Shown here: positions 1 through 64,000 of the stretch, piece by piece | How the letters are laid out: every line of letters begins with the position of its first letter | How positions within the stretch are numbered: position 1 is the first letter of the stretch | NCBI GenBank assembly: GCA_036785375.1 | Contig: JAWMAR010000010.1 | Span: forward strand, 6,448,001 to 6,512,000 | DNA length: 64,000 nt | Reading direction: 5' to 3' | Source of the DNA: Leucoraja ocellata | Lineage: Eukaryota | Translations under genes and position numbers: made by a program | The notes under the pieces: model-generated | The model's database searches: none | The model's input: the letters and a program-made list of their open reading frames with translations, nothing else | Told to the model about the DNA's origin: nothing

Positions 1-132
1 AGAATTATTGTGGAGGATGTTTTGTCGCCTATGTTCGCTGCTTGTGGTCCATGGGTCAGAAAGTGAACGATCCAGTGACAGAGGGGGAAATGTCACTGGA
101 CCCCGTCTTCGGAAGTTTGAAGAAGAGTTTGT

Positions 133-336
133 GGCGGCACAGTGGAGCAACAGTGGAGTTGCTGCCTTACAGCGCCATGTTCCATCCTGACTATGCGTGC
201 TGTCAGTACGGAGTTTGTATGTTCTCCCTGTGACTGCGTGGGTTTCCTCCGATGTGCAGGATAGTGCTAATACCGGGTTCACTGGTCGGCGGGGACGCGA
301 TGGGCCGCAGGGCCTGTATCCACGCTATATCTCTAA
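133..336 (+). mobile_element. Degraded, internally deleted tRNA-derived SINE (V-SINE/HE1-like); copies on - at ~13641-13845, ~41780-41983, ~61156-61360
   Basis: tRNA-like head ggcggcacagtggagc..., core gtacggagtttgtatgttctccctgtgactgcgtgggtttcctccg, CR1-type tail gatgggccgcagggcctgtatccacgctatatctctaaa. Confidence 0.7.
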
Positions 337-660
337 AGCATAAGGTCTGGTTGGGACAGGCACATGTGTGACTGGATTTACACGGGATTAGTGATATGAG
401 TTTGATTGGAATTTGCTTTGTTAGTTTTTGGGTCAAAGTTTGTTAACACACCAAGACGCACATTTTTGTAATACCTCTGACAAACAGGCCCCGGGTTTGT
501 GTGATCCTTTATTTTAACCCGGCCACGGGTCCCACGCTCCCTTTAAACACTGGGGTTCCGTATACCCATAGTACCTGGGGCCGAAAGGCCTGTTTGCATG
601 TTCTATGATTCTAAAAGCAGGCACCAACTTGTCAACCTGAGCTCCTGTCTGTGCTGTTCT

Positions 661-872
661 GCCTGTGACCGGGAGGATTTTCTCCGGGTGCCCCGGTTTC
701 TACCCACATCCCAAGACCGTGCGGGTCTGTAGATCAATGGGCCTTTGTTTATTTCACCTAGTGTATAGCGACTGGATGAGTACATGGGATAAAATGGGAC
801 TCGTGTGAACGGGAGATCGATGGTGGACGTGGATTCTGTGAACCGAAGGAGTTTCCATGCTGTATCTCTAAA
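661..872 (+). mobile_element. 5'-truncated SINE of the same type; mirror at ~13106-13317 and copies in units B and C
   Basis: Core ttctccgggtgccccggtttctacccacatcccaagac and tail tttccatgctgtatctctaaa. Confidence 0.6.
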
Positions 873-2203
873 CCAAGATCAAGCGCTACGGTGATTGGCT
901 GGAGAATGGCGGGAAATGGACTGATATTTGTGCAAGATAACAGGTAACAGAGAAACATAAGTGGAGATGAGTCAAATGCTCGATGTGGCCATGGATCCAA
1001 TGGGCCGAATGGTCCTTTGGAAATGTTACAGGCAAGTCAGAACGTCATTGTATTAAAATAAAACATCAAATTAAAGCAAACCAAATAATTATTGTATAGC
1101 TGAATTTAATGACCACTTTACACGTTGTTCCATGTTGCTCTCCCATTCAAATATTTTGAGAGTTTTATACATATACACAGCATATTGAATTCAAGATTAA
1201 AGTTATGTATTGTATAAGTGAATTTAATTAGCATTTTCGATTTATCGCACTTCCATTAAAATTTACTTCGAAGTTTGTTAATATTTTAATTTAAGCAAAC
1301 TGCATTAATAATAAGATTGTCTTCATTACGTGTTAAATGCATTATTTGAGATTTATAAGCAGAGCACTACGAAGAAAGGGACTAGAAATAGATTAGTCAG
1401 GATCCAGGGGTTGCCACAGCAGGGAGGTTTGGACATGCTTCTGGAGTCAACGGGTCAGAGAATTGTACAGTGAAGAAATTGGGCCTTCGGACACACATGT
1501 CGATATGAACATCTTTGTCTATGTACATGCATCCCGTTGGCCTCAATTAGATCCATATCCTTCCAACGTGTAATAAGAGGGAACTGCTGATGCCGGTGTT
1601 TACCAAAGATAGACACGATGTGCTTGCGTAAGTCAGTGGATCAGGCAGCAACTCTGTAGGACGTGGATAGGTGACGTTTCATGCCCGGTCCCCTTCTAAC
1701 CAACTGGGAATTTGCAGCACTTTGTCCATCCTTCCAACTATTTCCCAATTAAGGGCCTGTTCATGCGTCTAAACGTCTATCGTACATGTTGGTGTATCTC
1801 ATTTCCACCACTTTGTTTCCTAACATAATCCTGATATCAAACCCTCTCGGTGTACAGAACCTTTCCTTTGAACTAGAAGTACTGCATTTTATTATATTAC
1901 ACAAATATTAAAGCGAGTCGGATAATTAGTATGATTGACAACCAAAGGTCGACAAAATCAGCCAGACCGCAAAAACAGGTGGGATCGGCGAACTTCATTG
2001 CGAGGCAGGTTATATTGCAGTCGGAACACTGGTCTGCTCAGCTTCCACGGATGGATCAGTCTTCACGCTTGCTGCGGACACAACAAGACCAATTAAAACA
2101 AGCCTCGGTAATTGTCCCACAAGACCATTCCTGGCATCTCCATTCACAGCCGTCATTTAAATATGTGAAGTGATTCGGACGGATATTTGAACGGAATTCC
2201 AGA

Positions 2204-2350
2204 NNNNNNNNNNNNNNNNNNNNNNNNNNNNNNNNNNNNNNNNNNNNNNNNNNNNNNNNNNNNNNNNNNNNNNNNNNNNNNNNNNNNNNNNNNNNNNNNN
2301 NNNNNNNNNNNNNNNNNNNNNNNNNNNNNNNNNNNNNNNNNNNNNNNNNN
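2204..2350. other. N-run (147 nt) at the 3' tail of the Rex/Babar LINE (minus-strand copy)
   Basis: Flanks are the near reverse complement of those around the N-runs at 11646, 39562 and 59105. Confidence 0.9.
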
Positions 2351-3178
2351 GGGAGATTCAGATGTCCAGAAGCCCCCAACCAACAAACGCACAGATTCAA
2401 AACGAACGCAGACAGAAAATACATAGAATACACTGTGGACACTACCTGAGAGCAATAAATACTTAAAAAGACCAATAATTAACAATTAAAAATTAAAAAT
2501 TGCAAAAATGTATCCCCCTACAGCCTAGCGGTCCGAATTATAAAATCTAATGGCTGCAGGGGTGAAGGATGTCCTGAACCGCTCCGTTCTGCAGGGCAGG
2601 GAGGGGAGCCGGTTGTTGTTCCGAGTGCTCTTTTGACTCTCCAGAATTACATGGAGGGGATGCCCGGGGTTTTTCAGGATGACCTGCACTTTGTGCCTCA
2701 TACGCCTCTCAAGCACATCCATCCCAGAGTCTACTCTCCCCTCCAGCACTGAGCTAGCTCGTTTAACCAGATTGACCAGCTTCTTGTTGTTTTTTTCACT
2801 AATGTTGTTGCCCCAGCAGACAACAGCGTCGAAAATGACACTTGCAACCACAGAGTTGTAAAACATGTGCAGCATATCACTACACACATTGAAGGATTTG
2901 AGCCTTCTGAGGAAAGAGAGTCTGCTCTGACCTTTTTTGTAGAGGGAGTCAGAGTTGATAGACCAGTCCAGTTTGTTATCAAGGTGCACTCCAAGGTATT
3001 TATATATCTGCACCACCTCAATGTCAGCCCCAGCAGCGTTGACCGGCTGAAGGGGGAGCTTGGACCTTCCAAAGTTAACCACCATCTCTTTAGTCTTAGT
3101 TGTGTTCAGGATGAGACAGTTCTCTTCACTCCAGGCACAAAAGGAACTGGTCAAGTTCCTGTATTCCTCCTCCTGTCA
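2351..3178 (-). mobile_element. 5'-truncated Rex1/Babar-clade non-LTR retrotransposon (RT C-terminus, DUF1891-like region, 3' UTR)
   Basis: ORF 2525-3154 contains LNTTKTKEMVVNF...YKYLGVHLDNKLDWS...KKGQSRLSFLRRLKSF, typical of Rex/Babar ORF2 C-termini. Confidence 0.85.
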
Positions 3179-3562
3179 GCGTTTGACAACATCATTTGAG
3201 GTGGACATCAATATGCGAAACAGGTGATTAACTTAACACGAGTCACGTATATTGGTCGATGTGTTCACAGTGAGGAGGATTGTCTGACCTGCAGCAAGGT
3301 ATTGGTTTATTATCGTCACCTTGACACAGATAGGAGGAAAAAAACTTTGTTTCGCGTGTCATCCAGATAAATTATTCCATAAACCCAAACCGTGCAGAAT
3401 ATAGTCTTACAGAGAAAGGGCAGAGGGCAAGGGCAGACTGGAGGATCGGGAATACATTCTTGTCTTTTGAGGGATTTCCCAAAGCGCCTGAGCGCGTAAG
3501 AAACTGTTCTTCCCTCTGTAGGTACATGATGCACCCGAGCCATGTATTGACAACGTGACAGG

Positions 3563-3800
3563 GGTACCATGGTGGCGCAGTTGTAGAGATGCTGCCTTGC
3601 AGCGGAGAGTCCCGGGTTCGATCCTGATTACGGATGCTGTCTGTGCGGAGTTTCCACGTGCTCCCCGTGACCGCATGGTTTTTGTCCCTCCCATAATCCC
3701 AAAGACTTGCGGGTTTGTAGGATAATTGTCCTCTGCAAACGCCCCCTATAGTGCAGGATAGAACTAATGCATGGATGATGATGGTTGGCGCGGCCTAGGA
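3563..3800 (+). mobile_element. tRNA-derived SINE with Pol III A and B boxes; mirror at ~10196-10433 (-)
   Basis: A box ggtggcgcagttg, B box gggttcgatcc, then the V-SINE-like core gctgtctgtgcggagtttccacgtgctccccgtgacc. Confidence 0.75.
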
Positions 3801-3875
3801 AGCCTCACAGTTTTCAATCACACCCCAAAGGTCATTGAGTTTATATCCCAGGCATAGAAACGCAACATTACGTAC

Positions 3876-3975
3876 CTGAGTTTGTCACGGTAGAAGATAA
3901 CACACATCACTAAAAGGACAATGGTTTTTAATCCGAGAGGGATCCACAGGATCAGAACCTTGTAACTCTGTGTGA
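3876..3975 (-). CDS. Transmembrane exon of a second, inverted copy of the Siglec-15-like receptor; its Ig exon would fall in or beyond the 200-N gap
   Basis: Reads as the exact reverse complement of 10021-10120 including splice sites; ORF 3818-4039(-) is identical to 9957-10178(+). Confidence 0.65.
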
Positions 3976-4429
3976 CTGAGGAGAGAGTGAGAGAGATCAG
4001 AGTGGTCACTTGGAAAGTGGAGCGATCGACAATGTACAAATGGTGTATGCTTCACTAAGATCACCTCCCATTCTATACACTCTGGAGAATACAGGTCTAA
4101 TCTGCTGGAGGAAATAACAGACTGCTGACACCGCTCAGGAAGTCAGGCAACTGTCGAAGGAAACACAAAGACGTAGTTTTGTCCGGGAATCCTTCCAGTT
4201 TTGAGGCAAGATCTCGATATGAATTGTCATTCGGCAATTTCCTTCCAGACATGCTACCTGGCCGATCGAGTTCCTCCAGTAGCTTTTTTTTCTGCTCGAG
4301 GTTCCCGTGCCTGCATTCTACAGGGTCTCCGGTCTAATCAATCTCCCCTGATCTTCAATCAACCTGCCTTTCTGGGAAACAGTGACGGATTCTTCACTGC
4401 ACTAATCGTGGCTTTATTGTAGTTAAGAA

Positions 4430-4840
4430 GAACAAAGTCCGACCCAGTACTGCAGGGGTCGTCTCGCTAGAACCTTATATAACTGCGGTAAAATATCTCA
4501 TCCCTTGAATATAACTCCTCTCTTGATAAAACCTGAACAACTATGGCCTTTCGCGACTCTTCCCCATCAGTACATCACCCTTCACTGACACGAGAACAAG
4601 CACAATATGGTCCTTTTGAACATCCACACCACCCGACCTCTGACCATTTAATAAACACTGTTGTTTTATGTTTAGTTCACCCGTGCGGATAATTTGACAA
4701 TTTGCCACATTTTATTCCACATAATGCTTCCACCCACTCATTCAGCTTGTCCACCTTCCCCGAATCTCCGCGTCCTCCTGCCCTCTCACAGTCCCACGGC
4801 ACTACCACCACCATCAGACCTGACAATTGCCCCACCTCAA
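4430..4840 (-). mobile_element. Old degraded CR1 RT fragment; mirror at ~9160-9570 (+)
   Basis: Remnants resembling CR1 RT (DKLNEW...KCGKLS) in ORF 4677-4922(-). Confidence 0.5.
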
Positions 4841-5138
4841 TCAACTCCCTGATGCAGACTGTGAATAGCTGAGACCAAGAACCAAACTGTGAAGTACCTC
4901 GCCAGCCGCAGACTCCCAACATGACAGAGATCCAGATATTTCATTCTACATGCTGCTCGATAACTGCTTCTCAATCCCTGACAGCGCGTTGTCTTAATGC
5001 CGCCTTCTCGCACCTGGTTCACCAAACTCCTGGCTGGGACCCAACCTAGATCCTTCTGAGAATCCAAACCTACCACAGCACCTTGCTCCCTCTCGGGCAT
5101 TCAACTCCTCACCTCGCCAATAGACTACAATACATTGA

Positions 5139-5338
5139 NNNNNNNNNNNNNNNNNNNNNNNNNNNNNNNNNNNNNNNNNNNNNNNNNNNNNNNNNNNNNN
5201 NNNNNNNNNNNNNNNNNNNNNNNNNNNNNNNNNNNNNNNNNNNNNNNNNNNNNNNNNNNNNNNNNNNNNNNNNNNNNNNNNNNNNNNNNNNNNNNNNNNN
5301 NNNNNNNNNNNNNNNNNNNNNNNNNNNNNNNNNNNNNN
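5139..5338. other. Assembly/scaffold gap (exactly 200 N)
   Basis: Round length and unrelated flanks; coincides with the end of the inverted arm. Confidence 0.9.
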
Positions 5339-6184
5339 AAATACGTTGTTTTGCAGACAACCCAGAACAATCATTGTCAAGTCTTCTAATGTTTTTGCAG
5401 ATTCCCCGCTTGAAAGGGATTTGATTTATCTACCCCGAAATGATGAACTGGATTCACTCAGACCAAACACTTCTTTTCCACCTTTTATTTTGGAAGATTG
5501 GTCTTTAGCAGTTTTAGTCTTTACCAGGTGAAAAATCTTTAGACACAAAGGCAAAAAATATACACATTACTGTAACTAAATATAAATAACAGAAAATTAC
5601 ATGTATCTAACATTCCAACTCATAGCAGCCATTTTGTTTTTTAAATAATTTTCACATTTCATTTAATGAAAAATACAGATAATGCCCACTACTGTTACCA
5701 ATTTGTTAGCTTAATATCATATGAATCTTTACTGTTTTTTAACACATTTTACCATATTTTTTAAAATGCAATTATTTAAACTAACACCACACATAGCATA
5801 TAAGTATTAGAGATTAGCTCACATTAGCCCTTAACCCCACAATGAAGCAGGATGTACTTTACATAGACAACAAACACTATCATCACCCTGTCATCTTGGT
5901 TAACAAACACCACCAATATTTCAAACTTTCTCAATCAACACGTTAGCCAGACAAGTTTCTCAGATATTAAAGGGTTAAACAGAGTCTCTGGGGCTGCAGT
6001 CTTCGGCTCAGTTCATTTAGAGTTCAGTCCTTACCGGCTGCCAATCAGGTCTGTAGAAAATCAGTCCTGCTTGCCTTTTCTGGCTATCGCCACAGTCTTT
6101 TCGGACAGTCCTTTTGATTTATTGTTCAAGTTTTGCCGCCCGCAAGTCTCTTCTGTCTTCTTCATTGGCTGCTGGTGCTGTGTG

Positions 6185-7219
6185 TAGGTATGTTACAAAA
6201 CCTACCTGACGCGTGCCTGAGAATCTGCCCCACCCCGTGTGCGTGATTTGCCGCTGTTTAGAGGGGGCGGGTTTAAAACGCGATTTTTACTAGGCTGTTG
6301 CAATCGAAAGTGTTCAGCCTAGTAAATCGTTAACGAAAAATCGCTGAAAGACCCCGTCGCAAAAGGTATTATTAGTTTTTATGGCCTTGTATAATAGTTA
6401 TAGTAGTTTAAAAATCACTCTCTAAACCCGCGAGCTCTCGCAGCCCCAGCGTTTTATAAAGCAAACAATTAAAGGTATGTACCTTATTTTTACATTAAAA
6501 TGGGATTCTTAAGAACCCTGTATATAAAGTTTTCTATAGCGAGTAGCTCATTTTGGGCTCTTTATATCCCGCAGTATTTTTCTGGGCACTTGAGGCACAA
6601 ATCCAGCGCAATGTGAACGTTCTAAACCAGCGCGTTCACAGGAACCCACTGGAAAGCTGATTTAAATTGACTGATTTACAGCAATTGAACACTAAATTCC
6701 TTCCATTTGGCCTATAAATTGATGTAAATGAGATTTTAAAATCATGTTTTATTGTGAATTATTTATGAATATTATTTGGACACTTGGGCTATTTAAAAAC
6801 GTTAATCATTTATTAAGAAATGGATAGATGTTTAGATCTAGTAATTGAAGTTTGAAATTAGCTACACTTGTGTAACTAACTAATTATATGCTTTAATTTC
6901 AGGTCATCCAAGTTAGATTATTTTATGTTTATTTCAGAATGGTTCAATCTACGATAACTGAAAATTTCATTCAGTTCTCTTAATTTTTAAGAAGGTTATG
7001 GGCTTTTGACTGTCCATGATCACAGCTTTTTTGTTATGTCCATAGAAAATCAATAGGGAACAAGATGCTAATTTCCGAGTATGAAAATGGCCATAACGTT
7101 TTAAATACTTGAGATATGAAAGTGAATTAGGTGTCAAATTAAACTTATTTTTATGCTTTACCTGATGGGATAAATTACAGACTTGATTTTAAAAATCTCA
7201 AAATGTTGTAACATTGCTA
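6185..7219. mobile_element. Non-autonomous DNA transposon (MITE-like, 1035 bp) with TAG...CTA termini, 14-bp imperfect TIRs and a 7-bp TSD
   Basis: Left end taggtatgttacaa (6185-6198); right end ttgtaacattgcta (7206-7219; reverse complement tagcaatgttacaa, 12/14 match). CTGTGTG flanks both sides (6178-6184, 7220-7226). AT-rich interior with no ORF in the track. Confidence 0.85.
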
Positions 7220-8290
7220 CTGTGTGCCCTTTTAACCCCCGGGCAGAACTCGGCCGTCTGGGGTTCTGTCCCCACTGTCTCGTGATTTCAATGTAGCATT
7301 TCTCTGCACCTGTTCTTTCATTTCAGTTTGATTTGACAATCATGTAGCGGACGTCACCTTGACAGTACACAAGTGTCGCCACGTTTTGGCGCCGACAGCT
7401 GCAAAGATTCACGGCAGTTCTCTCTACTGCCTGCTGCCGCTGGTGGCATCGGCCCCACCTACCCCTCACTGTCATTCTCGGCTGCCCTCCTCGCCCCCCG
7501 ACAGCCCAACTCACTCTCCGTCGACCCTCCACACTATCAGACGACCCTCCTCACTCTCCGACGGCCCACCTTCCTCTCGGCGGTTGCTCCCGGGTTCCTC
7601 TTCGTTCTTGCGGCGCGGGTCCAGTCGTTAGATCCGCGGTCGGCGAGTCGGTCCTACAGCAGGGCCAAGCCGGAGAACACTCGCAGCCGCGCTGCTGGAC
7701 GAGAACCATCGCCGTGTGGGGTCGGGGGGGGGGGGCTGAACGGCCAGGGTTCCTGCTCCTGATTCCTCTCCAGTTAATCCATCTGGACAGTGCGCTCCTG
7801 GAGTAGACGAGACGCCGGCCCTGGTCCACAGTCAAATACAGGTGGGCTGTGTAATCCGAGAAATAGCAAGATGGTGATCACCTTGTTGGAACTATTAATG
7901 TGTTGGAGAACAGTAGTGAAGGAGGTGTCGGTGCCCAATCCCCTGTGGGCGGGTCTCCCTCTCGGTGTAGAGTTCACCGCTTCACACATTGAATATTCCC
8001 CGTGGAGAATAGTGTTGGGTTCCGGGGAGGCGCGGGTTCGCTGTCGCTCACACTCGCTCTCAGGGCAGCGCCGAGGGAAAGCCGCGCTGTCAGAGGCGCC
8101 CAGTGACCCCTGATCCGGATCCGCCCTTGAATGTGTCCTGTCCCCTGCGCCCCCTGGCCCACCTTCCCTGGGACCATCACTGTCAGCTCCACACTGGGCA
8201 CCGCCTCCACCCACTCCCACAGGGAGAGGTCGGTACAAGACGATTCACCGACAGAACGCTGATACATTCCGGTGTCTGTCCTTCCCTCAG

Positions 8291-8704
8291 GTCCCGGCGG
8301 GAATGTCTCAGTGGTGAATGGGACTGAGTGGGGTTCGGCCACGTTACCATGTGTGTATCGGCAATCCCCGCTTTACCCCAGGGCCCTCACGGTCACATGG
8401 ATGAGGAAGGATCCCTACCGGCACATCGTCACGTTCAGACCACAAGCTGATGGATCCTGGGCGGCGGAGAACGGAGCAACTCGGTTCGAGCTGGTCGGGG
8501 ACCCAGACAAGGGAAACGCCGCAACCAGGATAAACAAGCTGTGTGTGGAGGACAGTGACGGCTACCTGTGTCTGGTGGAGTTCAGCAAAGAGAAAAACTA
8601 CGATCCGATAAACAACGTCATAGAAGAGTTCAAGAGCTTCGTACACCCCCCGTTCACCCATCAGTACCAGCGTGAGGTCCAGCTCCGGGTACGGATCACA
8701 CCCG
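8291..8704 (+). CDS. Ig V-set domain exon of a Siglec-15-like / CD33-family-like receptor
   Basis: Acceptor tgtccttccctcag| at 8290 and donor |gtaaga at 8705 give a 414-nt phase 1-1 exon. Motifs ATLPC (B strand), VTW (C strand), RFELVGDPDKGNA-x-x-RI-x-x-L-x-x-EDSDGYLCLVEF (D-F strands), EVQLRV (G strand). Confidence 0.8.
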
Positions 8705-10020
8705 GTAAGAAACCATCGCCACATTCTGCCGTGTAGAGCGAGGGTGCAGAGGGAGGGAGGAGAGCAGGAACAGGAAACCCTGTCTCTCAGGACTCAGTGG
8801 GCGCAGCCTCGCATCTAGAGGGTCAGATACAACTCCAGAGAAAAGTCAACCATAGTTGATCAATGTATTGGAGTCTATTGGCGAGGTGACGAGTTGAATG
8901 CCCGAGAGGGAACAAGGTGCTGTGGTAGGTTTGGATTCTCAGAAGGATCTAGGTTGGGTCCCAGCCAGGAGTTTGGGGAACCGGGTGCGAGAAGGCGGCA
9001 TTAAGGCAACGCACTGTCAGGGATTGAGAAGCTGTTATCGAGCAGAATGTAGAATGAAATATCTGGATCTCTGTCATGTTGAGAGTCTGCGGCTGGCGAG
9101 GTACTTCACAGATTGGTTCTTGGTCTCAGCTATCCACAGTCTGCATCAGGGAGTTGATTGAGGGGGGCAATTGTAAGGTCTGATGATGGTGGTAGTGCCG
9201 TGGGACTGTGAGAGGGCAGGAGGACGCGGAGATTCGGGGAAGGTGGACAAGCTGAATGAGTGGGTGGGAGCATAATGTGGAATAAAATGTGGCAAATTGT
9301 CAAATTATCCGCACGGGTGAACTAAACATAAAACAACAGTGTTTATTAAATGGTCAGAGATCGGGTGGTGTGGATGTTCAAAAGGACCATATTGTGCTTG
9401 TTCTCGTGTCAATGAAGGGTGATGTACTGATGGGGAAGAGTCGAGAAAGGCCATAGTTGTTCAGGTTTTATCAAGAGAGGAGTTATATTCAAGGGATGAA
9501 ATATTTTACCGCAGTTATATAAGGTTCTAATGAGAAGACCCCTGCAGTACTGGGTCGGACTTTGTTCTTCTTAACTACAATAAAGCCACGATTAGTGCAG
9601 TGAAGAATCCGTCACTGTTTCCCAGAAGGGCAGGTTGATTGAAGATCATGGGAGATTGATTAGACCGGAGACCCTGTAGAATGCAGGCACGGGAACCTTG
9701 AGCAGAAAAAAAAGCTACTGGAGGAACTCGATCGGCCAGGTAGCATGTCTGGAAGGAAATTGCCGAATGACAATTCATATCGAGATCTTGCCTCAAAACT
9801 GGAAGGATCACGGACAAAACGACGTCTTTGGATTTTCTTCGACAGTTGCCTGACTTCCTGAGCGCTGTCAGCAGCCTGTTATTTCCTCCAGCAGATTAGA
9901 CCTGTATTCTCCAGAGTGTATAGAATGGGAGGTGATCTTAGTGAAGCATACACCATTTGTACATTGTCGATCGCTCCACTTTCCAAGTGACCACTCTGAT
10001 CTCTCTCACTCTCTCCTCAG

Positions 10021-10120
10021 TCACACAGAGTTACAAGGTTCTGATCCTGTGGATCCCTCTCGGATTAAAAACCATTGTCCTTTTAGTGATGTGTGTTATC
10101 TTCTACCGTGACAAACTCAG
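10021..10120 (+). CDS. Transmembrane exon (with intramembrane Lys) of the Siglec-15-like receptor
   Basis: Strong pyrimidine acceptor ctctctcactctctcctcag| and donor |gtacgt. Phase-1 start is in frame with the V exon and gives VTQSYKVLILWIPLGLKTIVLLVMCVIFYRDKL. Confidence 0.75.
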
Positions 10121-10817
10121 GTACGTAATGTTGCGTTTCTATGCCTGGGATATAAACTCAATGACCTTTGGGGTGTGATTGAAAACTGTGAGGCTTCCTA
10201 GGCCGCGCCAACCATCATCATCCATGCATTAGTTCTATCCTGCACTATAGGGGGCGTTTGCAGAGGACAATTATCCTACAAACCCGCAAGTCTTTGGGAT
10301 TATGGGAGGGACAAAAACCATGCGGTCACGGGGAGCACGTGGAAACTCCGCACAGACAGCATCCGTAATCAGGATCGAACCCGGGACTCTCCGCTGCAAG
10401 GCAGCATCTCTACAACTGCGCCACCATGGTACCCCTGTCACGTTGTCAATACATGGCTCGGGTGCATCATGTACCTACAGAGGGAAGAACAGTTTCTTAC
10501 GCGCTCAGGCGCTTTGGGAAATCCCTCAAAAGACAAGAATGTATTCCCGATCCTCCAGTCTGCCCTTGCCCTCTGCCCTTTCTCTGTAAGACTATATTCT
10601 GCACGGTTTGGGTTTATGGAATAATTTATCTGGATGACACGCGAAACAAAGTTTTTTTCCTCCTATCTGTGTCAAGGTGACGATAATAAACCAATACCTT
10701 GCTGCAGGTCAGACAATCCTCCTCACTGTGAACACATCGACCAATATACGTGACTCGTGTTAAGTTAATCACCTGTTTCGCATATTGATGTCCACCTCAA
10801 ATGATGTTGTCAAACGC

Positions 10818-11645
10818 TGACAGGAGGAGGAATACAGGAACTTGACCAGTTCCTTTTGTGCCTGGAGTGAAGAGAACTGTCTCATCCTGAACACAACTAA
10901 GACTAAAGAGATGGTGGTTAACTTTGGAAGGTCCAAGCTCCCCCTTCAGCCGGTCAACGCTGCTGGGGCTGACATTGAGGTGGTGCAGATATATAAATAC
11001 CTTGGAGTGCACCTTGATAACAAACTGGACTGGTCTATCAACTCTGACTCCCTCTACAAAAAAGGTCAGAGCAGACTCTCTTTCCTCAGAAGGCTCAAAT
11101 CCTTCAATGTGTGTAGTGATATGCTGCACATGTTTTACAACTCTGTGGTTGCAAGTGTCATTTTCGACGCTGTTGTCTGCTGGGGCAACAACATTAGTGA
11201 AAAAAACAACAAGAAGCTGGTCAATCTGGTTAAACGAGCTAGCTCAGTGCTGGAGGGGAGAGTAGACTCTGGGATGGATGTGCTTGAGAGGCGTATGAGG
11301 CACAAAGTGCAGGTCATCCTGAAAAACCCCGGGCATCCCCTCCATGTCATTCTGGAGAGTCAAAAGAGCACTCGGAACAACAACCGGCCCCCCTCCCTGC
11401 CCTGCAGAACGGAGCAGTTCAGGAGATCCTTCACCCCTGCAGCCATTAGATTTTATAATTCGGACCGCTAGGCTGTAGGGGGATGCATTTTTGCAATTTT
11501 TAATTTTTAATTGTTAATTATTGGTCTTTTTAAGTATTTATTGCTCTCAGGTAGTGTCCACAGTGTATTCTATGTATTTTCTGTCTGCGTTCGTTTTGAA
11601 TCTGTGAGTTTGTTGGTTGGGGGCTTTTGGACATCTGAATTTCCC
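10818..11645 (+). mobile_element. 5'-truncated Rex1/Babar LINE (unit A copy)
   Basis: ORF 10842-11471 as for the mirror copy; 3' UTR ends tgaatttccc at the N-run. Confidence 0.85.
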
Positions 11646-11773
11646 NNNNNNNNNNNNNNNNNNNNNNNNNNNNNNNNNNNNNNNNNNNNNNNNNNNNNNN
11701 NNNNNNNNNNNNNNNNNNNNNNNNNNNNNNNNNNNNNNNNNNNNNNNNNNNNNNNNNNNNNNNNNNNNNNNNN
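11646..11773. other. N-run (128 nt) at the Rex/Babar 3' tail
   Basis: Flanked by tgaatttccc and tggagaattcc. Confidence 0.9.
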
Positions 11774-14584
11774 TGGAGAATTCCGTTCAAATATCCGTCC
11801 GAATCACTTCACATATTTAAATGACGACTGTGAATGGAGATGCCAGGAATGGTCTTTTGGGACAATTACTGAGGCTTGTTTTAATTGGTCTTGTTGTGTC
11901 CGCAGCAAGCGTGAAGACTGATCCATCCGAGGAAGCTGAGCAGACCAGTGTTCCGACTGCAATATAACCTGCCTCGCAATGAAGTCCGCCGATCCCACCT
12001 GCTTTTGCGGTCTGGCTGATTTTGTCGACCTTTGGTTGTCAATCATATTAATTATCCGACTCGCTTTTAATATTTGTGTAATATAATAAAATGCAGTACT
12101 TCTAGTTCAAAGGAAAGGTTCTGTACACCGAGAGGGTTTGATATCGGGAATATGCTAGTAAACAAAGTGGTGGAAATGAGATACACCAACATGTACGATA
12201 GACGTTTAGACGCATGAACAGGCACTTAATTGGGAAATAGTTGGAAGGATGGGCAAAGTGCTGCAAATTCCCAGTTGGTTAGAAGGGGATAGGGCATGAA
12301 GCGTCACCTATCCACGTCCTACAGAGTTGCTGCCTGATCCACTGACTTACGCAAGCACATCGTGTCTATCTTTGGTAAACACCGGCATCAGCAGTTCCCT
12401 CTTATTACAAGGTGGAAGGATATGGATCTAATTGAGGCCAACGGGATGCATGTACATAGACAAAGATGTTCATATCGACATGTGTGTCCGAAGGCCCAAT
12501 TTCTTCACGGTACAATTCTCTGACCCATTGACTCCAGAAGCATGTCCAAACCTCCCTGCTGTGGCAACCCCTGGAACCTGACTAATCTATTTCGAGTCCT
12601 TTGCTTTGTAGTGCTCTGCTTATAAATCTCAAATGATGCATTTAACACGTAGTGAAGACAGTCTTATTATTAATGCAGTTTGCTTAAATTAAAATATTAA
12701 CAACCTTCGAAGTAAATTTTAATGGAAGTGCGATAAATCGAAAATGCTAATTAAATTCACTTATACAATACATAACTTTAATCTTGAAATAAATATGCTG
12801 TGCATATGTATAAAACTCTCAATATATTTGAATGGGAGAGCAACATGGAACAACGTGTAAAGTGGTCATTAAATTCAGCTATACAATAATTATTTGGTTT
12901 GCTTTAATTTGATGTTTTATTTTAATACAATGACGTTCTGAATTGCTTGTAACATTTCCAAAGGACCATTCGGCCCATTGGAGCCATAGCCACATCGAGC
13001 ATTTGACTCATCTCCACTTATGTTTCTCTGTTACCTGTTATCTTGCACAAATCTCAGTCCATATCCCGCCATTCTTCAGCCAATCACCGTAGCGCTTGAT
13101 CTTGGTTTAGAGATACAGCATGGAAACTCCTTCGGTTCACAGAATCCACGTCCACCATCGATCTCCCGTTCACACGAGTCCCATGTTATCCCATGTACTC
13201 ATCCAGTCGCTATAAACTAAGTGAAATAGACAAAGGCCAATTGATCTACAGGCCCGCACGGTCTTGGGATGTGGGTAGAAGCCGGGTCTCCCGAAGAAAA
13301 TCCTCCCGGTCACAGGCAGAACAGCACAGACAGGAGCTCAGGTTGACAAGTTGATGCCTGCTTTTACAATCATGGAACATGCAAACAGGCCTTTCGGCCC
13401 CAGGTACCATGGGGATACGGAACCCCAGTGTTTAAAGGGAGCGTGGGACCCGTGGCCGGGTTAAAATAAAGGATCACACAAACCCGGGGCCTGTTTGTCA
13501 GAGGTATTACAAACATGCGCGTCTTGGTGTGTTAACAAACTTTGACCCAAAAACTAACAAAGCAAATTCCAATCTAACTCAAATCACTAATCCCGTGTAA
13601 ATCCAGTCACACATGTGCCTGTCCCAACCAGACTTTATGCTTTAGAGATATAGCGTGGATACAGGCCCTGCGGCCCATCACGTCCACGCCGACCAGTGAA
13701 CCCGGTATTAACACTACCCTGCACATCGAAGGAAACCCACGCAGTCACAGGGAGAACATACAAACTCCGTACTGACAGCACGCATAGACAGGATGGAACA
13801 TGGCGCTGTAAGGCAGCAACTCCACTGTTGCTCCACTGTGCCGCCACACACTCTTCTTCAAACTTCTGAAGATGGGTTCAGTGACATTTCCCCCTCTGTC
13901 ACTGGATCGTTCACTTTCTGTCCCATGGACCACAAGCAGCGAACATATGCGACAAAACATCCACCACAATAATTCTCAACACAGGCGTCCCACAAGGATG
14001 TATTGGTATTCCCCTACTATTCTCCCTATAGTCGCGGTTGTGCGGACAAACTCTGCTCTGGATCATCTACCGTTGTAAACCGTTGTAGGGGGACGATAAA
14101 CCGTTGTAGTGGGACGATGTCAAACAATGATGAGATGGTGTACAGGATGGAGATAGAGAGCGTAGTAAAACAAGCCCCCCCGCAATATGGACAACACAAA
14201 TGAGCGGAAGGTTTCCGACTCCACATGTCAGCTACCCACGTCGTCCACAGATGCTGCGTGAGCCGCTGGAAGTAGTTGAGGGCTTCCGGTTCCTTAGAGC
14301 GCATCGCCAATAATGTGGCCTGGACCAACCACACTGAAGCTACAGCCAAAAAGCTGATATTTTACTTCATCGGAGGCTGAAACAAGTACACCATGTCCGC
14401 AATAACAACCCACAGCTGTGGTATGAGCCTGGATGGTTCTGCTTGACATAATGCTGGAGGCTAATGCCATAGTGGTATTCAGGAGGCTTGTGGATAGGCA
14501 GGTGGGTATGCAGGCAATGGAGGGATATGAATTAAGAGCTGGCTGGTTAGAGTAGGTCTTGGCATCGTGTGCAGCACAAACATC

Positions 14585-14840
14585 TAAATCCCATTCTCCC
14601 GCCTTCTCCCCATAACCCATGACACTCGTACTAATTAGAATCTATCAATCTCCGCCTTAAATATATCAATTGAAATTCATCTAGAGGCTTTCTAGAGGTA
14701 CTTGCGTTTATTCTGATGCGAAGGCATCTGGTTCTAGTCTCTCCCACTAGCGGAAACATCCTCTCCACATCCACTCTATTCAAGTATTTCGCTATTCGGT
14801 CAGTCTCAATGAAGTACCCCCTCATCCTTCTAGACTTCCC
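14585..14840 (-). mobile_element. Degraded CR1 3' fragment
   Basis: ORF 14631-14825(-) has LNRVDVERMFPLVGETRTR, matching the CR1 ORF2 C-terminus. Confidence 0.65.
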
Positions 14841-15269
14841 GTTTCCTATTTACCCGCTGTTTTCAGATTATTGAACGATTGTCCCACATACTAAGGTTTA
14901 GTCCCGCGACTAAGGATTAGTCCCGATCTTACAACCTAGCTTTATGTGGGCATATTATCTCGAATTGTAATCCTACAATGCTCTAAAACTATATTCTGCG
15001 CTCTGGTATATTTCTCTCCGAACGACCCATTGCATTTGTATATGGTTTGGTTTTACTTGTTTTCGATGATTTCGTTTGACTGGATAGCACACAAACAAAA
15101 AAACTATTCACGGTGTCTCGGTAGACATTACAATAAAAAACCATATCAACATCTCAATGGCCATTGTTTCTCGACCCCAGTTCTCCTGCCAACCGCCACC
15201 ACGTTTCAGCTCAATCAAAGCCCCTTCCATACTGCCCGCCATTATACTCTACCACCATACTGTCCACTA

Positions 15270-15431
15270 GTCACTGCTATCCCCCGATCGGAGGTTGCAG
15301 GTGGTTGCCGGAGGTTGGTAGTGGAAGCAGGTAGGGAGACTGACAAAAACCTCCGGGAACCTCCGGGAACCGCACGGAAACCTTGGGTGGGGCGCAAAGT
15401 CTCCAGAGGTTTCCGTTCAGGTTTCCTAAGT
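15270..15431. mobile_element. Partial non-autonomous DNA transposon (MITE-like fragment, one end only)
   Basis: Internal repeats ggaggttg and aacctccggg and an end ...gtttccgttcaggtttcctaagt; no partner TIR seen, so family unassigned. Confidence 0.35.
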
Positions 15432-16250
15432 TTGAAAAGAGAAAATGATATATAGTCTTTAACATCTAATCTCGGAGCTGCCTGCGATCACTTACCGAGT
15501 ACATGTGTTCCGATGGCGGGGCCTATGTACTTAACATAGAGAAGCCGCGGTCTCAATTAAGAAGCGGACGATTCGCGAACGCGGAGCCGCGGAGTGTGTT
15601 TGTATCATCTCCGCGCGGCGGCGGGGGGGGGGGGGGGGAGGCTTTACACAGTGCCGTCCGCTATGGCAGTTTCCAGGCTCCGACCACGGGAGAAAAACGG
15701 ATGAATATTCATTGCACTTTAACGGCTGCCATTGGAGTGAGAAATGGCTGATGTTTATGTAGAAATTAATTGGTGTATGTGAACGTGAACTTGATCTAAT
15801 TTATCTATGGTAGTAACAGTGTTATTCTCATTAACATTAAGAAGAGGTTGAAATTTTCTGAATTGAAGTCCATGCAGGCGTAATGACCATGAGATGTTTT
15901 TCTTGTAGCCTCTGCCTGACCCTCCACTTGAACTTGATCTAACTCATCAATGGACTTAGCAAAACTTATCAGAAGACTTGGAATCTGATGAAGAATATTC
16001 AGATGAAGATCAGATGTAATGTAAACAAATAAATTGGGGAAATAAATGATTATATAACGTTTTATTTTAGTGTCGATCGTTTCACTGTTTAGTTGGTCAA
16101 ATTATTTAAACAATAAGTGAATTACGTATGATCATGGCATGCTGGTGAATGACAGTGCAACAGTCCACCCACTCATCCACACATACATATACACATCCAC
16201 ACACACATATCCATCCGTACGTGCACTTCCATGCATGCACACACATACAT

Positions 16251-16251
<1 letters not shown>

Positions 16252-16293
<42 letters not shown>
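16252..16293. repeat. (CA)n microsatellite; shorter variants at ~44388-44426 and ~62744-62771
   Basis: Direct reading. Confidence 0.95.
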
Positions 16294-16297
<4 letters not shown>

Positions 16298-16299
16298 GT

Positions 16300-16340
16300 G
16301 GGCCTGATGTGCCCCGCGGGCCATATTTTGGAGACTCCTG
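16300..16340 (-). mobile_element. hAT (Charlie-like) terminal fragment
   Basis: Reverse complement reads caggagtctccaaaatatggcccgcggg, a typical CAG-start hAT terminus with the ggcccgcggg subterminal motif. Confidence 0.55.
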
Positions 16341-16529
16341 CCTTACATGAACTAAACAAAAATGTAAAGAAGTACAAACATTGATGACTTTATTATTGTG
16401 ATAAGTATAGATCTATTTAAAACAATCTAATAACTTTCTAATGTACGGACAAAGTCTACCTTCCCAAGTGGCGTATCTTGTTCCGCTCCATGTCTGTGCC
16501 GCCGCTGCTGAAACTAGCTAACGTGGAGG

Positions 16530-17083
16530 GAGAGTGAGGTAGCGTCAATTACGTCAATACGTAATTGACGGTCGCTCTTCCTCCACTGGGCTCAAGACAC
16601 GCCCCCTTGTGAGGCAGATGTGATCGCTGCCTCCCCTGGAGCTTTGTCAATGCAGATTTATGTGAGACCAGCGAGCACAAATTTAATATCTTTATATGTG
16701 AAATACGTTACATGGACTATAGAAGGTAAGGACATGTAATGAAGGGGTTTACAAACATTACTTTTGTGACATGCATGGAGATGGTAACAGGCACACGCTT
16801 ATTGCCCGCGCTCCATGCAGTTTCTAAGGGGTAGCGCAATCAGTTTGCCGCTGCCTCACCTCCCATCTCTCCATGTATTTGCAGCGGAGCTGCGCAAATT
16901 TGGCGATTTTTACTATAAAAAAAGATTATATTAATATAGAAATGACATTTATAACAGTGGAAAAATCTTTAAATTTATTTTATTTTATTATTATTTTTCT
17001 TTACTTTACTTAACAGCTATTTTCATTGGGAGTATGACAAGTGAGGCTCTGCCTCCCTTGCCTCCCCTGTGGGCACGTCCCTG
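16530..17083 (-). mobile_element. hAT-like DNA transposon remnant
   Basis: Reverse-complement terminus cagggacgtgcccacaggggaggcaagggaggcagagcctca and recurrent gaggca/tgcctc subterminal motifs; the other end is not defined. Confidence 0.45.
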
Positions 17084-19964
17084 AAAACAAGAAAACACGC
17101 TTAGCTAGAGTAGAAAAAGTGAAATATGGGCCGGAATGAAATCTTTCAATAATCTCCAAGATACCGCCCTCTGCAAAGAGCGGTGTTCGCCATCTGCTCC
17201 AAGGAGCAGACGACTGGAGCTGTCCCTGTATAGTGATCCCCGTGACACAAAACCATCTCCTCCCCACCCTACTCCGGTGTCAGAGCGATGGGGATCATTT
17301 TAGCTTGTACCCTGTGTCTCTGTATATGCCCAGAGTACGGCTCACACACTTCCACATTGTTCCGGTTTAGTGTAAATTTGTCCCAGGCTATTTTTTAAAT
17401 GAACTTGAATCACCATCCGAGTTCAGTTGCTCGCCTCTGATGCCCATTCATCTCTCCCAGTGTATAATCGCCAGGCGTCTTCAGGCAATCGGTGACCCAG
17501 AGTCCGACAGGGGTGACCGGGCAGTGTGTCAGCCCTTTACGATCTCCTGCCACTTTCGGATTTGTTCGCTAAGTTCATACCGTTTTAACTCTGGACCCGT
17601 GTTCTAACAGACCCAGCCCGTGGAAGAGCTGCAGCGGATCATCGTGGGGGGACCGTGTGTCGTATCGACCAATAAAGCGGACATGACCTCTACGCTGGAA
17701 ATTCGGGACATGAGAGTTTGTGATTGCGCCAACTATCAATGTCAAGTTGCAGATAACTGGACCGTATGGGGTTTGGATATGCACATTGGAATGGAAGGGC
17801 GCATTTAAACGCTATATGATCAGAATCGGCCATCAGAATTAAAGGATTGTTGTACAGGTATTAGTAACCTTGCTATCAAGTTCAATTTCATTGTAATTTT
17901 CTCTTTCTAAGTTATTTAACTGCCGTTTGGTTCGGACTTTCCTGATATTAACCGTGTCTAAACCATTTTATTAACCCATTGAGAGCTCCGTTCCTCAATG
18001 GGAACAAAATCATCCACTAGGCGTTTGGGAAACACGGAATATTATTTGTTCTTCTGAAGCACTGGAATAATTGGGCAGCGTTTCCTGTTGCTTTCCGGGT
18101 AAAATGGGGTGAGGACTTTCTTTTACCGGGCTGGATCACTGTGTATGACTGCCATGCTTACTATAGAAATGGAGCGGGGGCAAGCATGATTTTCACGCCG
18201 GAAAGCATCCTAAAAGCGCTCTTTATATCCATTGCCCAGGAATAATCAGTGTAGTCGAAAATTGGGATCGTGTGACATCAATGTCCGTGTAAGTGAAGCA
18301 ACCCCAATTTCTAAATTCATCTTGAACAATGGCCCATGGCAGAGGGCGACAGGTCTGGTGTGAGATCCGAGACAGCAGACTGGTGCACTTCTGAATCAGA
18401 AGGGTTGTGGATTTTGATGGACAATAAATGACAGACTTGTCAGCCATGCACGCATACCAGTAAATGGATAACATAAACGGAGCACCAGAGTGTTGGGGTG
18501 CACACTGATGTGCGTCGCAAGTGTTAATGAACAGAAAATGATGGGCTTATACGAGTTCCCCAGATGGGGTTGTTTGGGGAACGGGGAAGACATACCGACT
18601 CTGAACGTTCTCAAATCCAAGAGATTTCTGATGTGAGGGGTGTCCAATGCGGAACGGTTTTAGGATGGGTCCACGTGCTCTATGAGTGTGAGAATACCAG
18701 ATGCAATCTCTTTATTGTTTACAATCCACAGAGCAAAGTTGATAGGGCAGACGCTGAGCTGTGCGTTAGTCGGAAATCCCCGCGAAAACAGCACAGACTC
18801 AAAGCAACCGACAACTGAGTGCGGGAATAGTTTTCAGGAGGGGAAAATATGAACTGTAGGAAGCGAGAGGCGAGGGGGGATGTACAACGGGATCTGAGGG
18901 ACCTTGTTCATCAGTCAATGAAAGTAAGCATGCAGGTACAACAGGCAGTGAAGAAAGCGAATGGCGCGTTGGTCTTCGTAACAAGAGAAGTTGAGTACAA
19001 TACTTAAATACTTCAACAATAAGAACAAACGTTTCCTGACATTTGTAGCGAACAGAATCTCTGTTTGATCGGACATGGGGGTAGAAGTGTCATCCTGTCA
19101 AAACTTTGGACTTTTGTGTTTTGGACTATATACTGGGTATCATGCCTGATGTTAAGGGTTTTAAGCGTACAGTACTAAGAATAAGAATAACGTTTTAATA
19201 AGACGAATAACCAAGTTATGCTTGCTTCTAGAACGCGAAGGTGAAGATGGAAGAATAGCTAAAGAATTCTGAATGCTGATATATCATGGATGCTATTTTT
19301 TGATTTTTGAAATATGTTAATGTTTTATTGCTACCTTTTCAAATATATTGCTACCTTTTTTAATAAATTTTATTAATTGCCTCGTTATATACTCAGAACA
19401 ATTAGGGACCGATATGTAGTAGTCATTTAGCTAAACTCAGTATGTTATAACTAGAATTAGTTACCTTTAACTTTTATCTGCCTGTGTGGGTGGGGTTTTT
19501 CACGGTTGGAGCGGTGTTTGCGGCTGGGAATCTGGCACAGACGTTATAGTAATTATAGTTTAGTTTAGTTTTAAGAAGCATGGGAAGAGGTCACAGTTTG
19601 AACCATGCACGAGTTCCACCATGCGCGAATTTGACAACGAGTAAGATCAAAATGTATTTAAACAAGAAGACATGGATGAATATCTACTGTTTTACTACTG
19701 CAATAAAGGAACTATTAATTAAGAGGCTGTGTTTGGGAGATTTATCATTCAACGGCATTAAATATATCGTGGAGCGCTCACCAATGCGTTTCGATTATCC
19801 CCTGAATCCCTGGCTTCAATCAAAGTGACTACAGTAAATATGACCACTCAGAAGAGCGTTTCTACTTCATTTTTCAACGGGGCCTACTAGAAACACCTGG
19901 AACGAAAAGGAAAATGGGTAGATTAGGTCAGTGTATGGGAACTGTAGCTCAAAGTCTCAAAAAA

Positions 19965-20100
19965 AACTAAAGATAGACACAAAAAGCTGAAAAAGGTCTC
20001 GACTCGAAACGCCACCCATTCCGTCTCTCCGGAGATGCTGCCTGTCCCTCTGAGTTATTCCAAATGTCTGTGTCTACCTTCGGTTTAAAACGGTATTTGC
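19965..20100 (+). mobile_element. Short Penelope-LTR-like repeat with a degenerate minimal hammerhead motif; absent from unit B
   Basis: ctgaaaaaggtctcgactcgaaacgccacccattccgtctctccggagatgctgcctgtccc; related, more decayed copies at ~1590-1700 and ~12280-12390. Confidence 0.45.
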
Positions 20101-20468
20101 AATTCTTCATACACACTCCACATCAATGATTTCATCGTATCGTGCGTTGTGACTGATATTTTGTCCGACCTTTCGACAGCTGCAACCTCGTGGAACATAT
20201 TTACATTTCGAAATATTATTAGCAAACCTACTTTACAGTTGGTTTGTTCCGTTCGTGATGAATTGGTACATGTGCAATGAACGACTACCCTCGTGATTGT
20301 TGTCGTATAACATCACACGGGAGCAAAATCCGTAATGAATGTCCACAGGGAGGTAATCTCAATAACTCGTTAATCTTTTCCTTGGCTTATAAATGTTCAG
20401 TGGTTTAACCTCCCACTATAACATCTGTAAGCTTTGTACTTCGTTTGCGAGGTCGCTGTGAAGGAGAA

Positions 20469-20538
20469 ATGGGTCGCCTGCAACACTTGCCGGTTGAATA
20501 TTACTATTACCCAATCCTGGCATCAATTGGGGTGCCGG
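20469..20538 (+). CDS. GPR139/GPR142-like GPCR, coding exon 1 (N-terminus and first half of TM1)
   Basis: ATG at 20469 gives MGRLQHLPVEYYYYPILASIGVP plus G, then donor |gtatgt (phase 1). YYPILAxIGVP is the TM1 signature of this family. Not shown in this frame in the ORF track. Confidence 0.9.
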
Positions 20539-20754
20539 GTATGTCACTTGACGGTTACATGTGGGATGGGCTGGACGACATTTGATTGGGAAACGGCAAC
20601 GATGAAAATAAAGTGAAAATACTGTGACAAAATGTGCTAAATGCTGAGTTGCACCATGGAACGGGGTTTGGGGAATAACCTGAATGTATTTATTTCATCG
20701 TTTGCCGTTTACTGGGACTGGTATAAAATTGTTCTTGTATTATTGTTTAGAGTC

Positions 20755-21090
20755 GTCGAGTCAAGAGTCAATAGTGTTTTATTGTCAAATGTCCCGGACG
20801 GGACAATGAAATTCTTAACTGCTGCTATACCTAACAGAATATGTGAATGTGTGATCATTGTATATAATGAGGAAGAAATAAAAAGTTCAATGACTAATAA
20901 ATATAGTGCACATAGCAAATAATAATATAGTATTTTGCTGTTCAGAGCTCACAGCTTATTCGTTGCGTTTAATAGCCTGATGGCCGTGGGTAAATAGCTG
21001 TTGCTAAACCTGGACGTTACAGTCTTCAGGCGCCTTTAACTTCTGCCTGATGGCAGTGGTGAGATAAGTGTGTGGCTAGGATGGTGTTTC
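20755..21090 (-). mobile_element. Old LINE (Rex/L2-type) 3' end inside the GPCR intron
   Basis: gagtcaagagtc tail repeats next to tttattgtc (reverse-strand AATAAA) and cttctgcctgatggcag-type ORF2-end remnants. Confidence 0.5.
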
Positions 21091-21295
21091 TCTGTTGATT
21101 CATTCACTGTTAGGTGGAATGTTTATTCGTGAGCGTAGTGTCAGGGATCGCATTCAAAACAAAGGAATCCCCGTCCATCACATCCATTTCACAATTTTAG
21201 GAAAGTAATCAAAATATTAATATACAGCCACCCATCACTCAACTGGAAGTTATTCTGTCCATATAATCACCATTGCTTCTTTCTTACTCCATTAG

Positions 21296-22206
21296 TGAAT
21301 CTACTGGCGATTGTGGTCCTGTCCCGAGGAAAGTGCGGTCTCTCCAAATGCATCACTCGTTATCTGGTGGCTATGGCGACGGCGGACCTCACGGTGATTG
21401 TCTGCGAAGTGATTTTAAATCGGATTGTAGTTCTTTATTGGCGGAACACAATCCTGTTCTACACTCCTGTGTGCAGGTGTATTCTCTTCCTGTCCGCAGC
21501 GGCCGTAGACTGTTCCGTGTGGTTCACGGTCGCTTTCACATTTGATAGGTTTGTGGCCATCTCCAAACCGAATCTGAGATCCAGATACTGCACCGAAAGA
21601 ACCGCGGCGGTGGTTATGGTGACCCTATGTGCCTTCTTCTGTTTACAGAACGTTCCCTGGCCTTTCGCTTATAATTCTTTCGACAGGTGGAATGGTTTAC
21701 TGTGGGGCTGCCGAATCCGATCGGACTTCTATTACCTGCCCGCATGGATCGCATTTTCTTGGATTGAGCCGCTGTTGACCCCAGTGATTCCATTCTGTTT
21801 GATTTTGTTCTTTAATGCGCACACGGCGAGACGTATTTTAATGGCCAATCGGGTCCGCAGGAGGCTCCGCGATCTCAGTCGTGGAGACCCGGAGACAGAA
21901 AGCCGTAAACGGTCAATAATTTTACTCTTTGCAATTTCCAGCAGCTTCATCCTGCTCTGGGTCACAACTGTATCTCATTTTGTTTACTATCAATGTGTCA
22001 ACGGATTTTGGGGGCGAGGTTTGTCAAACGCATTTGCAAAATTTGAAAAAATTGGAGTTCTGCTGCAGCTGCTGAACACGTGTACAAACACACTGATTTA
22101 CACCGTCACCCAGGGGAAGTTCAGAGAGCAGCTCCTTCACGCACTTCAATGGCCCGTCGCGTTAATTGGAAAGTTAGTGAAACCTATCAAATGGTGTTTA
22201 AAATGA
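21296..22206 (+). CDS. Probable G-protein-coupled receptor 139-like (class A 7TM), coding exon 2; spliced protein 326 aa, intact
   Basis: Acceptor ttgcttctttcttactccattag| at 21295; the G+TG junction gives GVPVNLLAIVVLSRGKCGLSKCITRYLVAMATADL. TM3 FTFDRFVAI, ECL2 Cys, TM7 NTCTNTLIY; 70+911=981 nt. Confidence 0.93.
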
Positions 22207-23789
22207 CATCAGGTAACACGTCACTCGAGTGTTACATTATGGATCTCTGGTGAAGAGAGGGCATTGAACGAAAATCTCACCTATCTTTCAAAAAACATTT
22301 AAAAAAATGTCACTCACATTCGGCTAAAACAATAATATCCCCGCACATGACAGCGTAGAGCGGTTTTGGCAGCCCCACCGGTCCCCAGGCCCGCCCCCTG
22401 CCCTTTAAATTGAACACCGCCGATTTCCGGGTAGGGCGAACGGCGGGTCCCGATGTTCACTTCTACTGGAGCAACGCCCGGTATTTCCAGTTGAAAAATC
22501 TGCGACATCTCTGATTTCCTTTCAATCCAGCAGCCGCCCTATTCGGCTCTAAATGCAAAACCTTTAAGTTTCCCGATGCGTTCCATGTCCTTCGCACTTG
22601 AATTCTTACTCATATGGGTGCCCAAGTCACAACTTTACTTGATGACATTAACGTAGAGTGCGTCTCCCACATTCCAGCGGCAACGTTCAACTGAACGGGA
22701 GTTTCATTGTATTCTTTGTTCCCTTTCCACAGAACCCGTTATTCCCATTTAGAGCCGCTTTCGGATTACATTGCACTAATTAACTAAACACTAGATGAAA
22801 GTAACGAGAATTGCTGATATTCATACAAGCCAGTGTAGATACATAATCTATATTTTTAGATAAAGGAGATATTGACAGTCTACAGATTTTACCGCGGTAA
22901 TTTGCATATATATGATTGATATGCAGAAGATCTGACGGTTTGTGCACCTAAATGTCCCATCTGCCATGTAGAGATTGGCTCTCTCGCTGTCTCTTCTCTG
23001 CTGAATGGATACTGGCTGGTTATATAACCCATTCTTCAAATATCTTTGCAGTATTACACGTTACATCTGAACATTCAAATTCACGAACCACATGTGGACC
23101 AGATTGACGAATCCTGACAGAGCCTCACGACATTCACATAACACCTGGAAAAAAATGACGCGTGGTTCTGTGAGGTATTGTCAGCATTTTGCCAGTGACA
23201 CCGGGCGAGTTATCTTCCCACAGTCACGATTGTTTTATTATCCTCTGTTCTAAAGCGGAACAACGAAGAATGTACTCGCAGCACCACAACAGCCAAGTAA
23301 ACATCATACTGTGCAAAAGTTCCATTATCCGAGGATATGACAGCCCCGCCATCCCGGGAATTAACCTGGGAAACTTACGCTACACTCCGTCAATAGCAAG
23401 AATGTCCTTCCTCAAATTAGGGGACATGTAATGTCATAACTCCTTTAATGGAGTTATATTGTAAATGCTTCATTATCAAGAGTTTTTTCCAATGTGCTCC
23501 ACGAGATGCTGATTTATATTAAACCGTGACATCGGGAAGGGAGCTGTCGCTCTCGGTGAATATGTTCCAGATTCGTTGTTCGTTCGTTTTGACATGCTCT
23601 CCAAGGTCCCGTTAAACAGCTCGCAGAACTAATGTTACATAGGAATTAAATGCCCATGACAGACATATGACTTTTTCTCTTGTTATCAACTAAACAAATA
23701 TGTGTTATTGAAGGTAATGGTTATATTGTGATCAATCTCTTTATCCCAGGAGGTTGCAGGCAGTTCCTTGTGACATAGGAAAACGAATT

Positions 23790-24800
23790 TACGATGCCAA
23801 ACTTCATTAACTTCACAACTAATTTCCATCCCGCACAGAATTCACTTGGGCCAATTCCGATATCTCCCGACCGTTTCTTCTTCTCACCGTCTCTATCACG
23901 GGAGATAGACTATCGACGGGCATCTACTATAAACCTACTTACTCCCACAGCTATCTTGACTACCTTTCTTCCCACTCTGCCTCCTGTAAAGACTCTATCC
24001 CCTACTCCGAATATCTCCGTCTGCACCGCAGCTGCGCCCACGTTTAAGTGTTCCATACCATGACATCTGAGATGTACTCATTCTCTATTCACCAGGGTTC
24101 ACCTCTTACATTATAGATTAGGCCCTCACTGAGGTCTTCTCGATATCCCGCAGCTCTGCCCTTGCTCCCCACCCCAGACGCAACAGGGACAGTATCGCCC
24201 AGTCCGCACATTTCACCCCATCAGCCATCGTACAAGCATATGATCCTCCGATATTTCCGCCACCTCTAACGAGATCCTACCACGAGCGATATCTTCCCAT
24301 CTTCAACCCTATCCGTTTTCCGCAGAGACCGGTTCCTCCGAAACTCACTGGTTAACATGTCCTTCCCGTTAATAATCTAGCTTCCTAGCTACTTTCCCCT
24401 GCAACCGCGGGAGCTACAACCCCTGTCCCTATACCTCCTCCGTCCCAGGACTCGGACATTCTTTTCGGGTGAGGCAGAGATTCACATGCATCTCCTCCAA
24501 CCTCATCTACAGTGTCCGCTGTTCCAGGTGTTGGCTCCTATATGTGGGCGACTACAAGCGAAGGCTCTGTGTTCGTTTCGCTGAACACCTTATCTCAGTC
24601 CGCCTGGAACTGCCCGATCTCCCGCTTGCCAAATGCTTTAATTCCCCTTCCCATTCCCACACTAACGTTTGGCTCCTAGGCCGCCTCCATTGTCAGAGCG
24701 AGGCCATACACGAATTGGAGGACCAGCATCTCATATTTCGCTTAGACAGCTTACAACCCAGTAGTATGAAAATTGATTTCTCCCACTTCAAGTAACCTCT
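23790..24800 (+). mobile_element. Penelope-like element fragment (decayed RT C-terminus plus GIY-YIG endonuclease)
   Basis: ORF 24469-24795 NLIYSVRCSRCWLLYVGDYKRRLCVRFAEH matches the PLE GIY-YIG pattern; upstream frames are broken. Confidence 0.85.
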
Positions 24801-24919
24801 GCATTCTCTCTCCCTCTCTCCATCTCTCCCCCACCTAAGTCGCAGTTTATTCCAAATCATCTTCTTCAGTCTCATAGTCTACAAGTCGTACAAACCTAAG
24901 AAACTTTTTTACATATCTT

Positions 24920-25610
24920 AGAAACACAAAAACATAGAACAATAGGTGCAGGTGTAGGCGATTCGGCTCCGTCAGCCAATATGATGACTGCAGATCATCT
25001 AAAATCAGTACCCCGTTCCTGATTTTTACACATATCCTAGATTCCTATTGCTCTAAGAGCACAATCTCTTTTGAAAACTTCGAGTGAATTGACCTCCACT
25101 CCCTGTGGCAGATAATTCCACAGGATCACAACTAACTGGATGAAAATATTTGTCCTCATCCCGGTCCTAAGTGGGCTCTCCTTATTCTAAAATTGGGACC
25201 TCTAGTTTTGGACTTCATCAACATCGGGAACATTTTACATGCATGCAACCTGTCCAATCATTTAACAAGGTTATATAGTTCTATAAGATCGCCTTCCATC
25301 CTTGTAATCTCCAGGAAATACAAGCCCAGTTCACCCATTATTTTGTCATATGTCAGTCCCGCCATACCCGGAATTGACCCCACAGCCACTTGCCCCTGTA
25401 CTCATCCTCTCGCAATGAAGGCCAACATGCCATTAGATTTCATCACTGCCTGCTGTACATGCACGCTCACGTTCAATGACGGATGGACAAGCACACCCAG
25501 GTTTTGTTGCACCTCCACTTTTCAAAATCTGACAACATAACGATAGTAACCTCGTCCAAATCCTTAATATATATTGTAAATAACTGGGTCCCAGCACCAG
25601 TACCCCACTA
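24920..25610 (-). mobile_element. Old degraded CR1 3' fragment, repeated in each triplication unit and in unit B
   Basis: catagaa tail next to aataggtgcagg. The homologue in unit B translates as [15 protein letters not shown] (ORF 55022-55279). Confidence 0.75.
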
Positions 25611-26074
25611 GTCCCTGCATTCTTTCATTCGTCTATTCTATATGTCCCAACATCACCGTCTGGATATGTCGGTTCCATTTCTCCTCGCTCTCCTGTCAGA
25701 AGCACACTGCGAACCTGATCAAGTTCAGTGCCATTGTTTCCTCGCTGATCTTCTGCACATAGACGTTAGAGAAATAGTGTAGAAACAGGCCATTTGGTCC
25801 ACTGAGGTGGTATCCAGGTGGAGTACTGGTGCTGGGACCCAGTTATTTACAATATATATTAAGGATTTGAGCGAGGTTACTATCGTTATGGTGTCAGATT
25901 TGGGAAAGGGGAGGTGCAACGTAACCTGGGTACACTGGGTCGTACCCAGCGTTCACTTCGTACACTTACACTGTCCTACACACTTGGAACAATGTTAAAT
26001 TTACAGATATCAATTATCTACCAACCTGTACATATTTGGAAGGCATTGGAATGGAATGGAATGATTTATTGGCA

Positions 26075-27179
26075 CATATAACCATATAACCATATAACAA
26101 TTACAGCACGGAAACAGGCCATCTCGGCCCTACAAGTCCATGCCCAACAAATTCTTTTCCCCCTTAGTCCCACCTGCCTGCACTCATACCATAACCCTCC
26201 ATTCCCTTCTCATCCATATGCCTATCCAATTTATTTTTAAATGATACCAATGAACCTGCCTCCACCACTTCCACTGGGAGCTCATTCCACACCGCCACCA
26301 CTCTCTGCGCAAAGAAGTTCCCCCTCATATTACCCCTAAATTTCTGTCCCTTAATTCTGAAGTCATGTCCTCTTTTTTGAATCTTCCCTATTCTCAAAGG
26401 GAAAAGCTTGTCCACATCAACTCTGTCTATCCCTCTCATCATTTTAAAGACCTCTATCAGGTCCCCCCTTAACCTTCTGCGCTCCAGAGAATAAAGACCT
26501 AACTTATTCAACCTATCTCTGTAACTTAGTTGTTGAAACGCAGGCAACATTCTAGTAAATCTCCTCTGTACTCTCTCTATTTTGTTGACATCCTTCCTAT
26601 AATTGGGCGACCAAAATTGTACACCATACTCCAGATTTGGTCTCAGCAATGCCTTGTACAATTTTAACATTACATCCCAGCTTCTATACTCAATGCTCTG
26701 ATTTATAAAGGCTAGCATACCAAAAGCTTTCTTTACCACCCTATCTATATGAGATTCCACCTTCAAGGAACTATGAACGGTTATACCCAGATCCCTCTGT
26801 TCAACTGTATTCTTCAATTCCCTACCATTTACCATGTACGTCCTATTTTGATTTGTCCTGCCAAGGTGTAGCACCTCACATTTATCAGCATTAAACTCCA
26901 TCTGCCATCTTTCAGCCCATTTTTCCAAATGGCCTAAATCACTCTGTAGACTTTGGAAATCCTCTTCATTATCCACAACACCCCCTATCTTGGTATCATC
27001 TGCATACTTACTAATCCAATTTACCACACCTTCATCCAGATCATTGATGTACATGACAAACAACAAAGGACCCAACACAGATCCCTGAGGCACCACACTA
27101 GTCACCTGCCTCCAACCGGATAAACATCCATCCACCATTACCCTCTGGCTTCTCCCATTCAGCCACTGTTGAATCCATC
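26075..27179 (-). mobile_element. 5'-truncated CR1 LINE with open RT ORF (324 aa)
   Basis: ORF 26164-27138 has PQGSVLGP, YADD, RPNLEYGVQFW; (taaccata)n tail. Confidence 0.95.
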
Positions 27180-28476
27180 AACATGGATTTGTGCCTGGAA
27201 GGTCTTGTTTAACTAATCTTCTTGAATTTTTTGAAGATGTTACACGGGAAATTGATGAGGATAACGCAGTGGATGTTGTGTATATGGACTTCAGTAAGGC
27301 CTTTGACAAGGTTCCTCATGGAAGGTTGGTTAAGAAGGTTCAATGGTTGGTTATTAATGGTGGAGTAGCAAGATGGATTCAACAGTGGCTGAATGGGAGA
27401 TGCCAGAGAGTAATGGTGGATGGTTGTTTGTCAGGTTGGAGGCCAGTGACGAGTGGGGTGCCACAGGGATCTGTGTTGGGTCCACTGTTTTTTGTCATGT
27501 ACATCAATGATCTGGATGATGGTGTGGTAAATTGGATTAGTAAGTATGCAGATGATACTAAGATAGGTGGGGTTGCGGGTAATGAAGTAGAGTTTCAAAG
27601 TCTACAGAGAGATTTATGCCAGTTGGAAGAGTGGGCTGAAAGATGGCAGATGGAGTTTAATGCTGATAAGTGTGAGGTGCTACATCTTGGCAGGACAAAT
27701 CAAAATAGGACGTACATGGTAAATGGTAGGGAATTGAAGAATGTAGGTGAACAGAGGGATCTGGGAATAACTGTGCACAGTTCCCTGAAAGTGGAATCTC
27801 ATGTAGATAGGGTGGTAAAGAAAGCTTTTGGTGTGCTGGCCTTAATAAATCAGAGCATTGAGTATAGAAGTTGGGATGTAATGTTAAAATTGTACAAGGC
27901 ATTGGTGAGGCCAATTCTGGAGTATGGTGTACAATTTTGGTCTCCTAATTATAGGAAGGATGTCAACAAAATAGAGAGAGTACAGAGGAGATTTACTAGA
28001 ATGTTGCCTGGGTTTCAGCAACTAAGTTACAGAGAAAGGTTAAACAAGTTAGGGCTTTATTCTTTGGAGCGCAGAAGGTTAAGGGGGGACGATAGAGGTT
28101 TTTAAAATGATGAGAGGGATAGACAGAGTTGACGTGGAAAAGCTTTTCCCACTGAGAGTAGGGAAGATTCAAACAAGGGGACATGACATGAGAATTAAGG
28201 GACTGAAGTTTAGGGGTAACATGAGGGGGAACTTCTTTACTCAGAGAGTGGTAGCTGTGTGGAATGAGCTTCCAGTGAAGGTGGTGGAGGCAGGTTCGTT
28301 TTTATCATTTAAAAATAAATTGGATAGTTATATGGATGGGAAGGGAATGGAGGGTTATGGTCTGAGCGCAGGTATATGGGACTAGGGGAGATTATGTGTT
28401 CGGCACGGACTAGAAGGGTCGAGATGGCCTGTTTCCGTGCTGTAATTCTTATATGGTTATTATATGATTATATGGT
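27178..28476 (+). mobile_element. 5'-truncated CR1 LINE with a frameshift near 28090; head-to-head with the preceding copy
   Basis: ORFs 27191-28105 and 28107-28385 have GRSCLTNL, DFSKAFDKVPH, YADD; tatatggt-type tail. Confidence 0.95.
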
Positions 28477-28551
28477 AATATACGTGACCCATGTTAAGTT
28501 AATCACCTGTTTCGCATATTGATGTCCACCTCAAATGATGTTGTCAAACGC

Positions 28552-28835
28552 TGACAGGAGGAGGAATACAGGAACTTGACCAGTGCCTTCTGTGCCTGGA
28601 GTGAAGAGAACTGTCACATCCTGAACACAACTAAGACTAAAGAGACGGGTGTTAACTTTGGCAGGTCCAAGCTCCCCCTTCAGCCGGTCAACGCTGCTGG
28701 GGCTGACATTGAGGTGGTGCAGACATATAAATACTTTGGAGTGCACCTTGATAACAAATTGGACTGGTCTGTCAACTCTGACTCCCTCTACAAAAAAGGC
28801 CAGAGCAGACTCTCTTTCCTCAGAAGGCTCAAACC
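28552..28835 (+). mobile_element. Rex/Babar fragment cut by the triplication junction (also 33688-33971)
   Basis: Matches the start of the Rex copy at 38734 up to ggctcaaacc. Confidence 0.85.
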
Positions 28836-29846
28836 TACGATGCCGAACTTCATTAACTTCACAACTAATTTCCATCCCGCACAGAATTCACTTGGGCCAA
28901 TTCCGATATCTCCCGACCGTTTCTTCTTCTCACCGTCTCTATCACGGGAGATAGACTATCGACGGGCATCTACTATAAACCTACTTACTCCCACAGCTAT
29001 CTTGACTACATTTCTTCCCACTCTGCCTCCTGTAAAGACTCTATCCCCTACTCCGAATATCTCCGTCTGCACCGCAGCTGCGCCCACGTTTAAGTGTTCC
29101 ATACCATGACATCTGAGATGTACTCATTCTCTATTCACCAGGGTTCACCTCTTACATTATAGATTAGGCCCTCACTGAGGTCTTCTCGATATCCCGCAGC
29201 TCTGCCCTTGCTCCCCACCCCAGACGCAACAGGGACAGTATCGCCCAGTCCGCACATTTCACCCCATCAGCCATCGTACAAGCATATGATCCTCCGATAT
29301 TTCCGCCACCTCTAACGAGATCCTACCACGAGCGATATCTTCCCATCTTCAACCCTATCCGTTTTCCGCAGAGACCGGTTCCTCCGAAACTCACTGGTTA
29401 ACATGTCCTTCCCGTTAATAATCTAGCTTCCTAGCTACTTTCCCCTGCAACCGCGGGAGCTACAACCCCTGCCCCTATACCTCCTCCGTCCCAGGACTCG
29501 GACATTCTTTTCGGGTGAGGCAGAGATTCACATGCATCTCCTCCAACCTCATCTACAGTGTCCGCTGTTCCAGGTGTTGGCTCCTATATGTGGGCGACTA
29601 CAAGCGAAGGCTCTGTGTTCGTTTCGCTGAACACCTTATCTCAGTCCGCCTGGAACTGCCCGATCTCCCGCTTGCCAAATACTTTAATTCCCCTTCCCAT
29701 TCCCACACTAACGTTTGGCTCCTAGGCCGCCTCCATTGTCAGAGCGAGGCCATACACGAATTGGAGGACCAGCATCTCATATTTCGCTTAGACAGCTTAC
29801 AACCCAGCAGTATGAAAATTGATTTCTCCCACTTCAAGTAACCTCT
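28836..29846 (+). mobile_element. Penelope-like fragment, copy 2
   Basis: GIY-YIG ORF 29515-29841. Confidence 0.85.
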
Positions 29847-31210
29847 GCATTCTCTCTACCTCTCTCCATCTCTCCCCCACCTAAGTCGCAGTTTATTCCA
29901 AATCATCTTCTTCAGTCTCATAGTCTACAAGTCGTACAAACCTAAGAAACTTTTTTACATATCTTAGAAACACAAAAACATAGAACAATAGGTGCAGGTG
30001 TAGGCGATTCGGCTCCGCCAGCCAATATGATGACTGCAGATCATCTAAAATCAGTACCCCGTTCCTGATTTTTACACATATCCTAGATTCCTATTGCTCT
30101 AAGAGCACAATCTCTTTTGAAAACTTCGAGTGAATTGACCTCCATTCCCTGTGGCAGATAATTCCACAGGATCACAAATAACTGGGTGAAAATATTTTTC
30201 CTCATCCCGGTCCTAAATGGGCTCTCCTTATTCTAAAATTGGGACCTCTAGTTTTGGACTTCATCAACATCGGGAACATTTTACATGCATGCAACCTGTC
30301 CAATCATTTAACAAGGTTATATAGTTCTATAAGATCGCCTTCCATCCTTGTAATCTCCAGGAAATACAAGCCCAGTTCACCCATTATTTTGTCATATGTC
30401 AGTCCCGCCATACCCGGAATTGACCCCACAGCCACTCAATAACACGAATGTCGTTCCTCAAATTAGAAGGCCACAATTGCACACAATACTCCAGGTGCGG
30501 TCTCACCAGGTACAAATGCAGTGGGACTTCCTTGCTCCTATACTCATCCTCTCGCAATGAAGGCCACCATGCCATTAGATTTCATCACTGCCTGCTGTAC
30601 ATGCACGCTCACGTCCAATGACGGATTGACAAGCACACCCAGGTTTTGTTGCACCTCCACTTTTCAAAATCTGACAACATAACGATAGTAACCTCGTCCA
30701 AATCCTTAATATATATTGTAAATAACTGGGTCCCAGCACCAGTACCCCACTAGTCCCTGCATTCTTTCATTCGTCTATTCTATATGTCCCAACATCACCG
30801 TCTGGATATATCGGTTCCATTTCTCCTCGCTCTCCTGTCAGAAGCACACTGCGAACCTGATCAAGTTCATTGTTTCCTCGCTGATCTTCTGCACATATAC
30901 GTTAGAGAAATAGTGTAGAAACAGGCCATTTGGTCCACTGAGGTGGTATCCAGGTGGAGTACTGGTGCTGGGACCCAGTTATTTACAATATATATTAAGG
31001 ATTTGAGCGAGGTTACTATCGTTATGGTGTCAGATTTGGGAAAGGGGAGGTGCAACGTAACCTGGGTACACTGGGTCGTACCCAGCGTTCACTTCGTACA
31101 CTTACACTGTCCTACACACTTGGAACAATGTTAAATTTACAGATATCAATTATCTACCAACCTGTACATATTTGGAAGGCATTGGAATGGAATGGAATGA
31201 TTTATTGGCA

Positions 31211-33612
31211 CATATAACCATATAACCATATAACAATTACAGCACGGAAACAGGCCATCTCGGCCCTACAAGTCCATGCCCAACAAATTCTTTTCCCCCT
31301 TAGTCCCACCTGCCTGCACTCATACCATAACCCTCCATTCCCTTCTCATCCATATGCCTATCCAATTTATTTTTAAATGATACCAATGAACCTGCCTCCA
31401 CCACTTCCACTGGGAGCTCATTCCACACCGCCACCACTCTCTGCGCAAAGAAGTTCCCCCTCATATTACCCCTAAATTTCTGTCCCTTAATTCTGAAGTC
31501 ATGTCCTCTTTTTTGAATCTTCCTTATTCTCAAAGGGAAAAGCTTGTCCACATCAACTCTGTCTATCCCTCTCATCATTTTAAAGACCTCTATCAGGTCC
31601 CCCCTTAACCTTCTGCGCTCCAGAGAATAAAGACCTAACTTATTCAACCTATCTCTGTAACTTAGTTGTTGAAACGCAGGCAACATTCTAGTAAATCTCC
31701 TCTGTACTCTCTCTATTTTGTTGACATCCTTCCTATAATTGGGCGACCAAAATTGTACACCATACTCCAGATTTGGTCTCAGCAATGCCTTGTACAATTT
31801 TAACATTACATCCCAGCTTCTATACTCAATGCTCTGATTTATAAAGGCTAGCATACCAAAAGCTTTCTTTACCACCCTATCTATATGAGATTCCACCTTC
31901 AAGGAACTATGAACAATTATACCCAGATCCCTCTGTTCAACTGTATTCTTCAATTCCCTACCATTTACCATGTACGTCCTATTTTGATTTGTCCTGCCAA
32001 GGTGTAGCACCTCACATTTATCAGCATTAAACTCCATCTGCCATCTTTCAGCCCATTTTTCCAAATGGCCTAAATCACTCTGTAGACTTTGGAAATCCTC
32101 TTCATTATCCACAACACCCCCTATCTTGGTATCATCTGCATACTTACTAATCCAATTTACCACACCTTCATCCAGATCATTGATGTACATGACAAACAAC
32201 AAAGGACCCAACACAGATCCCTGAGGCACCACACTAGTCACCTGCCTCCAACCGGATAAACATCCATCCACCATTACCCTCTGGCTTCTCCCATTCAGCC
32301 ACTGTTGAATCCATCAACATGGATTTGTGCCTGGAAGGTCTTGTTTAACTAATCTTCTTGAATTTTTTGAAGATGTTACACGGGAAATTGATGAGGATAA
32401 CGCAGTGGATGTTGTGTATATGGACTTCAGTAAGGCCTTTGACAAGGTTCCTCATGGAAGGTTGGTTAAGAAGGTTCAATGGTTGGTTATTAATGGTGGA
32501 GTAGCAAGATGGATTCAACAGTGGCTGAATGGGAGATGCCAGAGAGTAATGGTGGATGGTTGTTTGTCAGGTTGGAGGCCAGTGACGAGTGGGGTGCCAC
32601 AGGGATCTGTGTTGGGTCCACTGTTTTTTGTCATGTACATCAATGATCTGGATGATGGTGTGGTAAATTGGATTAGTAAGTATGCAGATGATACTAAGAT
32701 AGGTGGGGTTGCGGGTAATGAAGTAGAGTTTCAAAGTCTACAGAGAGATTTATGCCAGTTGGAAGAGTGGGCTGAAAGATGGCAGATGGAGTTTAATGCT
32801 GATAAGTGTGAGGTGCTACATCTTGGCAGGACAAATCAAAATAGGACGTACATGGTAAATGGTAGGGAATTGAAGAATGTAGGTGAACAGAGGGATCTGG
32901 GAATAACTGTGCACAGTTCCCTGAAAGTGGAATCTCATGTAGATAGGGTGGTAAAGAAAGCTTTTGGTGTGCTGGCCTTAATAAATCAGAGCATTGAGTA
33001 TAGAAGTTGGGATGTAATGTTAAAATTGTACAAGGCATTGGTGAGGCCAATTCTGGAGTATGGTGTACAATTTTGGTCTCCTAATTATAGGAAGGATGTC
33101 AACAAAATAGAGAGAGTACAGAGGAGATTTACTAGAATGTTGCCTGGGTTTCAGCAACTAAGTTACAGAGAAAGGTTAAACAAGTTAGGGCTTTATTCTT
33201 TGGAGCGCAGAAGGTTAAGGGGGGACGATAGAGGTTTTTAAAATGATGAGAGGGATAGACAGAGTTGACGTGGAAAAGCTTTTCCCACTGAGAGTAGGGA
33301 AGATTCAAACAAGGGGACATGACATGAGAATTAAGGGACTGAAGTTTAGGGGTAACATGAGGGGGAACTTCTTTACTCAGAGAGTGGTAGCTGTGTGGAA
33401 TGAGCTTCCAGTGAAGGTGGTGGAGGCAGGTTCGTTTTTATCATTTAAAAATAAATTGGATAGTTATATGGATGGGAAGGGAATGGAGGGTTATGGTCTG
33501 AGCGCAGGTATATGGGACTAGGGGAGATTATGTGTTCGGCACGGACTAGAAGGGTCGAGATGGCCTGTTTCCGTGCTGTAATTCTTATATGGTTATTATA
33601 TGATTATATGGT
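31211..33612. mobile_element. Head-to-head CR1 pair, copy 2
   Basis: ORFs 31300-32274(-), 32327-33241(+) and 33243-33521(+). Confidence 0.95.
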
Positions 33613-33971
33613 AATATACGTGACCCATGTTAAGTTAATCACCTGTTTCGCATATTGATGTCCACCTCAAATGATGTTGTCAAACGCTGACAGGAGGAGG
33701 AATACAGGAACTTGACCAGTGCCTTCTGTGCCTGGAGTGAAGAGAACTGTCACATCCTGAACACAACTAAGACTAAAGAGACGGGTGTTAACTTTGGCAG
33801 GTCCAAGCTCCCCCTTCAGCCGGTCAACGCTGCTGGGGCTGACATTGAGGTGGTGCAGACATATAAATACTTTGGAGTGCACCTTGATAACAAATTGGAC
33901 TGGTCTGTCAACTCTGACTCCCTCTACAAAAAAGGCCAGAGCAGACTCTCTTTCCTCAGAAGGCTCAAACC

Positions 33972-34982
33972 TACGATGCCGAACTTCATTAACTTCACAA
34001 CTAATTTCCATCCCGCACAGAATTCACTTGGGCCAATTCCGATATCTCCCGACCGTTTCTTCTTCTCAACGTCTCTATCACGGGAGATAGACTATCGACG
34101 GGCATCTACTATAAACCTACTTACTCCCACAGCTATCTTGACTACATTTCTTCCCACTCTGCCTCCTGTAAAGACTCTATCCCCTACTCCGAATATCTCC
34201 GTCTGCACCGCAGCTGCGCCCACGTTTAAGTGTTCCATACCATGACATCTGAGATGTACTCATTCTCTATTCACCAGGGTTCACCTCTTACATTATAGAT
34301 TAGGCCCTCACTGAGGTCTTCTCGATATCCCGCAGCTCTGCCCTTGCTCCCCACCCCAGACGCAACAGGGACAGTATCGCCCAGTCCGCACATTTCACCC
34401 CATCAGCCATCGTACAAGCATATGATCCTCCGATATTTCCGCCACCTCTAACGAGATCCTACCACGAGCGATATCTTCCCATCTTCAACCCTATCCGTTT
34501 TCCGCAGAGACCGGTTCCTCCGAAACTCACTGGTTAACATGTCCTTCCCGTTAATAATCTAGCTTCCTAGCTACTTTCCCCTGCAACCGCGGGAGCTACA
34601 ACCCCTGCCCCTATACCTCCTCCGTCCCAGGACTCGGACATTCTTTTCGGGTGAGGCAGAGATTCACATGCATCTCCTCCAACCTCATCTACAGTGTCCG
34701 CTGTTCCAGGTGTTGGCTCCTATATGTGGGCGACTACAAGCGAAGGCTCTGTGTTCGTTTCGCTGAACACCTTATCTCAGTCCGCCTGGAACTGCCCGAT
34801 CTCCCGCTTGCCAAATACTTTAATTCCCCTTCCCATTCCCACACTAACGTTTGGCTCCTAGGCCGCCTCCATTGTCAGAGCGAGGCCATACACGAATTGG
34901 AGGACCAGCATCTCATATTTCGCTTAGACAGCTTACAACCCAGCAGTATGAAAATTGATTTCTCCCACTTCAAGTAACCTCT
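33972..34982 (+). mobile_element. Penelope-like fragment, copy 3
   Basis: GIY-YIG ORF 34651-34977. Confidence 0.85.
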
Positions 34983-36256
34983 GCATTCTCTCTCCCTCTC
35001 TCCATCTCTCCCCCACCTAAGTCGCAGTTTATTCCAAATCATCTTCTTCAGTCTCATAGTCTACAAGTCGTACAAACCTAAGAAACTTTTTTACATATCT
35101 TAGAAACACAAAAACATAGAACAATAGGTGCAGGTGTAGGCGATTCGGCTCCGCCAGCCAATATGATGACTGCAGATCATCTAAAATCAGTACCCCGTTC
35201 CTGATTTTTACACATATCCTAGATTCCTATTGCTCTAAGAGCACAATCTCTTTTGAAAACTTCGAGTGAATTGACCTCCATTCCCTGTGGCAGATAATTC
35301 CACAGGATCACAAATAACTGGGTGAAAATATTTTTCCTCATCCCGGTCCTAAATGGGCTCTCCTTATTCTAAAATTGGGACCTCTAGTTTTGGACTTCAT
35401 CAACATCGGGAACATTTTACATGCATGCAACCTGTCCAATCATTTAACAAGGTTATATAGTTCTATAAGATCGCCTTCCATCCTTGTAATCTCCAGGAAA
35501 TACAAGCCCAGTTCACCCATTATTTTGTCATATGTCAGTCCCGCCATACCCGGAATTGACCCCACAGCCACTTGCTCCTATACTCATCCTCTCGCAATGA
35601 AGGCCAACATGCCATTAGATTTCATCACTGCCTGCTGTACATGCACGCTCACGTTCAATGACGGATGGACAAGCACACCCAGGTTTTGTTGCACCTCCAC
35701 TTTTCAAAATCTGACAACATAACGATAGTAACCTCGTCCAAATCCTTAATATATATTGTAAATAACTGGGACCCAGCACCAGTACCCCACTAGTCCCTGC
35801 ATTCTTTCATTCGTCTATTCTATATGTCCCAACATCACCGTCTGGATATGTCGGTTCCATTTCTCCTCGCTCTCCTGTCAGAAGCACACTGCGAACCTGA
35901 TCAAGTTCAGTGCCATTGTTTCCTCGCTGATCTTCTGCACATAGACGTTAGAGAAATAGTGTAGAAACAGGCCATTTGGTCCACTGAGGTGGTATCCAGG
36001 TGGAGTACTGGTGCTGGGACCCAGTTATTTACAATATATATTAAGGATTTGAGCGAGGTTACTATCGTTATGGTGTCAGATTTGGGAAAGGGGAGGTGCA
36101 ACGTAACCTGGGTACACTGGGTCGTACCCAGCGTTCACTTCGTACACTTACACTGTCCTACACACTTGGAACAATGTTAAATTTACAGATATCAATTATC
36201 TACCAACCTGTACATATTTGGAAGGCATTGGAATGGAATGGAATGATTTATTGGCA

Positions 36257-38658
36257 CATATAACCATATAACCATATAACAATTACAGCACGGAAACAGG
36301 CCATCTCGGCCCTACAAGTCCATGCCCAACAAATTCTTTTCCCCCTTAGTCCCACCTGCCTGCACTCATACCATAACCCTCCATTCCCTTCTCATCCATA
36401 TGCCTATCCAATTTATTTTTAAATGATACCAATGAACCTGCCTCCACCACTTCCACTGGGAGCTCATTCCACACCGCCACCACTCTCTGCGCAAAGAAGT
36501 TCCCCCTCATATTACCCCTAAATTTCTGTCCCTTAATTCTGAAGTCATGTCCTCTTTTTTGAATCTTCCCTATTCTCAAAGGGAAAAGCTTGTCCACATC
36601 AACTCTGTCTATCCCTCTCATCATTTTAAAGACCTCTATCAGGTCCCCCCTTAACCTTCTGCGCTCCAGAGAATAAAGACCTAACTTATTCAACCTATCT
36701 CTGTAACTTAGTTGTTGAAACGCAGGCAACATTCTAGTAAATCTCCTCTGTACTCTCTCTATTTTGTTGACATCCTTCCTATAATTGGGCGACCAAAATT
36801 GTACACCATACTCCAGATTTGGTCTCAGCAATGCCTTGTACAATTTTAACATTACATCCCAGCTTCTATACTCAATGCTCTGATTTATAAAGGCTAGCAT
36901 ACCAAAAGCTTTCTTTACCACCCTATCTATATGAGATTCCACCTTCAAGGAACTATGAACGGTTATACCCAGATCCCTCTGTTCAACTGTATTCTTCAAT
37001 TCCCTACCATTTACCATGTACGTCCTATTTTGATTTGTCCTGCCAAGGTGTAGCACCTCACATTTATCAGCATTAAACTCCATCTGCCATCTTTCAGCCC
37101 ATTTTTCCAAATGGCCTAAATCACTCTGTAGACTTTGGAAATCCTCTTCATTATCCACAACACCCCCTATCTTGGTATCATCTGCATACTTACTAATCCA
37201 ATTTACCACACCTTCATCCAGATCATTGATGTACATGACAAACAACAAAGGACCCAACACAGATCCCTGAGGCACCACACTAGTCACCTGCCTCCAACCG
37301 GATAAACATCCATCCACCATTACCCTCTGGCTTCTCCCATTCAGCCACTGTTGAATCCATCAACATGGATTTGTGCCTGGAAGGTCTTGTTTAACTAATC
37401 TTCTTGAATTTTTTGAAGATGTTACACGGGAAATTGATGAGGATAACGCAGTGGATGTTGTGTATATGGACTTCAGTAAGGCCTTTGACAAGGTTCCTCA
37501 TGGAAGGTTGGTTAAGAAGGTTCAATGGTTGGTTATTAATGGTGGAGTAGCAAGATGGATTCAACAGTGGCTGAATGGGAGATGCCAGAGAGTAATGGTG
37601 GATGGTTGTTTGTCAGGTTGGAGGCCAGTGACGAGTGGGGTGCCACAGGGATCTGTGTTGGGTCCACTGTTTTTTGTCATGTACATCAATGATCTGGATG
37701 ATGGTGTGGTAAATTGGATTAGTAAGTATGCAGATGATACTAAGATAGGTGGGGTTGCGGGTAATGAAGTAGAGTTTCAAAGTCTACAGAGAGATTTATG
37801 CCAGTTGGAAGAGTGGGCTGAAAGATGGCAGATGGAGTTTAATGCTGATAAGTGTGAGGTGCTACATCTTGGCAGGACAAATCAAAATAGGACGTACATG
37901 GTAAATGGTAGGGAATTGAAGAATGTAGGTGAACAGAGGGATCTGGGAATAACTGTGCACAGTTCCCTGAAAGTGGAATCTCATGTAGATAGGGTGGTAA
38001 AGAAAGCTTTTGGTGTGCTGGCCTTAATAAATCAGAGCATTGAGTATAGAAGTTGGGATGTAATGTTAAAATTGTACAAGGCATTGGTGAGGCCAATTCT
38101 GGAGTATGGTGTACAATTTTGGTCTCCTAATTATAGGAAGGATGTCAACAAAATAGAGAGAGTACAGAGGAGATTTACTAGAATGTTGCCTGGGTTTCAG
38201 CAACTAAGTTACAGAGAAAGGTTAAACAAGTTAGGGCTTTATTCTTTGGAGCGCAGAAGGTTAAGGGGGGACGATAGAGGTTTTTAAAATGATGAGAGGG
38301 ATAGACAGAGTTGACGTGGAAAAGCTTTTCCCACTGAGAGTAGGGAAGATTCAAACAAGGGGACATGACATGAGAATTAAGGGACTGAAGTTTAGGGGTA
38401 ACATGAGGGGGAACTTCTTTACTCAGAGAGTGGTAGCTGTGTGGAATGAGCTTCCAGTGAAGGTGGTGGAGGCAGGTTCGTTTTTATCATTTAAAAATAA
38501 ATTGGATAGTTATATGGATGGGAAGGGAATGGAGGGTTATGGTCTGAGCGCAGGTATATGGGACTAGGGGAGATTATGTGTTCGGCACGGACTAGAAGGG
38601 TCGAGATGGCCTGTTTCCGTGCTGTAATTCTTATATGGTTATTATATGATTATATGGT
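36257..38658. mobile_element. Head-to-head CR1 pair, copy 3
   Basis: ORFs 36346-37320(-), 37373-38287(+) and 38289-38567(+). Confidence 0.95.
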
Positions 38659-38733
38659 AATATACGTGACCCATGTTAAGTTAATCACCTGTTTCGCATA
38701 TTGATGTCCACCTCAAATGATGTTGTCAAACGC

Positions 38734-39561
38734 TGACAGGAGGAGGAATACAGGAACTTGACCAGTGCCTTCTGTGCCTGGAGTGAAGAGAACTGTCACA
38801 TCCTGAACACAACTAAGACTAAAGAGATGGGTGTTAACTTTGGCAGGTCCAAGCTCCCCCTTCAGCCGGTCAACGCTGCTGGGGCTGACATTGAGGTGGT
38901 GCAGACATATAAATACTTTGGAGTGCACCTTGATAACAAATTGGACTGGTCTGTCAACTCTGACTCCCTCTACAAAAAAGGCCAGAGCAGACTCTCTTTC
39001 CTCAGAAGGCTCAAACCCTTCAATGTGTGTAGTGATATGCTGCACATGTTTTACAACACTGTGGTTGCAAGTGTCATTTTCTACGCTGTTGTCTGATGGG
39101 GCAACAACATTAGTGAAAAAAACAACAAGAAGCTGGACAAACTGGTTAAACGAGCTAGCTCAGTGCTGGAGGGGAGAGTAGACTCTGGGATGGATGTGCT
39201 TGAGAGGCGTATGAGGCACAAGGTGAAGGTCCTCCTGAAAAACCCCGGGCATCCCCTCCATGTAATTCTGGAGAGTCAAAAGAGCACTCGGAACAACAAC
39301 CGGCTCCCCTCCCTGCCCTGCAGAACGGAGCAGTTCAGGAGATCCTTCACCCCTGCAGCCATTAGATTTTATAATTCGGACCGCTAGGCTGTAGGGGGAT
39401 ACATTTTTGCAATTTTTAATTTTAAATTGTTAATTATTGGTCTTTTTAAGTATTTATTGCTCTCAGGTAGTGTCCACGGTGTATTCTATGTATTTTCTGT
39501 CTGCGTTCGTTTTGAATCTGTGAGTTTGTTGGTTGGGGGCTTTTGGACATCTGAATTTCCC
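38734..39561 (+). mobile_element. Rex/Babar LINE (unit B copy, premature TGA at 39094-39096)
   Basis: ORFs 38758-39096 and 39163-39387. Confidence 0.85.
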
Positions 39562-39782
39562 NNNNNNNNNNNNNNNNNNNNNNNNNNNNNNNNNNNNNNN
39601 NNNNNNNNNNNNNNNNNNNNNNNNNNNNNNNNNNNNNNNNNNNNNNNNNNNNNNNNNNNNNNNNNNNNNNNNNNNNNNNNNNNNNNNNNNNNNNNNNNNN
39701 NNNNNNNNNNNNNNNNNNNNNNNNNNNNNNNNNNNNNNNNNNNNNNNNNNNNNNNNNNNNNNNNNNNNNNNNNNNNNNNNNN
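39562..39782. other. N-run (221 nt) at the Rex/Babar 3' tail
   Basis: Same flanks as 11646-11773. Confidence 0.9.
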
Positions 39783-42700
39783 TGGAGAATTCCGTTCAAA
39801 TATCCGTCCGAATCACTTCACATATTTAAATGACGGCTGTGAATGGAGATGCCAGGAATGGTCTTGTGGTATAATTACTGAGGCTTGTTTTAATTGGTCT
39901 TGTTGTATCCGCAGCAAGCGTGAAGACTGATCCATCCGTGGAAGCTGAGCAGACCAGTGTTCCGACTGCAATATAACCTGCCTCGCAATGAAGTCAGCCG
40001 ATCCCACCTGCTTTTGCGGTCCGGCTGATTTTGTCGACCTTTGGTTGTCAATCATACTAATTATCCGACTCGCTTAATATAATAAAATGCAGTACTTCTA
40101 GTTCAAAGGAAAGGTTCTGTACACCGAGAGGGTTTGATATCGGGATTATGCTAGGAAACAAAGTGGTGGAAATGAGATACAACAACATATACAATAGACG
40201 TTTAGACGCATGAACAAGCCCTTAATTCGGAAATAGTTGGAAGGATGGGCAAAGTGCTGCAAATTCCCAGTTGGTTAGAAGGGGACCGGGCATGAAGCGT
40301 CACCTATCCACGTCCTACAGAGTTGCTGCCTGATCCACTGACTTGCGCAAGCACATCGTGTCTATCTTTGGTAAACACCGGCATCAGCAGTTCCCTCTTA
40401 TTACAAGTTGGAAGGATATGGATCTAATTGAGGCCAACGGGATGCATGTACATAGACAAAGATGTTCATATCGACATGTGTGTCCGAAGGCCCAATTTCT
40501 TCACTGTACAATTCTCTGACCCATTGACTCCAGAAGCATGTCCAAACCTCCCTGCTGTGGCAACCCCTGGATCCTGACTAATTTATTTCTAGTCCCTTTC
40601 TTCGTAGTGCTCTGCTTATTAAATCTCAAATAATGCATTTAACACGTAGTGAAGACAATCTTATAATTAATGCAGTTTGCTTAAATTAAAATATTAACAA
40701 CCTTCGAAGTAAATTTTAATGGAAGTGCGATAAATCGAAAATGCTAATTAAATTCACTTATACAATGCATAACTTTAATCTTGAATTCAATATGCTGTGT
40801 ATATATGTATAAAACTCTCAATATATTTGAATGGGAGAGCAACATGGAACAACGTGTAAAGTGGTCATTAAATTCAGCTATACAATAATTATTCGATTTG
40901 CTTTATTTTTGTATTAATACAATGACGTTCTGAATTGCTTGTAACCTTTCCAAAGGACCATTCGGCCCATTGGGTCCATGGCCACATCGAGCATTTGACT
41001 CATCTCCACCTGTTTCTCTGTTACCTGTTATCTTGCACAAATCTCAGTCCATTTCCCCGCCATTCTCCAGCCAATCACCGTAGCGCTTGATCTTGGTTTA
41101 GAGATACAGCATGGAAACTCCTTCGGTTCACAGAATCCACGTCCACCATCGATCTCCCGTTCACACGAGCCCTATGTTATCCTATTTACTCATCCACCTC
41201 GCTGTACACTAGGTGAAATAGACAAAGGCCAATTGATCTACAGGCCCGCACGGTCTTGGGATGTGGTAGAAGCCGGGTCTCCCGGAGAAAATCCTCCCGG
41301 TCACGGGCAGAACAGCACAGACAGGAGCTCAGGTTGACAAGTTGGTGCCTGATTTTACAATCATGGAACATGCAAACAGGCCTTTCGGCCCCACTCGTTG
41401 ATGTTGCCCAAGATGCCCCACCTAATTTGGACCCATTTGCCTGCGTTTGACGCATTATCCTTCTAAATATGTTCTACCCATTGACCCATCAATCACTCAC
41501 CCTTTCATATATTAGTCGTTTGTGTTTCCCAGGCTGAGCAGGTACTATGGGAATACGGAACCCTAGTGTTTAAAGGGAGCGTGGGACCCGTACCCGGTTA
41601 AAATAAAGGAACACACAAACCCGGGGCCTGTTTGTCAGAGGTATTACAAAAATGTGGGTCTTGGTGTGTTAACAAACTTTGACCTCTAAACGAAACAAAG
41701 CAAATTCCCAATCAAACTCAAATCACTAATCCCGTGTAAATCCAGTCACACATGTGCCTGTCCCAACCAGACCTTATGCTTTAGAGATATAGCGTGGATA
41801 CAGGCCCTGCGGCCCATCGCGTCCCCGCCGACCAGTGAACCCGGTATTAGCACTATCCTGCACATCGGAGGAAACTAACTCGGTCACAGGGAGAACATAC
41901 AAACTCCGTACTGACAGCACGCATAGTCAGGATGGAACGTGTCGCTGTAAGGCAGCAACTCCACTGTTGCTCCACTGTGCCGCCTCAAACTCTTCTTCAA
42001 ACTTCCGTAGATGCAGTGACATTCCCCCCTCTGTCACTGGATCGTTCACTTTCTGACCCATGGACCACAAGCAGCGAACATAGGCGACAAAATATGCTCC
42101 ACAATAATTCTCAACACAGGCGTCCCACAAGGATGTATTGGTATTCCCTACTATTCTCCCCATAGTCGCGGTTGTGCGGACAAACTCTGCTCTGGATCAT
42201 CTACCGTTGTAAACCGTTGTTGGGGGACGATAAACCGTTGTAGTGGGACGATGTCAAACAATGATGAGATGGTGTACAGAATGGAGATAGAGAGCGTAGT
42301 AAAACAAGCCCCCCCCCCCCCCCCCCCCCCCCCCCCCGCAATATGAACAACACAAATGAGCGGAAGGTTTCCGACTCGACATGTCAGCTATCCACGTCGT
42401 CCACAGATGCTGCATGAGCCGCTGGAAGTAGTTGAGGGATTTCGGTTCCTTAGAGAGCATCGCCAGTAATGTGGCCTGGACCAACCACACTGAAGCTACA
42501 GCCAAAAAGCTGATATTTTACTTCCTCGGAGGCTGAAACAAGTACACCATGTCCGCAATAACAACCCACAGGGTGGTATGAGCCTGGATGGTTCTGCTTG
42601 GCATAATGCTGGAGGCTAATGCCATAGTGGTATTCAGGAGGCTTGTGGATAGGCAGGTGGGTATGCAGGCAATGGAGGGATATGAATTAAGAGCTGGCTG

Positions 42701-44386
42701 GTTAGAGTAGGTCTTGGCATCGTGTGCAGCACAAACATCTAAATCCCATTCTCCCGCCTTCTCCCCATAACCCACGACACTCGTACTAATTAGAATCTAT
42801 CAATCTCCGCCTTCAATATATCAATTGAAATTCATCTAGAGGCTTTCTAGAGGTACTTGCGTTTATTCTGATGCGAAGGCATCTGGTTCTAGTCTCTCCC
42901 ACTAGCGGAAACATCCTCTCCACATCCACTCTATTCAAGTATTTCGCTATTCGGTCAGTCTCAATGAAGTACCCCCTCATCCTTCTAGACTTCCCGTTTC
43001 CTATTTACCCGCTGTTTTCAGATTGTTGAACGATTGTCCCACATACTAAGGTTTAGTCCCGCGACTAAGGGTTAGTCCCGATCTTACAACCTAGCTTTAT
43101 GTGGGCATATTATCTGGAATTGTAATCCTACAATGCTCTAAAACTATATTCTGCGCTCTGGTATATTTCTCTCCGAACGACCCATTGCATTTATATATGG
43201 CTTGGTTTTACTTGTTTTCGATGATTTCGTTTGACTGGATAGCACACAAACAAAAAACTATTCACGGTATCTCGGTAGACATTACAATAAAAAACCATAT
43301 CAACATCTCAATGGCCATTGTTTCTCGACCCCAGTTCTCCTGCCAACCGCCACCACGTTTCAGCTCAATCAAAGCCCCTTCCATACTGCCCGCCATTATA
43401 CTCTACCACCATACTGTCCACCAGTCACTGCTATCCCCCGATCGGAGGTTGCAGGTGGTTGCCGGAGGTTGCAGGTAGTGGAAGCAGGTAGGGAGACTGA
43501 CAAAAACCTCCGGGAACCGCACGGAAACCTTGGGTGGGGCGCAAATTCTCCAGAGGTTTCCGTTCAGGTTTCCTAAGTTTGAAAAGAGAAAATGATATAT
43601 AGTCTTTAACATCTAATCTCGGAGCTGCCTGCGATCACTTACCGAGTACAAGTGTTCCGATGGCGGGGCCTATGTACTTAACATAGAGAAGCCGCAGTCT
43701 CAATTAAGAAGCGGACGATTCGCGAACGCGGAGCCGCGGAGTGTGTTTGTATCATCTCCGCGCGGCAGGGGGGGGGGGGGGGGGGGGGAGGCTTTACACA
43801 GTGCTGTCCGCTATGGCAGTTTCCAGGCTCCGACCACGGGAGAAAAACGGATGAATATTCATTGCACTTTAACGGCTGCCATTTGAGTGAGAAATGGCTG
43901 ATGTTTATGTAGAAATTAATTGGTGTATGTGAACGTGAACTTGATCTAATTTATCTATGGTAGTAACAGTGTTATTCTCATTAACATTAAGAAGAGGTTG
44001 AAAATTTCTGAATTGAAGTCCATGCAGACTTAATGACCATGAGATGTTTTTCTTGTAGCCTCTGCCTGATCCTCCACTTGAACTTGATCTAACTTATCAA
44101 TGGACTTAGCAAAACTTATCAAAAGACTTGGAATCTGATGAAGAATATTCAGATGAAGATCAGATGTAATGTAAACAAATAAATTGGGGAAATAAATGAT
44201 TATATAAAGTTTTATTTTAGTGTCGATCGTTTCACTGTTTAGTTGGTTAAATTATTTAAACAATGAGTGAATTACGTATGATCATGGCATGCTGGTGAAT
44301 GACAGTGCAACAGTCCACCCACTCATCCACACATACATATACACATCCACACACACATATCCATCCGTACGTGCACTTCCATGCAT

Positions 44387-44428
<42 letters not shown>

Positions 44429-44728
44429 GTGGTGGGCCTGATGTGCCCCGCGGGCCATATTTTGGAGACTCCTGCCTTACATGAACTAAACGAAAATGTA
44501 AAGAAGTACAAACATTGATGACTTTATTGTTGTGATAAGTATAGATCTATTTAAAACAATCTAATAACTTTCTAATGTACGGACAAAGTCTACCTTCCCA
44601 AGTGGCGTATCTTGTTCCGCTCCATGTCTGTGCCGCCGCTGCTGAAACTAGCTAACGTGGAGGGAGAGTGAGGTAGCGTCAATTACGTCAATACGTAATT
44701 GACGGTCGCTCTTCCTCCACTGGGCTCA

Positions 44729-45499
44729 TAGAAACATAGAAACATAGAAATTAGGTGCAGGAGTAGGCCATTCGGCCCTACGAGCCTGCACCGCCATTCA
44801 ATATGATCATGGCTGATCATCCAACTCAGTACCCCGTACCTGCCTTCTCTCCATACCCTCTGATCCCCTTGGCCACAAGGGCCACATCTAACTCCCTCTT
44901 AAATATAGCCAATGAACTGGCCTCAACTACCCTCTGTGGCAGAGAGTTCCAGAGATTCACCACTCTCTATGTGAAACAAGTTCTCCTCATCTCGGTTCTA
45001 AAGGATTTCCCCCTTATCCTTAAGCTGTGACCCCTTGTCCTGGACTTCCCCAACATCGGGAACAATCTTCCTGCATCTAGCCTGTCCAACCCCTTAAGAA
45101 TTTTGTAAGTTTCTATAAGATCCCCTCTCAATCTCCTAAATTCTAGAGAGTATAAACCAAGTCTATCCAGTCTTTCTTCATAAGACAGTCCTGACATCCC
45201 AGGAATCAGTCTGGTGAACCTTCTCTGCACTCCCTCTATGGCAATAATGCCCTTCCTCAGATTTGGAGACCAAAACTGCACGCAATACTCCAGGTGTGGT
45301 CTCACCAAGACCCTGTACAACTGCAGTAGAACCTCCCTGCTCCTATACTCAAATCCTCTTGCTATGAAAGCCAACATACCATTTGCTTTCTTTACTGCCT
45401 GCTGCACCTGCATGCCTACCTTCAATGACTGGTGTGCCATGACACCCAGGTCTCGCTGTATCTCCCCCTTTCCCAATCGGCCACCATTTAGATAATAAT
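44729..45499 (-). mobile_element. Young 5'-truncated CR1 insertion specific to unit B, with 6-bp TSD GGCTCA
   Basis: TSD at 44723-44728 and 45500-45505; (catagaaa)n tail; ORF 44967-45506(-) has [13 protein letters not shown]. Empty site ctgggctcaagacac in units A (~16590) and C (~63068). Confidence 0.95.
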
Positions 45500-48400
45500 G
45501 GCTCAAGACACGCCCCCTTGTGAGGCAGATGTGATCGCTGCCTCCCCTGGAGCTTTGTCAATGCAGTTTTATGTGAGACCAGCAAGCACAAATTTAATAT
45601 ATTTATATGTGAAATACGTTACATGGACTATAGAAGGTAAGGACATGTAATGAAGGGGTTTACAAACATTACTTTGGTGACATGCATGGAGATGGTAACA
45701 GGCACACGCTTATTGCACGCGCTCCATGCAGTTTCTAAGGGGTTGCGCAATCAGTTCGCCGCTGCCTCACCTCCCATCTCTCCATGTATTTGCAGCGGAG
45801 CTGCGCAAATTTGGCGATTTTTACTATAAAAAAAGATTATATTAATATAAAAATTACATTTATAACAGTGGAAAAATCTTTAAATTTATTTTATTTTATT
45901 ATTATTTTTCTTTACTTTACTTAACAGCTATTTTCATTGGGCGTATGACAGGTGAGGCTCTGCCTCCCTTGCCTCCCCTGTGGGCACGTCCCTGAAGACA
46001 AGAAAACACGCTTAGCTAGAGTAGAAAAAGTGAAATATGGGCCGGAATGAAATCTTTCAATAATCTCCAAGATACCGCCCTCTGCAAAGAGCGGTGTTCG
46101 CCATCTGCTCCAAGGAGCAGACGACTGGAGCTGTCCCGGTATAGTGATCCCCGTGACACAAAACCATCTCCTCCCCACCCTACTCCGGTGTCAGAGCGAT
46201 GGGGATCCTTTTAGCTTGTACCCTGTGTCTCTGTATATGCCCAGAGTACGGCTCACACACTTCCACATTGTTCCGGTTTAGTATAAATTTGTCCCAGGCT
46301 ATTTTTTAAATGAACTTGAATCACCATCCGAGTTCAGTTGCTCGCCTCTGATGCCTATTCATCTCTCCCAGTGTATAATCGCCAGGCGTCTTCAGGCAAT
46401 CGGTGACCCAGAGTCCGACAGGGGTGACCGGGCAGTTTGTCAGCCCTTTACGATCTCCTGCCGCTTTCGGATTTGTTCGCTAAGTTCATACCGTTTTAAC
46501 TCTGGACCCGTGTTCTAACAGACCCAGACCGTGGAAGAGCTGCAGCGGGTCATCGTGGGGGGGGGGGGGGTCGTATCGACCAATAAAGCGGACATGACCT
46601 TTACGCTGGAAATTCGGGACATGAGAGTTGGTGACTGAGCCAACTATCAATGTCAAGTTGCAGATAGCTGGACCGTATGGGGTTAGGGTATGCACATTGG
46701 AATGGAAGGGCGCATTTAAACGCTATATGATCAGAATCGGCCATCAGAATTAAAGGATTGTTGTATTAGTAACCTTGCTATCAAGTTCAATTTCATTGTA
46801 ATTTTCTCTTTCTAATTTATTTAACTGCCGTTTGGTTCCGACGTTCCTGATATTAACCGTGTCTAAACCATTTTATTAACCCATTGAGAGCTCCGTTCCT
46901 CGATGGGAACAAAATCATCCACTAGGCGTTTGGGAAACACGGAATATTATTTGTTCTTCTGAAGCACTGGAATAATTGGGCAGCGTTTCCTGTTGCTTTC
47001 CGGGTAAAATGGGGTGAGGACTTTCTTTTACCGGGAAGACTGAGGGCTAGATCACTGTGTATGACTGCCATGCTTACTATAAAAATGGAGCGGGGTCAAG
47101 CATGATTTTCACGCCGGAGAGCATCCTAAAAGCGCTCTTTATATCCATTGCCCAGGAATAATCAGTGTAGTCGAAAATTGGGATCGTGTGACATCAATGT
47201 CCGTCTAAGTGAAGCAACCCCAATTTCTAAATTCATCTTGCAAAATGGCCCATGGCAGAGGGCGACAGGTCTGGTGTGAGATCCGAGACAGCAGACTGGT
47301 GCACTTCTGAATCAGAAGGGTTGTGGATTTTGATGAACAATAAATGACAGACTTGTCAGCCATGCACGCATACTAGTAAATGGATAAAATAAACGGAGCA
47401 CCAGACTGTTGGGGTGCACACTGATGTGCGTCGCAAGTGTTAATGAACAGAAAATGATGGGCTTATACGAGTTCCCCAGATGGGGTTGTTTGGGGAACGG
47501 GGAAGACATACCGACTCTGAACGTTCTCAAATCCAAGAGATTTCTGATATGAGGGGTGTCCAATGGGGAACGGTTTTAGGATGGGTCCACGTGCTCTATG
47601 AGTGTGAGAATACCAGATGCAATCTCTTTATTGTTTACAATCCACAGAGCAAAGTTGATAGGGCAGACGTTGAGCTGTGCGTCAGTCGGAAATCCCCGCG
47701 AAAACAGCACAGACTCAAAGCAACTGACAACTGAGTGCGGGAATAATTTTCAGGAGGGGAAAATATGAACTGTAGGAAGCGAGAGGCGAGGGGGGAAGTA
47801 CAACGGGATCTGAGGGACCTTGTTCATCAGTCAATGAAAGTAAGCATGTAGGTACAACAGGCAGTGAAGAAAGCGAATGGCGCGTTGGTCTTCGTAACAA
47901 GAGGAGTTGAGTACAATACTTAAATACTTCAACAATAAGAACAAACGTTTCCTGACATTTGTAGCGAACAGAATCTCTGTTTGATCGGACATGGGGGTAG
48001 AAGTATCATCCTGTCAAAACTTTGGACTTTTGTGTTTTGGACTATATACTGGGTATCATGCCTGATGTTAAGGGTTTTAAGCGTACAGTACTAAGAATAA
48101 GAATAACGTTTAATAAGATGAATAACCAAGTTATGCTTGCTTCTAGAACGCGAAGGTGAAGATGGAAGAATAGCTAAAGAATTCTGAATGCTGATATATC
48201 ATGGATGCTATTTTTTGATTTTTGAAATATGTTAATGTTTTATTGCTACCTTTTTAAATATATTGCTACCTTTTTAAATATATTTTGTTAATTGCCTCGT
48301 TATATACTCAGAACAATTAGGGGCCGATATGTAGTAGTCATTTAGCTAAACTCAGTATGTTATAACTAGAATTAGTTACCTTTAACTTTTATCTGCCTGT

Positions 48401-49635
48401 GTGGGTGGGGTTTTTCACGGTTGGAGCGGTGTTTGCGGCTGGGAATCTGGCACAGACGTTATAGTAATTATAGTTTAGTTTAGTTTTAAGAAGCATGGGA
48501 AGAGGTCACAGTTTGAACCATGCACGAGTTCCACCATGCACGAATTTGACAACGAGTAAGATCAAAATGTATTTAAACAAGAAGACATGGATGGATATCT
48601 ACTGTTGTTACTACTGCAATAAAGGAACAATTAATTAAGAGGCTGTGTTTGGGAGATGTGTCATTCAACGGCATTAAATGTCTCGTGGAGCGCTCACCAA
48701 TGCGTTTCGATTATCCCCTGAATCCCTGGCTTCAATCAAAGTGACTACAGTAAATATTCCTTGAACGATATGAAAATCTGTCACTACAAGGTGCTCAAAA
48801 AGCCTGTTGGCACTTTAGCCTTTCATCAATCACAGTATTGAATATAGGAGTTGGGAGGTCATGCTGCAGTTGTATAAAACGTTGGTGAGACCGCATTTAG
48901 AATATGTTGTTAAGTTCTGGGCATCATGTTATAGGAAATATTTTGTCAAATTTGAAAGGGTTCAGAAAAGATTTACGATGATGTTGCCAGGTCTAGAGGG
49001 TGTGAGCTGTAGGGAGGGTTGAGTAGGCTGGGTCTCTATTCCATGGGAGCAGGAGGATGAATGATGATCTAAAAGAGCTGCATAAAATCATTAGAAGAAG
49101 ATACACAGAGACCCTTTCTAGAGTAGTTGCATCGAGGACCCGAGGACCTAGGATTCTTCCTGATCTTTCCCCCTGAATAATGTAAATATGACCACTCAGA
49201 AGAGCGTTTCTACTTCATTTTTCAACGGGGCCTACTAGAAACACCTGGAACGAAATGGAAAATGGGTAGATTAGGTCAGTGTATGGGAACTGTAGCTCAA
49301 AGTCTCAAAAAAGTTGTGACTGATATTTTGTCCGACCTTTCGACAGCTGCAACCTCGTGGAACATATTTAAATTTCGAAATATTATTAGCAAACCTACTT
49401 TACAGTTGGTTTGTTCCGTGCGTGATGAATTGGTGCATGTGCAATGAACGACTACCCTCGTGATTGTTGTCGTATAACATCACACGCGAGCAAAATCCGT
49501 AATGAATGTCCACAGGGAGGTAATCTCAATAACTCGTTAATCTTTTCCTTGGCTTATAAATGTTCAGTGGTTTAATCTCCCACTATAACATCTGTAAGCT
49601 TTGTACTGCGTTTGCGAGGTCGCTGTGAAGGAGAA

Positions 49636-51365
49636 ATGGGTCGCCTGCTGCACTTGCCGGTTGAATATTACTATTACCCAATCCTGGCATCAATTGGAGT
49701 GCCGGGTATGTCACTTGACGGTTACATGTGAGATGGGCTGGACGACATTTGATTGGGAAACGGCAATGATGAAAATAAAGTGAAAATACTGTGACAAAAC
49801 GTGCTAAATGCTGGGTTGCACCATGGAACAGGGTTTGGGGAATAACCTAAATGTATTTATTTAATCGTTTGCCGTTTACTGGGACTGGTATAAAATTGTT
49901 CTTGTATTATTGTTTAGAGTCAAGTCGAGTCAAGAGTCAATAGTGTTTTATTGTCAAATGTCCCGGACGGGACAATGAAATTCTTAACTGCTGCTATACC
50001 TAACAGAATATGTGAATGTGTGATCATTGTATATAATGAGGAAGAAATAAAAAGTTCAATGACTAACAAATATAGTGCACATAGCAAATAATAATATAGT
50101 ATTTTGCTGTTCAGAACTCATAGCTTATTCGTTGCGTTTAATAGCCTGATGGCTGTGGGGAAATAGCTGTTGCTAAACCTGGACGTTACAGTCTTCAGGC
50201 GCCTTTAACTTCTGCCTGATGGCAGTGGTGAGATACGTGTGTGGCTAGGATGGTGTTTCTCTGTTGATTCATTCACTGTTAGGTGGAATGTTTATTCGTG
50301 AGCGCAGTGTCAGGGATCGCATTCAAAACAAAGGAATTCCCGTCCATCACATCCTTTTCACAATTTTAGGAAAGTAAGCAAAATATTAATATACACCCAC
50401 CCATCACTCAACTCGAAAGGTCTTCTGTCCACATAATCACCATTGCTTCTTTCTTACTCCCCTAGTGAATCTGCTGGCGATTGTGGTCTTGTCCCGAGGA
50501 AAGTGCGGTCTCTCCAAATGCATCACTCGTTATCTGGTGGCTATGGCGACGGCGGACCTCACGGTGATTGTCTGCGAAGTGATTTTAAATCGGATTGTAG
50601 TTCTTTATTGGCGGAACACAATCCTGTTCTACACACCTGTGTGCAGGTGTATTCTCTTCCTGTCCGCAGCGGCCGTAGACTGTTCCGTGTGGTTCACGGT
50701 CGCTTTCACATTTGATAGGTTTGTGGCCATCTCCAAACCGAATCTGAGATCCAGATACACCACCGGCGGTGGTTATGGTGACCCTATGTGCCTTCTTCTG
50801 TTTACAGAACGTTCCCTGGCCTTTCGCTTATAATTCTTTCTACAGGTGGAATGGTTCACAATGGGGCTGCCGAATCCTATTGGACTTCTATTTCCTTCCC
50901 GCATGGATCGCATTTTCTTGGATGGAGCCGCTGTTGACCCCAGTGATTCCATTCTGTTTGATTTTGCTCTTTAATGCGCACACGGCGAGACGTATTTTAA
51001 TGGCCAATCGGGTCCGCAGGAGGCTCCGCGATCTCAGTCGTGGAGACCCGGAGACGGAAAGCCGTAAACGGTCAATCATTTTACTCTTTGCAATTTCCAG
51101 CAGCTTTATCCTGCTCTGGGTCACAACTGTATCTCATTTTGTTTACAATCGATGTGTCAACGGATTTTGGGGGCGAGGTTTGTCAAACCCATATGCAAAA
51201 TTTGAAAAAATTGGAGTTCTGCTGCAACTGCTGAACACGTGTACAAACACACTGATTTACACCGTCACCCAGGGGAAGTTCAGAGACCAGCTCCTTCACG
51301 CACTTCAATGGCCCGTTGCGTTAACTGGAACGTTTGTGCAAAATATCAAATCATTTTTTAAATGA
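49636..51365 (+). pseudogene. GPR139-like GPCR paralogue, frameshifted (exon 1 49636-49705; exon 2 from 50466)
   Basis: Exon 1 MGRLLHLPVEYYYYPILASIGVP and both splice sites are intact. A net 11-bp loss near 50758 (agatacaccaccggcgg vs agatactgcaccgaaagaaccgcggcgg) gives a stop at 50831-50833; the remainder is ORF 50769-51365. Confidence 0.9.
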
Positions 51366-52649
51366 CATCAGGTACCAAGTCTACCCGGGTGTGACTTTAT
51401 GGATCTCTGGTGAAGAGAGGGCATTGAACGAAAATCTCACCTATCTTTCAAAAAACATTTTAAAAAATGTCACTCACATTCGGCTAAAACAATAATATCC
51501 CCGCACATGACAGCGTAGAGCGAGCGGTTTTGGCAGCCCCACCGGTCCCCAGGCCCGCCCCCTGCCCTTTAAATTGAACACCGCCGATTTCCGGGTAGGG
51601 CGAACGGCGGGTCCCGATGTTCACTTCTACTGGAGCGGACGCCCGGTATTTCCAGTTGAAAAATCTGCGACATCTCTGATTTCCTTTCAATCCAGCAGCC
51701 GCCCTATTCGGCTCTAAATGCAAAACCTTTAAGTTTCCCGATGCATTCCACGTCCTTCGCACTTGAATTCTTACTCATGTGGGTGCCCAAGTCACAACTT
51801 TACTTGATGACATTAACGTAGAGTGCGTCTCCCACATTCCAGCAGCAACATTCAACTGAACGGGAGTTTCATTGTATTCTTTGTGCCCCCTTTCAACAGA
51901 ACCCGTTATTCCAATTTAGAGGCGCTTTCGAATTACAATGCACTAATTAACTAAACAAAAGATGAAAGTAACGAGAATTGCTGATATTCATACAAGCCAG
52001 TGTAGATACATAATCTATATTTTTAGATAAAGGAGATATTGACTGTCTACAGATTTTACCGCGGTAATTTGCATAGATATGATTGATATGCAGAAGATCT
52101 GACGGCTTGTGCACCTACATGTCCCATCTGCCATGTAGAGATTGGCTCTCTCGCTGTCTCTTCTCTGCTGAATGGATACTGGCTGGTTATATAACCCATT
52201 CTTCAAATATCTTTGCAATATTACACGTTACATCTGAACATTCAAATTCAGGACCAATTATGGACCAGATTGACGAATCCTGACAGAGCCTCACGATATT
52301 CAAATAACACCTGGACAAAAATGACGCGTGGTTCTGTGAGGTATTGTCAGCATTTTGCCAGTGACACCGGGCGAGTTATCTTCCCACATCACGATTGTTT
52401 TATTATCCTCTGTTCTAAAGCGGAACAATGAAGAATGTACTCGCAGCACCACAACAGACAAGTAAACATCATACTGTGCAAAAAAAAAACATAATATAGA
52501 ACAATGCCGCCTCTCCACACGCCATCCACCTCCCCCAAACCAAACTGTTCTACTGAGTCCACATCTCTCCAGTAGATTTCTCAAATGCATATTTATCTGT
52601 AGCTGACTCAATTGACTTACGTAAAATCTAATGAGACTTCGACCAGTAA

Positions 52650-53180
52650 TAGACAACAGACAATTGACAGTAGGTACAGGAGTAGGCCATTTGGCCTGTC
52701 AAGCCAGCACCCCCATTTAATGTGATCATGGCTGCTCATCCCCAAACAGTAACCCGTTTCTGCCTTCTCCCCATTAACACCGCTATCTTTAAGAGCCCGA
52801 TCTCGCCCTCGCTTGAAAGTATCCAGAGAACCGGCCTCCACCACCGGCTGAGACAGAGAATTCCACATACTCACTATTCTCTGCTTGAAACAGTGTTTCC
52901 TCATCTCCGTTAAAAAATGGCCTACACCTTATTCTTAAGCAGTGCCCCCCTTATTCTGGACTCCCACCAACATCGGGATCCAGTTCTCTGTCTCTATCGT
53001 TTCTAAAGCCTTACTAATCTTATGTTTCAATAATATCCCTTCTCACCTTTCTAAATTCCAGATTATACAAGCCCAGCTGCTCCATTATACGAGGATATGA
53101 CAGCCCCGCCATCCTGGGAATTAACCTAGGAAACTTACGCTACACTCCGTCAATAGCAAGAATGTCCTTCCTCAAATTAG
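52650..53180 (-). mobile_element. Degraded CR1 3' fragment, mostly deleted in unit A
   Basis: ORF 52617-52904(-) MRKHCFKQRIVSMWNSLSQPVVEAGSLDTFK matches the CR1 ORF2 end. Confidence 0.7.
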
Positions 53181-53550
53181 GGGACATGTAATGTCATGAC
53201 TCCTTTAATGGAGTTATATTGTAAATGCTTCATTATCAAGAGTTTTTTTCCAATGTGCTCCACGAGATGCCGATTTACATTAAACCGTGACATCGGGAAG
53301 GGAGCGGTCGCTCTCGGTGAATATGTTCCAGATTCGTTGTTCGTTCGTTTTGACATGCTCTGCAAGGTCCCGTTAAACAGCTCGCAGAACTAATGTTACA
53401 TAGGAATTAAATGCCCATGACAGACATATGACTTTTTCTCTTGTTATCAACTAAACAAATATGTGTTATTGAAGGTAATGGTTATATTGTGATCAATCTC
53501 TTTATCCCAGGAGGTTGCAGGCAGTTCCTTGTGACACAGGAAAACGAATT

Positions 53551-54562
53551 TACGATGCCGAACTTCATTAACTTCACAACTAATTTCCATCCCGCACAGA
53601 ATTCACTTGGGCCAATTCCGCTATCTCCCGACCGTTTCTTCTTCTCACCGTCTCTATCACGGGAGATAGACTATCGACGGGCATCTACTATAAACCTACT
53701 GACTCCCACAGCTATCTTGACTACATTTCTTCCCACTCTGCCTCCTGTAAAGACTCTATCCCCTACTCCCAATCCCTCCGTCTGCGCCGCATCTGCGCCC
53801 ACGTTTAAGTGTTCCATGCCATGGCATCTGAGATGTACTCATTCTATATTCACCAGGGTTCACCTCTTACATTATAGATTAGTCCCTCACTGAGGTCTTC
53901 TCGATATCCCGCAGCTCTGCCCTTGCTCCCCCACCCCAGTCGCAGCAGGGACAGTATCGCCCAGTCCGCACATTTCACCCCATCAGCCATCGTACAAGCA
54001 TATGATCCTCCGATATATCCGCTACCTCTAACGAGATCCTACCACGAGCGATATCTTTCCATCTTCAACCCTATCCGTTTTCCGCAGAGACCGGTTCCTC
54101 CGAAACTCACTGGTTAATATGTCCTTCCCGTTAATAATCTAGCTTCCTAGCTACTTTCCCCTGCAACCGCGGGAGCTACAACGACTGTCCCTATACCTCC
54201 TCCGTCCAATGACTCGGACAGTCTTTTCGGGTGAGGCAGAGATTCACATGCATCTCCTCCAACCTCATCTACGGTGTCCGCTGTTCCAGGTGTTGGCTGC
54301 TATATGTGGGCGACACCAAGAGAAGGCTCTGTGTTCGTTTCGCTGACCACCTTATCTCTGTCCGCCTGGAACTGCCCGATCTCCCGCTTGCCAAATACTT
54401 TAATTCCCATTCCCATTCCCACACTAACGTTTGGCTCCTAGGCCTCCTCCATTGTCAGAGCGAGGCCATACACGAATTGGAGGACCAGCATCTCATATTT
54501 CGCTTAGACAGCTTACAACCCAGTAGTATGAAAATTGATTTCTCCCACTTCAAGTAACCTCT
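53551..54562 (+). mobile_element. Penelope-like fragment (unit B copy)
   Basis: GIY-YIG ORF 54231-54557. Confidence 0.85.
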
Positions 54563-55959
54563 GCATTCTGTCTCTCTCTCTCCATCTCTCCCCCACCTAA
54601 GTCGCAGTTTATTCCAAATCATCTTCTTCAGTCTCATAGTCTACAAGTCGTACAAACCTAAGAAACTTTTTGCATATCTTAAAAACACAAAAACATAGAA
54701 CAATAGGTGCAGGAGTAGGCGATTCGGCTCCGTCAGCCAATATGACGACTGCAGATCATCTAAAATCAGTACCCCGTTCCTGATTCTTACCCATATCCTA
54801 GATTCCTATTGCTCTAAGAGCAAAATCTCTTTTGAACACTACGAGTGAATTGGCCTCCACTCCCTTCTGTTGCAGATAATTCCACAGGATCACAACTAAC
54901 TGGGTGAAAATATTTTTCCTCATCCCGGTCCTAAATGGGCTCTCCTTATTCTAAAATTGGGACCTCTAGTTTTGGACTTCATCAACATCGGGAACATTTT
55001 ACATGCATGCAGCCTGTCCAATCATTTAACAAGGTTATATGCTTCTATAAGATCGCCTTCCATCCTTCTAATCTCCAGGAAATACAAGCCCAGTTCACCC
55101 ATTATTTTGTCATATGTCAGTCCCGCCATACCCGGAATTAACCTACACCACAGCCACTCAAAAACATGAATGTCGTTCCTCAAATTAGAAGGCCACAATT
55201 GCACACAATACTCCAGGTGCGGTCTCACCAGGTACAAATGCAGTGGGACTTCCTTGCTCCTATACTCATCCTCTCGCAATGAAGGCCATCATGCCATTAG
55301 ATTTCATCACTGCCTGCTGTACATGCACGCTCACGTTCAATGACGGATGGACAAGCACAGCCAGATTTTGTTGCACCTCCACTTTTCAAAATCTGACAAC
55401 ATAACGATAGTAACCTCGTCCAAATCCTTAATATATATTGTAAATAACTGGGTCCCAGCACCAGTACCCCACTAATCACTGCATTCTTTCATTCGTCTAT
55501 TCTATATGTCCCAACATCACCGTCTGGATATGCCGGTTCCATTTCTCCTGGCTCTCCTGTCAGAAGCACACTGCGAACCTGATCAAGTTCAGTGCCATTG
55601 TTTCCTCGCTGATCTTCTGCACATAGACGTTAGAGAAATAGTGTAGAAACTGGCCATTTGGCCCACCGAGGTGGTATCCAGGTGGAGTACTGGTGCTGGG
55701 ACCCAGTTATTTACAATATATATTAAGGATTTGAACGAGGTTACTATCGTTATGGTGTCAGATTTGGGAAAGGGGAGGTGCAACGTAACCTGGGTACACT
55801 GGGTCGTACCCAGCGTTCACTTCGTACACTTACACTGTCCTACACACTTGGAACAATGTCAAATTTACAGATATCAATTAATCTACCAACCTGTACATAT
55901 TTGGAAGGCATTGGAATGGAATGGAATGGAATGGAATGGAATGGAATGATTTATTGGCA

Positions 55960-58211
55960 CATATAACCATATAACCATATAACAATTACAGCACGGAAAC
56001 AGGCCATCTCGGCCCTACAAGTCCATGCCCAACAAATTATTTTCCCCCTTAGTCCCACCTGCCTGCACTCATACCATAACCCTCCATTCCCTTCTCATCC
56101 ATATACCTATCCAATTTATTTTTAAATGATACCAATGAACATGCCTCCACCACTTCCACTGGGAGCTCATTCCACACCGCCACCACTCTCTGCGTAAAGA
56201 CGTTCCCCCTCATATTACCCCTAAACTTCTGTCCCTTAATTCTGAAGTCATGTCCTCTTGTTTGAATCTTCCCTATTCTCAAAGGGAAAAGCTTGTCCAC
56301 ATCAACTCTGTCTATCCCTCTAATCATTTTAAAGACCTCTCTCAGGTCCCCCCTTAACCTTCTGCGCGCCAGAGAATAAAGACCTAACTTATTCAACCTA
56401 TCTCTGTAACTTAGTTGTTGAAACCCAGGCAACATTCTAGTAAATCTCCTCTGTACTCTCTCTATTTTGTTGACATCCTTCCTATAATTGGGCGACCAAA
56501 ATTGTACACCATACTCCAGAATTGGTCTCACCAATGCCTTGTACAATTTTAACATTACATCCCAGCTTCTATACTCAATGCTCTGATTTATAAAGGCTAG
56601 CATACCAAAAGCTTTCTTTACCACCCTATCTATATGAGATTCCACCTTCAAGGAACTATGAACGGTTATACCCAGATCCCTCTGTTCAACTGTATTCTTC
56701 AATTCCCTACCATTTACCATGTACGTCCTATTTTGATTTGTCCTGCCAAGGTATAGCACCTCACATTTATCAGCATTAAACTCCATCTGCCATCTTTCAG
56801 CCCATTTTTCCAAATGGCCTAAATCACTCTGTAGACTTTGGAAATCCTCTTCATTATCCACAACATCCCCTATCGTGGTATCATCTGCATACTTATTAAT
56901 CCAATTTACCACACCTTTATCCAGATCATTGATGTACATGACAAACAACAAAGGACCCAACACAGATCCCTGAGGCACCCCACGAGTCACCTGCCTCCAA
57001 CCCGATAAACAGCCACCCACCATTACCCTCTGGCTTCTCCCATTCAGCCACTGTTGAATCCATCAACATGGATTTGTGCCTGGAAGGTCTTGTTTAACTA
57101 ATCTTCTTGAATTTTTTGAAGATGTTACACGGGAAATTAATGAGGGTAACGCAGTGGATGTTGTGTATACGGACTTCAGTAAGGCCTTTGACAAGGTTCC
57201 TCGTGGAAGGTTGGTTAAGAAGGTTCAATGGTTGGGTATTAATGGTGGAGTAGCAAGATGGATTCAACAGTGGCTGAATGGGAGATGCCAGAGAGTAATG
57301 GTGGATGGTTGTTTGTCAGGTTGGAAGCCAGTGACGAGTGGGGTGCCACAGGGATCTGTGTTGGGTCCACTGTTGTTTGTAATGTACATCAATGATCTGG
57401 ATGATGGTGTGGTAAATTGGATTAGTAAATATGCAGATGATACTAAGATAGGTGGGGTTGTGGATAATGAAGAACGTAGATAAACAGAGGGATCTGGGAA
57501 TAACTGTGCACAGTTCCCTGAAAGTGGAATCTCATGTAGATAGGGTGGTAAAGAAAGCTTTTTGTGTGCTGGCCTTTATAAATCAGAGCATTGAGTATAG
57601 AAGTTGGGATGTAATGTTAAAATTGTACAAGGCATTGGTGAGGCCAATTCTGGAGTATGGTGTACAATTTTGGTCTCCTAATTATAGGAAGGATGTCAAC
57701 AAAATAGAGAGAGTACAGAGGAGATTTACTAGAATGTTGCCTGGGTTTCAGCAACTAAGTTACAGAGAAAGGTTGAACAAGTTAGGGCTTTATTCTTTGG
57801 AGCGCAGAAGGTTAAGGAGGGACTTGGTAGAGGTTTTTAAAATGATGAGAGGGATAGACAGAGTTGACGTGGAAAAGCTTTTCCCACTGAGAGTCGGGAA
57901 GATTCAAACAAGGCGACATGACATGAGAATTAAGGGACTGAAGTTTAGGGGTAACATGAGGGGGAACGTCTTTACTCAGAGAGTGGTAGCTGTGTGGAAT
58001 GAGCTTCCAGCGAAGGTGGTGGAGGCAGGTTCGTTTTTATCATTTAAAAATAAATTGGATAGTTATATGGATGGGAAGGGAATGGAGGGTTATGGTCTGA
58101 GCGCAGGTATATGGGACTAGGGGAGATTATGTGTTCGGCACGGACTAGAAGGGTCGAGATGGCCTGTTTCCGTGCTGTAATTGTTATATGGTTATTATAT
58201 GGTTATATGGT
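55960..58211. mobile_element. Head-to-head CR1 pair at the B/C junction; the plus copy has a 152-bp internal deletion
   Basis: ORFs 56049-57023(-), 57076-57483(+) and 57452-58120(+). Confidence 0.95.
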
Positions 58212-58286
58212 AATATACGTAACCCATGTTAAGTTGATCACCTGTTTCGCATATTGATGTCCACCTCAAATGATGTTGTCAAACGC

Positions 58287-59104
58287 TGACAGGAGGAGGA
58301 ATACAGGAACTTGACCAGTTCCTTTTGTGCCTGGAGTGAAGAGAACTGTCCCATCCTGAACACAACTAAGACTAAAGAGATGGTGGTTAACTTTGGCAGG
58401 TCCAAGCTCCCCCTTCAGCCGGTCAATGCTGCTGGGGCTGACATTGAGGTGGTGCAGACATACAAATACCTTGGAGTGCACCTTGATAACAAACTGGACT
58501 GGTCTGTCAACTCTGACTCCCTCTACAAAAAAGGCCAGAGCAGACTCTCTTTCCTCAGAAGGCTCAAATCCTTCAATGTGTGTAACGACATGCTGCACGT
58601 GTTTTACAAAACTGTGGTTGCAAGTGTCATTTTCTACGCTGTTGTCTGCGGGAGCAACAACATCAGAGAAAAAAACAACAAGAATCAGGACAAACTGGTT
58701 GAACGAGCTAGCTCAGTGCTGGAGGGGAGAGTGGACTCTGTGGTGGATGTGCTTGAGAGGCGTATGAGGCACAAGGTGCAGGTCATCCTGAAAAACCCCG
58801 GGCATCCCCTCTGGAGAGTCAAAAGAGCACTCGGAACAACAACCAGCTCCCCTCCTTGCCCTGCAGAACGGAGCAGTTCAGGAGATCCTTCACCCCTGCA
58901 GCCATTAGATTTTATAATTCGGACCGCTAGGCTGTAGGGGGATGCATTTTTGCAATTTTTAATTTTAAATTGTTAAATATTGGTCTTTTTAAGTATTTAT
59001 TGCTCTCAGGTAGTGTCCACAGTGTATTCTATGTATTTTCTGTCTGCGTTCGTTTTGAATCTGTGAGTTTGTTGGTTGGGGGCTTCTGGACATCTGAATT
59101 TCCC
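58287..59104 (+). mobile_element. Rex/Babar LINE (unit C copy, frameshift near 58810)
   Basis: ORF 58311-58937. Confidence 0.85.
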
Positions 59105-59289
59105 NNNNNNNNNNNNNNNNNNNNNNNNNNNNNNNNNNNNNNNNNNNNNNNNNNNNNNNNNNNNNNNNNNNNNNNNNNNNNNNNNNNNNNNNNNNNNNNN
59201 NNNNNNNNNNNNNNNNNNNNNNNNNNNNNNNNNNNNNNNNNNNNNNNNNNNNNNNNNNNNNNNNNNNNNNNNNNNNNNNNNNNNNNNNN
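59105..59289. other. N-run (185 nt) at the Rex/Babar 3' tail
   Basis: Flanked by tgaatttccc and tggagaattgc. Confidence 0.9.
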
Positions 59290-62200
59290 TGGAGAATTGC
59301 GTTCAAATATCCGTCCGACTCACTTCACATATTTAAATGACGGATGTGAATGGAGATGCCAGGAATGGTCTTGTGGTATAATTACCGAGGCTTGTTTTAA
59401 TTGGTCTTGTTGTGTCCGCAGCAAGCGTGAAGACTGATCCATCCGTGGAAGCTGAGCAGACCAGTGTTCCGACTGCAATATAACCTGCCTCGCAATGAAG
59501 ACCGCCGATCACACCTGCTTTTGCGGTCTGGCTGATTTTGTCGACCTATGGTTGTCAATCATATTAATTCTCCAACTCGCTTTAATATTTGTGTAATATA
59601 ATAAAATGGAGTACTTCTAGTTCAAAGGAAAGGTTCTGTACACCGAGAGGGTTTGATATCTGGAATATGCTAGTAAACAAAGTGGTGGAAATGAGATACA
59701 ACAACATATACAATAGACGTTTAGACGCATGAACAGGCCCTTAATTCGGAAATAGTTGGAAGGATGGGCAAAGTGCTGCAAATTCCCAGTTGGTTAGAAG
59801 GGGACCGGGCATGAAGCGTCACCTATCCACGTCCTACAGAGTTGCTGCCTGATCCACTGACTTACGCAAGCACATCGTGTCTATCTTTGGTAAACACCGG
59901 CATCAGCAGTTCCCTCTTATTACAAGTTGAAAGGATATGGATCTAATTGAGGCCAACGGGATGCATGTACATAGACAAAGATGGTCATATCGACATGTGT
60001 GTCCGAAGGCCCAATTTCTTCAATGTACAATTCTCTGACCCATTGACTCCAGAAGCATGTCCAAACCTCCCTGCTGTGGCAACCCCTGGATCCTGACTAA
60101 TCTATTTCTAGTCCCTTTCTTCGTAGTGCTCTGCTTATAAATCTCAAATAATACATTTAACACGTAGTGAAGACAATCTTATTATTAATGCAGGTTGCTT
60201 AAATTAAAATATTAACAACCTTCGAGGTAAATTTTAATGGAAGTGCGATAAATCGAAAATGCTAATTAAATTCACTTATATAATACATAACCTTAATCTT
60301 GAATTCAATATGCTGTGTATATGTATAAAACTCTCAATATATTTGAATGGGAGAGCAACATGGAACAACGTGTAAAGTGGTCATTAAATTCAGATATACA
60401 ATAATTATTTGGTTTGCTTTAATTTGATGTTTTATTTTAATACAATGACGTTCTGAATTGCTTGTAACATTTCCAAAGGACCATTCGGCCCATTGGATCC
60501 ATGGCCACAACGAGCATTTGACTCATCTCCACTTATGTTTCTCTGTTACCTGTTATCTTGCACAAATCTCAGTCCATTTCCCGCCATTCTCCAGGCAATC
60601 ACCGTAGCGCTTGATCTTGGTTTACAGATACAGCATGGAAACTCCTTCGGTTTACAGAATCCACGTCCACCATCGATCTCCCATTCACACGTGCCCTGTG
60701 TTATCCCATGTACTCATCCACTCGCTGTAAATTAGGTGAAATAAACGAAGGCCAATTGATCTACAGGCCCGCACGGTCTTGGGATGTGGGTAGAAACCGG
60801 GTCTCCCGGAGAAAATCCTCCCGGTCACGGGCAGAACAGCACAGACAGGAGCTCAGGTTGACAAGTTGGTGCCTGCTTTTACAATCATAGAACATGTCAA
60901 CAGGCATTTCGGCCCCAGGTACTATGGGGATACGGAACCCCAGTGTTTAAAGGGAGCGTGGAACCCGTGGCCGGGTTAAAATAAAGGATCACACAAACCC
61001 GGGGCCTGTTTGTCAGAGGTATTACAAAAATGTGCGTCTTGGTGTGTTAACAAACTTTGACCCAAAAACTAACAAAGCAAATTACAATCTAACTCAAATC
61101 ACTAATCCCGTGTAAATCCAGTCACACATGTGCCTTTCCCAACCAGACCTTATGCTTTAGAGATATAGCGTGGAAACAGGCCCTGCGGCCCATCGCGTCC
61201 CCGCCGACCAGTGAACCCGGTATTAGCACTATCCTGCACATCGGAGGAAACCCACGCAGTCACAGGGAGAACATACAAACTCCCTACTGACAGCACGCAT
61301 AGTCAGGATGGAACATGGCGCTGTAAGGCAGCAACTCCACTGTTGCTCCACTGTGCCGCCACACACTCTTCTTCAAACTTCTGAAGATGGGGTCCAGTGA
61401 CATTTCCCCCTATGTCACTGGATCGTTCACTTTCTGACCCATGGACCACAAGCAGCGAAGATATGCGACAAAATATGCTCCACAATAATTCTCAACACAG
61501 GCGTCCCACAAGGATGTATTGGTATTCCCCTACTATTCTCCCTATAGTCGCGGTTGTGCGGACAAACCCTGCTCTGGATCATCTACCGTTGTAAACCGTT
61601 GTAGGGGGACGATAACCCGTTGTAGTGGGACGATGTCAAACAATTATGAGATGGTGTATAGGATGGAGATAGAGAGCGTAGTAAAACAACCCCCCCCCCC
61701 CCCCCCCCCCGCGATATGAACAACACAAATGAGCGGAAGGTTTCTGACTCGACATGTCAGCTATCCACGTCGTCCACAGATGCTGCGTGAGCCGCTGGAA
61801 GTAGTTGAGGGCTTCCGGTTCCTTAGAGCGCATCGCCAATAATGTGGCCTGGACCAACCACACTGAAGCTACAGCCAAAAAACTGATATTTTACTTCATC
61901 GGAGGCTGAAACAAGTACACCATGTCCGCAATAACAACCCACAGGGTGGTATGAGCCTGGATGGTTCTGCTTGGCATAATGCTGGAGGCTAATGCCATAG
62001 TGGTATTCAGGAGGCTTGTGAATTGGCAGGTGGGTATGCAGGCAATGGAGGGATATGAATTAAGAGCTGGCTGGTTAGAGTAGGTCTTGGCATCGTGTGC
62101 AGCACAAACATCTCCGCGCGGCGGGGGGGGGGGGGGGGGGGGGGAGGCTTTACACAGTGCCGTCCGCTATGGCAGTTTCCAGGCTCCGACCACGGGAGAA

Positions 62201-62743
62201 AAACGGATGAATATTCATTGCACTTTAACGGCTGCCATTGGAGTGAGAAATGGCTGATATTTATGTAGAAATTAATTGGTGTATGTGAACGTGAACTTGA
62301 TCTAATTTATCTATGGTAGTGACAGTGTTATTCTCATTAACATTAAGAAGAGGTTGAAATTTTCTGAATTGAAGTCCATACAGACTTAATGACCATGAGA
62401 TGTTTTTCTTGTAGCCTCTGCCTGACCCTCCACTTGAACTTGATCTAACTCATCAATGGACTTAGCAAAACTTATCAAAAGACTTGGAATCTGATGAAGA
62501 ATATTCAGATGAAGATCAGATGTAATGTAAACAAATAAATTGGGGAAATAAATGATTATATAAAGTTTTATTTTAGTGTCGATCGTTTCACTGTTTAGTT
62601 GGTCAAATTATTTAAACAATGTGTGAATTACGTATTATAATGGCATGCTGGTGAATGACAGTGCAACAGTCCACCCACTCATCCACACATACATATACAC
62701 ATCCACACACACATATCCATCCGTACGTGCATTTCCATGCATG

Positions 62744-62775
<32 letters not shown>

Positions 62776-64000
62776 GTGGGCCTGATGTGCCCCGCGGGCC
62801 ATATTTTCGAGACTCCTGCCTTACATGAACTAAACGAAAATGTACAGAAGAACAAACATTGATGACTTTATTATTGTGATAAGTATAGATCTATTTAAAA
62901 CAATCTAATAACTTTCTAATGTACGGACAAAGTCTACCTTCCCAAGTGGCGTATCTTGTTCCGCTCCATGTCTGTGCCGCCGCTGCTGAAACTTGCTAAC
63001 GTGTAGAGAGAGTGAGGTAGCGTCAATTACGTCAATACGTAATTGACGGTCGCTCTTCCTCCACTGGGCTCAAGACACGCCCCCTTGTGAGGCAGATGTG
63101 ATCTCTGCCTCCCCTGGAGCTTTGTCAATGCAGATTTATGTGAGACCCGCGATCACAAATTTAATATCTTTATATGTGAAATACGTTACATGGACTATAG
63201 AAGGTAAGGACATGTAATGAAGGGGTTTACAAACATTACTTTGGTGACATGCATGGAGATGGTAACAGGCACACGCTTATTGCCCGCGCTCCATGCAGTT
63301 TCTAAGGGGTTGCGCAATCAATTCGCCGCTGCCTCACCTCCCATCTCTCCATATATTTGCAGCGGAGCTGCGTAAATTTGGCGATTTTTATTATAAAAAA
63401 AACATTATATTAATATAAAAATGACATTTATAACAGTGGAAAAATCTTTAAATTTATTTTATTTTATTATTATTTTTCTTTACTTTACTTAACAGCTATT
63501 TTCATTGGGAGTATGACAGGTGAGGCTCTGCCTGTCCCTGAAGACAAGAAAACACGCTTAGCTAGAGTAGAAAAAGTGAAATATGGGCCGGAATGAAATC
63601 TTTCAATAATCTCCAAGATACCGCCCTCTGCAAAGAGCGGTGTTCGCCATCTGCTCCAAGGAGCAGACCACTGGAGCTGTCCCGGTATAGTGATTCTCGT
63701 GACACAAAACGATCTCCTCCCCACCCTACTCCGGTGTCAGAGCGATGGGGATCCTTTTAGCTTGTATCCTGTGTCTCTGTATATGCCCAGAGTACGGCTC
63801 ACACACTTCCACATTGTTCCGGTTTAGTGTAAATTTGTCCGTGGCTATTTTTTAAATGAATTTGAATCACCATCCGAGTTCAGTTGCTCGCCTCTGATGC
63901 CCATTCATGTCTCCCAGTGTATAACCGCCAGGCGTATTCAGGCATTCGGTGACGCAGAGTCCGACAGGGGTGACCGGGCAGTTTGTCTGTCCTTTACGAT

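Follow-up and report, generated by a model that had tools for sequence, protein, structure and literature searches.

Last coding exons of a likely activating Siglec-15-related receptor in the skate Leucoraja ocellata and its shark and ray family

A stretch of 64,000 nucleotides from Leucoraja ocellata (the window) was analyzed. Judged by its sequence, the receptor gene in the window is the back half of a member of a large shark-and-ray family of Siglec-15-related receptors. The reading that we prefer, and consider reasonably probable, is that a likely activating receptor of this kind has its last three coding exons in the window. These encode a second V domain (D2), a transmembrane (TM) helix with a Lys, and a short tail. 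The leader and first V domain (D1) were likely lost in an upstream gap. In the proposed model, D1 would be the lectin, D2 a spacer, and DAP12 or DAP10 the signaling partner. The main interest lies in the family and not in this locus, where the copy is incomplete in the assembly.

RESULTS AND DISCUSSION

Exons of the receptor gene

The receptor features of the window are as follows.

8291..8704, forward strand: D2 V-set exon, encoding the second (membrane-proximal) domain with a 31-residue F-G segment (Pfam V-set, D2 profile, D2 clade, AlphaFold model, reads of organism A).
10021..10120, forward strand: TM exon with a central Lys (PLGLK) (in-frame splice, run X9 joints into 10022, identity to P0001).
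11906..11921, forward strand: last coding exon, encoding the short tail KRED-stop without a Tyr motif (pattern search, 12 reads from 10120, open spliced product).
3876..3975, reverse strand: identical copy of the TM exon, in an inverted duplication ending at the gap (0 differences in 100 positions).
2056..2071, reverse strand: the last exon, repeated within the inverted arm (sequence search).
5139..5338, no strand: 200-N gap, where the absent leader and D1 exons likely belong (no leader or D1 match in the window).

The V-set exon contained 414 nt with ag/gt boundaries in phase 1-1. It matched Pfam V-set (E=3.2e-9) and carried the motif YLCLVEF. The TM exon contained 100 nt, also with ag/gt boundaries. 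The 8704/10021 join is in frame and reads VLILWIPLGLKTIVLLVMCVIFY, with a best 19-residue hydropathy of 2.45. In the joined translation, the V domain is directly followed by a hydrophobic helix that has a Lys at its center. The tail exon closes the frame with KRED-stop, and the spliced product is open up to that stop. Splice sites and frame are intact, and the TM and tail residues are identical to those of P0001 (38/38). No Ig exon was found between the V and TM exons by tblastn with 38 relatives as queries, and the V-V-TM subfamily has no C2 exon there. The preliminary description was thus right that a phase 1-1 V-set exon splices in frame to a TM exon with no C2 exon between them. It overlooked the tail exon and the absence of a leader and first V exon from the window.

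The AlphaFold model of D2 has an ordinary V fold (pLDDT 86; about 55 in the F-G loop). Upstream of the D2 exon, 7550-8250 on the reverse strand looks by eye like an old LINE reverse-transcriptase remnant, with no Pfam match. Repeat scans of 5339-8290 were uninformative.

The V-set exon encodes the second domain of a V-V-TM family

A search with the V exon gave 38 proteins among 217 candidates, all from skates and rays by name. When the front domain of one relative served as the query, 27 of 107 candidates came up, six of them new. The working family set was therefore 44 proteins (38 + 6). The nearest relatives over D2 are Leucoraja LOC129695295 (P0001), with 84% identity, and Amblyraja LOC116971356 (P0005), with 81%. 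Both have the TM and architecture of the window gene's family. The window copy differs from them in being without the 5' half and in having private Trp and Cys changes.

The usual build of the relatives is leader-V1-V2-TM, and it is the second V domain to which the window exon aligns. It scored 201 bits against the D2 profile vs 34 bits against the D1 profile. It carries the WMRKDPYRHIVTFR and YLCL motifs, lies at the site before the TM exon, and falls in the D2 clade, as expected of a D2 domain.

The family also shuffles its domains. There are D1-only forms (P0042, P0044) and double-D2 models (P0002-P0004, P0007). One single-D2 model, P0034, is without D1 or a D1 remnant and has no leader.

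The relatives in RefSeq carry automatic names only (uncharacterized, Siglec-15, sialoadhesin-like). We found no description of a V-V-TM family in the literature searched, which covered few subscription papers. The chondrichthyan family is apparently undescribed, at least in that literature, although its proteins are already in RefSeq under those automatic names. The preliminary description had proposed a multigene family from the duplicated TM exon. The family itself was found by the protein searches; the duplicate belongs to a local segmental duplication and is weak evidence when taken alone.

Splicing in a relative

No RNA run contained the exact window exon; the best share of words was 0.24. 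Four runs of a related organism (organism A) were mapped at 85% likeness, and the mapped reads mix paralogues. Run X9 gave 108 mapped reads, with the main depth on the V and TM exons. In this run, 19 reads extend upstream of the D2 exon into sequence that, translated by eye, matches how D1 ends in P0005 and P0006. The V exon is joined to the TM exon by 3 + 2 reads (from two separate tables), and 12 reads go from 10120 into the tail exon. A further 10 reads leave at 8684 for another exon, by eye like the long-tail form. Runs X1, X13 and X7 gave 1, 13 and 3 records, respectively, with no joints listed. These reads show D1-D2-TM-tail splicing in relatives and not in the copy of the window. The V-to-TM join, proposed earlier as an RNA-seq check at 8704/10021, is seen in reads of organism A.

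Duplications and neighboring sequence

The inverted duplication pairs 2351-5138 with 11645-8860 (2788 nt, 98.5%), and a further inverted match pairs 1-2199 with 13976-11778 (96.6%). The inverted arm stops at the 200-N gap, 156 nt short of the expected D2 exon start. The tail exon occurs again from 39915 and from 59422, in both cases with no TM exon. Segmental duplication units were seen at 10743-28842, 38659-58578, 58212-64000 and, inverted, 1-5138, with about 94-98% identity, and each has a receptor tail exon. Each of the four copies has an N run at the matching position (2204, 11646, 39562, 59105). At 23790-39017, a unit of about 5 kb occurs three times with 99.5-99.7% identity and contains inverted LINE reverse-transcriptase fragments. 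This triple repeat is either very recent or an assembly effect.

Two further gene-like sequences were noted in the window. The first, at 17290-17810 on the forward strand, is a leader and V-type Ig exon broken by a frameshift and by stops, with a weak match to Pfam Ig_3 (E=0.04). It is unrelated to the D1 and D2 profiles and has copies at 46161-46761 and 63707-64000 (about 95-97% identical). The second, at 21139-22206 on the forward strand, is a single-exon rhodopsin-family GPCR ORF (Pfam 7tm_1, E=1e-19). A second GPCR copy near 50390-51365 is split across two frames.

The missing 5' half

Leader and D1 exons were not found in the 64-kb window by tblastn with relatives. A 28-nt D1-end motif was absent from the window with 3 mismatches allowed. 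Leader and D1 profiles were blank against its six frames, with a best leader score of 3.9 bits.

These results bear on a reading in which the family assignment stands and the window copy is a 5'-truncated, decaying product of segmental duplication that makes no receptor. Most of the window consists of duplicated blocks: the tail exon occurs in it four times, the TM exon twice and D2 once. The adjoining V-type gene near 17290-17810 is broken. The window D2 has a Trp where all 82 matched family domains have Gly, and a Cys at a site where none of 50 family domains has one. Decay is possible because of these two odd substitutions at otherwise conserved sites. Against it, the frame is open, the splice sites are intact, and the TM and tail match P0001 at every residue. 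Only 2952 nt separate the gap from the D2 exon, so the 5' exons may just be unassembled. Round gaps such as 200 N often mark joins of unknown length. The leader and D1 of the window gene were probably lost at this assembly gap, about 3 kb upstream. We judge it fairly probable that the gene is intact, with decay a substantial but clearly smaller chance. The full reading of a truncated copy that makes no receptor is a serious minority view, at about that same lower level.

The Leu of YLCLVEF is the norm for D2

The preliminary description took the gene for a single-V activating receptor that had lost the Siglec Arg and so recognizes a non-sialic ligand. The Leu in YLCLVEF is there as described. 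That the receptor lost the Arg and so switched ligand is not supported: the exon is D2, and 45 of the 46 D2-type domains have Leu after the F-strand Cys (44 proteins; one domain is cut short). D1-type domains have Arg at this place in 27 of 39 cases, another residue in 11, and one is unscored. P0001 and P0005, the two closest Lys-bearing relatives, have the Arg in D1. The label of a Siglec-15-like receptor that lost its Arg was misregistered because the exon is the second V domain.

Several observations do favor a single-V receptor. The window has one V exon only, Siglec-15 is the best non-antibody PDB match of that exon, the family shuffles domains, and Arg-less Siglecs are known in primates (PMC6288428). 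Besides the D2 norm, they are opposed by the relative's reads that splice D1 onto the D2 exon, by the leader exon not found in the window, and by P0034, the one single-D2 model without a D1 remnant, which lacks a leader. This reading is very improbable, and the claim of a recent Arg loss for the window exon falls away.

Siglec-12/XII is a useful comparison. It has two tandem V domains, as the present family does. It also resembles this family in having a V domain without the Arg (PMC6288428). It differs in being CD33-related with a recent primate Arg loss, whereas in the present family an Arg-less D2 is the old norm.

A batoid subgroup (P0030, P0031, P0032, P0038 and P0036) has lost the D1 Arg and changed the D1 F-G region while keeping D2, and three of its members keep the TM Lys. 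For recognition of a non-sialic ligand, these proteins are more promising candidates than the window exon.

Relation to Siglec-15

The best non-antibody PDB match of the V exon was Siglec-15 (7ZOZ, E=1.1e-6), with CLVEF aligned to CRVEF. A family profile built from 25 relatives matched Siglec-15 with E=4.6e-22 through D1 alone; CD33 matched with 7e-7. Siglec-15 Trp44, Cys64, Cys95, Cys104 and Cys142-Arg143 were aligned in this match. In Siglec-15, C64-C142, C95-C104, R143, W44, Y87 and Y154 are described as structural or glycan-contact residues (PMC10264397). The 14 D1 rows of the alignment have both extra Cys in 14, the Trp in 11, the Arg in 9 and Phe at 154 in 8; Tyr87 is present in none (0/14). 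The window D2 is without the A-strand Trp44, C95 and C104 and has Leu in place of Arg143.

The family thus resembles human Siglec-15 (7ZOZ) in the D1 of its relatives, with W44, C64-C142, C95-C104 and mostly R143, in the TM Lys, which the window gene has, and in having two Ig domains. It differs in its V-V-TM build, which is not the Siglec-15 type of a V-set then one C2-set domain. It is also multigene, with inhibitory-type partners. The window gene further differs in a tail of few residues. By the V-C2 test, the window gene is not a Siglec-15, and the V domain encoded in the window would not be the lectin domain.

Profile search over 1.84 billion proteins extended the family to the sharks Heptranchias, Mustelus, Heterodontus and Chiloscyllium; names were looked up for 30 of the 150 listed matches. 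Among the matches listed, a sister V-V-C2(-TM) subfamily was seen in rays, in a shark and in Callorhinchus; lungfish, gar and salamanders had Siglec-15-type V domains in tandem. The tandem forms (P0045, P0086, P0202, P0092, P0069, P0093 and P0120) come from lungfish, gar, serrasalmid fishes and salamanders. Lungfish have up to seven tandem Siglec-15-type V domains, and the salamander forms end in Tyr motifs. There were few bony-vertebrate Siglec-15 rows for comparison because the lungfish Siglec-15 search gave 4 matches of 864 candidates. Zebrafish Siglec-15 is reported to have bound glycans poorly (PMC7226832).

The domain tree contained 66 domains over 129 columns, and many of its forks are weak. 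The window falls in the D2 clade (13 rows, 100/99). This clade is sister to the V2 domains of the V-V-C2 subfamily (19 rows, 99/98), and the joint group joins bony-vertebrate Siglec-15 domains at 95/87. Those V2 domains, including the holocephalan one, have Arg in 0 of 19 rows (Leu 13, His 5, Cys 1), and the second domain was putatively already Arg-less before the holocephalan/elasmobranch split. The D1 rows (14, 96/96) have no placed position. CD22/Siglec-12-like shark and ray domains fall apart from the family. Holding the 52 Siglec-15-like rows together, with four long rows dropped, was not rejected (p-AU 0.51), which is no proof of a clade. The relationship to Siglec-15 noticed earlier is supported by the PDB match, the family profile and the tree. 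The phylogeny places the domain in a clade where Leu is normal, an outcome that the preliminary description had named as refuting it, though this clade is Siglec-15-related. The family TM profile scored lungfish Siglec-15 at no more than 6 bits, so the TM homology to Siglec-15 rests on comparison by eye.

Fold comparison was generic. Many V domains were tied in their match to the D2 model: Siglec-15 reached Z 13.6 (rmsd 2.6, 112 aligned), and the top row had Z 13.8. Foldseek ranked Siglec-15 37th, and the fold searches give a generic V-set with no single family. Skate MDIRs (modular domain immune-type receptors) resemble the present family in being multigene activating and inhibitory Ig receptors and differ from it in their CD300/pIgR/TREM-like type. 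None of MDIR, CD300, TREM, PILR or NKp30 was among the PDB matches listed for the family profile. An origin in another tandem-V group (pIgR/CD300/MDIR, TIM, NKp30-like), with the Siglec-15 likeness being generic V-set, would fit the tied fold scores, pIgR as second PDB match (by summed weak domains) and a tree that included no MDIR, CD300, TREM, PILR or named NKp30 row, but it is the least probable reading of all, given the single-domain match to Siglec-15 with its aligned Trp, Cys and Arg positions and the grouping of D2 with Siglec-15 V domains.

Paired receptor forms

The TM Lys pointed out earlier is present in the window gene and in 22 of the 44 proteins. A long tail with Tyr motifs was found in 13 of the 44, both features in none, and 9 proteins are partial or have neither. 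In 4 of 4 chosen pairs from the same species, the ectodomains of Lys and Tyr-motif forms were 73-86% identical over about 250-275 residues. Because of this similarity, the family looks like paired (on/off) receptors, which is a likely interpretation. In Siglec-5/14 and Siglec-11/16 too, ectodomains that resemble each other are combined either with a DAP12-type Lys helix or with a Tyr-motif tail (PMC6288428). The present family differs from these CD33-related pairs in being built from Siglec-15-type domains, and CD33 scores far lower. The Lys is required for DAP10/12 binding in Siglec-15 (PMC7226832, PMC6941304), and by analogy the family Lys is a putative DAP10/12-binding residue. In its predicted protein, the window gene resembles a paired, DAP12-type activating Siglec.

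In the preferred reading, D1 would act as the lectin-type domain and bind a sialylated glycan via the F-strand Arg where it is kept. D2 would stand in place of the C2 domain as a spacer and perhaps as a second contact. Signaling would run through an ITAM, with the TM Lys paired to the Asp of DAP12 or DAP10. The activating form may counter inhibitory partners, as in Siglec-5/14 and Siglec-11/16. Counting against this reading are the absence of leader and D1 from the window, the D1 domains without Arg (11/39), the lack of Tyr87 and the origin of the reads in another organism. The Trp and Cys substitutions of the window D2, the poor glycan binding of zebrafish Siglec-15, the unplaced D1 rows of the tree, the Siglec-15 clade that was no more than not rejected and the low TM profile score of lungfish Siglec-15 also count against it.

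Variable F-G loop of D2

In the 25-row alignment, mean pairwise identity was highest in the D2 core (75%), lower in D1 (59%) and the TM (58%), and lowest in the D2 F-G segment (33%). Across 51 domains, the length of this segment varies from 8 to 31 residues. The window D2 has 31, a length common to three skate relatives. Such a loop, variable while the core is conserved, may serve as a second binding site or may be no more than a tolerant linker. A bolder account, which we consider rather unlikely, is that chondrichthyans turned Siglec-15 into a large undescribed tandem-V paired system. D1 would read sialic acid and repeatedly drop its Arg. The 8-31-residue F-G loop of D2, germline-encoded and CDR3-like, would be a second, pathogen-facing site, and the window would have the longest loop seen.

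Significance

The sources consulted present Siglec-15 as a conserved activating Siglec of V-C2 build and describe paired Siglecs in the CD33-related group of primates. If the present interpretation is true, sharks, rays and a chimaera would have reached paired Siglecs by an independent and much older route, through an expanded activating and inhibitory family derived from Siglec-15. The family supplies named candidates for sialic-acid self-recognition and DAP12 signaling in cartilaginous fish.

Follow-up and report, generated by a model that had tools for sequence, protein, structure and literature searches.

The locus described here raises the question of why two tandemly arranged copies of one receptor gene differ by amino-acid replacements in their extracellular loops, and whether such replacements were favoured by selection, tolerated under relaxed constraint or accumulated after the death of one copy. 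We analysed a stretch of 64,000 nucleotides from Leucoraja ocellata (contig JAWMAR010000010.1, positions 6,448,001 to 6,512,000; the whole stretch is referred to as the window), for which a preliminary description had proposed diversifying selection on the ligand-entry face of a receptor repertoire. The explanation that we favour, and regard as rather probable, is that of a receptor repertoire which evolves by birth and death, is diversified by selection and is reshuffled through gene conversion.

Self-BLAST resolved the window into duplicated units about 95-97% alike, together with an inverted piece at positions 1-2199. Each of the first two units carries a two-exon GPCR gene (copies A and B), and tblastn retrieved no third gene copy within the 64-kb window. 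The units of copies A and B differ at 412 of 15568 aligned non-coding bases (rate 0.0265). The features referred to throughout are the following:

11774..28842, no strand assigned: duplicated unit with copy A (self-BLAST)
39783..58578, no strand assigned: duplicated unit with copy B (self-BLAST)
59290..64000, no strand assigned: third unit, start only, the window ending before the place of the gene (self-BLAST)
20469..20538, + strand: copy A exon 1, with the ATG, a short N-terminus and the first part of TM1 (tblastn with the Amblyraja relative P0001)
20539..21295, + strand: copy A intron, with 24 of 757 bases differing from copy B
21296..22206, + strand: copy A exon 2, which with exon 1 encodes an intact 326-residue class A GPCR
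21670..21741, + strand: copy A ECL2, codons 149-172, a hairpin with Cys162; 6 amino-acid differences to copy B
21988..22035, + strand: copy A top of TM6, ECL3 and top of TM7, codons 255-270
22156..22245, + strand: cytoplasmic tail and start of the 3' flank, the strongest divergence peak between the copies
49636..49705, + strand: copy B exon 1
50466..51365, + strand: copy B exon 2, broken, with a stop at 50831-50833 after 145 residues

A phase-1 GT donor directly follows copy A exon 1, and a high-copy repeat lies inside the intron at approximately 20755-21130. Five assembly gaps interrupt the window (2204-2350, 5139-5338, 11646-11773, 39562-39782 and 59105-59289); since several of them coincide with the edges of duplicated units, it is uncertain how many units there are and how they are ordered. 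Positions 23790-39017 hold a unit of about 5.1 kb three times head-to-tail at 99.3-99.7% identity, each copy with inverted LINE reverse-transcriptase pieces, which would represent either amplification in the very recent past or a duplication introduced by the assembly. On the other side of copy A, an immunoglobulin V-set exon with AG and GT ends (8291-8706, + strand; PF07686, E 4.7e-9) sits between the inverted repeats 2351-5138 and 8860-11645, and may indicate an immune-type gene next to the GPCR units.

By profile and motifs, copy A is assigned to the class A (rhodopsin-like) GPCRs: it matches PF00001 (7tm_1) with E 7.5e-20 and 71.9 bits (cut-off 30.5). Its closest proteins are two of Amblyraja radiata with 91 and 89% identity, and the limits of the receptor regions were taken from the predicted model of P0001 (91% identical, same numbering, pLDDT 85.5). 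This model has seven helices plus helix 8, and D2.50, DRx, C3.25 with the ECL2 cysteine, P5.50, W6.48 and NxxxY are present (conserved columns D54, C83, D107-R108, C162, P189, W245, N288 and Y292), P6.50 and P7.50 being missing from the receptor.

Thirty-two of the 319 codons compared differ between copies A and B, 10 of them purely synonymously and 22 with a change of amino acid (11 of these are extracellular, 8 fall in the cytoplasmic tail at codons 314-325 and the remaining 3 affect helices or helix 8). The preliminary description had read the start of exon 2 as carrying only three silent differences, and codons 24-120 indeed differ at 26, 32 and 80 alone, all synonymously. Its count of seven amino-acid changes and one synonymous change in ECL2 and the top of TM5 is likewise reproduced (D153Y, L158S, L159Q, R165L, S166L, Y170F and I180M; codon 171 synonymous), as are the changes in ECL3 (Y255N, Q256R, A269P and F270Y). 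ECL1 shows no amino-acid change between the copies and none of the differences lies deep in the pocket. Non-synonymous differences occupy 11 of 146 extracellular sites versus 3 of 543 sites in the core, i.e. helices, cytoplasmic loops and helix 8 (Fisher P = 6e-6). The wider statement that the differences are almost all non-synonymous and extracellular, however, goes too far, given the 10 synonymous codons and the 8 of 22 amino-acid changes that fall in the tail. The tail is in fact the most divergent part of the pair (9/38), 6 of the next 39 bases of the 3' flank differ as well, and the end of the intron forms another peak, with 8 of the 24 intron differences within its last 95 bases. Divergence peaks therefore arise also away from the ligand face, and the two copies have to be seen as a patchwork. 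The peak over the tail and 3' flank is probably a tract from another paralog; the tail type of copy A is also found in record 22 of a skate sequencing run (X3). The observation is thus real but overstated, and the pair by itself is modest, suggestive evidence only.

The core of the pair is constrained, with a pN/pS of 0.14 (3/543 non-synonymous versus 7/177 synonymous; P = 0.003). For the loops, the verdict on neutrality hinges on the yardstick: they exceed the non-coding background of 0.0265 (10/94 non-synonymous in ECL2 and ECL3, P = 2e-4; P = 0.002 over the extracellular sites as a whole) but do not significantly exceed the synonymous rate of the gene itself, 13/231 (P = 0.05-0.09 and P = 0.19-0.30, respectively). 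This synonymous rate is about twice the non-coding rate, without being explained by CpG, which occurs at 2 of the 10 synonymous codons. Inside the loops pN/pS is 0.8-1.6 and non-significant. Among non-coding windows of 72 bases, 2 of 211 show the 8 or more differences seen in ECL2, and among those of 48 bases 19 of 319 show the 4 or more differences of ECL3. The proposal of diversifying selection on the ligand side consequently draws its support from data outside the pair, the pair being indecisive in this respect. A single conversion tract as the source of all loop differences is ruled out by the two separate loops that differ, and a patchwork of tracts is likely.

Copy B raises a further concern, as 11 bases are missing from its ICL2 (copy A 21588-21604; copy B approximately 50757-50764) and its stop falls before ECL2, upstream of all the cited loop changes, in a window with 5 gaps and near-identical repeats. 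The loop differences could then be post-death drift of copy B or assembly errors, and the preliminary description had allowed for changes arising after pseudogenisation. However, with the two Amblyraja proteins as outgroup, the changes at 153, 170, 180, 256, 269 and 270, five of them in loops and the other at I180, fall on intact copy A. The changes assigned to copy B are also loop-biased, affecting 5 of 146 extracellular versus 1 of 543 core sites (P = 0.002; 3/543 core sites in the worst case, P = 0.013), and the copy B residues Y153, R256, P269 and Y270 recur in contigs of other skate runs. We therefore consider drift after death, or error, a very improbable origin of the loop differences. 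Changes in a long-dead gene would be evenly spread; the uneven ones of copy B imply that the frameshift is recent, or else an assembly error. In the alignment the loss is split into three short gaps flanking two ACC triplets; it is no homopolymer slip, and would resemble a repair scar more than a sequencing slip. The deletion is absent among the 12 of 25 indels listed in the runs that resemble other skates.

Copy A was further compared with contigs of three DNA runs, 40 of the 280 differences being listed. The strongest indication from DNA that the rate exceeds neutrality comes from one collapsed contig, record 6 of run X1, which differs from copy A at 13 of 289 bases (12 listed). Ten of these differences lie in codons 255-270 and amount to 9.5 non-synonymous changes over 37.7 sites in ECL3, as compared with 0 over 178.7 non-synonymous sites and 2 synonymous changes outside ECL3 among the 12 of 13 differences listed. 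Synonymous changes total 2.5-3.5 of 69, at most 1.5 of them in ECL3, and the resulting ECL3 pN/pS ratio amounts to 4.9-6.9 (P = 0.0005-0.004) relative to copy A and 4.1-5.7 (P = 0.003-0.017) relative to copy B, these ranges allowing for the one unlisted difference. In amino acids, copy A differs from the related-skate contig at 8 of codons 255-270 and from copy B at 4, and three of the record 6 changes are common to the comparison of copies A and B. Codon 263 specifies four residues (G, V, M and I) among the skate runs, the window and Amblyraja, and variants at 261, 266, 267, 269 and 270 recur in varied combinations across species, which indicates that old variants have been shuffled. About 17 of the 20 distinct loop changes in skates are non-synonymous (P = 0.35 versus neutral). 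In run X3, 9 of 769 flank bases depart from copy A, yet every contig compared departs from it at 5 ECL3 sites (P = 8e-5); this excess was kept out of the main evidence because the records may stem from different paralogs. Divergence peaks of this kind are left when selection keeps a small region distinct under conversion (PMC3924837, available part).

Between 21377 and 21513, contigs of more distant paralogs match to either side of the segment formed by the top of TM2, ECL1 and the top of TM3 but do not span it; this is another variable patch, invisible in the pair. Related skates also carry a sister paralog about 10% diverged (records 5 and 21). Contig depth was 355 for record 6 and 22-24 for three others, a hint of many copies, depth itself being no copy number. 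In an RNA run of unspecified tissue (X22, of which about 6% was read), depth reached at most 9.8 on the start of exon 2, with no reads on ECL2 or ECL3; those on exon 2 are mostly less than 90% alike and continue unlike the stretch, and were taken as other family members with no bearing on this gene.

The same regions stand out among close paralogs, for which 17 groups (111 proteins) were used, namely the Amblyraja pair plus 16 clusters with 5-12 members each. The clusters were picked as large ones among the top matches, leaving out two short fragments and one single and one two-member cluster, and the groups are not fully independent. Changes per site were 0.204 in ECL2, 0.227 in ECL3 and 0.127 in ECL1, and 0.084 in helices, 0.081 in cytoplasmic parts and 0.105 in ICL3; extracellular loops changed faster than helices in 14 of the 17 groups and faster than cytoplasmic loops in 13. 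In 12 of the 17, pocket positions changed more than the rest of the helices (P = 0.07). The most changed sites were 87 (3.29), 153, 163 and 263, and the sites variable in skates were not hotter than other loop sites in the shark groups (P = 0.35).

A control was provided by the nearest well-sampled relative, a low-copy GPR139-like orphan (Latimeria P0263; 26-27% identity), by counting changes on trees for 98 of the best 120 family matches (P0042 and 21 sequences of at least 389 residues having been set aside) and for 93 of the relative's 120 proteins (length 300-375). As proteins only were used, the comparison yields no dN/dS, and it sets paralogs against orthologs. The 27 pocket positions are those that we assume from class A consensus contacts, rather than positions measured on the model; nearly fixed polar residues at many of them in the control support this list. 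Pocket positions change 2.33 times as fast as other helix positions in the family (98 members; P = 5e-7) versus 0.60 times in the control (93 members; P = 0.01), the pocket being polar and conserved in the orphan and variable in the skate and shark family. Relative to other helix positions, the values for family and control are 2.50 and 2.21 in ECL2, 2.89 and 1.90 in ECL3, and 0.39-1.03 and 0.91-1.74 in cytoplasmic loops. ECL2 is thus variable in both sets and by itself weak evidence, and we did not accept this as a demonstration of selection. The family is distinguished rather by a pocket that varies while the signalling face is tightly constrained. Positions 3.29, 3.32, 3.33, 6.51 and 7.39 rank with the most variable ones, having changed 28-42 times each when other helix positions averaged 9.4 changes, and D occupies 3.37 in 87 of the 98 members and D or E occupies 5.42 in 76.

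These data bear on two further explanations. According to one, constraint is relaxed and conversion makes a patchwork without positive selection, redundant copies drifting and tracts of older paralogs producing the peaks. The peaks in the tail, the 3' flank and the intron end fit this explanation, as do the within-loop ratios not above neutral, the variable ECL2 of the low-copy control, the 10% diverged sister paralog as a possible donor and the several loop variants common to the Amblyraja proteins, hence old. It does not fit, however, the ECL3 of record 6, where non-synonymous changes run at 4-7 times the local synonymous rate, nor the scarcity of non-coding windows matching ECL2, nor a signalling face that is tighter than in the control; and old loop variants amid homogenised flanks are what selection against conversion predicts in the available part of PMC3924837. 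Relaxation with patchwork conversion is in our opinion unlikely, and we infer that positive selection, not relaxation, drives the excess in loops and pocket. Selection could also act for escape, a pathogen or toxin binding the outer loops of a receptor with a constant ligand, since close skate copies change at the exposed rim and not in the deep pocket and ECL3 changes fast. Yet the high variability of the inward positions listed above fits changed ligands, and some 100 copies are unneeded for escape, which makes this variant quite improbable.

Birth and death in tandem duplicons, the evolutionary mode put forward in the preliminary description, is supported by the duplicated blocks, the one broken copy and the large family. 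A protein search recovered 1498 clusters at E <= 1e-10 among 2719 candidates; among the best 120 of these clusters, the 118 that carry a name all belong to cartilaginous fishes, one of them a chimaera. Heptranchias leads 38 of the best 120, representing 101 sequences, some of which may be alleles or isoforms, and an exhaustive search gave 107 representatives (50% identity, E up to 1e-30), a good number of which are fragments. In the tree with P0001 the family clade has a support of 89/90, or 100/99 without the outlier P0233, which places copies A and B by sequence in a chondrichthyan expansion labelled 'probable GPR139'. The next relatives, at 26-29%, are a salamander group, the low-copy jawed-vertebrate receptor and amphioxus proteins. 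The salamander group (P0271, P0364 and P0367) branches, with weak support (85/89), as sister to the shark family and may be a surviving bony-vertebrate ortholog. The low-copy receptor forms a separate clade (100/100) which occurs in sharks themselves, mostly with one or two listed entries per species; it was found in sharks, bony fishes, amphibians and reptiles (P0263, P0373-P0490), mammals and birds being absent from the 120 matches listed. Two of its entries are named TMEM183A isoforms, which suggests a neighbouring gene, and we presume that the orphan is perhaps GPR210A/B. Extra subtypes similar to GPR139/142 have been described in bony fishes and the coelacanth, the available part of that source making no mention of cartilaginous fishes (PMC6504862).

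GPR139 is the best sequence match among solved structures (E 3.4e-9). Nevertheless, identity in the structural alignment is 20-21% and the fold match is no better than to peptide receptors, a fold search returning generic peptide-receptor matches only. The preliminary description had linked the copies to the sensing of aromatic amino acids. GPR139 is activated by Trp and Phe, with F3x33, H5x43, W6x48 and N7x38 as key residues (PMC5430874, in its accessible portion). Only W6.48 of these four is kept, P0001 having A91 for F3.33, E181 for H5.42/43 and V278 for N7.38/39, besides T248 for R6.51. With the mammalian orphans GPR139 and GPR142 the family has W6.48 and the database name of its members in common, whereas C3.25, present in the skate receptor, is missing from the GPR139 chain in the structure alignment, and many copies per genome are a feature of the skate and shark family. 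Orthology to GPR139 was discarded on the identity and pocket residues, and the link to Trp/Phe sensing finds no support. As human GPR139 is more distant than the other relatives, 'probable GPR139' is a default annotation and a misleading name. Language-model features and predicted structure group the family with GPR139, FMRFamide-receptor-like and Srw receptors in one broad branch.

Under the birth-and-death explanation, copies A and B are recent tandem duplicates, the copies of the family being born in segmental duplications, and some would die, as copy B recently did. Purifying selection would keep the G-protein face and the helix core. Diversification would concern the pocket and its rim (tops of TM2, TM3, TM6 and TM7, ECL3 and parts of ECL2), where short tracts would be exchanged between copies by gene conversion and point mutation would add variation. 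Members would be working receptors with a common coupling face, in which selection retains differences that change specificity. The acidic residues at 3.37 and 5.42 would form a shared anchor for a positive charge, each copy binding a different set of ligands. In teleost TAARs, Asp5.42 anchors a positively charged group (PMC4695389, available part), and by analogy it is tempting to speculate, from weak indications, that the members probably bind amines or basic peptides. Concerning a putative role, sensing of outside chemicals is a possibility we rate a little short of even, immune or barrier sensing is doubtful, and a response to endogenous or reproductive peptides is more doubtful still.

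Repertoire families such as OR, TAAR, V1R/ORA, FPR and MRGPR form tandem clusters, evolve by birth and death and combine a variable pocket with a conserved signalling face. The skate family resembles them in its tandem copies, dead copies and variable pocket, but is of separate origin, in the peptide-receptor-like branch, and has D3.37 instead of D3.32; acidic 5.42 it has in common with non-classical teleost TAARs (PMC4695389, same part). Lymnaea has about 450 FMRFamide-receptor-like GPCRs according to the available part of PMC11589774; such invertebrate expansions are alike in belonging to the same broad branch and in being lineage-specific, whereas the skate family is, in a small tree, an independent vertebrate expansion. 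No description of the family was found in the literature searched, most subscription papers lying outside its reach, nor any literature pairing GPR139 with elasmobranchs, chondrichthyans or skates. A survey of tandem clusters in two batoids does not name it in the available main text (10.1101/2025.06.08.657570), and the figures or supplements of that work and of PMC11979771 could list it. This repertoire-type GPCR family of cartilaginous fishes is thus apparently undescribed.

In the available text of PMC6368271, cartilaginous fishes have few OR, TAAR and V1R genes, and the catshark has 65 olfactory and taste chemosensory genes. The idea that sharks, rays and chimaeras own an undescribed chemosensory GPCR family, descended from the GPR139/FMRFamide-receptor-like branch and concealed by automatic annotation, with at least 100 genes in some genomes, is advanced here only tentatively. 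If true, that family would outnumber the known olfactory and taste repertoire of the catshark, and amines or basic peptides would possibly be detected through acidic 3.37 and 5.42. The label 'probable GPR139' misleads in the genomes of cartilaginous fishes, and a family with a diversified pocket that is missing from the inventories is a candidate for their missing sensory or immune recognition capacity.
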